The position numbers were made by a program, and so were the translations under genes. A model generated the notes under the pieces. The model did no database searches. It saw only the letters and a list, made by a program, of their open reading frames with translations, and was not told the DNA's origin. Of a DNA stretch of 39,904 nucleotides, positions 1 through 39,904 are shown in pieces; within the stretch, counting starts at the first letter, position 1; each line of letters opens with the position of its first letter. The stretch comes from Candidatus Elulimicrobium sp. (lineage in GTDB: Bacteria; Patescibacteriota; Minisyncoccia; Moranbacterales; UBA9337). The stretch covers positions 1 to 39,904 of the forward strand of contig DYKS01000003.1 in the NCBI GenBank assembly GCA_020722485.1, given 5' to 3'.

Positions 1-75
1 TAAAATAAAGTGATTATTGTTCCACGTGGAACATATAATAAATATTTTTAATTAACAAAAATGAATAACTTTATT

Positions 76-168
76 TTATCAACAATAAAAACATAACAAG
101 TCTTTTAAATAATAAAAACAACTAATCAACAAAGTTATCCACAGGATGTTATAAATACCTGTGGATAA
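76..168. promoter_or_regulatory. DnaA-box cluster remote from dnaA: TTATCAACA at 76-84 (1 mismatch), TTATCCACA at 135-143, TGTGGATAA at 160-168 (box on minus strand)
   Basis: Direct reading. The two perfect 9-mers form an inverted pair 16 nt apart. Weaker box-like strings (TTATCCTTT/TTATCCTTA near 205-225, TTATCTGTG near 272-280) follow. Confidence 0.6.
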
Positions 169-300
169 CTTGGTGATAAATATTTAAATATAAACTAATT
201 TTTATCCTTTATCCTTATCAGTACCTTTCGTAAAATAAATATTAAAAGTGTAAATTTAAAAAGATTTTAAGTTTATCTGTGGTTTACTTATGATGATAAA

Positions 301-481
301 GGATTCCCGTTTTTACGGGAATGGCAAAAGGAAAAGATCTGACACGATTATAAAAAAGAATGGATTCCCGCCTGCGCGGGAATTGTAAATGTTAAATAAT
401 TCGTTGAGAAAAAGATCGGGAATGACAGAGAGAAATAATAATTTTATCCGAAAATATAAACAATGCGGCGAAATCTAACAT
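301..481 (+). repeat. Composite intergenic repeat, copy 1: palindromes GGATTCCCGTTTTTACGGGAATGGCA (301-326) and GGATTCCCGCCTGCGCGGGAAT (362-383), half-site CGGGAATGACAG (417-428), conserved box AAAATATAAACAATGCGGCGAAATCTAACAT (451-481)
   Basis: The same module order recurs at 37043-37139 and 39238-39345. The box alone recurs at 4183-4214. Confidence 0.7.
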
Positions 482-501
482 CGTGTTATAAATATATTGC
501 C

Positions 502-530
502 TTTACATTCAATTTTACATTTGTTATACT
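502..530 (+). promoter_or_regulatory. Sigma70-like promoter candidate: TTTACA, 17-nt spacer, TATACT
   Basis: Hexamers read directly, with a 17-nt spacer, about 60 nt upstream of the ATG at 592. Confidence 0.4.
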
Positions 531-591
531 TTAATTAAGGAAACAGTTTTTAATTAAAAAAATTAACAAAAAGTTACACTTACTAAAAAAT

Positions 592-951
592 ATGCCACTA
601 GATCAAAAAACCATTGAAATTTTGAAAGAAAAATTATTAGAAGAAAAAACTAAATTAGAAAAAAATCTGAGTAATTTCGCCAATCCTAGTGAAACGGAAG
701 ATGATTACAAAACTATTTTCCGCGAAATTGGAACCGATCCAGATGAAAATGCTTCCGAAGTGGAAGAATATACGGATAATTTGGCATTAGAGAACAATCT
801 GGAAAAACAGCTAGCAAAAATTGATCGCGCGTTAGAAAGAATTAAAAATGGAACTTACGGTATTTGCTCAAAATGCGGAAAAGAAATTGAGCTAGAACGA
901 TTAGAAATTTATCCTGAAGCAGAACGGTGCATAAAATGCGCCAATAAATAG
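592..951 (+). CDS. DksA/TraR-family C4 zinc-finger protein
   Basis: 119 aa. Coiled-coil-like N-terminal part, acidic stretch, C-terminal CSKC..(17 aa)..CIKC four-cysteine finger typical of DksA/TraR. Confidence 0.8.
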   Translation: MPLDQKTIEILKEKLLEEKTKLEKNLSNFANPSETEDDYKTIFREIGTDPDENASEVEEYTDNLALENNLEKQLAKIDRALERIKNGTYGICSKCGKEIELERLEIYPEAERCIKCANK

Positions 952-969
952 TTTTTAATAAAAAGCTAA

Positions 970-1518
970 ATGAAAAAAGATCATTTGCTTTTGTCTTTTT
1001 TTTTATTTTTCCTGCTGATTATTTTTGATCAATGGTCAAAATATCTAATCCGCTATTCCGACAGATTTTATATTTGTAATCAGGGAATTGCTTTTGGAAT
1101 CAAAATTGATTCGATTTTTTTTTATTTCTTTTTGTTTCTTGCCTTTCTTTTTATTTTCCTCCAAATAAACTCCAGATCTAAAAAATCAAACGCAAAACAG
1201 CGTCTAGATTTAAAATTTTATAATTTAAAAAATTTATGGGCTTTTTTAATTTCAGATTGTTTGAATTTGTTTTCAAATTATGATTCGCTATTTGGGTTTT
1301 TAAAAAAATACTATTTAGCATTAATTTTAATTTTAGCAGGCGCTTTATCTAATTTAATTGATCGTTTTATTTACGGTTGCGTATTTGATTTTATTGATAT
1401 TCATTTTCTTAATTACCCTCTTTTTAATTTTGCCGATATATTTATTGTAACCGGTGGAATTTGGTTAGCGCTAAAAATCACGAAAAAAAACAAACTACCC
1501 CATAAATCATCCTTATAA
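970..1518 (+). CDS. lspA: Lipoprotein signal peptidase (signal peptidase II)
   Basis: Polytopic membrane protein. Motifs ...GALSNLIDRFIYGCVFDFID... and ...FNFADIFI... match the LspA catalytic Asp regions. It carries an extra ~50-aa insertion in the middle. Confidence 0.8.
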   Translation: MKKDHLLLSFFLFFLLIIFDQWSKYLIRYSDRFYICNQGIAFGIKIDSIFFYFFLFLAFLFIFLQINSRSKKSNAKQRLDLKFYNLKNLWAFLISDCLNLFSNYDSLFGFLKKYYLALILILAGALSNLIDRFIYGCVFDFIDIHFLNYPLFNFADIFIVTGGIWLALKITKKNKLPHKSSL

Positions 1519-1680
1519 ATTGCCTTTTGCGCTATCCTATATTAAACTTATTGTGTAATAACTTTAATAACTCACTGCTTACAATTTTCATATTTTGGTC
1601 AAATTTTGTAAAAATTTTTATTGACTTACTTAAAAACAAACCGCGAAAATATTGTTAATTTTTTTAAATTCTTTAATTTT

Positions 1681-3207
1681 ATGCCTTCTAAAATTCTTTC
1701 GGCGGCAATCGTTGGACTGGATAGTGAAACAGTAGAAGTAGAAGTAGATGTTCTGAGTCAAGGACTACATAATTTTACTATTGTCGGTTTGCCAGATACA
1801 TCCATCAAAGAATCTCGCGATCGTGTTTCCAGCGCGCTTAAAAATAGCGGTTTTAAGCCTCCACATCAATGCGGACGAATAACAGTTAACTTAGCGCCCG
1901 CCAATCTTCCTAAAAACAGCCCGCTGTATGATTTACCGATCGCGCTGGGATTTCTCTTGGCTACTGGACAAATAGATTTTGATTATCGCGATAAATTATT
2001 CGCCGGAGAATTAGCTTTGGATGGAAAAATTCGTCCCGTTCAAGGTATTTTACCGATCGCGTTAATGGCCCAAGAGAAAAAAATAAAAGAAATTTTCGTT
2101 CCCCGCGCCAACGCGCTCGAAGCCAGTGTAATAAATAAAGTCGATGTTATTCCGGTGGATAATTTGTTTTCTCTGGCACAACATCTAAAAGGAGAAAATA
2201 TTATTCCTTTTTATTTTAAAACCGATCCGAAAAAATTCTTTCAAAAAACCGATTATTTGATAGATATGTCGCATATTAAAGGGCAAGAGCATGCTAAGCG
2301 CGCGCTGGAAATAGCCGCGGCTGGGGGACATAACATCATTCTCAATGGTTCACCGGGATCAGGAAAAACACTTTTAGCCAAAGCAATGCCGTCTATTTTA
2401 CCGCGTCTGACTTTACCAGAAGCATTGGAAATTACTAAAATTTTTTCAGTTTCCGGTAAATTATCCAAAGAAACACCTCTTATAACCACTCGTCCTTTTC
2501 GTTCTCCTCATCACAGCGCTAGCACGGTTTCTTTGATAGGCGGAGGAACTTATCCTAAACCGGGAGAAATCAGCTTGTCTCACAGGGGCGTATTGTTTCT
2601 AGATGAGTTCGCGGAATTCCCCAAAAATATACTGGAAAGTCTGCGTCAGCCACTAGAAGACGGGGTTATTACTGTTTCTCGCGCTAAAGGCACGACAGAA
2701 TTCCCGGCCAGATTCACTTTAGTCGCCGCTATGAATCCTTGTCCTTGCGGAAATGCTAATGATCCTGAAAAATTATGTTCCTGCACACCAGCGCAAATTA
2801 TAAGATATCAAAGGAAAATTTCCGGACCCATTCTAGATCGGATTGATTTACAGATTAATGTAACGCGACTTAAATTTGAAAAACTTCAAGAAGACAGCAC
2901 AAGTGAAACCAGTGATATTATCCGTCAAAGGGTAGAACGGGCTCGAAAAATCCAAGAAAAAAGATTTAAAAATCTAGACGGAATTATTACTAATAGTGAA
3001 ATGAATTCCAATCAAATAAAAAATTTTTGTCCACTAGATAAAGATTGTATAGCACTTTTACGCAATGCTGTTTCTTCTATGAATTTAAGCGCGCGCGCTT
3101 ATTATCGGCTCATCAAAATCGCTCGCACTATTGCCGATTTAGATCAAATGGAAAAAATAACTCCATCTCATATTGCCGAAGCAATTCAATACCGCTTCAA
3201 AGAATAA
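1681..3207 (+). CDS. comM: YifB/ComM-family Mg-chelatase-like AAA+ ATPase
   Basis: Lon-protease-like N-domain (VEVDV..GLP.F.IVGLPD..VKESR.RV), Walker A GSPGSGKT, Walker B LFLDEF, C-terminal ChlI-like helix bundle. I chose ATG 1681 (MPSKILSA...) because the track start TTG 1621 lies inside a TTGACT promoter-like box. Confidence 0.85.
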   Translation: MPSKILSAAIVGLDSETVEVEVDVLSQGLHNFTIVGLPDTSIKESRDRVSSALKNSGFKPPHQCGRITVNLAPANLPKNSPLYDLPIALGFLLATGQIDFDYRDKLFAGELALDGKIRPVQGILPIALMAQEKKIKEIFVPRANALEASVINKVDVIPVDNLFSLAQHLKGENIIPFYFKTDPKKFFQKTDYLIDMSHIKGQEHAKRALEIAAAGGHNIILNGSPGSGKTLLAKAMPSILPRLTLPEALEITKIFSVSGKLSKETPLITTRPFRSPHHSASTVSLIGGGTYPKPGEISLSHRGVLFLDEFAEFPKNILESLRQPLEDGVITVSRAKGTTEFPARFTLVAAMNPCPCGNANDPEKLCSCTPAQIIRYQRKISGPILDRIDLQINVTRLKFEKLQEDSTSETSDIIRQRVERARKIQEKRFKNLDGIITNSEMNSNQIKNFCPLDKDCIALLRNAVSSMNLSARAYYRLIKIARTIADLDQMEKITPSHIAEAIQYRFKE

Positions 3208-3213
3208 TAAATT

Positions 3214-4167
3214 ATGTTTTCTTTGTTCCAAAAAATTTTTAGTGCGGTTTTTCTACTTTTTATCGCTTTTTTATTTATTTCTGCGCTAGGAGTAAAGACC
3301 CAACACTCTTTCAGTGATACGGAAATAACAGAAAAGAAAATTTTTTTGGCAGACAATAATTTTTTATTTTCCACTATCACAAAAGAAAATTCAGTAGAAG
3401 AATTTTTGAAAAGTCAAAAATTAGTTCTAGGAGAAAATGATGAGGTATTCCCGTCCCCGGAAACAAAAATTTATTCCGGTTCTCATATAATCATTAAACG
3501 CGCCGTAAAAGTAATTGTTTTAGCAGACGGAGAAGAAAAAATTTTTTATACTCACAAGAAAAATGTTGCCGAAGCTTTAAATGAACAAAATTTGAATTTA
3601 AAAAACGAAGATATAGTTATTCCTTCTAGAGAATCCGGAATATACTCGGAAATGAAAATCAAAATTACCCGTGTAGAAATTAAATCCGAAACAATCGTCA
3701 AATCCATTGCGTATAAAACAATAACCCAAGAAGATAAGGAGTTGGGTTGGAGAGAGAAAAAAACAAAACAAAAAGGAAAAAATGGATCTAAAGAAATTGA
3801 ATACAAAGTAGTTTATCATAATAATAAGGAAATTTCGCGCGAAATTAAAGGAGAAAAAATATTGAAAGAACCAATAGATGAAATTATCGTTCAGGGAACT
3901 TATGTAAAACTAGGAAAATCACACACTGGACAAGCGTCTTGGTATAATTATACTGGTACAATGTCTGCCGCCAATCCATGGCTTCCTTTGGGTAGTTTCG
4001 TCAAAGTAACCAACCGCGCTAACGGAAAATCGGTGATTGTCCGCATCAATGATCGCGGACCTTTTGGCAAAGGAAGAATTATTGATCTGGATAAAGTCGC
4101 TTTTCAAAAGTTGGCTTCTTTGGGAGCCGGAGTGATAGATGTGAAAATGGAAGAGATATTGAACTAA
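3214..4167 (+). CDS. Membrane-anchored cell-wall protein: DUF348-like region, G5 domain, C-terminal RlpA-like double-psi beta-barrel (YabE/RpfB-type layout)
   Basis: N-terminal TM helix. G5-like block (..KSIAYKTITQEDKELGWREKKTKQKGKNGSKEIEYKVVY..). C-terminus ASWYNYTG..SAANPWLPLGSFVKVTN..NGKSVIVRINDRGPFGKGRIIDL matches the RlpA/DPBB signature. Confidence 0.75.
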   Translation: MFSLFQKIFSAVFLLFIAFLFISALGVKTQHSFSDTEITEKKIFLADNNFLFSTITKENSVEEFLKSQKLVLGENDEVFPSPETKIYSGSHIIIKRAVKVIVLADGEEKIFYTHKKNVAEALNEQNLNLKNEDIVIPSRESGIYSEMKIKITRVEIKSETIVKSIAYKTITQEDKELGWREKKTKQKGKNGSKEIEYKVVYHNNKEISREIKGEKILKEPIDEIIVQGTYVKLGKSHTGQASWYNYTGTMSAANPWLPLGSFVKVTNRANGKSVIVRINDRGPFGKGRIIDLDKVAFQKLASLGAGVIDVKMEEILN

Positions 4168-4182
4168 TTGCTTTTATCTTAA

Positions 4183-4214
4183 AAAATTGTAAACAACACG
4201 GTGGAATCTAACAT
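4183..4214 (+). repeat. Conserved ~31-nt box (AAAATTGTAAACAACACGGTGGAATCTAACAT), solo copy without the palindrome module
   Basis: Aligns position-for-position with 451-481, 37108-37139 and 39314-39345 (TGTAAA, 15 nt, TAACAT). It ends 3 nt before the rsmA ATG. Confidence 0.65.
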
Positions 4215-4217
4215 ATT

Positions 4218-5057
4218 ATGGAAATAAAACCTAAAAAATCTCTTGGCCAGAATTTTTTGACGGATAGAAATGTCGTTAAGAAAATAATAGAGGCAGCAGA
4301 CTTAAAAAAAGACGATGTAATTTTGGAAATCGGTCCGGGAAAAGGAATTTTAACCGAAGCGTTGGCTGAACGCTCCGAAAAAGTCATCGCTGTAGAAATT
4401 GACGGGGATTTGGTTAAATTTCTCCGAAAAAAATTTAAAAATCAAAAAAAAGTTGCGATAATTCACGGAGATATACTGGAAATTTCCAATTTTCAATCCA
4501 TCGGCTGGCAGACAAATTTCAAACAGCTTTCAATTCTTAATGATATTATTTTCAATAAAAGAAAATACAAGCTGATAGCGAATATTCCTTATTACATCAC
4601 CTCCAAGATAATTCGCTTGTTTTTGGAAGCAGAAAACATTCCCTCGCCATCCGAAATGATTTTAATGACACAGAAAGAAGTAGCGGAAAGAATAGCGGCG
4701 CCGCCGGGAAAAATGAGTCTGCTTTCCGTTTCTGTCCAATATTACGCCAAACCGGAAATATTATTTAATGTTTCCAAAAAATCTTTCGATCCAGCTCCGG
4801 ATGTAGACAGCAGTGTAATTAAGATAATTGCGCGAGATACGGAGCAAACAACAAAAGAAAAAAACGAGAAATTTTTCAGAATCGCGCGCGCGGGGTTTTG
4901 CGCTCGCAGAAAAACTCTTTCCAATAATCTTACCAACAGTTTTCACTGGGATAAAAAAGAAACGGAGAAAAAATTAAAAGCGGCCGGAATTAATCCAACT
5001 ACTCGCGCGCAAGAACTTTCAATAAAAGACTGGAAAAAATTAGCAAAATTTATATAA
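4218..5057 (+). CDS. rsmA: 16S rRNA (adenine1518/1519-N6)-dimethyltransferase
   Basis: N-terminal KKSLGQNFL motif and SAM-binding EIGPGKGILT, both typical of KsgA/RsmA. Confidence 0.9.
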   Translation: MEIKPKKSLGQNFLTDRNVVKKIIEAADLKKDDVILEIGPGKGILTEALAERSEKVIAVEIDGDLVKFLRKKFKNQKKVAIIHGDILEISNFQSIGWQTNFKQLSILNDIIFNKRKYKLIANIPYYITSKIIRLFLEAENIPSPSEMILMTQKEVAERIAAPPGKMSLLSVSVQYYAKPEILFNVSKKSFDPAPDVDSSVIKIIARDTEQTTKEKNEKFFRIARAGFCARRKTLSNNLTNSFHWDKKETEKKLKAAGINPTTRAQELSIKDWKKLAKFI

Positions 5058-5529
5058 AAATATTTTCTATATGTTTAATCCAGCACTGGCGAGAGGAAAA
5101 AAGAGCGGTTTTTACTTTAAAACGTTCCGCAAGAAAATTTTCCGGTGAAAAAGCGGAATTAGCAACGGAATCGTAAATATCGGGAAACCAAACAGAAACG
5201 GCGTCAAAACGATAAGGAATATCTAGAAGATGATTGTTTTTAAGATAAACTTGAGCGATTTTTTGCAGTTTATGGAGTTTGAAACGGTTGATGTTTTCTT
5301 CTGGAAGCAAATCGTCGTTGTTTTTCAAAAGGCGGGCTTTTACTTCTACAAAAACTATTTGGCCGGGCGCAGCTTTTTCTTGAACAATAATATCAATTTC
5401 TCCCACTCTTTTGCCGCGATCGTTTTTGAAATTGAAATCAATGATTCGGTAACCTTTGCGCTTTAAATAAGCGGCGGCGGCTCTTTCTCCCAGTTGCCCG
5501 AGTGTTAGTTGTTTTCCCTTTCTAAACAT
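5050..5529 (-). CDS. YraN-family (UPF0102) endonuclease-like protein with C-terminal extension
   Basis: GERAAAAYLKRKGYRII..N......GEIDIIV......VFVEVKAR matches the YraN signature. Its 3' end overlaps the rsmA 3' end by 8 nt (convergent). Confidence 0.75.
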   Translation of the reverse strand: MFRKGKQLTLGQLGERAAAAYLKRKGYRIIDFNFKNDRGKRVGEIDIIVQEKAAPGQIVFVEVKARLLKNNDDLLPEENINRFKLHKLQKIAQVYLKNNHLLDIPYRFDAVSVWFPDIYDSVANSAFSPENFLAERFKVKTALFSSRQCWIKHIENIFI

Positions 5530-5755
5530 ATTGAGGTTAAGTCTGATTACATAAAATATCTTTCACCCAGAGTGCTTTAATTTGCCACTAGATACAATAA
5601 AATTACAATTAAAACAGATAACTTTCTTACCAATAATTTTAATTTACCATATTGGCGCGGAATTTCAAACTTAACCCAAATAAATAAGGGTGGCAATGAT
5701 AAAAATTACTGAAAAAATATCCCTGAAAATTAACTCATTTCTAGCCAGTCAATAC

Positions 5756-5783
5756 AAAAACCACCTCTCAAGAGGTGGTTTTT
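5756..5783. terminator. Bidirectional intrinsic terminator: A5, CCACCTCT, CA, AGAGGTGG, T5
   Basis: 8-bp GC-rich stem (5761-5768 / 5771-5778) with a 2-nt loop, flanked by an A-run and a T-run. Confidence 0.65.
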
Positions 5784-5814
5784 GATCAAAATGAATGTCG
5801 AAAAACAATAATGT

Positions 5815-6026
5815 TTTGTTGCCCGGCATCCGTTTTGATTTTGGAAACCGGGCGCCTTAAACGCCCTAAAATATAATTACTAAAAGGCGATGACGCCCGG
5901 TGTTTTATCATGTACTAACACGCGAACCGGAAACTTAATAGCCCGGGTGAAGAGGCATCTTAAGTTATATATAAGCCGCATGTATTTTACGTACATATAA
6001 CATTTATTCTGGCTTAATAAATGTTT
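5815..6026 (-). ncRNA. Candidate structured RNA (family unknown), probably read on the minus strand into the 5756-5783 terminator
   Basis: GC-rich block in an AT-rich spacer with several local helices: GCCCGG 5821-5826 / CCGGGC 5848-5853; GGCG-ATGA-CGCC 5886-5897; 10-bp AACATTTATT 5999-6008 / AATAAATGTT 6016-6025. No ORF. Strand and ends are uncertain. Confidence 0.3.
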
Positions 6027-6130
6027 CTTCTGCCATTCTCTGGTGATTTTACACCTTTTTAATTCAAAGAACTTTATTATTATTTTTCTTTTTATTTTTG
6101 TTTTAAAAAAAATTTTTTATTTTTATTTTA

Positions 6131-6240
6131 GGTCCCCTGCCAGAGCGGGGCGGTTTCGGCACGTTCTCCGAAACACTTGAACAGCAGAAGAATTTCCAAT
6201 CACAAATAGGGGGAAATTGTGAATGGAAATTCTTCCGCCA
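6131..6240. ncRNA. Candidate ~110-nt structured RNA (family unknown) with a three-way-junction-like fold
   Basis: 19-bp helix with one mismatch (6187-6205 / 6217-6235) and loop ATAGGGGGAAA. 7-bp hairpin GTTTCGG 6153-6159 / CCGAAAC 6168-6174. Possible closing GGCG 6049-side pairing: GGCG 6149-6152 / CGCC 6236-6239. GC-rich and flanked by almost pure A/T. Confidence 0.3.
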
Positions 6241-6437
6241 TTTCTTTAATTTATTTAAACTTTTCAAGATTACTAAATACATTATACCAAAAAAATAACT
6301 CTAAGTCAAAACATACTTTTCTTTTTCCTTTTATTAAAAGGATATCCTTTGAAAAAAATAACTTTTTAAAATTATCTTTTTGATTTCAAAAAAATATTTA
6401 ATTTAAAAAGTAATTTACTTTTTCTAAAATTAGCAAG

Positions 6438-6467
6438 TTATCCACATTTTATTCTAATTTATCCACA
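6438..6467 (+). promoter_or_regulatory. Two direct perfect DnaA boxes: TTATCCACA at 6438-6446 and 6459-6467
   Basis: Read directly; located in the 3' flank of the minus-strand gene 6591-7916. Confidence 0.5.
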
Positions 6468-6590
6468 AATTTTATTCTAACATTTCAATTTTTCCTTAGC
6501 TTTTATAATTTTTTTCTGTTATATGTTTGTTTTCATTAATAATTTTAATTCACATCTGCTTCTGAAAAATTTTCTGTTGTTTCTAGGATT

Positions 6591-7916
6591 TCATTTTCTT
6601 GATTTAACATAGTCCAAAATTATACAAGCAGTTTCTCTGCTGGTTCCCAGAATAAAATATTCTCCTTCTAAAAAATAATCCACAGAAAAATTATTTTCTC
6701 TATCCACGTTTAAATATCGAGAATTGCCTCCTTTATCGCATATTCCGCTTTTCATTGGAGAAACTGATGAAGAAAAATCTTTTCCTAAAAATAATGGTTG
6801 AACTTTTGCGGCAATACCAATTTCATCTTTGACTATTTCTTGAGAAAACGATTGAATATCTTCTACTATCACAGCTATTCCCATCCGAACCCCATAATCA
6901 TTATTGACAAAATAAAGTGAAAAATCCTCCCCAAAAGTTTTCAATGTTTCCGGAGAAAGGGTCAAGTTAAAAATCTGAGAAAAAATCGGAAAAGCGATTG
7001 GATTAATATCATAATCTACCACTTCAAATTCAAAAATTTTTCCTTTTTCTTCATACGATTGGATTTCCTCGCTAATTTTTTTACAATCTTCCAAAATACT
7101 TTGCGCGGTAGCGTCTTCAGTATTCACTTTTAAATAATTTATCCTTTGAGAAGAATATTTGCCCTCTGTTTCTATTGGAACAACAATTTTCTCTTCTGTA
7201 AATTCTTTTGGTTTATCAGCGCCTTTGTTAAAAATCCCTCTTTTCCAGAAAAAATATCCTCCTGCCAATAAAAAAGAAATAACTAAAATAACAGATGAAA
7301 TCAATAAAAATTTTTTCTTTGAATGAGCCGGTTTGCTTTCTGATGAAATTTCCAAAGAAGGATTATGTTTATCAGGAATGTTTTTCGCGGAAAAGAATTT
7401 ATTGAAATCATCAGACGGAATTTCAGCTTTTTTTTCATTTAAAGAAAATTTATTCTCTTCTTTGGGCGAAAAAGAACTTGCCAAAGATGATTTTCTTTTG
7501 GAAATAACTTCGGAAGGAAAAGGGCGATGAAAAGAAGAATTGGGAGCGGATTTCTTTGATTCGGAAAAAGCTGAAGTATTAAAATTCTTATTTTTATTTA
7601 AACCAGAAAAAATTTCCTTGACTGACTTATTTTCCGGTAGAGAAGAAACGGTATGAGAAACATTATGAGAAACCGAGGCAGGGGAGGATTCTTTTTCAGA
7701 AATAGAAATTTCCTTCGATTCTTTTTTATCTTCTTCTGTAAAATCAGACAAATCTTTTTTTATATTTAGAATTTCTTTTGAGCTTCTATCCAAATCGTCT
7801 TTCATCGTATGAAAAACCGCTTGAATAGGTTGCTCCGATTCGGAAGAATATTTTTCGGAATTATTTTTATTTGTCGTCAAATTAGAAAAAAAGGGAGAAT
7901 TTGTTTTATTGCTCAT
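6591..7916 (-). CDS. Hypothetical single-pass membrane protein: S/K/E/N-rich disordered N-terminus, one TM helix, ~215-aa C-terminal globular domain
   Basis: Long uninterrupted ORF. TM segment FLLISSVILVISFLLAGGYFFW. No family signature recognised. Confidence 0.6.
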   Translation of the reverse strand: MSNKTNSPFFSNLTTNKNNSEKYSSESEQPIQAVFHTMKDDLDRSSKEILNIKKDLSDFTEEDKKESKEISISEKESSPASVSHNVSHTVSSLPENKSVKEIFSGLNKNKNFNTSAFSESKKSAPNSSFHRPFPSEVISKRKSSLASSFSPKEENKFSLNEKKAEIPSDDFNKFFSAKNIPDKHNPSLEISSESKPAHSKKKFLLISSVILVISFLLAGGYFFWKRGIFNKGADKPKEFTEEKIVVPIETEGKYSSQRINYLKVNTEDATAQSILEDCKKISEEIQSYEEKGKIFEFEVVDYDINPIAFPIFSQIFNLTLSPETLKTFGEDFSLYFVNNDYGVRMGIAVIVEDIQSFSQEIVKDEIGIAAKVQPLFLGKDFSSSVSPMKSGICDKGGNSRYLNVDRENNFSVDYFLEGEYFILGTSRETACIILDYVKSRK

Positions 7917-8051
7917 TTTTTTTAAAAACCGTTCAAAACAAAAAAATATTTCAAACGATTCAAAAACATTTTAAAATTTTAATGATATATTATCACACAA
8001 TTCCCTTTTCTCCAAATTCACAATCATAAACAATAAACGGACAATAAAAAA

Positions 8052-8070
8052 AGCGAAAAATTTTTTCGCT
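8052..8070 (-). terminator. Intrinsic terminator downstream of pnp: AGCGAAAAA / TTTTTCGCT hairpin with flanking A/T runs
   Basis: Near-perfect palindrome 29 nt beyond the pnp stop, followed by a T-run when read on the minus strand. Confidence 0.6.
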
Positions 8071-8098
8071 TTTTTATCTAAACAAAAGAAAATATCTT

Positions 8099-10228
8099 CT
8101 ATTTCTGCTCTTTTAACGCTTCTTTCATAGAAAGATTAATTCTTCCTAAATTATCAATGTTTTTCACTTTAACCAAAACAACATCTCCTACTTTAACCAC
8201 TTCATCTACCTTCGCCACGCGATGATCAGCTAGTTCAGAAATATGAATCAATCCTTCTTGTCCGGGCAAAACTTCCGCGAAGGCTCCAAAGTCCATAATA
8301 CGAGTCACACGAGCGTTAAAAAATTCTCCTGTTTTGATTTCGTGAGTTAAATTTTCAATCCACTTTTGAGCTTTTTGCGCGCTTATTTCATCCGAGGAAG
8401 TAATAAAAACTATTCCATCGTCTTCAATATCAATAGACACTCCTGTTTCATCAATAATTTCATTGATTACTTTTCCTCCCGGTCCAATCACATCCCGAAT
8501 TTTATCCGGATTAATTCGCATAGTAATAACGCGTGGCGCGTATTGGGATAGATTTTCTCGCGGAACAGCGATAACTGCCAACATTTTTTCCATTATTTCC
8601 AAACGATTGCGGCGCGCTTGTAATAAAGTTTTTTCCAGAATTTCCAAAGGAATACCTTCCACTTTGACATCCATTTGTAAAGCGGTAATACCATTTTTTG
8701 TGCCGGCAACTTTGAAATCCATATCTCCGTAATGATCTTCCATTCCTTGAATATCAGAAAGAATTTTATAATGAGAAAAATCTCCTTTTTTCGCTTTATC
8801 CTGATCAATAATCACTCCCATAGCAATACCACTCACTGGTTCTTTGATGGGCACTCCGGCATCCATCAAAGATAAAGTAGATCCACAAACTGAAGCCATA
8901 GAAGAAGATCCGTTGGAAGAAAGAATTTCGGACACTAAAAGAATTGTGTAAGGAAACTCTTCTTTAGATGGAATTACCGGTATTAACGCTTTTTCCGCCA
9001 AAGCGCCATGCCCAATTTCTCTTCTGCCCGGTCCGCGCATTGGACGCGTTTCTCCCACTGAAAAAGGCGGAAAATTGTAATGATGAATATATCTTTTCTT
9101 GGTGTCGGTTTCCATTGTGTCAATTATTTGCTCAGCGCCAGGTGCTCCTAAAGTGGTAATTGTTAAGGCTTGCGTTTCTCCGCGGGTAAATAATCCCGTT
9201 CCGTGTGTGCGAGGGATAATGCCCACTTGACAATCAATGTTTCGCACTTCGTCCAATTTTCTGCCGTCTGGACGCGCTTGCTTTTCCAAGATATTACGGT
9301 GAATCGTCTCATCAGAAATCTCATCAAAAATTATTTCCGATACCTCTCTCATTTTTTCCGCTTCCGCTGAATATTTTTCAGAAATTAAATCGTTTACTTT
9401 ATTTTTCAATTCATCTATTTTTTCGTAAACTTCTTTCTTTTTTCCTAAATAAAGAATATCGACTAAACCATTGTTAAGAAAAAACTCTCGAATTTCTTTT
9501 TCAAATTCTGGCGTTCCTTCCATTAAAATCGGTTTAGCTTTTTCTTGTCCGATTTCTTGGCGAATATTTTCAATAAAATCCACGATTTTTCCGATGGCTT
9601 CTTGGGCAAACGATAAAGCCTGAATCACTTGTTCTTCTGGAATCTCAACCATTCCCGCTTCTATCATATTGATTTTATCTTTCGTTCCTGCCACAACTAA
9701 ATCAAAATTTTCCGCTTTGATATCTTCTTTTACTGGATTGAGAATCCAATCTCCATTCACTTTTCCTACTCGCACAGCTCCAATTGGACCATTCCATGGA
9801 ATATCAGAAATCGCCAACGCTACCGATGCGGCAATAATAGAAATAAAATCCGGATCGTTTTCCTGGTCAATAGAAAGAACGGTAATAATTACCTGCACTT
9901 CATTTCTCATTCGGTGATTAAACAAGGGACGGATGGAACGATCAACCGCGCGTCCGGAAAGAATGGCTTCATCCGATGGACGTCCTTCTCTTTTTATGAA
10001 ACGGGACCCTTTGATTTTTCCAGCGGCATAATATCGCTCTTCAAAATCCACCATCAAAGGAAAATAACCTTTGACAGACGCTGCTTTAGAACTCATTACA
10101 GCTGTTGCCAAAACCACAGTATCTCCATATTTAACAACTGCGGCGCTATTAGCTTGTCCAGCTAAAAAATTAGTCTCCACGGACAGTTCTCGCCCTCCGA
10201 TTTGAAGGGACCATTTTTGTTTCTTCAT
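8099..10228 (-). CDS. pnp: Polyribonucleotide nucleotidyltransferase (PNPase)
   Basis: Two RNase PH-like domains, then KH (..INPDKIRDVIGPGGKVINEI..) and S1 (..GEFFNARVTRIMDFGAFAEV..GQEGLIHISEL..) domains. Start set at ATG 10228 (MKKQKWSLQIGGREL...). The track start GTG 10267 falls inside an upstream hairpin. Confidence 0.9.
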   Translation of the reverse strand: MKKQKWSLQIGGRELSVETNFLAGQANSAAVVKYGDTVVLATAVMSSKAASVKGYFPLMVDFEERYYAAGKIKGSRFIKREGRPSDEAILSGRAVDRSIRPLFNHRMRNEVQVIITVLSIDQENDPDFISIIAASVALAISDIPWNGPIGAVRVGKVNGDWILNPVKEDIKAENFDLVVAGTKDKINMIEAGMVEIPEEQVIQALSFAQEAIGKIVDFIENIRQEIGQEKAKPILMEGTPEFEKEIREFFLNNGLVDILYLGKKKEVYEKIDELKNKVNDLISEKYSAEAEKMREVSEIIFDEISDETIHRNILEKQARPDGRKLDEVRNIDCQVGIIPRTHGTGLFTRGETQALTITTLGAPGAEQIIDTMETDTKKRYIHHYNFPPFSVGETRPMRGPGRREIGHGALAEKALIPVIPSKEEFPYTILLVSEILSSNGSSSMASVCGSTLSLMDAGVPIKEPVSGIAMGVIIDQDKAKKGDFSHYKILSDIQGMEDHYGDMDFKVAGTKNGITALQMDVKVEGIPLEILEKTLLQARRNRLEIMEKMLAVIAVPRENLSQYAPRVITMRINPDKIRDVIGPGGKVINEIIDETGVSIDIEDDGIVFITSSDEISAQKAQKWIENLTHEIKTGEFFNARVTRIMDFGAFAEVLPGQEGLIHISELADHRVAKVDEVVKVGDVVLVKVKNIDNLGRINLSMKEALKEQK

Positions 10229-10266
10229 AGTTAAGTTGATCGCCAAGCCAGCTAAACCAATAAACA

Positions 10267-10309
10267 CACTATTTACTTTAAAAAAACTGACTTTTTAAAG
10301 TAAACAGTG
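10267..10309 (-). promoter_or_regulatory. 18-bp leader hairpin (17 of 18 paired) upstream of pnp
   Basis: CACTATTTACTTTAAAAA 10267-10284 pairs with TTTTTAAAGTAAACAGTG 10292-10309, 7-nt loop, one A/C mismatch. It lies 39 nt upstream of ATG 10228. Confidence 0.45.
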
Positions 10310-10577
10310 TGCCGGTTGGATACGGTTTTTGACGATTTTAAAATTAGAATTACTTTTCTTTACTTAAAATACTACCTTATGCTGATGTTTTTGTCAATTT
10401 AACGCAAATATTGACACAGGTATTCACACGGGATCTTTTCCTAATTTTATCTTTTAATTTCTCTTTTTGACAAAGTAATTTACAATTTTATGGAATAAAT
10501 ATTTGACAGTAAAAAAATTTTTTGATACGTTAAAATACTTGATTTTGTAATTTTTTATTCGTCTTTTATTTTTTTAT

Positions 10578-10586
10578 TTATCCACA
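10578..10586 (+). promoter_or_regulatory. Perfect DnaA box TTATCCACA directly abutting the start codon at 10587
   Basis: Read directly. Confidence 0.4.
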
Positions 10587-11717
10587 ATGGCTCTGGAAAC
10601 CAACCACCAAATTGAAGAATTTATCAAAAAATCTAAAAATATTCTCCTTTTGCTTCCGTTTTCTCCGTCGGGAGACGCACTAGGAGCGGCTTGGGCACTT
10701 CATTTTTCTCTGAAAGAAAAAGGAATAGAAACAGAAATTTTTTTTGACGATCCTTATAATCACGTTTCCTTGTTTAATTTCCTGCCTCATCCTAGTTTGA
10801 CAACTAATATCTCGGAAAAAAGAGAATTTGTTCTTATTTTTGATACTTCTCGCAATAAAATAAGCGACACTCACATAGAAAAAGAAGAAGATAAACTAAA
10901 AATTTTCATCACACCGGAGAAAGGATTTATTGAACCGCGCGATTTTTCTTTTATTCCAGCCCGTTTTAAATATGACTTGCTTATAATATTAGGATCTCCG
11001 GATAAAGAATCATTAGGAACTATTTATGAAAAACATTCGGATATTTTCTTTGAAATTCCAATTATTAACATAGACAATCATAATGAAAACGAAAATTTTG
11101 GACAAATTAATCTAGTAGACGTAACCGCTTCTTCAGTTTCAGAAATCGTCTTTAAATTCCTAGAAAAATCTGAATTTTCTTTAAGTGAAAAAACCGCCAA
11201 CTGCTTACTTTTTGGCATTATTAACGCTACGAATAGTTTCAAAGAAAAAAATACCACTCCTCAATCATTGGAAATATCGGCGCGCCTTATCGGTTTGGGA
11301 GCCGACCAGCAAAATATAATTCGCCATTTATACAAAACTCAACCTTTGAATATTTTGAAACTTTGGGGACGTGTTATGTCTCAATTAAAATGGAATGAAG
11401 AATTGAAAATAATTTGGGTAACAGTTTCTTTGGATGATTTTATTCAAAGCCGCAGTCAACCAAAAGATTTACCTTTAATTCTAGAAAAAATCAAAGAAAA
11501 TTATTCCGCTGGAAAAATTTTTCTGGCTCTTTATTCAGAAAACCAAAACTTTACTCGGGGTATTGTTCAATTTTCCCGGGAAGAAGATTTGTTGAAATTC
11601 ACGCGCTTGTTTAACGGTAAAAGAAGAAATTCCCAGTGTGAATTCGTTTTGGAAAATAAATCATTATTGGAAGCGGAAAAAGAAACACTGGAAAAAATAA
11701 AAAGTCTTTTTGTTTAG
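10587..11717 (+). CDS. DHH/DHHA1-like phosphoesterase homologue with degenerate catalytic motifs
   Basis: NrnA-like layout: ..SGDALGAA.. (canonical DGDxxGS), ..IFDTS.., ..NIDNHNENENFG.. (canonical DHH is DNH here). No GGGH motif seen in the C-terminal half. Confidence 0.6.
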   Translation: MALETNHQIEEFIKKSKNILLLLPFSPSGDALGAAWALHFSLKEKGIETEIFFDDPYNHVSLFNFLPHPSLTTNISEKREFVLIFDTSRNKISDTHIEKEEDKLKIFITPEKGFIEPRDFSFIPARFKYDLLIILGSPDKESLGTIYEKHSDIFFEIPIINIDNHNENENFGQINLVDVTASSVSEIVFKFLEKSEFSLSEKTANCLLFGIINATNSFKEKNTTPQSLEISARLIGLGADQQNIIRHLYKTQPLNILKLWGRVMSQLKWNEELKIIWVTVSLDDFIQSRSQPKDLPLILEKIKENYSAGKIFLALYSENQNFTRGIVQFSREEDLLKFTRLFNGKRRNSQCEFVLENKSLLEAEKETLEKIKSLFV

Positions 11718-11794
11718 AAACATTTTTCACTATTGCTCATACTTGCCAACTGGTTTAAAATAAAGACAGAAATTTTTTATTTTATAAAACAAAA

Positions 11795-14700
11795 ATGAAC
11801 ACTCAATCAAATCCAACAGATTTCCGCGATCCTTTGAATAAAAAAGAAATTATTCAAAAAACTTTGACAAAATTCAGCAAAGAAACCGAAGAAGAACAAG
11901 CTTCTTTACTGGCCAAAAAACACCAACTGCCTTATTTAGATCTTAATTTATTTTTTATCCAAGCCAACGAAGTCAAATTATTAGCGGAGAAAGAAGCGTT
12001 AAAATATCACGCCGCCATTTTTCAAAAAATTGGCAAAGAAATTCGCGTCGCCATTACCCAGCCACAAAGCAAAGAAACATTTGATTTTTTTAACGCTTTT
12101 GCTCAAAAAAATGGGTGGCAAGCGAGATTTTTTGTGGTTTCTAATTCTTCTCTATCAAAAGTATTGAAAAAATATTCTTCCGAAGACTTGTTAGATAATT
12201 TAAATCTGATCAAAGTTTCTCTTCATAAAGAAAACTTGGAAAAATTTGAAAAAGATTTTAAAAATCTTTTAGATCTCAAAAACCGTATTTTGGAAATTCC
12301 CATCACTCAAGTAATTGACACTATTTTGGCCGGCGCGATAAAAATGAATGCCAGCGACATCCATTTGGAACCAGAAGAAAAAGAATTGCGTATTCGCTAT
12401 CGTTTAGACGGAATTCTTCATTCTATCGGCGCTTTCCCTTTAAAAGCGCACCGCTCCTTAATCACTCGTATAAAAATAATGGGAGGAATGAAAATTAACA
12501 TTCACGAAACCGCGCAAGATGGAAGTTTTTCTTTTGATTTAGAACAACATAAAATTGACGCTCGAGTCAGTATTATTCCCGGAAATTTCGGGGAAAGCGC
12601 GGTTATTCGTTTACTGGATCAGTCGCAAACACTTTTACAAATAGAAGAATTAGGATTGCGAGGATTGGCTTATGAAGAAATAAAAAGACAAATTAACCGC
12701 CCTAATGGAATGATTTTAACAACGGGACCGACCGGATCGGGTAAAACCACTAGTCTTTATGCTTTTATTAATAGAATAAATACACCCAATGTCAAAATTA
12801 TTACCATTGAAGATCCGATTGAATACCAAATTAAAGGTATTTCGCAAACGCAAGTTTCCCCAGAAAACGGTTATACTTTCGCCAATGGACTGCGAGCTAT
12901 TGTTCGCCAAGATCCGGATGTCATTCTGATTAGTGAAATCCGCGATGATGAAACAGCTGATATCGCCATCAATTCCGCCCTTACTGGTCATTTGGTTTTA
13001 AGCACGCTTCACACCAAAGGAGCCAGCGCTTCTATTTCCCGTTTGCTTGAATTAAGGATAAGACCATCTTTAATTTCTTCATCGCTGAATACTATTATTT
13101 CCCAAAGATTAGTGCGTCGCCTTTGTCTTCATTGCAGAGAAGAATATGTCCCCGCGCCAGAAACAGTAGATTGGATCAAAAAAATTATTTCTTTAATTTC
13201 TCCAAAGTCTAAAGTAGAAATTCCTAAAAAAATAGAGAAACTCTACCGAGCCAAAGGTTGCGCTTATTGTAATGGAACGGGATACAAAGGACGCATCGGA
13301 ATTTTTGAAGTGCTTAGCATCAATGAAAAAATCAGCGATTTAATCCGAAATATGGAAAGCGAGAAAAAAATCAGCGAAGCGGCAATAGAAGAAGGAATGA
13401 TAACTATGGTTCAAGACGGAATTTTAAAAGCAATAGAAGGCAATACTTCTATTGAAGAAATATGGCGCGTAACGGATCAGGCTGATTTTTTAGAAAAAAT
13501 TTATGAAAAATTAATGGAGCAATCTCTGGCGCGCTCAATTCAAATTAAAGAAAAGGACTTAAAAACAGTTTCCGAACATATAATTTCTTTTGAAAAATTA
13601 AAAACTTTTTTGGAAAATCTTAAAACAGAAGATTTACTACGTTATGTTTTAGCCGGAGCGCTTTTGATTAATGCTAGTGATATTCATTTAGAACCAACCG
13701 AGAAAAATGTTTTGATCAGAATGCGTTTAGATGGCGTTTTACAAAATATAGCTTCTTTTCCACTAACTGAATATCCTTCTCTTTTAGGAAATATTAAAAC
13801 CCTAAGTGGATTATTGTATGAACAACAAGCCGGTATTCAAGACAGCCGTTTTTCCGTTGATTTAGAGAAACCCTTTGGAAAACTTACGATGCTAAAAAAC
13901 GACATTCGTGTTTCTATTATTTTAGGCGGCTATGGAGAAACAGCTGTATTGCGAATCCTTAATCAAAATTTTTCTAAAATAGGGATTGAATCTTTAGGAA
14001 TTCGTCAAGAAAATTTAAAAAAAATTAAAAAAGAAATCCATAAACCTTATGGTTTATTTCTAAACACCGGACCTACTGGATCAGGAAAAACCACTACTCT
14101 TTATGAAATTTTAAAAATTCTTAACAAACCAGAAATTAAAATCATTACCATTGAAGATCCAATTGAATATCGTTTAGATGGAATTATTCAAACCCAAATA
14201 AATGAAGAAAACGGATATACTTTTTCTAGCGCTCTTCGCTCTATTTTGCGCCAAAATCCCAATGTTATAATGTTAGGAGAAATCCGAGACGAAGAAACCG
14301 CTCAAATGGCAATCCAGGCAGCCCTTACTGGTCATTTGGTTTTAAGCACGCTTCACACTAATGACGCCGCTGGAGCAATTTCTAGATTTATTAATTTAGG
14401 CGTCCGTTCCGATGATTTAACAACATCTGTTGGCAGTTTTATGGCGCAAAGATTAGTGAGAAAATTATGCGACTGCAAAATTAAAACTGAACTTTCGGTG
14501 TCAGAAAAAGAAAAAATTAAAAAAGCGCTTTCCACTATTTCTCCTCAAGCAAAAATAAAAATTCCTCAAATTAAATACGCTTATCGCCCTAATGGCTGTC
14601 CCAAATGCAACGGGATTGGCTACAAAGGACGCGTGGCTATCAGTGAGATTTTAACAGTTAATGATAAAATAAAGGAAATGATTAATAATGGAGATCCCGT

Positions 14701-14821
14701 TTATAAAATCAAGAAACAGGCCCAAGAAGATGGAATGATTACTATGTTTCAAGATGGAGTTTTGAAAGTTCTAGAAGGAGAAACCACTTTAGAAGAAGTG
14801 GAAAAAGTAACCGGAGAATAA
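11795..14821 (+). CDS. Tandem-duplicated GspE/PilB-type secretion/pilus-assembly ATPase: T2SSE_N-like N-domain plus two complete ATPase modules
   Basis: Module 1: GPTGSGKTTS, IITIEDPIEYQI, DPDVILISEIRD, TGHLVLSTLHT, CLHC...CAYCNGTGYKGR. Module 2: GPTGSGKTTT, IITIEDPIEYRL, NPNVIMLGEIRD, TGHLVLSTLHT, CDC...CPKCNGIGYKGR. One uninterrupted 1008-codon ORF. Confidence 0.85.
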   Translation: MNTQSNPTDFRDPLNKKEIIQKTLTKFSKETEEEQASLLAKKHQLPYLDLNLFFIQANEVKLLAEKEALKYHAAIFQKIGKEIRVAITQPQSKETFDFFNAFAQKNGWQARFFVVSNSSLSKVLKKYSSEDLLDNLNLIKVSLHKENLEKFEKDFKNLLDLKNRILEIPITQVIDTILAGAIKMNASDIHLEPEEKELRIRYRLDGILHSIGAFPLKAHRSLITRIKIMGGMKINIHETAQDGSFSFDLEQHKIDARVSIIPGNFGESAVIRLLDQSQTLLQIEELGLRGLAYEEIKRQINRPNGMILTTGPTGSGKTTSLYAFINRINTPNVKIITIEDPIEYQIKGISQTQVSPENGYTFANGLRAIVRQDPDVILISEIRDDETADIAINSALTGHLVLSTLHTKGASASISRLLELRIRPSLISSSLNTIISQRLVRRLCLHCREEYVPAPETVDWIKKIISLISPKSKVEIPKKIEKLYRAKGCAYCNGTGYKGRIGIFEVLSINEKISDLIRNMESEKKISEAAIEEGMITMVQDGILKAIEGNTSIEEIWRVTDQADFLEKIYEKLMEQSLARSIQIKEKDLKTVSEHIISFEKLKTFLENLKTEDLLRYVLAGALLINASDIHLEPTEKNVLIRMRLDGVLQNIASFPLTEYPSLLGNIKTLSGLLYEQQAGIQDSRFSVDLEKPFGKLTMLKNDIRVSIILGGYGETAVLRILNQNFSKIGIESLGIRQENLKKIKKEIHKPYGLFLNTGPTGSGKTTTLYEILKILNKPEIKIITIEDPIEYRLDGIIQTQINEENGYTFSSALRSILRQNPNVIMLGEIRDEETAQMAIQAALTGHLVLSTLHTNDAAGAISRFINLGVRSDDLTTSVGSFMAQRLVRKLCDCKIKTELSVSEKEKIKKALSTISPQAKIKIPQIKYAYRPNGCPKCNGIGYKGRVAISEILTVNDKIKEMINNGDPVYKIKKQAQEDGMITMFQDGVLKVLEGETTLEEVEKVTGE

Positions 14822-14839
14822 AAAATAGAAAATAAAAAA

Positions 14840-15013
14840 AGTTCTTTTTATTTGTCTGTAGACAAACTTCCGAAAATTTTAAGCTTCGGATAAAGAACAG
14901 TGTCGAGGAACGTCTCAGCCGAAACCAAAACGCCCAAATCTAAACAAAAGTTCTCTTACATTAAGGATAAAAGATAGAAATCCCTAAAAGTCTACAGACA
15001 GATAAAAAGAACT
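14840..15013. repeat. 174-nt non-coding element closed by a 24-bp inverted repeat
   Basis: AGTTCTTTTTATTTGTCTGTAGAC (14840-14863) against GTCTACAGACAGATAAAAAGAACT (14990-15013): 23 of 24 Watson-Crick pairs, the exception being a G-U pair as RNA. Inner hairpin TCCGAA..TTCGGA. No ORF on either strand. Confidence 0.6.
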
Positions 15014-15096
15014 GGACTTTTAAATCTAGCATTTATTTATTTTTTTGTCAAGAGATGCTAAAATAAAATTCATATCGCGTAAAAGATATTCAAACT

Positions 15097-16086
15097 ATGA
15101 CTATAACTAACTCCAAAGAAAAACAAGAAGATATTAAATTAGATTTCACTTTACGTCCTCAAAGTTTTTCTGAATATATCGGTCAAGAAAAAACTAAAAA
15201 AAATCTCCGCATCCTTATTGAAGCCGCCAAAAAAAGAAAAGAAGCGATTGATCATATTTTGCTTTATGGGCCGGCCGGATTGGGAAAAACCACTCTTTCC
15301 CATATTATCGCCAAAGAAATGGGTGTAAATATCAAAGCTACTTCCGGTCCAGCGATTGAAAAAGTGGGCGATTTAGGATCTATTCTAACCAATTTGGGAA
15401 ATGGAGACATCCTTTTTATTGACGAAATTCACCGCTTAAACAAAACTGTTGAAGAAGTGCTTTATCCCGCGATGGAGGACTATAAACTAGACATTATTGT
15501 TGGCAAAGGACCTTCCGCTCGCACTCTTCAATTAGATTTGCCTAAATTTACTTTAATTGGAGCTACTACTAAATTAGGATCCCTTTCTAATCCTTTAAGA
15601 AACCGATTTGGCATTATCAGCCGATTAGATTTTTACACCCCCCAAGAAATCGGAGAAATTATCCGTCGTTCCAGCCGTATTCTAGGCATAGATATTAATG
15701 AAGAAAGTGTCCGTTCTATAGCTAATTGTAGCCGTCAAACCCCGCGTGTCGCCAATCGCATCCTAAAAAGAGTGCGTGATTTTGCTCAAATTCAAAACAG
15801 TAATCTTATTAATGAAGAAATTACCAACGTGGCCTTACAAATGTTAGAAATAGACAAATTCGGACTAGAACCCACTGATCGCCACATAATAAGAACTATC
15901 TTAGACAAATTTGAGGGCGGACCAGTTGGTATTCAAACTATTGCCGCCGCCACCGCCGAAGAAATTCAAACTATTGAAGATGTTTACGAACCGTATTTAA
16001 TTCAATTAGGTTTTCTGGCGCGTACTCCGCGCGGTCGTGTTGTCACTAAAAGCGGACGAGAACATATTAGCGCAAAAGAAAAATAA
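15097..16086 (+). CDS. ruvB: Holliday junction branch-migration helicase RuvB
   Basis: [13 protein letters not shown]...[13 protein letters not shown] (Walker A), [10 protein letters not shown] (Walker B), conserved C-terminal winged-helix region. Confidence 0.95.
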
Positions 16087-16107
16087 AAAGAATTTAAATA
16101 AATTTTT

Positions 16108-16344
16108 ATGAAAATATTGGTTTTTAGCGTTTATATTATTTTTTTATTAGGAGTAATTCTAAACGCCATATTTATTATTTTTCACATTTTTAAATATTCA
16201 TTGACTCGCAAAAGCATTTTATTAACCCTGTTAATTTTTCTGCCGGTTTTCGTTGTGTTATTATTGATTAATATCAGTTTATTTTTTATCATTCCGTATA
16301 AAAACTTTGATCTTGAAACCACGTTTTTTCCCTTTCAAAATTAA
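16108..16344 (+). CDS. Small hypothetical membrane protein (two predicted TM helices)
   Basis: 78-aa hydrophobic ORF packed between ruvB and the next membrane-protein gene. No family recognised. Confidence 0.45.
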   Translation: MKILVFSVYIIFLLGVILNAIFIIFHIFKYSLTRKSILLTLLIFLPVFVVLLLINISLFFIIPYKNFDLETTFFPFQN

Positions 16345-16377
16345 AAATAAAATCGTTAAATTTCTTGATTAATAAAA

Positions 16378-17022
16378 ATGTTTAATCCGCTTAAAAACAA
16401 AAGAGAAAACGAACACGTGATTTTGATAGTGCGCCGTCATTGGTTTGATATCCTTAAACAATTTTTTACAATCATTCTAGCGCTTTTTCTCTGGGCGGGA
16501 AGTTTTTTCCTTTTTTCTTTTTTGATTCAAAATTCCTTCCTCTCAGAAAATTTACATTATTTGATTTTACTTTTCCAAAGCAGTTTCGTTCTTTTGATTT
16601 GGCTTTATTCTTTCCTTGTTTGGATAGATTATTATTTTGATGTTTGGATTATCACTACTGAAAAAATTATCAACATTGAGCAAAAAAGCTTGTTTCTCCG
16701 TCACACCAGTGAATTGCAAATTTTAAAAATTCAAGATGTTTCCACGGAAGTTAAAGGACTTATTCCCAGTATTTTAAATTACGGCGAGGTGCATATTCAA
16801 TCAGCTGGCGCGGTTAATCGCTTTCTTTTTCATAATGTTCCCGACCCTTACGCCATCAAGAAAATAATTATGGATTTACAAAAAAACCAGCATCAAGAAA
16901 ATTTCACTTCAATAAAAAAAACTTTTGATAATTATAAATCTTATCCAACAGAAAAACTGCTTTTCCAAAAAACCTCTCCTTCTGATTCCACCTCTCCTTT
17001 TCACAACAAACCCGCTAATTAA
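16378..17022 (+). CDS. YdbS/YdbT-like membrane protein with bacterial PH (bPH_2) domain
   Basis: ..VILIVRRHWFDILKQF.. followed by two TM helices and a ..DVW.IT..KII.....LF.R....L.I.KIQDV.. block typical of bPH_2 proteins. Confidence 0.55.
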   Translation: MFNPLKNKRENEHVILIVRRHWFDILKQFFTIILALFLWAGSFFLFSFLIQNSFLSENLHYLILLFQSSFVLLIWLYSFLVWIDYYFDVWIITTEKIINIEQKSLFLRHTSELQILKIQDVSTEVKGLIPSILNYGEVHIQSAGAVNRFLFHNVPDPYAIKKIIMDLQKNQHQENFTSIKKTFDNYKSYPTEKLLFQKTSPSDSTSPFHNKPAN

Positions 17023-17112
17023 TAATTCTCTGTCAAATGCGGCGTTTGGCGGCAATTCAAGAGCTGCTTTGTTAATGCATAAGAAACACTGCATAATTTA
17101 GAATTTTCTGTT

Positions 17113-17184
17113 CTAATATAGATAAGCTTTAATGGTCTTACGATTAAAACTGCGAATCTTGAGTTTGCGTTTAAGGTTATGCAT
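17113..17184 (-). pseudogene. Possible remnant of a tyrosine recombinase N-terminus (23 codons, then a stop)
   Basis: Minus-strand reading gives MHNLKRKLKIRSFNRKTIKAYLY*, which resembles the SAM-like N-terminal motif (..LR.YS.KTIKAYL..) of integrase/Xer-family proteins. The match is very short, so the call is weak. Confidence 0.25.
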
Positions 17185-17661
17185 TGGGTCACGTTTAATT
17201 CTCGTTGTTTGAAATTGCGTGTTCATAGAGTATTAAGTATAAGGTGTCTTTTTTGCTCTTGGAATCGCAAAAAAAGCGAATGTATAAGTTCACTAAATAT
17301 TGCGCTCTATGAGAAAATAGGGCGATGTCATTTTTTTATCATATTCATTGCAAATATACGGGTATTAAAGGTATAAAGTTCAATAGAACGCTATAAGACG
17401 AATTCATTGATTTCCATAAATCCGATCTGCTTAATCCGGATATTTTTAACCGCAAAATCATTGATTATCTGATCTGGTATAATACCAAATGAACGCATTA
17501 TGCTTTTGAAAATCTGCTATCTCCATTACAATTCATAATGTCGTTGCAAACTAATAACTTTAATTTGTCTCAAGAGCGCAATCAAGAGTGGACTCATACA
17601 AACCCTGTCATTGTTTATAAATTTTGTTAAAATATTACTAATAAGTAACTTTTTTAAAAAA

Positions 17662-19602
17662 ATGCGGGTGAAACCAATAGGCGTGAAAAAAATTTCATTG
17701 CTTACTTTTTTATTTGGAATGACATTCTTCGCTTTTTTTGTAATTACCGGATTTTCTTTAGCGGAAGAAACCGACTTAATTGCAACCGAAATAATGTACG
17801 ACGCGGAAGGAATCGATAATGACAAAGAATGGATTGAGTTTAAAAATAAATCCCAAAATTCTTTGAAAATTTTTAATTGGAAACTGATAGAATCCAGCAA
17901 ACCAGAAACGCAACATAAAATTTCTCTTTATCAGGGCAATTCCGTTATAGAACCGGAAGAATATTTCATTATTGCAGAAAACGCGAAAGAATTTATTAAA
18001 AAAATTCCGGAAGATTATTCGGCGACGGTTTTGGATAGCAGTTTTTCGTTGAGTAACACGAAAGAAGAAATAATTCTCTTAGATGCTGACGGAAACCTAT
18101 TAGCAACCACTTCTTATGAAAATTCTGCGGGAGGGAAAGGCAACGGCTTTACTTTAGAATGGGAAGACGGGGTTTGGCGAGAAAGTTTTATCAAAGGCGG
18201 AACACCGGGAAAGAAAAATTCACAAAAATCTAACCAGCCGGAATATTCCGATCAAATAAAATTAAATGAAATTCTTCCTAACCCCAAAGACAATGAAAAA
18301 ACAGACGAATTTATTGAGTTGTATAATTTTTCTTCTGATGAAATTAATTTAGAAAATTGGATATTAAAAGACGCATCTAAGTCGGGAAAGTTTGTTTTTC
18401 CGAAAGATTATTTTATAAAACCAAATGGCTATCTTGTTGTTTATAAAAACTTGTTTAAATTTGCTATGAATAATTCCGGCGGAGAAGAAGTTTTTCTTTT
18501 AAATCCGAATGAAAAAATTGTTTCTTCTGTTTCTTATGAAAAATCTTTTGAGGGGATTTCCTATAATTTTGATTCAGAAAATAATAATTGGCGCTGGAGT
18601 AAGTTCCTAACGCCGGGAGAAAAAAACAAATTGGATAAAATTCCTAAAATTGAAATAAAAAAAGACAAGAAAATATACAAAAATTTTTACGCCACCTTTG
18701 AGATAAAAATTCACTCCAAAAACAAGAAGGAAAACAGAGTTACATGGGACTTTGGCGATGGTAAAAAAAGTTACAAAAGAAAAACTCGTCATAAATATTC
18801 AAAAACCGGAACCTATCTAGTCAAACTTAAGATTTTTACTGGCAGTGAAGAAATAGTAAAACAATTTTCCGTCAAAGTGAGAAAATACCCGCATCCAAAA
18901 GTAAAATTTATTCGTTTTTCTCCCAATCCTGCTGGAAAAGACAGTGAGCAAGAATGGATTGAGATCAAAAATTATTCATCCAAAAAAATCAATTTAAAAG
19001 ATTGGAGCATTAAAACCGGCGTTTCTTCTCAAAAAGCGGTTAATCATTCAATTAATGATGATTTTTTCCTGAAAGCGGGAGAAAGAGGCGTTTTAACACG
19101 CGACTTTTCCAAATTTTCTTTAAACAATAAAAAGGGAGAAATAAAATTGCTTTACCCGGACGGAAAAACGGCAGATAAAATCACCTATAAAAAAGAAAAC
19201 GAAATCAAAGATGACGAAATTTATGAAAAGAAAAACGGAGGCAAGTGGCAATGGCAAGAAAAATCCATTCTCGCTATTTCCAAACCCAAACAAGAAACAA
19301 TAATAAAAAATAGTCCGCTAAAACCAGAAAAATTTATTGAAGTTCCAAAGGAGTATATCGGTCAGAAATCTTATCCAAAAAAGACGAATTCTCCTATTTT
19401 AAATTATGGATTATTCGCTTATACCGAGAAAAATCCTCGCTACTCAACCGAATTTGTTTTGGGAATGGAAACGAAAAAAATCTCCGCTGAAAATTTTTTA
19501 GCAAAAACAAAAACCGCTAAACAAGAACATTACTTGGTGTCTTTCGCTAAACAATTAAATAAGAAACTAAACAATTTATTGATTAAAATATCCAATCATT
19601 GA
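17662..19602 (+). CDS. Secreted/anchored protein with three lamin-tail-domain (LTD) repeats and one PKD-like domain
   Basis: Signal/TM segment after MRVKPIGVKK. LTD signatures: ..ATEIMYDAEG.DNDKEWIEFKN.., ..NEILPNPKDNEKTDEFIELYNFS..NLENWILKD.., ..FSPNPAGKDSEQEWIEIKNYS..LKDWSIK... PKD-like VTWDFGDG..........YSKTGTYLVKLKI. Start set at ATG 17662 rather than TTG 17611. Confidence 0.75.
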   Translation: MRVKPIGVKKISLLTFLFGMTFFAFFVITGFSLAEETDLIATEIMYDAEGIDNDKEWIEFKNKSQNSLKIFNWKLIESSKPETQHKISLYQGNSVIEPEEYFIIAENAKEFIKKIPEDYSATVLDSSFSLSNTKEEIILLDADGNLLATTSYENSAGGKGNGFTLEWEDGVWRESFIKGGTPGKKNSQKSNQPEYSDQIKLNEILPNPKDNEKTDEFIELYNFSSDEINLENWILKDASKSGKFVFPKDYFIKPNGYLVVYKNLFKFAMNNSGGEEVFLLNPNEKIVSSVSYEKSFEGISYNFDSENNNWRWSKFLTPGEKNKLDKIPKIEIKKDKKIYKNFYATFEIKIHSKNKKENRVTWDFGDGKKSYKRKTRHKYSKTGTYLVKLKIFTGSEEIVKQFSVKVRKYPHPKVKFIRFSPNPAGKDSEQEWIEIKNYSSKKINLKDWSIKTGVSSQKAVNHSINDDFFLKAGERGVLTRDFSKFSLNNKKGEIKLLYPDGKTADKITYKKENEIKDDEIYEKKNGGKWQWQEKSILAISKPKQETIIKNSPLKPEKFIEVPKEYIGQKSYPKKTNSPILNYGLFAYTEKNPRYSTEFVLGMETKKISAENFLAKTKTAKQEHYLVSFAKQLNKKLNNLLIKISNH

Positions 19603-19619
19603 AAAATTAAAAAATTTCC

Positions 19620-19648
19620 TTGAAAACATAAAAATGAAATGCTATATT
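19620..19648 (+). promoter_or_regulatory. Sigma70-like promoter candidate: TTGAAA, 17-nt spacer, TATATT
   Basis: Read directly, about 48 nt upstream of ATG 19697. Confidence 0.45.
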
Positions 19649-19696
19649 TACATTGCGATAAAATAATTTATTTAATTATATAGTGATTTATATCCA

Positions 19697-20416
19697 ATGT
19701 CAGGACATAATAAATGGTCGGGAATAAAACACCGCAAAGAAGCGCAAGACGCTAAACGCGCCGAAATTTTTACTAAATTGGGGCGATTAATTTCTGTTGC
19801 CGCTAAAGAAGGAGGGGGATCGTTAGAAACTAATTTTAAATTAAAACTAGCGGTAGACAAAGCCAAATCCGCCAATATGCCCAAAGATAAAATTGAACGA
19901 GCGATTAAGCGCGGAACGGGAGAAAATAAAAATGAAACCATTATTGAAGAAATTATCTACGAAGCTTATGGTCCAGGAAATATAGCGATGCTTATAAAAG
20001 TCCTTACTGAAAACAAAAATCGAACACTAGGCGAGATTAAAAATATTTTAAATAAAAACGAGGGGAAAATAGTGCCTTCCGGTTCAGTGGCTTTTCTTTT
20101 TAAGCAAATGGGTATGATCACTATTCCAATTCAAGCTGAAAAATGGGATGAAATAGAACTAAAAGCCATTGAAGCTGGCGCTGAAGATTTGGAACGCGCA
20201 AAAAAAACACTGCTTGTCTATACTCAACCGACGAATTTAATGCTAATTAAAGAAAAATTAGAAGCAATGGAAATAAAAATAGAAGATGTGTCTATTGTTT
20301 ATCTTACCAAACAAAAAACTGCGCCCAGTGAAAAATCTCTCTCTGCTTACCAAAAATTACGAGAAAAACTTTTAGAGCAGGATGATATTCAAGAAATTTA
20401 TGACAATATCGGGTAA
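19697..20416 (+). CDS. YebC/PmpR-family DNA-binding transcriptional regulator
   Basis: MSGHNKWSGIKHRKEAQDAKRAEIFTKLGR...AKSANMPKD.IERAIKRGTGE is the hallmark YebC N-terminus. Confidence 0.9.
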   Translation: MSGHNKWSGIKHRKEAQDAKRAEIFTKLGRLISVAAKEGGGSLETNFKLKLAVDKAKSANMPKDKIERAIKRGTGENKNETIIEEIIYEAYGPGNIAMLIKVLTENKNRTLGEIKNILNKNEGKIVPSGSVAFLFKQMGMITIPIQAEKWDEIELKAIEAGAEDLERAKKTLLVYTQPTNLMLIKEKLEAMEIKIEDVSIVYLTKQKTAPSEKSLSAYQKLREKLLEQDDIQEIYDNIG

Positions 20417-20442
20417 ATAGTTAAAAACCATTAAGACGATAA

Positions 20443-20979
20443 ATGAAAAAAAGACAAAATTTACAAAATAAAATCCGTGTGTTGGGTATTGATCCCGGAA
20501 CGGCTACTACCGGCTGGGCAATCTTAGAAGAAAAAAGTGGAAAAGTTTTTCCGATAGCTTACGGACATATCAGCACCTCTCCAAAAAACAGTACCACTGA
20601 AAGACTAAAGGAAGTGGCGGATGATCTAGAAAAAATAGCAAGAAAATATGTTCCAATAGAGGCAGCTGTAGAAGATATTTTCTTTTTTAAAAACCTAAAA
20701 ACCGCCATGAAAGTAAGCCAGTCGCGAGGAGCTATTCTCTTGACATTAGAGAAAAATAATATCAAAATATCTGAATATACCCCACTTCAAGTAAAGCAGG
20801 CATTGACAGGGTATGGACAGGCGGAAAAAAGCCAAATTCAGCTGATGGTGAAAAATATTTTGAAACTAAAAAAAATTCCCAAACCGGACGATACCGCGGA
20901 CGCTATTGCTATCGCTATTTGCCATTTAAACAGCCGTAAAATGAAAATGGTGGAATTAAAAAATAAATCAAAAGTATAA
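20443..20979 (+). CDS. ruvC: Crossover junction endodeoxyribonuclease RuvC
   Basis: VLGIDPGTATTGWAI, ..AVEDIFF.KN...., ..QVKQALTGYGQAEK.QIQ.MV.., ..PKPDDTADAIAIAICH. Confidence 0.9.
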   Translation: MKKRQNLQNKIRVLGIDPGTATTGWAILEEKSGKVFPIAYGHISTSPKNSTTERLKEVADDLEKIARKYVPIEAAVEDIFFFKNLKTAMKVSQSRGAILLTLEKNNIKISEYTPLQVKQALTGYGQAEKSQIQLMVKNILKLKKIPKPDDTADAIAIAICHLNSRKMKMVELKNKSKV

Positions 20980-21032
20980 AAAAATTTAAAATATTCATTT
21001 AAATTAATCTTTAATCTTACAATAACAAAACA

Positions 21033-21701
21033 ATGAAAACTAGTTATTTTGTGGATTATTTTGTTTCTCAAGGAGTTCCTTTAGAAACCGTGTTTCTGAT
21101 TTTAATGCTTCCCGTAATTGCCACTATGATCGCTTTCTTTCGGCAAGTTTTGGGAATAAAGGCTTTCGGCATTTACACACCATCGATAATAACTTTCGCT
21201 TTTTTAGCAATGGATTTCGGCTCAGAAAATAGCGGCATTAAATACGGAGTGATTATTTTTCTAAGTGTCATTTTTGCCGGAATGATTACTCGCTACATTC
21301 TCAAAAAATTACGTCTGCTTTATTTGCCTCGCGTGGCTATCACCTTAAGCATCGTGTCTTTCGCCATTTTAACTGTTTTGGTATTAGGTGGTTCTTTACA
21401 ACGTACCGGTCTAGCTTCGGTTTCTGTTTTTCCAATTTTAATTATGATTACTATTGTAGAAAAATTCGTCGCTGCCCAAATTGAAAAAGGAAACAAAACC
21501 GCCATTATTTTGGCCGCGGAAACTTTGTTTATTTCCTTGATGGGATATTATTTGACTAATTGGAAAACGCTCTCTTCTTTCATTTTGACTTATCCTTGGA
21601 TAATACTCTTTACTTTTCCTTTAAATTTTTTCTTAGGCAAATGGACTGGCTTGCGTCTTTCTGAATATTGGCGTTTTAAAGAAATTTTGAAAAAAATGTA
21701 A
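21033..21701 (+). CDS. Stand-alone 7TM module of the type usually fused to an inactive transglutaminase (7TM_transglut-like)
   Basis: 222 aa with about 7 hydrophobic helices. ..FFRQVLGIKAFGIYTPSII.., ..LPRVAITL.., ..FPILIMITIVEKF.. and C-terminal ..WTGLRLSEYWRF.. match my memory of this family. No transglutaminase domain is present. Confidence 0.6.
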   Translation: MKTSYFVDYFVSQGVPLETVFLILMLPVIATMIAFFRQVLGIKAFGIYTPSIITFAFLAMDFGSENSGIKYGVIIFLSVIFAGMITRYILKKLRLLYLPRVAITLSIVSFAILTVLVLGGSLQRTGLASVSVFPILIMITIVEKFVAAQIEKGNKTAIILAAETLFISLMGYYLTNWKTLSSFILTYPWIILFTFPLNFFLGKWTGLRLSEYWRFKEILKKM

Positions 21702-21724
21702 TTATTTTTCGGCGAAAAAACATT

Positions 21725-23140
21725 ATGTTGAATTTTTTTAAAAACAGCCGCAAAATTCTAGGAATGAATTCTCGCAATTTAAATTATATTCGCCTTTATA
21801 ATCATAAAAAAGCCATTTGTATTGCGGATGATAAATTGTTAAGTAAAAGAATTTTAAAAAAAAATGACTTACCAGTTCCCGCGTTGATTGAAAAAATCAC
21901 CTCTCACCAAGAACTGGAAAATTTTGATTGGACAAAATTACCTAACAGCTTTGCGCTTAAACCAAACCGCGGATTAGGAGGAGAAGGAATTTTAGTTGTT
22001 TATGGAAAGAAAAAAAATGGAAATGAAGCCTGGATTAAAGCGGACGGATCGATAGTTACTTTGGATGATCTAAAAAATCATATCAGTAATATTTTGGATG
22101 GAAATTTTTCTCTCTCCAGCGTGCCGGATAAAGCTTTTTTTGAAGAAAGAGTGCGACTTCTAAAATTATTCAAACCTTACACTTTTAAAGGCATTCCGGA
22201 TGTCCGTATAATTGTTTACAATAGCGTTCCGGTTATGGCAATGTTGCGCCTTCCCACTAAAGAATCGGGCGGAAAAGCTAATCTTCAACAGGGAGCAGTG
22301 GGTGTAGGCATTGATATGGCTAGTGGAGTTACTACTTCCGCCGTTCAAGGAAAAAAATCCCACTTAATTGAATATGCGCCGGGAACCAGATTGCCGCTTT
22401 CCGGAATCAAGATTCCTTATTGGAAAGAACTTTTGGAATTAGCGATTAAAGCGCAAAGGGTGTCCGGTTTGGGTTTTTTAGGAGCGGATATCGCCATTGA
22501 TCAAGAAAAGGGTCCGGTTTTTTTGGAATTAAACGCTCGCCCCGGCCTTTCCATTCAAATCGCCAATCTGGCCGGACTTCAAGAAAGACTGCAAAGAGTG
22601 TCGGGACTGAAAATAAAAACAATTAAGAGAGGTATTAATGTGGGAATGGATTTGTTTGGAGGAGAAATTGAGGAAGAAATTGAAGAAATTTCCGGCAAGA
22701 GAATTATCGGTTCGGTGGAAAAAATAAAGCTGATTGGCAAAAACGGAAAAGAAATTGAAGTGGAAGCCAGAGTAGACACGGGAGCGAGTATTTCCGCTAT
22801 TGATAAAAAATTAGCAATAGAGCTTGGATTTGATGAGGCGGTAAAATACTGGGAAGATTTTCATTTGGATCATACTTTAAATACTCAAGAAATTGAAGAA
22901 TTAAGCAAAAATAAAGTCTGGAAAGAATTAGAAAAACATCCAGATGTGATTGGTGTAGCAAAAATCTTTTCTTCACATGGAGCCTCTTATCGGATTAAAA
23001 TCAAAGTTATGTTAACAATAGATTCGCTTCCAATTATTTCCAAACTTTCGATTGCAGATAGATCGGGTTTGAATTATCCGGTTTTAATTGGCAGACGCGA
23101 TCTTAAAAAATTTTTAATTGATGTAAATAAAACAATATGA
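21725..23140 (+). CDS. Fusion protein: alpha-L-glutamate-ligase-related ATP-grasp (ATPgrasp_ST / TIGR02291-like) plus C-terminal retropepsin-like 'ATP-dependent zinc protease' domain (Zn_protease/RimB-like)
   Basis: N-terminus ILGMNSRNLNYIRLYN.K.....DDKLLSKRIL.KNDLPVP and ..FLGADIAID.EKGPVFLELNARPGL.. indicate ATP-grasp. From about aa 325, IGSVEKIKL......IEVEARVDTGASISAID ... DRSGLNYPVLIGRRDLKKFLIDV indicates the retropepsin-like fold. Confidence 0.7.
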   Translation: MLNFFKNSRKILGMNSRNLNYIRLYNHKKAICIADDKLLSKRILKKNDLPVPALIEKITSHQELENFDWTKLPNSFALKPNRGLGGEGILVVYGKKKNGNEAWIKADGSIVTLDDLKNHISNILDGNFSLSSVPDKAFFEERVRLLKLFKPYTFKGIPDVRIIVYNSVPVMAMLRLPTKESGGKANLQQGAVGVGIDMASGVTTSAVQGKKSHLIEYAPGTRLPLSGIKIPYWKELLELAIKAQRVSGLGFLGADIAIDQEKGPVFLELNARPGLSIQIANLAGLQERLQRVSGLKIKTIKRGINVGMDLFGGEIEEEIEEISGKRIIGSVEKIKLIGKNGKEIEVEARVDTGASISAIDKKLAIELGFDEAVKYWEDFHLDHTLNTQEIEELSKNKVWKELEKHPDVIGVAKIFSSHGASYRIKIKVMLTIDSLPIISKLSIADRSGLNYPVLIGRRDLKKFLIDVNKTI

Positions 23141-24090
23141 AAAAGGTAATGATTCTTTTTGGCAAAAGCGATTGGAAAAAAGCTAAACCTTTCTCTAATA
23201 AAGATTATCAATATTCTTACGAATATTTTTACGATCTTTGTCAAAAAAACGGGATTCAAATGTATCGCGCTTCTTACGAGTGGTATGACTATCAAAAGCA
23301 TCTTTTTAAACACGCCTGGATTTTTAAAAGTAAAGGAGGAAAATGGAAAAGAGTTTCTAATATTAAGCCGGATTTGATTTACGATAAAACTAAAGCGCGT
23401 TTGGAAATATATTATAAAAAAGAATTAATAAGAAAAGCTTTTCCTTTTATAAATAATCTGATTTTTACTCAATTAATTGACGACAAACTAACAACAAGTT
23501 TGCTTTTTGAAAAATGGTGTAAAAAAAGTTGGGTAATAGAAAACAAAAACGATTTAAAAAAATTTTTGCCAAAAATAAAAACAGAAAAAGCGGTCTTAAA
23601 ACCTCTTCTTGAAAGTGGAGGAAAAGGGATACAAATAATGGATAAAGGAGACATCCTTAAAAAAGCTATTATTGATTGTCCTTATTTACTTCAGGAATTT
23701 ATTGATTCTTCTTATGGTGTGCCGGGCGTAAGCGACAAATCGCACGATTTGCGTTTAGTTTTTATTAATGATGAAATAATTTATTCCTACATAAGAGAGC
23801 CGAAAGAAGGCAGTTATTTAGCCAATTTATCCCAGGGAGGAAGTCTAAAGATTGTTCCAAAGAACAAGTTGCCAAAATCTCTTAATCCGATAATTAATAA
23901 AGCCAATAAGCTTTTCGCCACTTTTAATCCGCGAATTTATTCAATTGATTTTATGTTTGATAGAAAAAAACAACCTTGGATAGTGGAACTCAACTCTATG
24001 CCCGGATTATTTTTCACGCCGGCAGAAAAACCTTATATGTTGAAAATGTATGGAAAGTTATTGAATGTTTTTAAAAAATATATGCGATAA
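23137..24090 (+). CDS. ATP-grasp ligase (YheC/YheD- or RimK-related)
   Basis: ..KAVLKPLLESGGKGIQIM.., ..HDLRLVFINDEIIYSYIREPKEGSYLANLSQGGS.., ..SIDFMFD.KKQPWIVELNSMPGL... The ATG overlaps the upstream stop (ATGA at 23137-23140). Confidence 0.65.
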   Translation: MKKVMILFGKSDWKKAKPFSNKDYQYSYEYFYDLCQKNGIQMYRASYEWYDYQKHLFKHAWIFKSKGGKWKRVSNIKPDLIYDKTKARLEIYYKKELIRKAFPFINNLIFTQLIDDKLTTSLLFEKWCKKSWVIENKNDLKKFLPKIKTEKAVLKPLLESGGKGIQIMDKGDILKKAIIDCPYLLQEFIDSSYGVPGVSDKSHDLRLVFINDEIIYSYIREPKEGSYLANLSQGGSLKIVPKNKLPKSLNPIINKANKLFATFNPRIYSIDFMFDRKKQPWIVELNSMPGLFFTPAEKPYMLKMYGKLLNVFKKYMR

Positions 24091-24097
24091 TTTTTTT

Positions 24098-24958
24098 ATG
24101 CGTATCTGTATAATTACGGACAATAAAAATTCTTATTCCTCGAAAAAATTTTTCAAGGAAGCAACTGCCAAAAATATTAAGGTTGATTTTATATTATGGA
24201 AAAGTATTTTTTTGGACGAGAAAGGTGTTATTTTTGGCGGTGATATTCCCCTGAATGAATTTGACGGAGTAATTCTGCGCAGCTCCAAGAAATTATCGGT
24301 GCCTAATATAGTAATTGTGGAATATTGCAAAGCCAATAATATCCGTCTTTTGAATAAAGATTTTTATTTTCGTTATCAATCAACAAATAAGTTACGGCAG
24401 TATTTAATTTTTAAGACAAAAGAGATACCTTGTTTGGAAACTTTTTATGGAGAGAAAGTAAGCTATTCTTTTTTAAAAAGAAGGATTGGATTGCCGTTTG
24501 TTGCCAAATCCATAAATGGCAGTTTGGGTAAGCAAATTTTTAAAATAAAAAACAGACAAGAATTTAAGAATTTCATTCGACAGCAAAAAGTTAAAAAACA
24601 GTTGTATATATTTCAAAAATTTTATTCCGGCGCCACTGATTATCGTGTTTTCATTGTCGGTAAAAAAATTTTTGGTCCGGTCAAGAGAATCGCTCCACTC
24701 GGAAAGTGGAAAACAAACGAAGTTGGTTCCGCGCATAAACGCTGTGAAAAAGAAAAACGTGTGCTTAATTTAGCAAAAAAAATTGCCCAAAAAACCAAAA
24801 TAGAATTTGCCGGTTTAGATATTTTGATTGATGCTGAAGGTCAGCCACGGATTATTGAAATGAACACTATGGGTGTTTTTAGGGTTTTTGATACTGTTTA
24901 TCCGGAAATCGATATCGCCAAAAAAACTATTGAGCTTATGGTAAATACAATGAAATAA
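24098..24958 (+). CDS. RimK-family ATP-grasp ligase
   Basis: MRICIITD... pre-ATP-grasp domain, ..LPFVAKSINGSLGKQIFKIKN.., ..DYRVFIVGKKIFGPVKRIA..GKWKTN.., ..FAGLDILIDAEGQPRIIEMNT... Start set at ATG 24098, 7 nt after the upstream stop; the track start 24065 would overlap the previous gene. Confidence 0.7.
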   Translation: MRICIITDNKNSYSSKKFFKEATAKNIKVDFILWKSIFLDEKGVIFGGDIPLNEFDGVILRSSKKLSVPNIVIVEYCKANNIRLLNKDFYFRYQSTNKLRQYLIFKTKEIPCLETFYGEKVSYSFLKRRIGLPFVAKSINGSLGKQIFKIKNRQEFKNFIRQQKVKKQLYIFQKFYSGATDYRVFIVGKKIFGPVKRIAPLGKWKTNEVGSAHKRCEKEKRVLNLAKKIAQKTKIEFAGLDILIDAEGQPRIIEMNTMGVFRVFDTVYPEIDIAKKTIELMVNTMK

Positions 24959-25089
24959 TTTATAGTGTTAAGATTAAAATTTTTTAAAAAAATTGTTTTA
25001 TAAAAGTAGATATTTTATTTAATATTGCGCATACTGTAATCGCTTTTAAAAAAGACGTATAATAAAAAATAAAAGCAGATAATCAAAAT

Positions 25090-27639
25090 ATGAGATCTAT
25101 ATTCATTTCAAATAATTTTAGAAATAATTCTTCTAATAATTGGCAGAAAACTATCGGCAAAATTATTTTATATTTTTGTATAGCCGGATTTCTTTTAGTA
25201 ATAGGTATTTTTTCTTATTATTTAAAAGATTTGCCGAGTACCGATAAAATAAACAAAAGAGTGATTGTTGAATCTACTAAAATTTACGATCGTACTGGCC
25301 AGCATCTGCTTTATGAAATACATGGCGAGGAAAAGAGAACAATTATTCCTTTTCAGGAAATTCCCGACAATATTAAATATGCTACTATTGTTTTAGAAGA
25401 TCAAGATTTTTATTCTCATCATGGAATTAAATTAGCCTCTATTTTCCGAGCCGCTTTCAAAGACTTGCTTAAAGGACAAACTGCTCAAGGAGGATCTACT
25501 ATTACCCAACAATTTGTTAAAAATTCTCTTTTAACCCGAGAAAAAACTTTTACTCGTAAAATTAAAGAGATTATTTTGGCAATTGAAATTGAATTGAAAT
25601 TTTCCAAAAATGAAATTTTAGGAATGTATTTAAATGAAATTCCTTATGGATCTAACGCTTATGGAATTGAAGCGGCGTCAAAAACTTTTTTTGACAAACA
25701 CGCAAAAGATTTAACTTTAGCTGAAGCGGCGTTATTAGCTTCTTTACCAAAAGCTCCTTCTTATTATTCTCCTTACGGATCACACACAGAACAACTTAAA
25801 AATCGTCAGGAGATAGCATTAAATATAATGTCAGAAATGAAATTAATTTCTTCAGAAGAAGCCGAAGCGGCAAAAAAAGAAGATGTTTTAAATAAAATCA
25901 AACCCAATAAAGAAAATATCAAAGCACCTCATTTTGTAATGTATGTCAAAGATGAATTAGAGTCTCGTTATGGAAGCAATTTTATAGAAGAAAACGGATT
26001 AAAAGTTTATACCACTCTGGATTGGTCAAAGCAAAAATTAGCGGAAGAAATAGTTAAAGAAGAAGCAGAAAAAAACGCTAAAAATTACAATGCTTACAAC
26101 GCTTCTTTAGTGGCAATTGATCCTAAAAATGGACAAATATTAACTATGGTAGGATCTAAAGATTATTTTCAAGAAAGTCAACCAGAAAATTGTATTCCAG
26201 GGAAAAACTGTCTTTTTGAGCCCAATGTCAATGTCGCTATCCGTGAACGGCAACCCGGATCATCTTTTAAACCTTATGTTTATTTAGCCGCTTTTTCTAA
26301 AGGATATACTCCGGAAACTATTATTTATGATACGGAAACAAATTTTGGAAGTTCTAGTGGCGAAAAAGACTATATTCCACAAAATTATAATGGCAGTTTT
26401 CGCGGTCCCGTTAAAATGAAAGAGGCGCTAGGAATGTCATTAAATATTCCTGCGGTAAAAACTCTTTATTTAGTGGGAGTAAACAATTCTATTAAATTAG
26501 CGAAAAAACTCGGCATTGGCGGGTTAAATAATCCTGAACGTTATGGACTTTCTTTGGTTTTAGGGGGAGGAGAAGTTACTCTTTTAGATCATACCGCTGC
26601 TTATTCTGTCTTGGCTAATAAGGGTATAAAACACGAAAAAACAGCTATTTTAAAAATTGAAAACAATAAAGGAGAAATTCTGGAAGAATTTAAAGAAAAA
26701 GAAGGGGAACGAGTAATTGAAGAAAAATATGTGGCAATGTTAGATCATGTTCTTTCTACTAATAAATATCGCGCTCCAGTTTTTGGAGAAAAAAATTTAT
26801 TAAGTTTTGAAAATCGTCAAGTGGCTGCTAAAACTGGAACTACTAATGAATTTAGAGATGGTTGGACAATGGGTTATACTCCATCTATCGCAGTGGGGGT
26901 ATGGGCGGGAAATAATAATAACTCTTCTATGAAAATCGGAGCGGACGGAATTTATACTGCGGGGCCGATTTGGCGTAAATTTATGGATCAAGTTTTATCT
27001 AATTATAATATTGAAGAATTTCCTAAATATGAAGAAGAAAAAGAATTAAAGCCTATTTTAATGGGAAAATTAGAAACAGAAAAAAAAATGAAAGTTTGTG
27101 AAATTTCTTCTAAAAAAGAAAAATATTGCTTAATTAACAAATATTGTCCTGACAATAAAATTAAAGAAAAAACTTTTACAGAGGCGCACAGTATCTTGTA
27201 TTATGTCGATATCAAAGACCCGCGCGGAGATATCCCGGAAAAACCTCAAAAAGATCCGCAGTTTAAAGCTTGGGAAAAAGGAGTGAAAAATTGGTATAAA
27301 AAAAATAAAAATGAAAAATATATTGTCAGTGAAGAACCATTAAAAGAATGTGAACAAGATGACTTTAATGATTATCTGCCAAATATTTCATTATTAATTT
27401 CCGGAGAAAACACTCCTTTTTTAAATATTAAAGCTGATTGTAATGCTTCTTATGGAATAAAAAAGGTGATTTTTTATGTGGATGATGAAGAAAAAAGCAC
27501 TCAAGAAAACAAACCTTATGAATTTATTTATAGCATACCCGCTGAAAAAAATAATTCCGACATCAAAGTAAAAGTCAAATTAATTGACGATATTGATAAT
27601 GAAGCCACTGATGAAAAAACTATACATATTAGTTTTTAA
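25090..27639 (+). CDS. Class A penicillin-binding protein (glycosyltransferase GT51 plus transpeptidase) with Cys-rich linker and Ig-like C-terminal extension
   Basis: GT51 motifs EDQDFYSHHGI, GGSTITQQ, RKIKE. Transpeptidase motifs SSFKP, and KTGTTNE for the KTG box. About 200 extra C-terminal residues. Confidence 0.9.
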   Translation: MRSIFISNNFRNNSSNNWQKTIGKIILYFCIAGFLLVIGIFSYYLKDLPSTDKINKRVIVESTKIYDRTGQHLLYEIHGEEKRTIIPFQEIPDNIKYATIVLEDQDFYSHHGIKLASIFRAAFKDLLKGQTAQGGSTITQQFVKNSLLTREKTFTRKIKEIILAIEIELKFSKNEILGMYLNEIPYGSNAYGIEAASKTFFDKHAKDLTLAEAALLASLPKAPSYYSPYGSHTEQLKNRQEIALNIMSEMKLISSEEAEAAKKEDVLNKIKPNKENIKAPHFVMYVKDELESRYGSNFIEENGLKVYTTLDWSKQKLAEEIVKEEAEKNAKNYNAYNASLVAIDPKNGQILTMVGSKDYFQESQPENCIPGKNCLFEPNVNVAIRERQPGSSFKPYVYLAAFSKGYTPETIIYDTETNFGSSSGEKDYIPQNYNGSFRGPVKMKEALGMSLNIPAVKTLYLVGVNNSIKLAKKLGIGGLNNPERYGLSLVLGGGEVTLLDHTAAYSVLANKGIKHEKTAILKIENNKGEILEEFKEKEGERVIEEKYVAMLDHVLSTNKYRAPVFGEKNLLSFENRQVAAKTGTTNEFRDGWTMGYTPSIAVGVWAGNNNNSSMKIGADGIYTAGPIWRKFMDQVLSNYNIEEFPKYEEEKELKPILMGKLETEKKMKVCEISSKKEKYCLINKYCPDNKIKEKTFTEAHSILYYVDIKDPRGDIPEKPQKDPQFKAWEKGVKNWYKKNKNEKYIVSEEPLKECEQDDFNDYLPNISLLISGENTPFLNIKADCNASYGIKKVIFYVDDEEKSTQENKPYEFIYSIPAEKNNSDIKVKVKLIDDIDNEATDEKTIHISF

Positions 27640-27724
27640 GTCTTTTTTGTGTTAAATATTAAAAATTTTAATATTCTTGATTTGTAAAAACAATAAGAAA
27701 ATTAACCATATTAAAAGCGAGTAA

Positions 27725-28870
27725 TTATTTTTTAATTGGCATCACCATATACAAAAACCCTTCCATAATTTCATTCTCTTTATCGCCGGCATTTTTAAAA
27801 ATCAATGGAGAATGCGAGTTATTCACAAAAATAACTGCCTTGTGAGTGGATAAGGAATTTAATCCATCTAAAAAATAACGGGGATTTAAATAAATATCTT
27901 GATCATCTCCGGATAAAAATTCTGCTTTTAAACGCGTTTCATTTTCCCCTGATTCGTTAGAATAAGACTTTATTATAATTTCTTTTTTTTGTATATCTAT
28001 CTTTAAATTAACCTCCCCTGATTTATTGTCCGTAAAAACACTTGCCACCTTCACCGCTTTAATTATTTCATCTCTAAAAACAAAAATTTGGGTGCTAAAT
28101 TTATTGGGAATTATTTGTTTATAATCAGGATAATTACCATTTATTAAGCGCGACATTAATAAATTTCCATTTATTTCAAAAAATACCTGACCATCTTCAA
28201 AAGCAATTTTTATTTTTTCTGTTTCTAAATCAATTAATCTTACTAGTTCCATAAATGTTGCCGCTGGAATAATATGAGATGCTATTTTTTCCTCATTAGG
28301 TGATTCTTTTCTCTCTATAATAGGTATAACCCCTTCCGATAAACGAAAACTGTCTGTGGCGGCTAAAATAAGCTTATTTTCATTTTCAGAAATATTTATC
28401 CCTGTTAATTCTATTCTATTTTGAGCAGTAGCCACTGAAACCAAAATTTTTGAAATAATTTCTTTGGTTTTTAACGCGGGAATTTCTAGGAAAAATTCAG
28501 TTTTAATCTTAGGTATTATAGGAAAATCTTCATCATTTATTCCTTTTATTTTCACTTTATAATTTCCGGATATTATTTTTAAGTCATAACCTTCTGTTTC
28601 TATTTCAATATTAGTTGTTTCACTAGGTAAATTTGCCATAAATCCAGCTAATGTTTTGGCTGGAATTGCTATTTTTCCTGATTCCTCTATTTTTACCCTT
28701 AAAGTAGAAATAATTCCTATTTCTAAATTAGTGGCAGATAATTTCAAAACACCATTATCCGCTTCCATTAAAATATTATTTAAAATAGGAAGAGAATTTT
28801 GTTTTCCTGCTATTTTATCTGTATAGTCCACTGCTTTTTTAAGGTTTTTGTAAGTGCAAGATAATTTCAT
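27725..28870 (-). CDS. dnaN: DNA polymerase III beta sliding clamp
   Basis: 381 aa, three-domain clamp pattern (..LPILNNILMEA....L.L.ATNLEIGI.., ..ATDSFRLSE.., ..YLYMVMPIK), directly downstream of dnaA. Confidence 0.9.
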   Translation of the reverse strand: MKLSCTYKNLKKAVDYTDKIAGKQNSLPILNNILMEADNGVLKLSATNLEIGIISTLRVKIEESGKIAIPAKTLAGFMANLPSETTNIEIETEGYDLKIISGNYKVKIKGINDEDFPIIPKIKTEFFLEIPALKTKEIISKILVSVATAQNRIELTGINISENENKLILAATDSFRLSEGVIPIIERKESPNEEKIASHIIPAATFMELVRLIDLETEKIKIAFEDGQVFFEINGNLLMSRLINGNYPDYKQIIPNKFSTQIFVFRDEIIKAVKVASVFTDNKSGEVNLKIDIQKKEIIIKSYSNESGENETRLKAEFLSGDDQDIYLNPRYFLDGLNSLSTHKAVIFVNNSHSPLIFKNAGDKENEIMEGFLYMVMPIKK

Positions 28871-28930
28871 AAGAGTATTTATAATTACTTTTTAACATAA
28901 TTTATTATTTATTATTAAGAAATGTTTTTT

Positions 28931-29138
28931 TGTGGATAAATGGAAAAAACCTACTGCTTGACAAAAAATATGTATAAAAAAATGTTTATAACCTGCGTGA
29001 ATAATTATAGGATAAAAAAAGAATAAATTGTTAGTAAGAAATAAATTAAAATAAATTTTAGTTATCCACATAGTGGTTCAATATAGTATTCAACTGGTTA
29101 TCAACAGAAAATAGGGTATTATTAACAACTTATCCACA
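28931..29138. promoter_or_regulatory. oriC part, dnaA-dnaN spacer: DnaA boxes TGTGGATAA 28931-28939, TTATCCACA 29062-29070, TTATCAACA 29098-29106 (1 mismatch), TTATCCACA 29130-29138
   Basis: Read directly. The surrounding spacer is extremely AT-rich and could serve as an unwinding element. Confidence 0.7.
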
Positions 29139-29139
29139 G

Positions 29140-30534
29140 TTAAACATTTAATTTTTTATTTAATTGTTTAAATTCAGACTCAATTTCTTTTTTTTCATAG
29201 ATAGCGCTGCTTATTTTTTTGCAAGCATACATAACAGTTGTATGATCTCTTCCACCTAAAAAATCTCCAATTTCAGGAAAAGATAATTTTAAATGATAAC
29301 GAATTAAAAACATTGCCATTTGTCTACAAAAAGCCACTTTTTTCTTTCTATTTTTATTAAAAAGGTCTTTTTCTTGTATTTCATAAAAATCTGCTACGGT
29401 TTTAATTATTTTTTGGCGGGTTAAATTTAATGAATTGTTTTGCTGTAAAAGATCTAAAAGAATTTCTTTAATATCATTTAAACTTAATTCTCTTTGATTT
29501 AACTGGGAATAAGCGATTAATTTATTTAACGCGCCCTCTAATTCTCGTACGTTTTTATTAAAGTTTTCCGCTAGGAAACGCAAATGCTCTTTCTTTATAG
29601 AAAAATTTTTTTCTGTTGCTTTTTGTTTTAAAATAGCAACGCGCGTTTCCATGTCAGGATTACTTACATCCGCAATCATTCCCCCTTCAAAACGGGAACG
29701 GAGCCTTTCTTCTAATATACTTATTTCTTTAGGGGGACGATCGCTACTTAAAACTACTTGTTTGTTTATTTGATAAAGAGCGTTGAAAATATGAAAAAAT
29801 TCAGTTTGAGTTTTTTCCTTGCCAGAAATAAATTGAATATCATCTATGATTAATAAATCGGTTTTTTTATAATGTTCTTTAAATTTATCTATTGTCCCGT
29901 TTTTTATAGAGTCAATTAAATCAGTGGTAAATGCTTCTGATGAGATGTATTTTACTACTTTTTCCGGATTTTTACGCAAAACCTCATTTCCAATGGATTG
30001 GAGGAGATGAGTTTTTCCTAATCCTACGCCACCATAAATAAATAAAGGGTTGTAAACCATACCCGGTTTTTGAGAAACAGCATAACAAGCCGCTCTAGCT
30101 AATTCATTATTTTCTCCCACTATGAAATTTTCAAAAGTATAACGAGGATTAAGATTGTTTTTTGGGTTTAATAAAGTATTTCCGGAATAAGTGGCTTGAA
30201 AATGAACTGGCGCGGAGTTTGTTTTAAAATAAGAATTATTTTTTACGCCATCAATAGTTTTCGTCACAGAAGCAGATTTTTCCTTAATATTTCCATTTAT
30301 TACGCATTTTATTTCTTTAATATCGCTTTGAAAGTTACGCAAAGAATTAAGAATTATTTTATTAAATTTGTTTTCTAGCCATTCTTTAGCAAATCCATTG
30401 GGAACACCAATAACAACCGTTCCATTTTGATTGGAAATAATATGCGTGTCCTTAAACCAAGTGACAAATTGGGCGCTAGACAAAGAAAGTTCAGCTTCAG
30501 CTAAGACGGAATTCCAAAGAGATGTATTATCCAT
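29140..30534 (-). CDS. dnaA: Chromosomal replication initiator DnaA
   Basis: ..LNPRYTFENFIVGENN.LA.AA...V...PG..YNPLFIYGGVGLGKTHLL (Walker A), LLIIDDIQF (Walker B), C-terminal DNA-binding ..IGDFLGGRDHTTVMYACKKI... Start set at ATG 30534 (MDNTSLWNSV...). The longer track ORF would cover the DnaA box at 30564-30572. Confidence 0.95.
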   Translation of the reverse strand: MDNTSLWNSVLAEAELSLSSAQFVTWFKDTHIISNQNGTVVIGVPNGFAKEWLENKFNKIILNSLRNFQSDIKEIKCVINGNIKEKSASVTKTIDGVKNNSYFKTNSAPVHFQATYSGNTLLNPKNNLNPRYTFENFIVGENNELARAACYAVSQKPGMVYNPLFIYGGVGLGKTHLLQSIGNEVLRKNPEKVVKYISSEAFTTDLIDSIKNGTIDKFKEHYKKTDLLIIDDIQFISGKEKTQTEFFHIFNALYQINKQVVLSSDRPPKEISILEERLRSRFEGGMIADVSNPDMETRVAILKQKATEKNFSIKKEHLRFLAENFNKNVRELEGALNKLIAYSQLNQRELSLNDIKEILLDLLQQNNSLNLTRQKIIKTVADFYEIQEKDLFNKNRKKKVAFCRQMAMFLIRYHLKLSFPEIGDFLGGRDHTTVMYACKKISSAIYEKKEIESEFKQLNKKLNV

Positions 30535-30563
30535 AATAATTGATTTATTAAGACAATTTGATT

Positions 30564-30615
30564 GTGGATAAAGTATAGCACAAGATAAAAATAATACCAA
30601 AAAACCTGTGGATAA
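30564..30615. promoter_or_regulatory. oriC part, upstream of dnaA: DnaA boxes TGTGGATAA at 30564-30572 and 30607-30615
   Basis: Read directly. They are followed by about 240 nt of highly AT-rich spacer before the rpmH promoter. Confidence 0.65.
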
Positions 30616-30855
30616 GTATGTTAATAAATTGTAAATAACTTATATCTATTAGATTTTATCGCATTGTTTATGATTCTTGTAGGATAGAATTATTAATTAA
30701 TTTCTCTATTTGTTTATATTTCTAAATAATAATTTTTTTATACATTATTTCTTTATATTCTTTATAAACGGGAATTTAGTTTGTTTTTTATAATTCCAGT
30801 ATATTTAATTTTAATGAAGCGTTGTAATTATTTTTTGAAATTAAGATGCGTCGCA

Positions 30856-30884
30856 TTGACCTTATTCGCTTCTCCTGATAAACT
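30856..30884 (+). promoter_or_regulatory. Sigma70-like promoter candidate for rpmH: TTGACC, 17-nt spacer, TAAACT
   Basis: Read directly, about 57 nt upstream of ATG 30941. Confidence 0.45.
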
Positions 30885-30940
30885 GATTTATATGGTCTTG
30901 CGACTATTATTTTTTAAAAAACAATTTTTATAAAAATTTT

Positions 30941-31078
30941 ATGAAAAGAACATATCAACCCAAAAAAAATCGCAGAAAAAAGAGACACGGATTTTTAAAA
31001 AGAAGCAGTACCAGAGATGGAAAAAATGTTTTAACGCGCCGTCGTCGAAAAGGAAGAAAAAAACTAACAACTGTCTAG
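30941..31078 (+). CDS. rpmH: 50S ribosomal protein L34
   Basis: Not in the supplied track (45 aa). My translation is [45 protein letters not shown], the classic L34 sequence in the classic position divergent from dnaA. Confidence 0.9.
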
Positions 31079-31099
31079 AAAAAAGGGAAAAATAAAAAA

Positions 31100-31813
31100 A
31101 TGAGTTTTATTTTCAATTCTTTTGTTTATCAACCTTTGTATAATATTTTAATTTTTTTCTACAATATTTTGGGAAATGATTTTGGTGTTGCCATTATTGC
31201 TACTACATTGGTTTTGAAGGCGGTTTTTATTCCTCTTTCTAAAAAACAAATAGAGTCGCAGAAGAAACTGCAAGAATTACAGCCAGAATTGAAAAAAATT
31301 CAAGAAAAAAACAAAAACAATAAAGAAAAACAAACCAAAGAAACATTGGAGTTTTATAAAAAAAATAAAGTTAATCCTTTTTCTGGTTGTTTGCCATTGA
31401 TTTTTCAGTTGGTTTTTTTAATTGCTATTTATCGAATTATTATGAAAATTTCCGGATCAAATTTTCAAGTAGAAGCCGGATTATTATATCCGTTTATAAC
31501 CAACCCCGGTTCTATCAAGAGTTTCTTTTTAGGTTTTCTGGATATGGCTAAACCTAATTACTATCTTGCTTTTTTGGCGGCTATTGCTCAATATTGGCAA
31601 GCTCGTTCAATGATGATTGGTCAAAAAAACACATTAAACAAAACGGATAAAAAAGATTTTTCTCAAGCGATGAGTCAACAGATGATGTACTTGGGACCAG
31701 TTTTAACTTTCTTTTTCGGGATGCAATTTGCGGCGGGATTAGCGTTATATTGGTTGACATCCACTCTGTTTTCTGTTTTTCAACAAGAATATATTTTTAA
31801 AAAGAGTAAATAA
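31100..31813 (+). CDS. yidC: Membrane protein insertase YidC (short, Oxa1-like form)
   Basis: ..IPLSKKQIESQKKLQELQPE..., ..NPFSGCLPLIFQL.., ..GLALYW..S.LFSV.QQ... Confidence 0.9.
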   Translation: MSFIFNSFVYQPLYNILIFFYNILGNDFGVAIIATTLVLKAVFIPLSKKQIESQKKLQELQPELKKIQEKNKNNKEKQTKETLEFYKKNKVNPFSGCLPLIFQLVFLIAIYRIIMKISGSNFQVEAGLLYPFITNPGSIKSFFLGFLDMAKPNYYLAFLAAIAQYWQARSMMIGQKNTLNKTDKKDFSQAMSQQMMYLGPVLTFFFGMQFAAGLALYWLTSTLFSVFQQEYIFKKSK

Positions 31814-31846
31814 TAATATTATTTTTAAAGATCATTTTTTAAATTT

Positions 31847-32320
31847 ATGGAGGAAATTAAAAATTTGGAAAAAATCAAAAAAATAATAGAGAGATTATTA
31901 GATATGGCCGGTTTTCAGTGGGATGAGGTGGAAATTATAAACAATGAGGAGAATCAGGAAAATAGTGTTTTTAATATAAAAACATCTACCGATTCTAAAT
32001 TTCTCATTGGTCAATATGGAATCAATCTACAAGCATTACAACACATTGTTCGTCTTTTGATAAAAAGAGAAGTAAAAGAAAAAATTAACTTTATTTTAGA
32101 TGTCAATTCTTATAAGCAGGAAAAAAATTTCGCTATTATTCAAAAAGCTCGTTTGGCGGCCGAACAAGCCATTAAAGATAACAAGTCGGTTGTTTTGTCT
32201 CCGATGAACGCCTATGAAAGACGTGTCGTGCATTTGGAATTAAATAAAAACGAAAAAGTAACCACAGAAAGTTTAGGAGAAGGAGAGGAAAGAAAAGTGA
32301 TAGTTAAGCCGATAACTTAA
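31847..32320 (+). CDS. jag: Jag/KhpB-type RNA-binding protein (KH plus R3H domains)
   Basis: C-terminal ..SPMNAYERRVVHLEL.....V.TES.GEGE.RKV.V.P R3H signature, in the conserved position after yidC. Confidence 0.8.
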   Translation: MEEIKNLEKIKKIIERLLDMAGFQWDEVEIINNEENQENSVFNIKTSTDSKFLIGQYGINLQALQHIVRLLIKREVKEKINFILDVNSYKQEKNFAIIQKARLAAEQAIKDNKSVVLSPMNAYERRVVHLELNKNEKVTTESLGEGEERKVIVKPIT

Positions 32321-32334
32321 ATATTTTTGGGTAA

Positions 32335-32367
32335 TTGTCGCGCAGTGTCGGTTTTACTGCGCGGCAA
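32335..32367 (+). other. GC-rich 12-bp hairpin between jag and the flippase gene
   Basis: TTGTCGCGCAGT 32335-32346 pairs with ACTGCGCGGCAA 32356-32367 (one G-U pair), 9-nt loop. No trailing T-run. Confidence 0.5.
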
Positions 32368-32380
32368 TCGTCGCAATAAA

Positions 32381-33799
32381 GTGGTTGCCCGAAAAATAGC
32401 TTACAATATAGCGCTCAATACGATTTTTAAAGTTCTTTCCACTGCGTTGGCTTTAGTGGGAATTGGATTTATTACTCGTTATTTAGGAAAAGAAGGTTTT
32501 GGAAATTACGCCACTGTTTTGGCGTTTTTCGCTTTTTTTTCTTCTTTATTGGATTTGGGTTTATATACCATTTCCACCCGAGAAATATCTCGACAGGGAG
32601 CGGATGAAGAAAAAATTATCGGCAATGTTTTTTGGTTGCGATTTTTTTCTTCCGTGGCGTTATTTTTAATTTCACCTTTAATTGTCTTCTTATTGCCTTA
32701 TCCGGAAGAAGTTAAAAAAGGAATACTGCTGGCTGCCGGCGCCTTTGTTTTTTCTTCTTCTTATCTAGTATTAAATGGAGTTTTTCAAAAAAATTTAGTT
32801 ATTTACAAAGTAACCGGAGCGGAATTAATTGGGAAAATTTTACAAGTAAGTTTTGTAATTTTGACAGTTTTGTATGATTGGGGTTTTACGGCGATTGTTT
32901 TATCTTTACTTTTGAATATGATCTTTAATTTTGTAGCCGTTTATTATTTGTGTCGTCGGTATGTAAAAATAAGATTTCTAATAAACTTTTCTTATTGGAA
33001 AAAGTTTTTAAGACACTCTTTGCCAATGGGTGTGGCTGTTTTTGTTAGTTTTTTATATTTTAAAACGGATACTATTTTACTTTCTCTTTTGCGTTCCAGT
33101 CAGGATGTTGGAATTTATAACGCGGCTTATAAAATTATTGAAAATATTACTTTTTTTCCAGCGATGATAATGGGATTAATTTTTCCACTTATGTCTAAGA
33201 ATATTTTTTCTGAAAAAACTCTTTTTGAAAAAATTTCTCATAAAACTTTTAAAATCTTCTTTCTTTTAGTTATTCCTATGGTAATTGGAGCGCTTTTTTT
33301 AGCTGATGATCTGGTTTTTTTGATTGGAGGAAAAGATTTTTCTCAATCAGCCAATGTATTGCGAATTTTAATTTTTTCTTTGGCATTTATTTTTTTTGGA
33401 CATTTTTTCAATTATATGCTTATCGCCGGAAATTTACAGAAAAAATTAATGCAAATTTTATTTTTTTGCGCCGCTTTTAATATAACCGCCAATTTGATTT
33501 TTATTCCATTTTTTTCTTATTATGCTTCCGCCATGATTTCATTGGCAACTGAAGCGCTAGTGGTTTTTACTACCGCTTTTTTAGCGGCAAAAAAATTAGG
33601 TTATATTCCTCGTATAGAGAAAGGAATAAATTTTTTATTTTCCGGCGCGGTAATGGCGGGGTTTCTTTTTTTATTTCGCGATTTTCACTTTCTTTTTTTG
33701 ATTGTAGGAGGGGCGGTTGTTTATTTTTTTCTACTTGGTTTAACTGGGACAATTACTAAACAAGAAATAATTAGTCTTTTAATTAAAAAACAAGCATGA
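32381..33799 (+). CDS. MOP-superfamily polysaccharide/oligosaccharide flippase (Wzx-like)
   Basis: About 12-14 TM helices. N-terminus ..ARKIAYNIALNTIFKVLSTALALVGIGFITRYLG.EGFG.Y is typical of Wzx/MurJ-like proteins. I prefer GTG 32381, because the track start TTG 32327 would translate through the hairpin. The start is uncertain. Confidence 0.75.
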   Translation: MVARKIAYNIALNTIFKVLSTALALVGIGFITRYLGKEGFGNYATVLAFFAFFSSLLDLGLYTISTREISRQGADEEKIIGNVFWLRFFSSVALFLISPLIVFLLPYPEEVKKGILLAAGAFVFSSSYLVLNGVFQKNLVIYKVTGAELIGKILQVSFVILTVLYDWGFTAIVLSLLLNMIFNFVAVYYLCRRYVKIRFLINFSYWKKFLRHSLPMGVAVFVSFLYFKTDTILLSLLRSSQDVGIYNAAYKIIENITFFPAMIMGLIFPLMSKNIFSEKTLFEKISHKTFKIFFLLVIPMVIGALFLADDLVFLIGGKDFSQSANVLRILIFSLAFIFFGHFFNYMLIAGNLQKKLMQILFFCAAFNITANLIFIPFFSYYASAMISLATEALVVFTTAFLAAKKLGYIPRIEKGINFLFSGAVMAGFLFLFRDFHFLFLIVGGAVVYFFLLGLTGTITKQEIISLLIKKQA

Positions 33800-34671
33800 A
33801 ACGCGCGCGACCGAAAGTTTTTGTTATTATATTAAACTATAATGGTCGAGAAACTTTATTTCATTGTTTATCGTCCGTTTTTAGATCAGATTATCCTGAT
33901 TTAAAAGTGGTGGTAGTGGACAATAATTCTCAAGATGAGTCCTTGGAGATAGCCAAAAAAAATTTTTCCCAAGCTTATTTTATTGAAAACTCGGAAAACA
34001 TTGGTTTTGCTGCTGGAAATAATATAGGTATTCGTTTTGCATTAGAAAGAATGGCTGATTATATTTTTCTTCTGAATAATGACGCGGAAGTAGAACGAAA
34101 AACTATTTCTAATATAATTCAAATAGCTGAAAAAAATTCTTCTTTAGGAATTTTAAGTCCGCTTATTTATAAAAACAAAACGGAAAAAATTTGGTTTGCG
34201 GGAGGAAAAATTGATTGGCTGCGAATGCGAGCCATACATACGGATTTTAAAATTAAATCTAAAAAATCTAAATTATGGTCCACGGATTATATTTCTGGAT
34301 GCGCGATGTTGATTAAAAAAGAAGTATTTAAAAAAATTGGTCTTTTAAACGAAGATTATTTTTTGTATTACGAAGATGTCGATTTTTCTTGGCGCGCTTA
34401 TCAATCAGGTTTTCAATTAATGGTAACTTCCGAGTCTCGAGTTTATCATTTTGAAAAAAGTGAAGAAAATAAACCGGCAAAAATTTATTGGTTGGTTTTA
34501 TCTGGAATTTTGTTTTTTCGCAAAAACGCGCCGCTATTGTGGCGACCATATATAAGTGTTTATCTTTGGTTAAGAAAAATAAAAAATCAAATGGATTTAA
34601 AGTGGAGAAATAATCAATTCGCGCTGGAAACGAGAAGGGCTTATCGTGACAGCGAAAAATTAAATTTTTAA
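33796..34671 (+). CDS. Family 2 glycosyltransferase
   Basis: ..VFVIILNYNG...L..CL.SV......DL.VVVVDNNS.D.S.., ..N.GFAAGNN.G.., DxD-like NNDAEV. Start overlaps the flippase stop (ATGA). Confidence 0.85.
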   Translation: MKRARPKVFVIILNYNGRETLFHCLSSVFRSDYPDLKVVVVDNNSQDESLEIAKKNFSQAYFIENSENIGFAAGNNIGIRFALERMADYIFLLNNDAEVERKTISNIIQIAEKNSSLGILSPLIYKNKTEKIWFAGGKIDWLRMRAIHTDFKIKSKKSKLWSTDYISGCAMLIKKEVFKKIGLLNEDYFLYYEDVDFSWRAYQSGFQLMVTSESRVYHFEKSEENKPAKIYWLVLSGILFFRKNAPLLWRPYISVYLWLRKIKNQMDLKWRNNQFALETRRAYRDSEKLNF

Positions 34672-34677
34672 AAAGCA

Positions 34678-35451
34678 ATGCCGGAACTTTCTTTTATTAT
34701 TGTTAATTATCAATCCGAAAAGTATTTAAAAAAATGTGTCGCTTCCGTTTTAGAAAAAGTTAAAATCATTGATTTTGAAATAATCGTTGTAAATAACGAT
34801 CAGAGTAAACTTAATAGTTTTGAAGATGAAAAAATTTCAGTGTTGGAAATTAATAAAAATGTCGGATTTGGAAAAGCTTGTAATTTTGGCGTTGAAAAAG
34901 CGCGCGGAGAATTGCTTTGTTTTTTAAATCCGGATGCGGAAATAATTAAAGAAAATATCGTGGAAATTATCGAGGAATTTAAACATTATCCTAAAATAGG
35001 CATCATCGGACCGAAAATTTTAACTTCAAAAAATCGAATTCAGAAATGGAGTGTCGGTCGAGAAACAGGAATATGGAACTTATTTTGTAATAAAATTGGT
35101 TATTGCGCTATTTGGAATAATTTAGAAAAACAAGAAGTAGATTGGGTGACGGGGGCCGCGATGTTTATTCGTCAAGAACTTTTTCAGCAATTAGGAGGTT
35201 TTGACGAAAATTTTTTTCTTTATTTTGAAGATTTGGATTTGTGTCGGCGGGCGCGTTTGATTGGATTTAAAGTTTTGTATTTTCCCGATTTTCATATTAA
35301 ACATCAAGGAGGCAAAAGTTCCGTGCTTAAAGAAAAACAAAAAGAAGCATATTATCAATCACAGGATTATTATTTTCAAAAACACTTCGGACGATTTTCT
35401 GTCGCGGTATTGCGATTTTTGCGAAAAATTTTTCTTTATTGGCGGATGTAA
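34678..35451 (+). CDS. Family 2 glycosyltransferase
   Basis: ..LSFIIVNYQSEKYLKKCV.SV...., ..N.GFGKACN.G.., ..LNPDAEI.., ..EDLDLC.RA...G. Confidence 0.85.
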   Translation: MPELSFIIVNYQSEKYLKKCVASVLEKVKIIDFEIIVVNNDQSKLNSFEDEKISVLEINKNVGFGKACNFGVEKARGELLCFLNPDAEIIKENIVEIIEEFKHYPKIGIIGPKILTSKNRIQKWSVGRETGIWNLFCNKIGYCAIWNNLEKQEVDWVTGAAMFIRQELFQQLGGFDENFFLYFEDLDLCRRARLIGFKVLYFPDFHIKHQGGKSSVLKEKQKEAYYQSQDYYFQKHFGRFSVAVLRFLRKIFLYWRM

Positions 35452-35515
35452 TTTAAATTGGCAAATAGTAGGCTGTAAAGACAAACAATGAACAATGTCT
35501 GATATTAAATAAATT

Positions 35516-36817
35516 ATGTTTAAAAAAGCGATAAATTTGTTTTTATTGTATCTACCATTTCAAATGGCGCTTAATCCAGTGGAAGGAGTGGATTTAGCTT
35601 CTGCGCGAATTATAGTTTTAGCTTTTTTTTTAGTTTGGTTGGCGGAAAGCTTAAGAAAAAAGAAAATTATTGTTCGCAAGTCATTAATAACTTTATTTTT
35701 ACTTTCTTTTTTGTTTTTATCTTTGTTTTCTCTTTTTTTCGCGGAAAATTTATTTTGGGGAATAAGAAAAGCGCTTTTTTTGCTGTCTTTTTTTCCTTTT
35801 TATTTCGTAATTGGAGGACTCGATTGGAATAAAGAAGAAATTCGACGCGCGATTAAATTTTGGGTTTTAGGGTCAGCTATAATGTCAGTAATTGGTATCG
35901 CGCAATTTTTTCTTCAGTTTTGGATGGGAGCGGGAAAGATGATTGTTCTTTGGCAAAAATTTCTTACGCCTTTTCTGGGAAAATCTTTTGCCGCCGCCGT
36001 TTTTGAATATTCCAGTTGGCCGGTTAATATTAGCGGAGAAACTTTTTTTCGCGCCACCGCTTTTTTTCCTGACGCGCATATGTTTTCTTTTTATCTGGGA
36101 ATGAGTTTTTTTTTGGCGTTGGGATTATGGAGAGGGGAAGAGAAAAAATTTTTTCAAAAAGTATTTTTAATATCGGCGTTTTTAATTTTAACGGCGGATC
36201 TTTTAACTTTTTCTCGTGGCGGTTATTTGGGTTTAGCGGTCGGAAGTTTGGTGTTTGGCGGAAGAGAAATCATTTTTTTTCTAGGAAAAAAGGAAAAAAC
36301 AGAAAAGAAAAAATTGCTAGGATTAGTGGCTGGAAGTTTTTTATTGATATTTTTGCTTTTGTTTTTTACCCCGATTGGCAAAAGAACATTTTCTTCCTTT
36401 GATATGAACGAATTTTCCAATACCGAAAGAATTAAAAATTGGAAACAAGCGGTGGAAATTATAAAAGAAAATCCATGGGTAGGAACCGGTCTGGGTAATT
36501 ATTCATTAGCGATTAAGCCCTCGGCTGAGTGGAGAGAGCCGATTTACGCGCATAATCTTTATCTAGATATTGTGGCAGAAGCGGGTATTTTAGGCGGTTT
36601 AGCGTTTGTGGCTTTGCTTACGGAGGGAATTTTTGCTTTTATGAAAAAAGCGCGCGCGAATGCGCGAGAAAAATCTTTTTACTATCTTTATTTTGGAATA
36701 GTTGCTTCTTTTGTAGTTTTTTCCGTTCATTCTTTTTTTGATTCGGCTCTTTACTCGGTACATATTCTTCCGTTATTAATTTTTTTATTGTCATTGGGTT
36801 CCGCGCCAAGCGAATAA
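35516..36817 (+). CDS. O-antigen ligase / Wzy_C-family polytopic membrane protein
   Basis: At least 10 TM helices, a large loop with ..SRGGYLGL.., and the ..YAHNLYLDIVAEAGILG.. motif typical of Wzy_C (WaaL / O-oligosaccharyltransferase / polymerase) proteins. Confidence 0.75.
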   Translation: MFKKAINLFLLYLPFQMALNPVEGVDLASARIIVLAFFLVWLAESLRKKKIIVRKSLITLFLLSFLFLSLFSLFFAENLFWGIRKALFLLSFFPFYFVIGGLDWNKEEIRRAIKFWVLGSAIMSVIGIAQFFLQFWMGAGKMIVLWQKFLTPFLGKSFAAAVFEYSSWPVNISGETFFRATAFFPDAHMFSFYLGMSFFLALGLWRGEEKKFFQKVFLISAFLILTADLLTFSRGGYLGLAVGSLVFGGREIIFFLGKKEKTEKKKLLGLVAGSFLLIFLLLFFTPIGKRTFSSFDMNEFSNTERIKNWKQAVEIIKENPWVGTGLGNYSLAIKPSAEWREPIYAHNLYLDIVAEAGILGGLAFVALLTEGIFAFMKKARANAREKSFYYLYFGIVASFVVFSVHSFFDSALYSVHILPLLIFLLSLGSAPSE

Positions 36818-37042
36818 TATTTGGATTTTTTTATTTTTTAGTGTAATATAAAAATATAGAAAGTATATTTGAAAGTTTAAATTATCTGCGTTATTTACAT
36901 TTTATTTATTTTAGATTTTTTTGTTAGTATAAAAATTATTGTCATTTTAGAAAATTTTGGAGCATGTTTATTATCACTACGGAATTTTTCCGTAGCGATA
37001 GCGGAGGAAAATATCCGGAATCTACGGCGTAATAAAAAGACT

Positions 37043-37139
37043 GGATTCCCGCCGGAATTTACCCTCGTGAAAACGAGAGCGGGAATGACATATAATCAAA
37101 AATAATCAAAAATGTAAATAATGTTGTGAAATCTAACAT
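37043..37139 (+). repeat. Composite intergenic repeat, copy 3: GGATTCCCGC..(insert with CTCG-TGAAAA-CGAG hairpin)..GCGGGAATGACA, then AAAAATGTAAATAATGTTGTGAAATCTAACAT (37108-37139)
   Basis: Same module order as 301-481 and 39238-39345. It ends 24 nt before ATG 37164. Confidence 0.7.
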
Positions 37140-37163
37140 TTAAATAAACAAAAAAACAAATAA

Positions 37164-37709
37164 ATGGAAAAAATATTAAGCAATCAATTTATTGATCCCG
37201 AAACAATTGTTAAAAACTTGGATTTAAAAAACGGTGATCAGGTGGCGGATTTCGGGTGCGGATCGGGTTTTTTTAGTATTCCTTTCGCGCGGGCGGTTTC
37301 TGACGCTGGCGTGGTATGGTCATTGGATATTTTATCTTCCGCTTTGGAGGCGGTGGAAAGCCAAGCAAAAACCTTGGGGCTTTTAAATATTAAAACGCGA
37401 CGCGCCAATGTGGAAAAGATAAATGGATCTAATTTGAAAGAGGACAGTATGGATTGGGTAATAATGAAAGATATTTTATTCCAAAATAAAAATAAAGAAG
37501 ATATTATTCGGGAAGCTTATAGAGTTTTAAAACCGGAAGGAAAAGCATTGATAATGGAATGGAATAATAAAAATTTTATGGTTGGTCCGCCCAAAGAAAA
37601 GAGAGTTTCGCAACAAGAAATTTTTAATATGTTGGATAAAAACAAATTCATTATCAAGAAAATTTTTCCCGCCGGTGATTTTCATTATGTTATTATTGCC
37701 GAAAAGTAA
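37164..37709 (+). CDS. Class I SAM-dependent methyltransferase
   Basis: Motif I VADFGCGSGFFSIPFA and post-I/II pattern ..VLKPEGKALIMEW... Confidence 0.8.
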   Translation: MEKILSNQFIDPETIVKNLDLKNGDQVADFGCGSGFFSIPFARAVSDAGVVWSLDILSSALEAVESQAKTLGLLNIKTRRANVEKINGSNLKEDSMDWVIMKDILFQNKNKEDIIREAYRVLKPEGKALIMEWNNKNFMVGPPKEKRVSQQEIFNMLDKNKFIIKKIFPAGDFHYVIIAEK

Positions 37710-37745
37710 TTTTTTAAAAAACAAAAAATTTAGAAAAACAAAAAA

Positions 37746-39158
37746 ATGGTTAAAAAAACAGTAGTTTTATTATTAGTGGTTTTGTTTACACTTTCTTTTT
37801 CCGGTTGCAGTGTTTTTAGGCAGAAGGAAAAATATCCCTACAAAATTGATTTAGAAATTTGGGGAGCCTTTGGCGATGAAAAGGATTTTTCCGATATTGT
37901 TAATGAATACAAAAAAATCAATCCTTATATTGGGACTATTGAATACAAGAAATTTTCGGTGGACAATTACAAAGAAGATCTTTTAGATGCGATGGCGGCG
38001 GGAGAAGGACCGGATATATTTTTAACACATAATACATGGCTTCCCACTTTTCAAAATAAATCCATTTCGGCGCCAGCGGAAATTTTAGGAGAAAAAGAAT
38101 TTCGGGAAAATTTTGCGGATGTGGCAGCCGATGATTTTTTGGCAGAAGGACAAGTTTACGCGGTTCCCTTGAGTATTGATTCTCTAGCGCTTTATTATAA
38201 TAAAGATATGTTTAACGCGGCTGGTATTACTGTGCCACCGGCCACTTGGAAACAATTGGAAGAAGCGGTAAAAAAAATCACAAAAATTGATAAATATGGA
38301 AATTTTATCCAATCGGGCGTGGCTATGGGAACCGCTGATAACATCAATCGTTCCACTGATATTTTAGGATTATTAATGTTTCAAAACGGAACAGAAATGA
38401 CTAATGCCAATCATACACGCGCTACCTTTAATCAAGTAACAGTAACAGAAACAGGACAGAAACAAGGAGGTATTAACGCGTTGGAATATTACGTCCAATT
38501 TTCTCGCTTGGGTTCGCCCGTTTACACATGGAATAAATTAAAGCATTATTCTATAGATTCTTTTTTTGAAGGCACTGTCGCTATGATGTTGAATTATTCT
38601 TGGCACATTGAAACCATTAAAAACAAAAATTCCAAACTTAATTTTGCTATAGCTCCCGTTCCTCAACTTAATCCAGATAAACCAGTTAATTACGCTAATT
38701 ATTGGGGTTTAGCTGTGGCTAAAAATAAAAAAAGAGAAGATAAACATCGTAAGCAATATCCTAAAATAAATGATAGTCAGTATGAACAAGCGCGCGTCAA
38801 TGAAGCTTGGCAATTTTTAAAATTTATGTCTGTTAAAAATAATAATAAAGTAATTTTAACCAATGTTATCTCTGGAAAAAGCAAAGAATTTGCCATTAAT
38901 TTTGACCCAGCGGAAAATTATATAAAAAAAACCGGTAAACCGGCGGCGCGCAGAGATTTAATTGAGAAACAGAAAAATGATCCAGAAATATCGGCGTTTG
39001 CTCAAGGAAATTTAATCGCGCGCAGTTGGTATCAAGTTCAACCGGAAATGGAAGAATCTATTTTAGCGGAAGCGATTGAAGACGTTGTATTGGGAAAAAC
39101 TTCCGCTTCTAACGCATTGGAAGTTGCTGTTAATCGTATAACTCAATTAATGAGATAA
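37746..39158 (+). CDS. Extracellular solute-binding lipoprotein (ABC-transporter SBP family 1-like, probably carbohydrate)
   Basis: Lipobox LSFSGC after a signal peptide. ..LEIWGAF......F..I...Y.K.NP.I.., ..G.GPDIF..HN.W.., ..YAVPLSIDSLALYYNKDMF..AGI.. are typical of sugar-type SBPs. No permease or ATPase gene is adjacent. Confidence 0.75.
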   Translation: MVKKTVVLLLVVLFTLSFSGCSVFRQKEKYPYKIDLEIWGAFGDEKDFSDIVNEYKKINPYIGTIEYKKFSVDNYKEDLLDAMAAGEGPDIFLTHNTWLPTFQNKSISAPAEILGEKEFRENFADVAADDFLAEGQVYAVPLSIDSLALYYNKDMFNAAGITVPPATWKQLEEAVKKITKIDKYGNFIQSGVAMGTADNINRSTDILGLLMFQNGTEMTNANHTRATFNQVTVTETGQKQGGINALEYYVQFSRLGSPVYTWNKLKHYSIDSFFEGTVAMMLNYSWHIETIKNKNSKLNFAIAPVPQLNPDKPVNYANYWGLAVAKNKKREDKHRKQYPKINDSQYEQARVNEAWQFLKFMSVKNNNKVILTNVISGKSKEFAINFDPAENYIKKTGKPAARRDLIEKQKNDPEISAFAQGNLIARSWYQVQPEMEESILAEAIEDVVLGKTSASNALEVAVNRITQLMR

Positions 39159-39237
39159 AAATTTAAAATGTAAGAATTAATAGCGTTGTTTATTTTTTTT
39201 ATTTTATTTTGAAATTTTTGAAATATTAGCGGAAATG

Positions 39238-39345
39238 GATTACCGTCTTCGCGGGAATGACATAAAAAACGGGAATGACACAAAGAATTGGAAATAACAA
39301 AAAATAATAAGCTAAAAATGTAAATAACGCGATAGAACCTAACAT
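39238..39345 (+). repeat. Composite intergenic repeat, copy 4: GGATTACCGTCTTCGCGGGAATGACA (39238-39262), half-site CGGGAATGACA (39270-39280), box AAAAATGTAAATAACGCGATAGAACCTAACAT (39314-39345)
   Basis: Same module order as copies 1 and 3. It ends 58 nt before ATG 39404. Confidence 0.7.
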
Positions 39346-39403
39346 TTAAAAGAATAATTTTAAAAATGTAAATATTAATAAAAAATTTCGTAAACAATTT
39401 TTT

Positions 39404-39904
39404 ATGTTTTTGTTTTCAGATATAAATATAAATATAAAAAAACTTACTTCCAAAAAAATAATTGCGACCTTTTTTTTGATGTTTTTTCTTTTGTCAATTT
39501 TTTCTTTTTTCTTTACACCTGCAACAACAGAAGCCGTTGGTTTGGTTCCTTGTGGCAGAAATATTGGAACAGAAGAAGAAACGGCGCCTTGCACTCTTTG
39601 TCATTTGATAGTGGGTATTAAAAGAATTATTGATTGGGGAACATTTATAATGGTTTTCGCGGCGATTGCTGCCATTACCATTGCCGGCGTTATGTATATT
39701 GTTTCGGCCGGCAATCAAAAAATGACAGAAACTGCTAAAAATATGATGTGGCACGCTTTAGCTGGTTTCGCTATTATTCTGGGTGGTTGGGTGCTGATTA
39801 ATTATTCTATGTTTTTATTGAGTGTAAAAAGTGATTTGGGAATTGGTGTTGTTAAGTGGTATGAGTTTAGTTGCGATACCAGTAGCAGATTTAATCAAGG
39901 CGGA
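39404..39904 (+). CDS. T4SS-pilin-like (TrbC/VirB2-like) small secreted membrane protein, 3'-truncated by the window end
   Basis: Not in the supplied track because it has no stop before the window end. My translation is MFLFSDININIKKLTSKKIIATFFLMFFLLSIFSFFFTPATTEAVGLVPCGRNIGTEEETAPCTLCHLIVGIKRIIDWGTFIMVFAAIAAITIAGVMYIVSAGNQKMTETAKNMMWHALAGFAIILGGWVLINYSMF..., 167 codons without a stop. It shows a signal peptide, a LVPCG....PCT.CH motif and two TM helices, as in the pilin-like family common in CPR genomes. The antisense track ORFs at 39346-39754 are therefore spurious. Confidence 0.7.
   Translation, partial: MFLFSDININIKKLTSKKIIATFFLMFFLLSIFSFFFTPATTEAVGLVPCGRNIGTEEETAPCTLCHLIVGIKRIIDWGTFIMVFAAIAAITIAGVMYIVSAGNQKMTETAKNMMWHALAGFAIILGGWVLINYSMFLLSVKSDLGIGVVKWYEFSCDTSSRFNQGG

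Follow-up and report, generated by a model that had tools for sequence, protein, structure and literature searches.

The genome of a member of Candidatus Moranbacteria (CPR/Patescibacteria) contains, within the stretch of 39,904 nt that was analysed here (the window), a gap of 1061 nt between two genes (5530–6590), and the question raised by this locus is what such a gap encodes. It is the largest in the window between open reading frames (ORFs) of at least 100 aa, the runner-up being 588 nt long (17022–17611). An earlier note, made from the sequence alone, had described it as an island without any ORF of 60 aa or more, and with two GC-enriched blocks that might be uncatalogued structured RNAs. 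The description holds: the longest ORF is of 59 aa (6103–6282, minus strand), and GC content is 0.37–0.47 over ~5800–5950 and 0.40–0.42 over ~6100–6250, with 0.23 between the blocks and 0.14–0.20 over 6300–6500. A small-ORF reading was rejected, as the start codons of the 59-aa ORF and of a 13-codon ORF beginning at 6240 are not conserved. The gap also includes a 14-bp palindrome, AAAGGATATCCTTT, which the note had placed 2 nt away from its actual position (6337–6350), and which is not conserved in relatives.

Our analyses support the idea of an uncatalogued structured RNA, on the grounds that no Rfam family matches, that homologous spacers are conserved in ~96 related genomes and that covariation is strong. 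The two blocks, previously read as two RNAs, appear instead as two domains encoded by one gene on the minus strand, which has one promoter and one terminator. We are confident that positions 5751–6274 of the minus strand are a real structured RNA gene, and read its product as a non-coding RNA of ~520 nt that stands alone.

The inferred transcription unit and its boundaries

On the minus strand, the unit is arranged in the order promoter (6309–6281), domain 1 (6241–6134), A-rich linker, domain 2 (6073–5841) and terminator (5783–5751). The features of the locus, with the evidence for each, are as follows, in the direction of transcription.

6591–7916, minus strand: p441, the upstream neighbouring gene (from translation)
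6438–6467, minus strand: two perfect DnaA boxes TGTGGATAA, each preceded by TTAGAATAAAAT (perfect matches)
6405–6423, minus strand: probable p441 terminator AAAAAGTAAATTACTTTTT, an AU-rich hairpin followed by a U run (partly conserved in relatives)
6281–6309, minus strand: sigma-70 promoter, with -35 TTGACT (6309–6304), a 17-nt spacer and extended -10 TGgTATAAT (6289–6281)
6242–6274, minus strand: 5′ leader with the conserved motif UUGAAAAG (6267–6260; family consensus UURAMAAY; conserved alignment columns)
6181–6241, minus strand: domain 1 helix H1, a ~25-bp hairpin with apical loop UUUCCCCCUAU (6216–6206) (covariation)
6153–6174, minus strand: domain 1 helix H2, GUUUCG/CGAAAC (double changes in 6/6 pairs)
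6134–6150, minus strand: domain 1 helix H3, CCCC/GGGG (double changes in 4/4 pairs)
6114–6133, minus strand: single-stranded A-rich tract, family consensus AAAAYAAAAAYAAAAA (A columns invariant or nearly so)
6082–6113, minus strand: helix Hx, AUUUUUUUU/AAGAAAAAU, with A-rich loop AAAACAAAAAUAAA (6104–6091) (stem common in relatives)
5841–6073, minus strand: domain 2, multi-helix (covariance model R1, 180 bits in the window)
5784–5840, minus strand: variable 3′ region between domain 2 and the terminator (hairpin predicted in the window)
5751–5783, minus strand: intrinsic terminator, CCACCUC-UUGA-GAGGUGG followed by UUUUUGUAUU (scan and sequence)
5641–5668, minus strand: weak promoter-like site, TTGAAA-16-TAAATT with TG, which could serve yraN here (consensus match only)
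5050–5529, minus strand: yraN, the downstream neighbouring gene (UPF0102, predicted PD-(D/E)xK nuclease; Pfam PF02021, E = 8e-22)

The promoter is near-consensus, matching 11 of 12 consensus positions in addition to the TG of the extended -10. Its columns are the most conserved of the upstream alignment, with TTGAC-N16-19-TAnAAT present in 95/95 relatives and TGn in 93 of these, and from its position an RNA start at ~6274 is predicted. No pairing partner was found for the leader motif. At the other end, the terminator hairpin described in the earlier note, AAAAACCACCTCTCAAGAGGTGGTTTTT, lies exactly at 5756–5783; a scan of the minus strand scored it at -12.9 kcal/mol, followed by TTTTGTAT. A simple terminator scanner misses 5756–5783, probably since the A run and the T run on either side can pair with each other and so lengthen the stem, and, being symmetrical, the terminator could also stop transcription of the plus strand. 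A hairpin with a U-tract is found 3′ of domain 2 in 88/95 relatives, at a median distance of 80 nt; no sequence conservation in relatives was seen for the 3′ hairpin region (5784–5840). One criterion for a structured non-coding RNA gene, namely a putative promoter and terminator of its own on the strand of the structure, is met on sequence evidence only.

Tentative evidence of transcription comes from relatives. Homologous contigs of 151, 224 and 253 nt are present in wastewater, wetland and ice metatranscriptomes, and are confined to the RNA without covering the flanking genes. For the metatranscriptome check envisaged in the earlier note, the existence of homologous fragments is favourable; these three short assembled contigs reveal neither strand nor transcript ends, and carry-over of DNA is not excluded. 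Two groundwater metatranscriptomes share 31-mers with domain 2 of another related locus (L060) but yielded no longer fragment, and no transcript evidence was found for a further one (L107). No RNA runs contain the window sequence itself, which occurs in a single DNA run only.

Paired architecture and conservation

Domain 1 consists of three hairpins, H1–H3. Compensatory double changes occur in 15 of the 18 pairs of H1, where 97% of alignment cells are paired; for the domain as a whole, 95.1% of cells are paired and double changes affect 25 of 28 pairs, with a covariation score of 0.60 compared with 0.27 for shuffled and no more than 0.16 for slid alignments. These statistics derive from a MAFFT alignment that was not fitted to the structure. 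The CCCCCT of H1 is present in 84/95 relatives; in one clade the C-rich H1 loop is missing, and so are H2 and H3. Read on the plus strand, the G·U pairs of H1 would become A·C, which fixes the RNA to the minus strand. More generally, the minus strand is favoured by frequent G·U pairs and by fold z-scores over 5745–6275, where it reaches -8.4, against -6.1 for the plus strand (relative to dinucleotide shuffles). Complementarity between the H1 loop and AGGGGGAA within dnaA (29679–29686) was considered as a sign of antisense action and dismissed as chance, the third-codon positions involved varying freely in 18 relatives.

Between the domains, the spacer that the earlier note called nearly pure A/T is a conserved and partly structured A-rich portion of the RNA. 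The motif of the A-rich tract (AAAAYAAAAAYAAAAA) is found in 92/95 relatives, and some lineages have a hairpin inserted just past it. Directly upstream of domain 2, most relatives form a stem of at least 5 bp around the A-rich loop, and these Hx stems vary in a compensatory manner (AACUUUUUA/UAAAAAGUU, CAUUUUC/GAAAAUG, GCUUUUG/CAAAAGC).

Domain 2 comprises Pa (GUUCUUU/AGAGAAU) enclosing hairpin Ha, then GGCAGAAG and an optional hairpin Hb (~6024–5996). Helices Pb1, Pb2 and Pb3 are stacked, with hairpin Hc as their cap; the loop of Hc, CUCACCCG, contains UCACCCG (5950–5944). The domain also has ACA-rich junctions and a helix Pc (CCGGGCG, 5900–5894; CGCCCGG, 5854–5848). One clade, other than that without the C-rich H1 loop, lacks the CACCC loop. 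As an incidental observation, CGGGUGAG is the complement of the Hc loop. Across the 39 pairs of the domain, 92.1% of cells are paired and 32 pairs show double changes; the covariation score is 0.449, compared with 0.186 after shuffling and at most 0.11 after sliding. The model was built from a curated seed and a covariance model, RNAalifold having given no usable structure from a crude alignment of 67 sequences, and the share of paired cells is inflated because the alignment was fitted to the structure of the model. Compensatory substitutions across homologues, a further criterion for a structured non-coding RNA gene, are present, and the covariation that the earlier note proposed to check in homologous spacers is both strong and accompanied by sequence conservation.

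The position of the RNA is unchanged in 96 of 99 related loci, each of which has a single copy. In each of these 96 the covariance model of domain 2 finds one full-length match, scoring 34–228 bits, while the best match in 608 kb of control DNA scores 24 bits. With nhmmer, the spacer is detected in ~60 of the 80 pnp loci from Moranbacteria (E from 1e-59 to ~1e-18), always on the pnp strand, and at the DNA level it shows much stronger conservation than the adjacent protein p441, which is only 16–31% identical. A search of ~185,000 species genomes for a 22-base pattern from H1 gave a single match in each of 54, all of them Moranbacteria or Patescibacteria-type MAGs, and the pattern had no match in viral contigs. 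One related locus (L049) has a p441-like gene with no RNA after it. Taken together, these comparisons establish conserved primary sequence, a paired architecture, a single copy per locus, a fixed position and strand, and promoter and terminator motifs.

The same data bear on whether the domains are separate RNAs, produced by processing of the A-rich linker or by an internal start. A search for covarying column pairs recovered only the known helices, and no inter-domain or end-to-end helix was detected; one clade keeps domain 2 with a degenerate domain 1, and A-rich single strands are typical targets of endonucleases. Yet the domains are always collinear, on the same strand and 60–140 nt apart, the single conserved promoter precedes domain 1, the residues after H3 are A's and not U's, so that domain 1 has no terminator, and the linker is itself conserved and carries a covarying helix. 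We regard two separate RNAs as distinctly unlikely, and retain one RNA with two domains.

Known families and neighbouring genes

Rfam 15, with 4227 families, provides no family for the window or for 10 related loci at the gathering score, and at E values up to 10 the gap returned only noise (miRNA and snoRNA models) on both strands, in keeping with the failure of the earlier note to identify either block. ARAGORN predicted no tRNA and no tmRNA in the window, and full-text literature searches found no description of this RNA. It is absent from Rfam and previously uncatalogued.

Particular identities were considered one at a time and rejected. For RNase P RNA (RF00010, RF00011) there is no match up to E 10, and the P4 core motifs GAGGAAAGUCC ... 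ACAGAAnnCGGCUUA are absent by inspection. For tmRNA, both ARAGORN and Rfam are negative and no tRNA-like acceptor or T-arm could be seen. RF00013 and related 6S RNA models are unmatched, the RNA having two multi-helix domains in place of a ~180-nt rod with a central bubble. The SRP RNA models (RF00169, RF01854) give no match and the domain IV motif is lacking by inspection. OLE RNA (RF01071) is unmatched at E up to 10, and the neighbouring p441 has no Pfam match. A highly divergent housekeeping RNA among the first four might still be missed by the models, and the present RNA has traits of a housekeeping kind, being found throughout the order, in single copy and with a strong promoter. Moreover, the window has no rnpA between rpmH and yidC, where this gene usually lies, which raises the possibility of a replacement for RNase P. 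This replacement was rejected, as rnpA sits beside rpmH in other Moranbacteria, among them contig LBQD01000002, which carries this RNA as well (L138 and L037), so that canonical RNase P is expected there. Given also that permissive filters brought no match to any of the four, and that a length of ~520 nt with two domains is unlike 6S or SRP RNA, we consider a disguised housekeeping RNA very improbable.

The gap also has features that could point to a DNA-level element, such as a replication origin, a DnaA-titration site or a regulatory region. Two perfect DnaA boxes, TTATCCACA, are present at 6438–6446 and 6459–6467, where the earlier note had placed them, with an AT-rich stretch nearby; ~45/68 relatives also have a perfect box of this orientation, 165–200 nt upstream of the -10. 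The window as a whole contains 25 DnaA-box matches with at most one mismatch, compared with 9.3 ± 3.0 in shuffles. Replication origins combine clustered DnaA boxes with an unwinding element and normally adjoin dnaA. The island does not fit this description, as it has only two boxes; denser clusters flank dnaA and dnaN (28931–29138 and 30563–30615), and the origin is most likely there, 23 kb away beside dnaA. The two boxes sit between the stop codon and the probable terminator of p441, ~130–160 nt upstream of the -35 of the RNA, and so outside the conserved core and upstream of its conserved promoter, and it is for one strand alone that compensatory changes maintain Watson-Crick and G·U pairing. 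A DNA-level element is accordingly disfavoured, to the point of being scarcely credible.

Upstream, a family HMM places p441 immediately before the RNA in 92/93 loci, even where the linkage to pnp is broken. In the p441 protein, a disordered N-terminal region rich in Ser and Lys, in which the motifs IHTMxxDL and SPF are conserved, is followed by a single transmembrane helix (~residues 203–225) and by a C-terminal domain (~215 aa) whose fold is not a known one. When PDB and Pfam were searched with profiles, the transmembrane segment alone was matched, and protein searches found only p441 itself; a single-sequence structure model was poor (pLDDT 54) and yielded nothing with Foldseek at E <0.5. 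The AAAAG...CTTTT element of the probable p441 terminator recurs near -142 in 25/68 relatives, where its stem varies in a compensatory way, as in AAAAGAAGTCATCGACTTCTTTT.

Downstream, yraN follows on the same strand in 86 loci, and this raises the main rival to an independent RNA gene: a cis-acting leader or attenuator, responsive to a ligand or protein, in which the terminator controls read-through into yraN (and comM too in relatives). The terminator stands after domain 2 in most loci, as described above, and the start of yraN lies a median of 28 nt past its U-tract (61 scorable loci), which leaves no room for a separate promoter. Against this, a near-consensus extended -10 promoter in every genome is unusual for a minor nuclease gene; the ~80 nt between core and terminator are unconserved, with no conserved anti-terminator visible; no riboswitch or leader family matches; and in the window yraN is separated from the terminator by 226 nt that include a promoter-like site. 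One clade (L033, L040, L046, L055, L065) retains domain 2 at 175–182 bits with a divergent ~530-aa gene downstream that is not yraN. We therefore think a leader improbable, without dismissing it.

Proposed function and known large RNAs

The explanation that we prefer overall, and believe to be probably correct, is a stand-alone structured RNA gene whose product is likely a trans-acting, protein-binding scaffold or sponge. A near-perfect promoter in every genome, a single copy and order-wide retention lead us to infer that the product is an abundant, stable RNA. Transcription would begin at the extended -10 promoter and end at the intrinsic terminator, and the RNA probably acts in trans, with conserved C-rich loops and A-rich tracts as the single-stranded sites of binding, the latter resembling the A-rich translation start regions of this genome, where no Shine-Dalgarno sequence was found for any of 31 ORFs. 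Expression of yraN would probably be fed by low-level read-through of the terminator. No binding partner or target has been identified, and for the trans-acting RNP or sponge role taken by itself we hold the chances to be even.

Several known systems offer parallels. Like 6S RNA, it would be a stable RNA with a gene to itself and a strong promoter, and the small protein gene that comes next on the same strand apparently depends on read-through; in E. coli, ssrS (6S RNA) is co-transcribed with ygfA, which follows on the same strand. 6S RNA differs in being ~180 nt long and a single long helix with a central bubble, as opposed to two multi-helix domains and an A-rich linker. CrcZ/CrcY and RsaE/RoxS similarly display single-stranded (AAN)n-type A-rich tracts and C-rich apical loops; the A-rich motifs of CrcZ/CrcY bind Hfq/Crc, and the C-rich loops of RsaE/RoxS bind G-rich ribosome-binding sites. 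The present RNA is far larger and more structured, without sequence similarity to these, and this genome has no Shine-Dalgarno sites to serve as targets of C-rich loops. The raiA motif, ROOL, GOLLD and HEARO/omega RNAs are comparable in size class and in rich, covariation-supported structure, but no Rfam match links them to this RNA, which is chromosomal, single copy and syntenic, occurs in no viral contigs and is not beside IscB/TnpB-type genes.

A further parallel is OLE RNA, likewise large (~600 nt, compared with ~520 nt), intricately structured, single copy and limited to one bacterial lineage. The OLE gene is directly beside oapA, a membrane-protein gene, and p441 takes that place here. 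It is conceivable, if rather doubtful, that the RNA and the p441 product assemble into a ribonucleoprotein anchored in the membrane and specific to this lineage, which would be a counterpart of OLE RNA–OapA of independent origin; no evidence tests this directly and none excludes it. In such a complex the N-terminus of p441 would be cytoplasmic and its unknown domain outside, and ribosomes or RNA-binding proteins could be offered the C-rich loops and the start-site-like A-rich tracts of the RNA, in a host without Shine-Dalgarno-based initiation. There are clear differences: the RNAs share neither sequence nor structure and come from different phyla; p441, unlike OapA, has one transmembrane helix, a long disordered N-terminus and no Pfam family; and this RNA is downstream of a membrane-protein gene that probably has its own terminator, with no binding demonstrated.

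To our knowledge, few bacterial RNAs longer than ~400 nt have elaborate, covariation-supported folds (rRNAs, RNase P RNA, tmRNA, group I/II introns, OLE, GOLLD, ROOL and HEARO), and we know of none among those so far understood that did not give unexpected biochemistry. Another, confined to an uncultivated CPR lineage with tiny genomes, where each gene that is kept likely matters, supplies an alignable structural target of ~100 sequences with two validated domains, a candidate for Rfam and for MAG annotation pipelines, and a handle on RNA biology specific to the CPR.

The gap between yraN and p441

The best matches of the window's PNPase are all Candidatus Moranbacteria or Moraniibacteriota MAGs (64–71% identity), and the contig is also recorded in a JGI metagenome and a 2014 biofilm metagenome run. 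The window is AT-rich (GC approximately 32%). Its relevant genes, and the elements of the RNA gene that we propose within the gap, are as follows.

ksgA, plus strand
5050–5529, minus strand: yraN (UPF0102)
5530–6590: the gap
6591–7916, minus strand: p441, encoding a hypothetical 441-aa protein
8099–10267, minus strand: pnp
27.7–32.3 kb: dnaN, dnaA, rpmH, yidC and jag
6309–6281, minus strand: RNA promoter, TTGACT-17-TGgTATAAT
Minus strand: short 5' leader with the conserved motif UURAMAAY
6241–6134, minus strand: domain 1, helices H1, H2 and H3
6073–5841, minus strand: domain 2, defined by covariance model
Minus strand: RNA 3' end, a variable hairpin and then an intrinsic terminator

The earlier note described the gap as gene-free, and indeed every ORF in it is shorter than 60 aa; it is the longest in the window between ORFs of at least 100 aa. 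(The second largest such gap, 588 nt at 17022–17611, precedes the gene for a 663-aa LTD/PKD-domain protein, the TTG start of which is in doubt.) The terminator at 5756–5783, the two GC-richer blocks with an AT-rich spacer between them and the two perfect DnaA boxes lie where that note had placed them; the 14-bp palindrome is also present, at 6337–6350 rather than about 6339–6352. The gap region folds far more stably than shuffled sequence, and more so on the minus strand (z = -8.4) than on the plus strand (z = -6.1).

When the minus strand of the gap was compared with 80 Moranbacteria pnp loci, approximately 60 matched over 400–700 nt at 67–76% identity, in each case on the strand of pnp and following a p441 homologue. 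At the protein level p441 is only 16–31% identical, and hence the noncoding DNA is more constrained than the coding DNA adjoining it. A 22-base pattern from H1 occurs in 54 of approximately 185,000 species-representative genomes, one copy each, all of them Moranbacteria or Patescibacteria-type MAGs, and in no viral contig. That the gap holds a structured RNA gene is well supported.

Architecture of the RNA

The promoter is retained throughout, with TTGAC-N16–19-TAnAAT in 95/95 relatives, 93 of which also have the TG of an extended -10. Covariation, a check that the earlier note had proposed, was measured for domain 1 in 61 sequences aligned with plain MAFFT: 95.1% of cells are paired and 25 of 28 pairs have compensatory double changes, giving a score of 0.60 against 0.27 for shuffles and at most 0.16 for slid partners. 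Frequent G·U pairs, which the plus strand would render as A·C, and the orientation of promoter and terminator together assign the RNA to the minus strand. The H1 loop, UUUCCCCCUAU, is kept in most genomes (CCCCCT in 84/95 relatives).

Domain 1 is followed by a linker with a single-stranded A-rich tract, consensus AAAAYAAAAAYAAAAA, found in 92/95 relatives; some lineages have a hairpin inserted after it. Beyond the tract, an AU-rich helix (Hx), in which stem variation is compensatory, presents a second A-rich loop. A helix pairing domain 1 with domain 2 was sought and none was detected.

The covariance model for domain 2, built from a 24-sequence seed with a structure derived by hand, gave a single full-length match in 96/99 loci at 34–228 bits (180 bits in the window), and nothing above 24 bits in 608 kb of control loci. 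Covariation is evident here also, with 92.1% of cells paired, double changes in 32/39 pairs and a score of 0.449 compared with 0.186 when shuffled and at most 0.11 when slid, on an alignment fitted to the covariance model, so that pairing is favoured. A CACCC-containing loop of Hc, a hairpin within domain 2, is found in 92 of 96. In the window (5944–5953) this loop carries CUCACCCG, the exact complement of CGGGUGAG, a motif nearly universal in 16S rRNA, near E. coli positions 107–114; the chance of an 8-mer match between loop and rRNA is roughly 7% per loop, and in one clade (L032, L037 and L073) this loop is absent.

A hairpin and U-tract lie 3' of domain 2 in 88/95 loci, at a median distance of 80 nt. 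From predicted start to U-tract the window RNA measures approximately 520 nt; in relatives the median from start to the end of domain 2 is 455 nt. A clade of five loci (L033, L040, L046, L055 and L065) keeps domain 2 (175–182 bits), but its domain 1 has another loop in place of the C-rich one of H1 and has lost H2 and H3.

Neighbouring genes and DnaA boxes

Immediately upstream of the RNA, 92 of 93 loci have a member of the p441 family, a count that takes in 30 loci identified solely by the RNA pattern and loci in which insertions part this gene from pnp. The N-terminus of the p441 protein is disordered and bears conserved IHTMxxDL and SPF motifs; there is one TM helix, and the C-terminal domain has no recognisable fold. 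At one Moranbacteria locus, L049 (12364–14124), a p441-like gene is followed by the next gene after about 80 nt, and no RNA is detected between them at E-values of up to 1. The RNA could lie elsewhere or have been lost, or this gene could be a paralogue.

Between the p441 stop codon and the RNA promoter are an AU-rich hairpin, which behaves like a p441 terminator, and the DnaA boxes, one of which is kept as a perfect 9-mer in approximately 45/68 relatives. The strand-specific pairing rules and the DnaA-box clusters beside dnaA rule out a DNA-level role for the gap as an origin. Ten perfect boxes occur in 40 kb; the clusters, at 28931–29138 and 30563–30615, flank dnaA (29140–30600, minus strand) and are probably oriC. 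The mechanical dnaA ORF has a TTG start at 30600 and a hydrophobic extension, and the conserved N-terminus (MDNTSLWN...) starts at ATG 30534, from which the boxes at 30563–30615 would be upstream of the gene. Isolated boxes occur in other spacers (135–168 and 10578–10586, the latter abutting the start codon of a DHH-family gene at 10587). DnaA may be a general transcription factor in this organism. At 30941–31100, yidC follows rpmH by 22 nt and rnpA is not where it is normally found, as in the closest relatives (L136 and L140); other Moranbacteria keep rpmH-rnpA-yidC, or have rnpA beside rpmH on the other strand. Elsewhere, 11795–14821 encodes a 1008-aa protein with two tandem type II/IV secretion ATPase (T2SSE/PilB-like) regions and an MshEN domain, an unusual duplicated fusion.

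The main rival to an independent RNA is a cis-acting leader for yraN. In 86 loci this gene lies downstream in the same orientation; it usually starts no more than about 30 nt past the RNA's terminator, and therefore probably depends on read-through in most species; in the window the spacer is 226 nt and includes a weak promoter-like site, and in the L033 clade an opposite-strand gene of about 530 aa stands in yraN's place. We argue that the RNA is itself the product, and abundant, because its near-consensus promoter is universal, it is single-copy and it is retained across the order. In relatives (L002, L012, L016 and others) the order RNA-yraN-comM-G5/RlpA-like-ksgA occupies a single strand; the window has the comM-G5-ksgA block (1621–5057) inverted and yraN still beside the RNA, ksgA and yraN meeting tail-to-tail with an 8-nt overlap (5050–5057).

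Expression, identity and possible function

No RNA library contained the window's own sequence. Contigs homologous to domain 2 were found in a wastewater cDNA library (151 nt), a wetland metatranscriptome (224 nt) and an ice metatranscriptome (253 nt), none of the three libraries covering the flanking genes; these short contigs are suggestive of transcription, not proof.

Rfam 15 gave no match at gathering score in the whole window, nor at the RNA's position in ten related loci, and the Infernal search that had been called for, run at E up to 10 with permissive filters, returned only noise. ARAGORN found neither tRNA nor tmRNA. RNase P RNA, tmRNA, 6S and SRP RNA are unlikely identities, since none match; as for RNase P RNA, other Moranbacteria do have rnpA, in one case on a contig bearing the RNA as well. 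With no Rfam family and no description found in full-text literature searching, we assign the RNA to a new class of large bacterial RNAs, with the caveat that its range beyond Moranbacteria and the presence of standard housekeeping RNAs in these genomes are untested.

Its function is inferred. The two C-rich loops, A-rich tracts and conserved junctions, all single-stranded, resemble protein- or RNA-binding sites. None of the window's 31 ORFs has a Shine-Dalgarno sequence in the 25 nt upstream, implying SD-independent initiation in this organism, and their leaders are A- or AT-rich (e.g. aaaaacaaaaaaATG). Given such leaders, we speculate that the RNA's A-rich tracts may imitate translation start regions.

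Follow-up and report, generated by a model that had tools for sequence, protein, structure and literature searches.

Can a ring motor known from six identical subunits be built from chains that carry two motor modules each, and what would such a chain do? The mechanism proposed for PilB/PilT-family motors is a rotary cycle of C2 symmetry on a ring of six identical subunits. The locus that raises the question lies in a 39,904-nucleotide stretch of Candidatus Elulimicrobium sp. (contig DYKS01000003.1), here called the window, where one ATG-initiated open reading frame encodes 1008 amino acids with no internal stop (Table 1). A sequence-only reading had proposed a single-chain tandem PilB/GspE ATPase with two complete modules, about half identical to each other. 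Both points hold: the frame is uninterrupted, Pfam T2SSE (PF00437) matches two stretches of the protein (752.5 bits in total against a gathering score of 24.9), and the halves, aligned over 425 aa, share 48% identity and 70% similarity (E 6e-138), a likeness well outside what chance would give. The favoured explanation, with somewhat better than even confidence, is that the protein is an extension-type ATPase of the PilB/GspE clade, duplicated in situ, of which three chains would form a six-module ring driving a PilC-type platform.

The chain consists of one N1 domain followed by two tether–N2D–CTD modules of PilB/GspE type. Residues 17–561 align to positions 28–563 of the 564-position NCBIfam PilB model; the N-terminus plus module 1 thus matches PilB in length. 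The T2SSE_N-like N-terminal domain of the sequence-only reading is supported by this alignment, which begins at residue 17; Pfam gives a weak MshEN/T2SSE_N-type match at residues 43–130 (22.7 bits, slightly short of the cutoff of 23.1). In the AF2 model the N1 domain has an alpha/beta fold (pLDDT 72–89), and the linker after it falls below pLDDT 50 at residues 130–162. The inter-module tether is modelled as three helices (563–577, 586–595 and 599–607), and F565, L566, Y570, L573 and M574 are invariant in the homologue alignment. Residues 117–229 and 550–670 align in hhalign with a probability of 99.5%; the duplicated unit takes in the N1–N2 tether, and by this profile evidence the inter-module tether is homologous to the ancestral N1–N2 linker. 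Module 2 carries in its N2D an insertion of about nine residues (PF..KLTML) found neither in module 1 nor in canonical PilB. Domain packing as read from the AF2 monomer was dropped, given a pTM of 0.47 and low inter-domain confidence, and the Foldseek results given below are single-chain comparisons. Promoter and terminator scans around the gene gave matches no commoner than in shuffled sequence.

Table 1. Positions of the two-module ATPase gene, its parts and its neighbours in the window
Feature	Position	Strand	Remarks and basis
NrnA-like DHH/DHHA1-family protein, 376 aa, upstream partner gene	10587..11717	+	78 bp 5' of ATPase; Pfam, synteny
Two-module PilB/GspE-type ATPase, whole gene, 1008 aa	11795..14821	+	Stop codon 14819-14821; ORF listing, Pfam, internal repeat
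N1 domain, T2SSE_N/MshEN-like, one per chain, residues ~12-130	11828..12184	+	Pfam MshEN, NCBIfam PilB, AF2
N1-N2 flexible linker, residues ~131-164	12185..12286	+	AF2 pLDDT; hhalign homology to inter-module tether
Module 1 N2D, residues 165-283, Arg fingers R257 and R272	12287..12643	+	Mapping to PilB(Gm) residues
Module 1 CTD, residues 284-562	12644..13480	+	Motifs; key residues invariant in 119 sequences
38-nt exact repeat, His box of module 1	12977..13014	+	Copy of 14321-14358
Inter-module tether, helical, residues 563-606	13481..13612	+	Invariant columns, hhalign, AF2 helices
Module 2 N2D, residues 607-731, Arg fingers R705 and R720, R685 kept	13613..13987	+	Mapping to PilB(Gm)
Module 2 CTD, residues 732-1008	13988..14818	+	Motifs; key residues invariant in 119 sequences
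38-nt exact repeat, His box of module 2	14321..14358	+	Copy of 12977-13014
RuvB, downstream neighbour, marker of orthologous locus	15097..16086	+	Pfam RuvB_N/AAA_lid_4/RuvB_C

A gene of this kind could also arise as an assembly, frameshift or gene-calling artefact that unites two adjacent paralogous genes. The His-box repeats, 38 nt long, exact, in register and 1344 nt apart (the same codon in 12 of 13 cases, as opposed to 52 of 85 for the CTD core as a whole), lean that way, as does the disrupted frame in 2 of 75 related loci. The window itself, however, contains no stop or frame change between the modules, which are only about 71% identical in DNA over the core and also differ outside it. 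Homologues of the fusion (about 1005–1010 aa, 56–61% identity, 96–99% coverage) fill more than 118 clusters from independent NCBI, JGI, ENA and Logan assemblies. A set of 1.84e9 representatives contains about 14 clusters at 50% identity. The fusion is no one-off: in GTDB it is carried by at least 76 species representatives (Moranbacteria, Parcubacteria, Patescibacteria), and of 75 complete ORFs that span the junction in species genomes there, 73 are intact genes with two modules (median 1008 aa). The junction peptide has invariant residues throughout these species-level genomes and protein clusters. Because of this conservation and the low DNA identity between modules, a chimeric join is rejected; the fusion is not an assembly artefact, and that explanation is effectively refuted.

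Among solved structures, sequence matches are best for PilB, PilF and GspE (E 1e-83 to 1e-108), with PilT at about 1e-30, and Foldseek target TM-scores reach 0.90–0.93 for the best PilB and PilF chains and at most 0.80 for PilT chains. By these comparisons the ATPase is a member of the PilB/GspE clade. It is not of the PilT/PilU retraction type as judged by profile score and domain content: the modules score 196.3 and 181.4 bits against TIGR01420 (cutoff 319.1), and the Zn cysteines and N1 domain, which that type lacks, are present. Among its closest known systems are PilB of Geobacter metallireducens/sulfurreducens (PDB 5TSG/5TSH/5ZFR/6OLJ) and Thermus PilF (5IT5/5OIU), with 41–44% identity per module and a target TM-score of up to 0.93. 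It shares with them the order N1 domain, flexible linker, N2D and CTD, the Walker A, Asp box, atypical Walker B with catalytic Glu and His box, and the two N2D arginine fingers, pore-loop D/E, inter-chain Arg and tetracysteine site. Unlike PilB, it has two modules per chain (three in one relative) and one N1 domain per two modules. Vibrio EpsE/GspE (PDB 1P9R, 4KSR, 4PHT; E about 1e-83 to 1e-99) likewise shares clade, motifs and Zn site, but not the tandem architecture, and gspL, gspF and pseudopilin genes are not nearby. Patescibacteria reportedly lack the outer-membrane secretin (PilQ) and a Gram-negative-type envelope (PMC6744442), which makes a classical T2SS unlikely.

Both modules keep the superfamily motifs, namely Walker A, Asp-box Glu, catalytic Glu, His box and two arginine fingers (PMC5424180), and the motif and cysteine assignments of the sequence-only reading stand in each. 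Walker A (GPTGSGKT) starts at residues 311 (12725–12748) and 759 (14069–14092), the Asp box EDPIEY at 339 (E339–E343) and 787 (E787–E791), the (S/G)EIRD motif at 380 and 828, with E381 and E829 as Walker B/catalytic Glu, and the His box TGHLVLSTLHT at 397 (box 397–408) and 845 (box 845–856). The predicted Zn motif of module 1 is CxxC...CxxC (CLHC at 444 and CAYC at 489; C444/C447/C489/C492, nt 13124–13270); module 2 has CxC...CxxC (CDC at 892 and CPKC at 935; C892/C894/C935/C938, nt 14468–14608), and the four cysteines of each module are invariant in 119 sequences. Neither module shows any variation (119/119) at the Walker A Lys, the Asp-box Glu, the catalytic Glu, the two His of the His box or the two Arg fingers. 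Residues named for Geobacter PilB by McCallum 2017 (PMC5424180) served as reference for the mapping: the equivalents of R271, R286, T327, E357, E395, the D398/E400 pore loop, T411, H413, H420 and R455 are present in all 119 sequences in both modules, R455 being the clade-specific inter-chain Arg of PilB-Gm (here R441 and R889). In the 13 distant two-module representatives, both modules without exception have their P-loop, Asp box, Walker B motif and His box. A degenerate module 2 P-loop in these representatives had been considered and was rejected, GPTS(A/S)GKT being a canonical GxxxxGK[ST]. On residue retention, both modules are apparently catalytically competent. MshE-type ATPases bind c-di-GMP through a 24-residue motif, RLGxxLLxxGLLxxxxLxxxLxxQ, in the N-terminal domain (MshEN); in the N1 domain it was found in 0 of 119 sequences, a loosened pattern included.

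One position separates the modules. R257 of Geobacter PilB forms a bridge to the Glu of the Asp box when the interface is open with ATP bound (PMC5424180). Its module 1 equivalent, position 244 (nt 12524–12526), is Ser in the 1008-aa protein and His, Gln or Ser (98, 13 and 8 sequences) among the 119 homologues, never Arg, and its module 2 equivalent, R685 (nt 13847–13849), is Arg in 119/119. One module might therefore serve only regulation or structure, a pseudo-subunit comparable to the non-catalytic alpha subunit of F1-ATPase, leaving three active sites per ring; the CxC motif and N2D insertion of module 2, and its somewhat faster evolution (mean pairwise identity 0.735 vs 0.781 in module 1), also lean that way. 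This is judged decidedly improbable, as the catalytic residues are invariant in both modules of the 119 sequences and kept in the distant representatives. Moreover, both modules of one homologue (P0130) have His at the R257 position and both modules of distant lineages have Arg there, so that the residue is not decisive for module inactivity. Given the missing R257 equivalent in module 1 and the CxC and insertion in module 2, the two site types may nonetheless not be equivalent.

The module duplication is old, as far as identities tell: within-type identity is at least 0.615 for module 1 and at least 0.562 for module 2, and between types at most 0.539. The closest single-module relatives (P0141, P0136 and P0166; 554–565 aa) are 50–58% identical to module 1, cluster with it in the tree and share the slot TsaE(-) / DHH / ATPase / RuvB / bPH_2. 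These DHH-linked PilB-like ATPases have one module per chain, keep the canonical QDGR arginine and are probably the ancestral form. The presence of single- and two-module genes in the same slot establishes internal duplication in situ. The next-best single-module matches, P0138 and P0145, come from unrelated organisms, and their context is uninformative. One relative is a three-module form of 1460 aa, with the same DHH gene directly upstream and RuvB, bPH_2 and LTD further upstream; its origin as an assembly loop is rejected, since the repeats are only 67% identical in DNA, no exact repeat is longer than 21 nt and the sequence is free of Ns. In P0130 and P0131, the two modules of each protein are mutual nearest neighbours (55% and 74%). 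Independent duplications are rejected because both genes share the syntenic slot of the main family; gene conversion that homogenised the modules is the simpler reading.

In the favoured explanation, an ancestral single-module gene at this locus underwent internal tandem duplication of the N1–N2 tether, N2D and CTD, leaving a chain with a single N1 domain and two motor modules, both apparently catalytically competent. Three chains would close into one six-module ring equivalent to the homohexamer of the single-module orthologues, with three N1 domains instead of six. The one-, two- and three-module forms at one locus point to this ring (6x1 = 3x2 = 2x3), and all three module counts fit it. The two module types would alternate, so that every module 1 would lie opposite a module 2. 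The sequence-only reading had expected an enforced two-fold asymmetry; the linked ring would instead have three-fold chain symmetry, with unlike modules facing each other. Each of the six N2D/CTD clefts would bind and hydrolyse ATP by means of the usual elements, namely Walker A, Asp-box Glu, catalytic Glu, His box and the two N2D arginine fingers. Through their pore loops, modules of both types would drive a PilC-type platform protein whose gene lies elsewhere in the genome, leading to type IV or competence pilus assembly.

In tandem P-loop ATPases, among them KaiC, p97, NSF and ClpB, the two domains typically form separate rings, one stacked on the other. Six chains might likewise build two stacked hexameric rings, one of module 1 and one of module 2, as in KaiC and type II AAA+ proteins, and the long tether (about 44 residues), partly of low confidence in AF2, is in keeping with this. 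The arrangement is improbable: one-, two- and three-module forms interchange at one orthologous locus, which is simplest if each ring holds six modules, the three-module form would require three stacked rings, and only one ring could reach the membrane platform. Pore-loop D/E and inter-chain Arg are kept in both modules, although a stacked ring would keep them too. The likeness to KaiC, p97/NSF/ClpB and engineered, covalently linked ClpX is an analogy: a single polypeptide holds at least two homologous ATPase modules, and linking subunits sets neighbour relationships within a ring motor. All of them belong to another ATPase superfamily or branch, and those that occur in nature have stacked, separate rings.

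The genomic neighbourhood bears on partner and role. The sequence-only reading had seen no adjacent pilus genes, and the wider survey agrees: no pilC, pilM, pilin, pilD or pilT was found within ±10 kb of 81 loci (1.34 Mb), nor any PilC/GspF platform, PilM/GspL-type partner, prepilin or prepilin peptidase there, and neither a prepilin-type N-terminus nor a further T2SSE ATPase occurs in the window or 80 related loci. The ORFs of the window read as housekeeping genes (Pfam on six). Type IV pilus and competence genes are reportedly widespread in CPR, Moranbacteria bins included (PMC6744442; PMC9530719), and CPR pilus genes reportedly co-localise (PMC6744442). The DHH-linked PilB lineage of Patescibacteria is an orphan by gene context. 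Its conserved slot is TsaE / NrnA-like DHH / PilB / RuvB / bPH_2: in 70 of 81 loci the DHH gene is the next gene upstream and shares the strand of the ATPase gene (median gap 142 bp), RuvB lies downstream in 63 of 81, and both recur at single-module loci. The DHH protein (Pfam DHH, 31.9 bits) is related by profile to NrnA, Rv2837c and TM1595 (E 1e-18 to 1e-20), which are oligo- or dinucleotide phosphodiesterases. PolA, Fpg, RuvB, RuvC and an LTD-domain protein are recurrent neighbours.

This setting, with an NrnA-like DHH gene and DNA-repair or housekeeping genes around the ATPase, speaks against a pilus motor, and so do the equivalog models. Against NCBIfam PilB (TIGR02538) module 1 with N1 scores 488.0 and module 2 403.9 bits (cutoff 675.65), against GspE (TIGR02533) the modules score 484.5 and 417.9 (630.25), and against ComGA (NF041000) 249.2 and 231.1 (300); the whole protein reaches 879 bits for PilB and exceeds the cutoff only because the scores of both modules add up. 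The one-, two- and three-module proteins might form a paralogous orthogroup of DHH-linked, RuvB-adjacent ATPases that is not the classical pilus motor, with the NrnA-like phosphoesterase as partner and a separate, operon-encoded PilB serving the pilus. Possible roles would be DNA or oligonucleotide uptake and salvage, or second-messenger-controlled secretion. This is unlikely. Its evidence is the orphan position at all 81 loci, the upstream DHH gene and its phosphodiesterase relatives, the recurrent repair genes and the cutoffs, to which is added that CPR are thought to take in DNA as a nucleotide source (PMC9530719). Against it, housekeeping gene order is often conserved without a functional link, and all PilB/GspE-clade features (pore loops, inter-chain Arg, Zn cysteines, N1 domain) are kept. 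That clade is not known to have a non-filament function, which also weighs against it.

A broader form joins these elements: the TsaE / DHH / PilB-like / RuvB locus might be an unrecognised, Patescibacteria-wide two-gene system of PilB-clade ring ATPase and NrnA-like phosphoesterase, serving a process other than a classical pilus, for example nucleic acid import and degradation for nucleotide salvage. Altering the number of modules per chain would then have re-tuned the symmetry of the ring adaptively, from C6 to C3 to C2 chains. As a whole this is rather unlikely.

The sequence-only reading knew of no characterised tandem PilB, and no described tandem PilB/GspE was found in the literature searched, many subscription journals lying outside its coverage; a Foldseek search of the PDB likewise found no tandem PilT/VirB11-family example (query TM-score at most 0.36). 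The protein appears to be a new, apparently undescribed architectural variant of a known motor family.

Testing the C2 rotary model requires rings whose positions can be changed independently, which is hard in homohexamers, and GspE hexamers had to be forced by Hcp1 fusion. The two-module PilB family would provide naturally covalently linked rings, a linked-subunit form of a six-copy motor. In the predicted two-module ring, mutating one module would change every second position, and modules facing each other would be of different type; in the three-module relative they would be of the same type. One-, two- and three-module orthologues from a single locus are a ready comparative series, and they suggest that a deeply conserved ring motor can alter its chain number by internal duplication, unequal crossing-over and gene conversion. 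The two-module fusion has been kept throughout an entire group of ultra-small Patescibacteria. Surface filaments are believed to be central to the host-dependent lifestyle of these bacteria, and the locus flags an orphan DHH-linked PilB lineage among them.

The gene encodes an ATPase of the PilB/GspE clade that carries two complete, conserved motor modules in one chain and derives from an ancestor with a single module at this same locus. It forms one 1008-codon ORF with no internal stops (ORF listing), and Pfam matches the T2SSE ATPase domain twice in its product; an MshEN/T2SSE_N-type N-terminal domain is borderline. The sequence-only reading had proposed a single-chain tandem GspE/PilB ATPase here, and ORF, Pfam and motif analyses find all the features it described, where it placed them. 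Its estimate by eye that the modules are about half identical agrees with the alignment of the halves (48% identity across 425 residues, E 6e-138). Motifs, arginine fingers, zinc cysteines, the inter-chain Arg and the closest structures all place the protein in the PilT/VirB11-like superfamily and its PilB/GspE clade. Each module alone scores under the NCBIfam equivalog cutoffs for PilB, GspE, ComGA and PilT; a whole-protein "pass" arises because the scores of the two modules are summed. The protein would work like PilB, but classing it as a PilB, GspE or ComGA equivalog is not warranted.

Coordinates of the two-module ATPase, its surroundings and selected related loci, with neighbour frequencies from the 81-locus census
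Feature	Position	Strand	Loci	Remark
441-aa Ser/Lys-rich protein	6591-7916	-		one predicted membrane segment; no Pfam match
PolA	upstream of ATPase gene		31/81
TsaE	upstream of ATPase gene	opposite	52/81
DHH-family gene	10587-11717, immediately upstream	+ (same)	70/81	median gap 142 bp
Two-module ATPase gene	11795-14821	+
N1 domain	residues ~12-130
[tether-N2D-CTD]1	residues 131-562
[tether-N2D-CTD]2	residues 563-1008
Walker A	residues 311 and 759
Asp box	residues 339 and 787
Walker B	residues 380 and 828
His box	residues 397 and 845
Cysteines				CLHC...CAYC in module 1; CDC...CPKC in module 2
38-nt exact repeat	12977-13014 and 14321-14358			in register
RuvB	downstream of ATPase gene		63/81
bPH_2 protein	downstream of ATPase gene		57/81
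YebC	downstream of ATPase gene		31/81
RuvC	downstream of ATPase gene		21/81
LTD/PKD protein	17611-19602, downstream of RuvB and bPH_2	+	33/81	three LTD (lamin-tail) domains + PKD
7TM_transglut membrane protein, then three ATP-grasp/RimK-like ligase genes	21033-24958	+		order kept in L002, L086
dnaN + dnaA	27725-31100	-		with an AT-rich intergenic region before yidC
Three-module relative P0002	L001:10001-14383			1460 aa
Two-module relative P0130	L085:10001-12985			modules 55% identical
Two-module relative P0131	L084:3226-6213			modules 74% identical
Disrupted copy	L042:4556-7710			frame change inside module 2
Disrupted copy	L036:1147-4053			aligned in one frame, ORF cut short
Gene after RuvB, single-module locus	L089:4605-5819			T4SS_pilin (PF18895) domain

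The fusion is conserved. Among 5.8 billion proteins, over 118 separate clusters at 90% identity, with lengths near 1005-1010 aa, align at 96-99% query coverage and 56-61% identity; they come from NCBI, JGI, ENA and Logan assemblies, and their named members are Moranbacteria, Parcubacteria or Patescibacteria. The window protein is itself a family outlier, its nearest relative in that set being only 61% identical. Exhaustive HMMER searching of 1.84 billion 50%-identity representatives finds about 14 two-module clusters among 15,491 PilB-like representatives (41-51% identity, collinear with residues 11-1008), below which the scores drop to ordinary proteins of ~550 aa. A 201-residue junction query (module 1 end, tether and module 2 start; alignment A3) matches 268 loci in GTDB contigs, one genome per species, and the best 80 of these all cover at least residues 1-189. 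The two-module ORF is intact in 73 of the 75 complete junction loci (median 1008 aa), so related genomes, in which a search for the same fusion had been proposed, do carry it; the two disrupted copies are perhaps pseudogenes, or else products of sequencing errors in the MAGs. Many MAG records with this Patescibacteria-type locus bear the title "uncultured Bdellovibrionales" or "Pseudobdellovibrionaceae" (L011, L013-L015, L029-L032 and others), probably through submitter taxonomy errors.

An assembly artefact is effectively excluded by the conserved junction loci, the many independent assemblies and the divergence of the module DNA, which is ~71% identical across a 343-nt catalytic core and elsewhere unalignable. 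The 38-nt repeat codes for the His box (ALTGHLVLSTLHT) in each module. Of its 13 codons, 12 are identical, against 52/85 over the CTD core, which may reflect micro gene conversion or codon bias; given its short length and its distance from the junction, the repeat does not account for the fusion.

In the close family, modules of one type are always more alike (identity at least 0.615 for module 1 and at least 0.562 for module 2) than modules of different types (at most 0.539), so the duplication is older than this family. A neighbour-joining tree of representatives places the module 1 sequences with PilBs that have a single module; those of module 2 cluster together in a separate, divergent region. 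The closest single-module relatives (P0141, P0136 and P0166; 554-565 aa) occupy the same slot as the two-module gene, TsaE(-) / DHH / ATPase / RuvB / bPH_2, and the two-module gene therefore arose in situ, when an orphan PilB-like gene duplicated internally. One single-module locus carries a pilin-domain gene after RuvB (see table).

Two homologues in the conserved slot, P0130 and P0131, have modules more alike than the 35-51% of other representatives, and in each protein the two modules are each other's nearest neighbours. This likeness suggests concerted evolution inside the gene, and with both genes in the conserved slot, intragenic gene conversion accounts for it better than independent duplication does. 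P0002, found on one contig only, has three modules. The N2D of its middle module is type 2 (67% identity to module 3, 33% to module 1), and its zinc/C-terminal region is type 1 (62% against 42%); such a chimera would be the expected product of unequal crossing-over inside the conserved ATPase core. An assembly loop is ruled out for P0002, since the repeated segments are only 67% identical in DNA.

Both modules retain the motor residues named for the Geobacter PilB structures (McCallum et al. 2017, PMC5424180). The assumed numbering offset is valid, since 12/12 named residues fell on the expected amino acid. In PilB(Gm) numbering, the arginine fingers R271 and R286, T327, Asp-box E357, catalytic E395, pore-loop D398 and E400, T411, His-box H413 and H420, and the clade-specific inter-chain R455 are invariant in both modules in 119/119 close two-module homologues. 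In module 1 of the window protein, Ser precedes the catalytic Glu (SEIRD), a position otherwise occupied by near-invariant Gly. All six sites of a ring would be active; a rival reading makes one module a pseudo-subunit.

The modules do differ. The R257 equivalent is Arg in module 2 in 119/119 and never in module 1 (His 98, Gln 13, Ser 8), the window protein having Ser244. Arg persists in the more distant two-module lineages and in most relatives with a single module, and P0130 has His in both modules; the substitution is thus real, but the asymmetry is probably mild. In module 2, moreover, the first CxxC is replaced by an invariant CxC, and the N2D contains an insertion of ~9 residues. Across the alignment, 115 columns are conserved at ≥90% and identical between modules, and 24 are conserved but different; departures from the canonical state number 5 against 4 between the modules, favouring neither. 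Mean pairwise identity is 0.735 for module 2 vs 0.781 for module 1, so module 2 evolves slightly faster.

Profile-profile alignment (~residue 117-140 with 550-580) shows that the duplicated unit begins upstream of N2D, which gives a layout of N1 followed by two [tether-N2D-CTD] units. On this alignment, the inter-module tether corresponds to the ancestral flexible N1-N2 linker; F565, L566, Y570, L573 and M574 are invariant in it. AlphaFold2 on the 119-sequence alignment gives a mean pLDDT of 80.9 and the same secondary-structure pattern in both modules; domain placement is unreliable at a pTM of 0.47. A single module superposes on the Thermus PilF and Geobacter PilB cores (Foldseek, target TM-score up to 0.93, rmsd 2-3 Å), and Foldseek against solved structures finds no chain covering more than one module (query TM-score ≤0.36).

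The series of one-, two- and three-module orthologues (6x1 = 3x2 = 2x3) points to a six-module ring. Three two-module chains would close into the equivalent of the ancestral homohexamer, with module types alternating so that unlike modules stand opposite each other and with three N1 domains per ring. Stacked double rings are the rival arrangement to this single ring.

The unbiased neighbour census (81 loci, 1.34 Mb) finds no prepilin-type N-terminus and no further T2SSE ATPase besides the two-module gene, and the gene neighbourhood at the loci is not that of a pilus or T2SS. The most frequent neighbour encodes a homologue of NrnA-like DHH/DHHA1 phosphoesterases, with NrnA, Rv2837c and TM1595 as its relatives in the PDB, and a distinct function linked to DHH is a rival to a pilus role. 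Type IV pilus and competence genes are reported to be widespread in CPR, Moranbacteria bins included (PMC6744442, PMC9530719), and the ring would drive a PilC-type platform encoded elsewhere in the genome.

The window is chromosomal; its housekeeping genes include PNPase, RuvB, YebC, RuvC, PBP1A, DnaN, DnaA and YidC, and tRNA and Rfam scans of it gave no matches. In its DHH protein the orthologue consensus NIDHH reads NIDNH, the first catalytic His being replaced by Asn. At its N-terminus the LTD/PKD protein appears to have a transmembrane or signal-peptide-like segment. Before yidC lies an AT-rich intergenic region of ~500 bp, probably a replication origin; the minimum of the cumulative GC skew falls much earlier, near 16-17 kb.

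Public sequences of two-module proteins are labelled generically, for example as "GspE/PulE family protein" or "PilB", and a full-text literature search found no description of a tandem PilB/GspE. The architecture appears to be new within a known motor family. The motor relies on conventional chemistry, and its role in the cell is one that we infer. For specialists in type IV filament motors it would be both useful and surprising, offering a natural linked-subunit ring and a 1/2/3-module series, in which a ring of two P0002-like chains would also hold six modules, its chains related by true two-fold symmetry. The orphan, DHH-linked locus is a further point of interest for them.

Follow-up and report, generated by a model that had tools for sequence, protein, structure and literature searches.

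An apparent stripped-down variant of the Rlo/Rim ligase-retropepsin systems in a tiny-genome Moranbacteria-type bacterium

Introduction

A genetic and structural characterization of the RloABC operon of Pseudomonas aeruginosa was published in 2025 (Lormand et al., mBio 2025, PMC12239564). The protease of this operon, RloA, cleaves runs of at least eight glutamates, and deletion of either rloB or rloC rescues an rloA1-3 mutant (PMC12239564), which fits with RloB and RloC making what RloA removes. The RloB matches reported in the Rlo paper are 96% proteobacterial (PMC12239564). RimB and RimK form a second, biochemically characterized pair, in which RimB binds RimK, stimulates it, and cleaves poly-Glu (PMC11957791).

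Here we describe a cluster of four genes, g1 to g4, from a tiny-genome bacterium of the Moranbacteria type, a member of the Candidate Phyla Radiation. Judged by its domains, the cluster appears to be a stripped-down, fused variant of an amino-acid ligase plus retropepsin system of the Rlo/Rim kind. The preliminary description of this DNA had correctly pointed to a predicted triad of 7TM-transglutaminase, ATP-grasp ligase, and retropepsin; what it took for a purely computational prediction corresponds, however, to the rloABC operon (PMC12239564).

Results

The window that we analysed is a stretch of 39,904 nucleotides, and the cluster occupies positions 21033-24958 as four tightly packed, co-oriented open reading frames, all on the + strand. 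We could confirm both the reading frames and the junctions given in the preliminary description: 23 nt separate g1 from g2, g2 and g3 overlap by 4 nt (ATGA), and 7 nt separate g3 from g4 when g4 starts at position 24098. (An alternative start for g4 lies at position 24065. The start at 24098 is favoured by the N-termini of homologues, whose conserved sequence opens at MRICIITD, and in the closest homologue the reading frame begins one residue before the equivalent Met.) Pfam and NCBIfam searches likewise bore out all of the domain assignments made earlier for the four genes, and the clustering of these domains goes far beyond what chance would produce. Neither a transmembrane segment nor a signal peptide was predicted in g2, g3, or g4; g2 should thus be cytoplasmic.

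The first gene, g1 (21033-21701, + strand; 222 aa), is predicted to encode a stand-alone seven-helix membrane protein. It matches Pfam 7TM_transglut (PF14402; 2.5e-30) and covers only positions 298-507 of the 508-position NCBIfam RloB model, in keeping with the earlier view of it as a 7TM protein without a transglutaminase domain; g1 is thus an RloB-type 7TM module without the ectodomain. Its predicted topology places the N-terminus outside and the C-terminus inside, with Lys and Arg concentrated in every other loop, and the AF2 model (pLDDT 83.8) consists of seven long helices and a C-terminal helix. The C-terminal end is a conserved basic cytoplasmic helix with the motif GxWxGxRxxEYxRF. In an alignment of 55 homologues 52 columns are invariant, and many of the invariant residues are polar and intramembrane. 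A Foldseek comparison of the g1 model with solved structures returned no relative (best E 0.09, TM 0.42).

The second gene, g2 (21725-23140, + strand; 471 aa), encodes the core ligase-protease fusion. Its ATP-grasp domain, of the RloC/TIGR02291 type (aa 8-294; 21746-22606, + strand), matches Pfam ATPgrasp_ST (PF14397) at 2e-71 over aa 17-293 and NCBIfam TIGR02291 at 3.2e-88, with a score of 295.8 bits that falls below the cutoff of 314.2. The nucleotide and Mg ligand residues K79, D255, E268, and N270 are invariant, and the top structural matches found with Foldseek are ArgX/LysX, RimK, Ddl, and the CphA1 G domain (E ~1e-8 to 1e-7). Between ligase and protease lies a conserved acidic linker, DLFGGEIEEEIEEISG (aa 309-324; 22649-22696, + strand), in which L310, F311, G312, G313, E320, S323, and G324 are invariant, and E314, E316-318, and I322 nearly so, among 55 sequences. 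AF2 confidence is low across aa 314-323, and the linker is absent from the five stand-alone RloC-like ligases that we inspected. Database matches to the fusion number 6536 at E<=1e-10.

The C-terminal domain of g2 (aa 325-471; 22697-23137, + strand) is an HIV-protease-like retropepsin of the RimB/RloA type. It matches Pfam Zn_protease (PF05618; 5.8e-9, aa 328-468) and NCBIfam RloA3 (3.7e-11), and its profile matches PDB entries 9g58 (2.3e-10) and 9g59 (3.7e-9), as well as 2pma, Ddi1, and ApRick. The RVDTGASIS sequence noted earlier is present, and contains the catalytic motif D351-T-G-A (nt 22775-22786) with D351 as the catalytic Asp. The domain also carries the basic residues R349, R423, and R446 and a C-terminal IGRRDL motif. 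An alignment pairs R349, D351, R423, and R446 of g2 with K46, D48, R114, and R137 of RloA, and the spacing between the two Arg residues is 23 in both proteins; three of the four poly-glutamate-binding basic residues of RloA are kept, and each of the four aligned g2 residues is invariant or nearly so among homologues. (In close relatives of g2 a MATCAP metallopeptidase domain, formerly DUF1704, is fused after the retropepsin, or a MATCAP gene is found in the neighbouring cassette.)

The 7TM gene and the ligase-protease gene form an obligatory, strongly conserved pair. In all 61 distant loci that extend 1 kb or more upstream, the 7TM gene directly precedes the ligase-protease gene. The great majority of loci in the Moran-type set show the same arrangement, the exceptions including loci that are truncated upstream. 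Moreover, natural 7TM-ATPgrasp_ST fusions are collinear with g1 plus g2 across ~507 columns, and most of them join the two modules without an added linker (in one of the seven, ~20 residues are inserted). The ligase of other lineages has a different peptidase, MATCAP or subtilase, as its fusion partner or neighbour, and thus the logic of joining ligase to peptidase recurs. Across 47 genomes the median identity is 64% for g1 and 62% for g2, on a par with RuvC (61%) or the PBP (58.5%), the other neighbours YebC and DnaN standing at 50% and 42%; in a one-genome-per-species collection the core genes occur in at least 572 of the 600 pattern matches listed.

The two remaining genes, g3 (23137-24090, + strand; 317 aa) and g4 (24098-24958, + strand), encode accessory ATP-grasp ligases (cassette families C1 and C2, respectively) that are distant members of the RimK superfamily. 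The g3 protein matches Pfam RimK (3.3e-12) and YheCD (2.2e-7), has a weak match to TTL, scores 48.8 bits on TIGR00768 (cutoff 143.4), and keeps its K/D/E/N motifs in 29 homologues; it belongs, as a divergent protein, to the RimK/MptN/CofF/GshB-like group. The g4 protein resembles the RimK family and has a RimK-type pre-ATP-grasp N-domain: it matches Pfam RimK (1.2e-15) and Rimk_N (2.5e-4), and TIGR00768 at 5e-29, its 101.5 bits falling short of the same cutoff. Although the three ligases had been described as paralogous, they are not close paralogues, since BLASTP comparison of g2, g3, and g4 revealed similarity only at the level of motifs. In the NCBIfam searches none of them reached a RimK, S6-ligase, Ddl, or Mur family cutoff.

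Genes g3 and g4 belong to an accessory cassette whose content varies combinatorially. Among 84 related loci, the interval from g2 to the PBP gene has 41 compositions, drawn from ligases, GT4, YdjC, MATCAP, and Mur-ligase-like genes; only the 7TM and ligase-protease genes are constant across these loci. Median identity across the 47 genomes is 35% for g3 and 27% for g4, and g4-like genes are missing from many related loci. Thus, of the layout proposed for survey, the 7TM gene and the ligase-protease fusion proved to be conserved, whereas the triple-ligase arrangement, with a g3-like and a g4-like gene, recurs in exactly this form in only 3 of the 84 loci. (Some related cassettes hold a cyanophycin-synthetase-like ATP-grasp ligase together with a Mur-ligase-like gene.)

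We considered whether the cluster could be a cytoplasmic regulator of the RimK/RimB type, in which g4, g2, or both poly-glutamylate ribosomal protein S6 and the retropepsin trims the tail, so tuning translation. The RimK-like N-domain and ATP-grasp domain of g4, whose best PDB match is Pseudomonas RimK (7qys, 2.1e-8), would fit with this idea, as would a protease that is cytoplasmic like RimB and physically joined to a ligase, echoing the RimB-RimK complex. It is nonetheless unlikely, for g4 reaches only 37.8 bits on the S6-Glu ligase model (cutoff 331) and falls below the RimK family cutoff, g4-like genes are dispensable and poorly conserved where present, and no rpsF gene lies within the window. 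Furthermore, the protease is joined to the RloC-type ligase rather than to the RimK-like one, and a membrane protein invariably accompanies the RloC-type ligase, the two being fused in some lineages.

ATP-grasp enzymes together with a protease and a membrane protein are also reminiscent of clusters for ribosomal peptides (graspetide or microviridin-like) or other secondary metabolites, with ATP-grasp macrocyclases, a leader-removing protease, and a membrane exporter, and g4 weakly matches two ATP-grasp peptide maturase models (4.2e-5, 22.9 bits; and 0.028). We regard this as very improbable: these scores are far under the cutoffs of 350 and 475, no free-standing small ORF for a precursor peptide was found in or beside the cluster, and the core genes behave like core-genome genes near the origin, with conservation at the level of RuvC and the PBP.

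Enzymes that attach amino acids to peptidoglycan precursors exist among ATP-grasp proteins in the form of D-Asp ligases. Both in the window and in the majority of Moran-type loci, the cluster is followed by a co-oriented class A PBP gene (PBP1A), which had earlier been taken as a hint that the ligases add amino acids to the side chain or cross-bridge of a precursor used by this PBP. In Pseudomonas, rlo mutants have cell-shape, beta-lactam, and hypo-osmotic phenotypes, and the Vibrio rlo genes are part of the VxrAB cell-wall-stress regulon. However, the adjacency travels with yebC-ruvC upstream and dnaN/dnaA downstream, which argues that it reflects a lineage synteny block near the replication origin, and of 24 well-flanked distant loci, 16 retain the 7TM and ligase genes as a pair with neither PBP nor ruvC nearby. 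In the NCBIfam search of the ligases, Ddl-type models scored at most 21 bits against cutoffs of ~243 or more and Mur-type models gave no match at all; a hypervariable cassette is, in addition, hard to square with a conserved stem peptide. A role in peptidoglycan therefore seems improbable, and finds no specific support in the cluster, though the Pseudomonas Rlo phenotypes do involve the cell envelope.

Discussion

We favour, at roughly even odds (about 0.5), a variant of the Rlo/Rim type that would make an acidic peptide at the membrane, with the protease trimming it and the 7TM protein handing it to the envelope. The g2 ligase might dock through its N-terminus onto the basic cytoplasmic face of g1 and there build, at the expense of ATP, an acidic and probably Glu-rich peptide, which could be either free or attached to an acceptor as a tail. 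Further residues or branches may be appended by g3 and g4, giving a strain-specific composition. The retropepsin, whose activity may require the pairing of two g2 chains, would trim or limit chain length on the cytoplasmic side, much as RimB acts on RimK, and g1 could conceivably pass or present the product to the envelope. Note that the Glu-rich character is argued only from the basic pocket of the protease and the analogy with RimK, because neither substrate nor product is defined for any RloC-type ligase. Note also that the ATPgrasp_ST family is named after its association with sugar transferases and that related cassettes carry GT4 and YdjC, and thus a glycan, instead of a peptide, could be the acceptor.

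With protease and ligase on the same side of the membrane, a cycle of synthesis and degradation could instead serve an intracellular storage or osmolyte polymer (cyanophycin-like, or free poly-alpha-glutamate), the 7TM protein being a mere anchor or sensor. Glutamate as an osmolyte is discussed by the Rlo authors, the CphA1 G domain is one of the structures that the g2 model resembles, and cyanophycin-synthetase-like and Mur-ligase-like genes occur in some related cassettes. We nevertheless give this idea little credence, as the scores on cyanophycin synthetase models are 22-26 bits where the cutoff is 850, and the strict coupling to, as well as fusion with, a polytopic membrane protein rich in invariant polar intramembrane residues would be left unexplained.

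Among known systems, the tubulin tail code (TTL/TTLL ligases, MATCAP/CCP peptidases) applies the same logic of ligase plus peptidase to acidic C-terminal tails. The analogy is one of logic only; the window contains no MATCAP gene, nor is there a known tubulin-like acceptor. CphA1 and PgsBCA (poly-gamma-glutamate) likewise polymerize amino acids non-ribosomally at the expense of ATP, and in PgsBCA a cytoplasmic ligase is linked with membrane proteins that serve export, but g1 to g4 do not belong to these families, with scores far under the cutoffs and unrelated membrane components.

RloABC shares with the g1-g4 cluster an RloB-type 7TM protein (PF14402), an RloC-type ATP-grasp ligase (PF14397/TIGR02291), and an RloA-type DTG retropepsin with basic substrate-binding residues, all encoded by adjacent, co-oriented genes. 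It differs in that RloB has an inactive transglutaminase ectodomain of ~290 aa that g1 does not have, and in that RloA is secreted whereas the g2 protease lacks a signal peptide and forms the C-terminal part of a fusion with a cytoplasmic ligase; given these opposite locations of the protease, the two systems cannot operate identically. The g1-g4 cluster, moreover, adds two ligases from a variable cassette and resides in a Patescibacteria lineage. When compared to RimABK of Pseudomonas (PMC11957791, PMC7343187), the cluster has no gene for RimA (EAL), none of its genes reaches the RimK or S6-ligase cutoffs, and the protease-fused ligase of g2 is of the RloC type and coupled to a membrane protein. 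RimABK does, however, combine a cytoplasmic retropepsin with an ATP-grasp enzyme of the alpha-L-glutamate-ligase type, as g2 does, and g4 is likewise of the RimK superfamily; the covalent fusion in g2 can be seen as an extreme form of the RimB-RimK partnership.

Gene layout and genomic setting

The four genes of the cluster, all on the + strand, encode a membrane protein (g1, 21033-21701, 222 aa), a ligase-protease fusion (g2, 21725-23140, 471 aa) and two accessory ATP-grasp ligases (g3, 23137-24090, 317 aa, and g4, which ends at 24958). The start of g4 can be placed at 24065 or at 24098, and we prefer 24098 because conservation among its homologues begins at the motif MRICIITD and, in the nearest homologue, the frame starts just one residue ahead of this Met. 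With this start, the close packing claimed in the preliminary description holds (a 23-nt gap, a 4-nt ATGA overlap and a 7-nt gap), and Pfam and NCBIfam confirmed each of its domain calls for the four proteins. (Note that the amidoligase work to which it refers is reportedly that of Iyer et al., 2009.) A scan for promoters and terminators was uninformative, with counts no higher than in shuffled sequence and no terminator between the genes; the operon status of g1-g4 is therefore judged from spacing only. No Rfam family was matched in the window, and no PADLOC defense model matched g1-g4 at E ≤ 0.01.

Upstream of the cluster are, in this order, RuvB, an LTD/PKD surface protein, YebC and RuvC; a class A PBP comes after it, followed by dnaN and dnaA on the other strand and then YidC. 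By this gene order the cluster sits close to the replication origin. The succession of dnaN and dnaA (-) and then YidC (+) at 27725-31813 indicates that the window adjoins the origin; the minimum of the cumulative GC skew is found near 16-17 kb of the window, not at dnaA. With their nearest relatives g1 and g2 share 63-74% identity; those with a named source are called Candidatus Moranbacteria, Parcubacteria or Patescibacteria, and one related genome consists of a single 1.27-Mb contig. (Note that many public MAG records with a Moranbacteria-type locus at 60-67% identity, L010, L013, L014, L033, L057 and L066 among them, bear the titles 'uncultured Bdellovibrionales', 'Micavibrio', 'Bathyarchaeia archaeon' or 'Fimivivens'; taxonomic mislabeling or mis-binning of contigs is the probable cause.)

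A 7TM protein reduced to its membrane module

The proposal that g1 is a 7TM_transglut module standing alone, with no transglutaminase, was upheld by HMM searches. The protein matched Pfam 7TM_transglut (2.5e-30, 106.2 bits vs a cutoff of 25) and aligned in NCBIfam with positions 298-507 only, the last 210, of the model for RloB, a protein of Pseudomonas in which an inactive transglutaminase ectodomain is carried on a 7TM domain (PMC12239564). The whole-protein RloB score was 83.6 vs a cutoff of 900. The ectodomain is absent from g1, which has no Pfam transglutaminase match and about 16 residues before its first TM helix. Longer 7TM proteins, of about 510-545 aa, occur in other CPR lineages and have at their N-terminus either an extension of 100 aa or a PKD domain together with some 170 unassigned residues. 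The protein has been reduced to its bare 222-aa form specifically in this clade. The topology of g1 was derived from the seven helices of the predicted model, the positive-inside distribution of its Lys and Arg residues, and the N-terminal ectodomains of its relatives. Many polar residues within the helices are invariant in the homologue alignment (E143, K144, Q149, E163 and N198), and these are compatible with a conduit. A Foldseek search of the PDB with the g1 model gave no match at E ≤ 0.001, and the best hits, NqrD/RnfE (E 0.09, TM 0.42), were too weak to be used.

A ligase fused to a retropepsin-like protease

The ATP-grasp domain of g2 (aa 8-294) matched ATPgrasp_ST (PF14397; 2e-71, 240.9 bits vs a cutoff of 31.4), and the score of g2 on TIGR02291 (3.2e-88, 295.8 bits) was slightly below the hypothetical-equivalog cutoff of 314.2. 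The ATP-grasp Lys (K79) and the metal ligands D255, E268 and N270 are conserved. The AF2 model of g2 (pLDDT 76.5) superposed best on ArgX/LysX, RimK, Ddl and the G domain of cyanophycin synthetase; enzymes such as these couple an amino acid to a carboxylate via an acyl-phosphate. With full-length g2 as a single-sequence query, no PDB match was obtained at E ≤ 0.01.

The second domain (aa 323-470) matched Zn_protease (PF05618; 5.8e-9, score 36.4 vs a cutoff of 27) and RloA3 (3.7e-11) and contains D351-T-G-A, which supports the Zn_protease/retropepsin assignment and the catalytic Asp put forward earlier. A profile of this domain reached the RimB/RloA-type structures 9g58 (2.3e-10), 9g59 and 2pma and, more weakly, the Ddi1 and ApRick retropepsins. 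Since the active site of a retropepsin is made from two chains, g2 should act as a dimer or higher oligomer. Through the 9g58 alignment, R349, D351, R423 and R446 of g2 correspond to K46, D48, R114 and R137 of RloA, a secreted retropepsin that cuts stretches of eight or more Glu residues; D48 is its catalytic Asp, K46, R114 and R137 are among four pseudo-symmetric poly-Glu ligands, and the R114A and R137A substitutions each cause loss of function (PMC12239564). The two Arg residues are spaced by 23 residues in both proteins (R423-R446 and R114-R137), and no counterpart of R92, the fourth poly-Glu residue of RloA, was mapped in the g2 alignment. Together with a retropepsin-like IGRRDL motif, R349, D351, R423 and R446 are invariant, or nearly so, in homologues down to 35% identity to g2. 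Judged by its residues, the protease domain of g2 looks active and acid-specific.

The two domains are separated by an acidic, conserved and apparently disordered linker, LFGGEIEEEIEEISG, which was absent from five stand-alone ligases inspected that resemble RloC, a cytoplasmic ATP-grasp protein (PMC12239564). This linker may be a pseudosubstrate or a tether. We entertained it also as a site of self-cleavage by the retropepsin, and keep this as a low-confidence idea: the linker reads EIEEEIEEI, and self-cleavage is doubtful because RloA requires at least eight consecutive Glu residues; RloA also tolerates interruptions in Glu runs poorly (PMC12239564). The maximum 19-residue hydropathy of g2 is 1.36, and neither a hydrophobic segment nor a signal peptide was found in g2, g3 or g4.

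Conservation of the g1-g2 core

To survey related loci, we called their ORFs and classified these with HMMs built from the same loci. (Single-sequence phmmer under-called divergent ligases, and the final classification is that of the cluster HMMs.) The Moran-type loci (L005-L084) came from a scan of one genome per species. Those of other CPR lineages (distant, L085-L164) came from a scan of metagenomes, for which distant relatives bearing MATCAP served as seeds. The pairing of g1 with g2 is obligatory: a 7TM gene lay directly upstream, on the same strand, in 61/61 distant loci whose upstream sequence reached 1 kb or more, and in the great majority of Moran-type loci, where those with no 7TM match include loci cut short upstream. 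Of the arrangement that was expected to be co-conserved, the 7TM and ligase-protease pair stood and the three-ligase layout did not. Median identity to the window protein over 47 genomes was 64% for g1, 62% for g2, 61% for RuvC, 58.5% for PBP, 50% for YebC, 42% for DnaN, 35% for g3 and 27% for g4. In genomes of roughly 1.3 Mb, purifying selection maintains this variant of the Rlo system at the level of housekeeping genes. A ribosomal-peptide cluster fits poorly, both because these genes behave as core genome and because no precursor peptide was found; in the cluster and its intergenic spaces there was no free-standing small ORF that could be a precursor or acceptor candidate.

A role in modifying peptidoglycan had seemed conceivable given the PBP gene that follows the cluster, and this idea lacks specific support beyond lineage synteny. 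In 24 well-flanked distant loci the PBP gene was seen only alongside ruvC, with which it travels (both in 8, neither in 16). Moreover, Ddl models scored at most 21 bits on g1-g4, cluster ligases included, vs cutoffs of about 243-246, and Pfam and NCBIfam found no Mur ligase domain in the four proteins.

Fusions of a 7TM domain to ATPgrasp_ST make up about 90 protein clusters, archaeal ones included, and a few also bear a transglutaminase core or a subtilase domain. Seven are collinear with a concatenate of g1 and g2 (about 507 columns, 31-36% identity), with little or no linker at the junction in six and an insertion of about 20 residues in the other. This collinearity puts the N-terminus of the ligase (ILGMNxRN) beside the C-terminal helix of the 7TM domain, on the cytoplasmic side. 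The contacts to which the fused sequences point are those of the 7TM C-terminus with the ligase N-terminus and of the ligase C-terminus with the protease. Elsewhere the peptidase fused or adjacent to the ligase is of another class, MATCAP in distant CPR loci and subtilases on archaeal contigs, which argues that 'ligase + peptidase + 7TM' is a recurring logic in which the type of peptidase is interchangeable. A cytoplasmic storage polymer fits poorly as the product because the coupling of the system to the membrane is strict.

Accessory ligases and a variable cassette

A weak match marks g3 as a RimK/YheCD-like ATP-grasp protein (Pfam/NCBIfam), and g4 is RimK-family-like (TIGR00768, 5e-29) with a RimK-type N-domain. 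Both fell below the cutoff of TIGR00768 (143.4; g4 101.5 bits, g3 48.8 bits) and that of the S6--L-glutamate ligase model PRK10446 (331; g4 37.8 bits, g3 19.2 bits). RimK-type modification of S6, to which the family likeness of g4 would lend itself, is thus unlikely for the core, since g4 is sub-cutoff and dispensable. No S6 gene was seen among the scanned window ORFs, four 3'-end ORFs of at least 90 aa lying outside the scan. The ATP-grasp Lys and the Asp/Glu/Asn metal ligands are kept in alignments of the g3 and g4 families, and from such residues the ligases of g2, g3 and g4 all look active. They had been described as paralogues; however, their pairwise similarity is at motif level only, and they belong to distinct families rather than being recent paralogues.

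The genes that separate the g2 homologue from the PBP gene form a variable cassette, with 41 compositions in 84 loci. Its families comprise g3-like and g4-like ligases, a third, cyanophycin-synthetase-like ATP-grasp ligase, an ATP-grasp_3 enzyme, a GT4 glycosyltransferase, YdjC, a MATCAP/DUF1704 metallopeptidase and a Mur-ligase-like protein. Accessory ATP-grasp genes numbered none in 4 of the 84 loci, one in 38, two in 28, three in 13 and four in 1, and the g3-like plus g4-like pair of the window recurred exactly in 3, so the triple-ligase layout is not a conserved design. In loci L005-L164, GT4 directly followed a g3-like ligase in 12 of the 13 cassettes that bear it, and genes for YdjC (a sugar deacetylase family) and the MATCAP peptidase were recurrent. 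Synthesis of bacillithiol and mycothiol follows a logic of glycosyltransferase, deacetylase and ligase, and by this analogy some cassettes may build a sugar-amino-acid conjugate. (A literature search for bacterial DUF1704/MATCAP with ATP-grasp, and for the Pfam names, found nothing useful.)

Other features of the window

The LTD and PKD surface protein (663 aa, 17611-19602, +) is encoded two genes upstream of the cluster, in conserved synteny. PKD is fused to the 7TM N-terminus in other CPR lineages (7TM genes of L087, L122 and L152), and archaeal 7TM-ligase fusions adjoin very large surface proteins (PKD, CLIPPER, beta-helix); such neighbors hint at a link between the system and surface proteins. 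A second envelope-polymer locus (32327-35451, +) lies about 7 kb downstream of g1-g4; it encodes a Wzx-like membrane protein of polysaccharide biosynthesis and, after it, two family-2 glycosyltransferases. At 3214-4167 (+) a protein combines G5, DUF348 and DPBB (lytic transglycosylase-like), the architecture of wall hydrolases of the resuscitation-promoting-factor type. In a 1008-aa protein (11795-14821, +), two stretches match the family of type II/IV secretion ATPases (T2SSE, 752 bits). Such a length is unusual for a PilB-like ATPase, and the protein may represent a tandem or a fusion of ATPases. The ORFs at 6591-7916 (-, 441 aa) and 16378-17022 (+, 214 aa) had no Pfam match at 1e-5.

A possible mechanism and its significance

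We propose that g2 would dock on g1 and would polymerize or attach acidic residues, probably Glu, to give a product that g3 and g4 might diversify. Like RimB, the fused retropepsin would act on the cytoplasmic side to limit the length of the chain, and g1 would pass or present the product to the envelope. The genetics of rlo in Pseudomonas fit such a 'make, export, degrade' scheme, in that a triple protease mutant is relieved of its lethal and hypo-osmotic defects when rloB or rloC is deleted (PMC12239564). The phenotype of that system is one of tolerance to envelope and hypo-osmotic stress, in which rloB and rloC are epistatic to rloA.

The content of the cassettes varies widely from locus to locus. 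Variability of this kind is typical of surface-polymer loci and may point to a product that is exposed and diversifying. With a probability that we put at roughly one in five, the core and cassette could together be a combinatorial non-ribosomal assembly line for a strain-specific acidic peptide or glycopeptide surface polymer of these tiny episymbiotic bacteria, the cassette resembling an O-antigen locus and the polymer a teichoic acid or capsule. An exposed, diversifying product would be an unrecognized envelope component in a large, poorly understood branch of bacteria. The system is of moderate interest as it stands, and of more if the variable cassette encodes a strain-specific envelope polymer. 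Rlo affects antibiotic tolerance, biofilm formation and cell shape in Pseudomonas and Vibrio, and g1-g2 is a minimal version of it, with the ectodomain gone and the protease covalently tied to the ligase. Because natural fusions tell which parts touch, they define a complex to reconstitute.

Comparison with known systems

Cyanophycin synthetase models scored 22-26 bits vs a cutoff of 850, and the Mur-like M domain of that enzyme is absent from the window and seen in a few related cassettes. Graspetide and microviridin clusters have a precursor peptide gene by the maturase, whereas none was found in the intergenic spaces here, and maturase models scored 22.9 and 13.6 bits vs cutoffs of 350 and 475.

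The Rim system, a sister of Rlo, is closer. RimB is a cytoplasmic retropepsin dimer that binds and stimulates RimK and trims the poly-Glu tails of ribosomal protein S6 (PMC11957791). A cytoplasmic retropepsin is likewise partnered with a ligase in g2, by covalent fusion; however, the partner there is of the RloC type, and RimK proper is not matched, g3 and g4 being under both RimK cutoffs. The rloABC operon of P. aeruginosa (PMC12239564), which we reached through the names of NCBIfam models, is the nearest known system and has the same three modules as the core: the RloB-type 7TM module, in g1, and, in g2, the RloC-type ATP-grasp ligase (PF14397/TIGR02291) and the RloA-type retropepsin, with DTG and counterparts of K46, R114 and R137. 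It differs in that RloB has a transglutaminase ectodomain whereas g1 has none, and in that RloA bears a signal peptide and functions extracytoplasmically whereas the g2 protease is the C-terminal part of a predicted cytoplasmic 471-aa ligase protein. The window cluster thus mixes both systems, with the 7TM and ligase modules of Rlo and a cytoplasmic, ligase-tethered protease like that of Rim. It is a real and widespread gene system, and its architecture is a new one within the Rlo/Rim kind.
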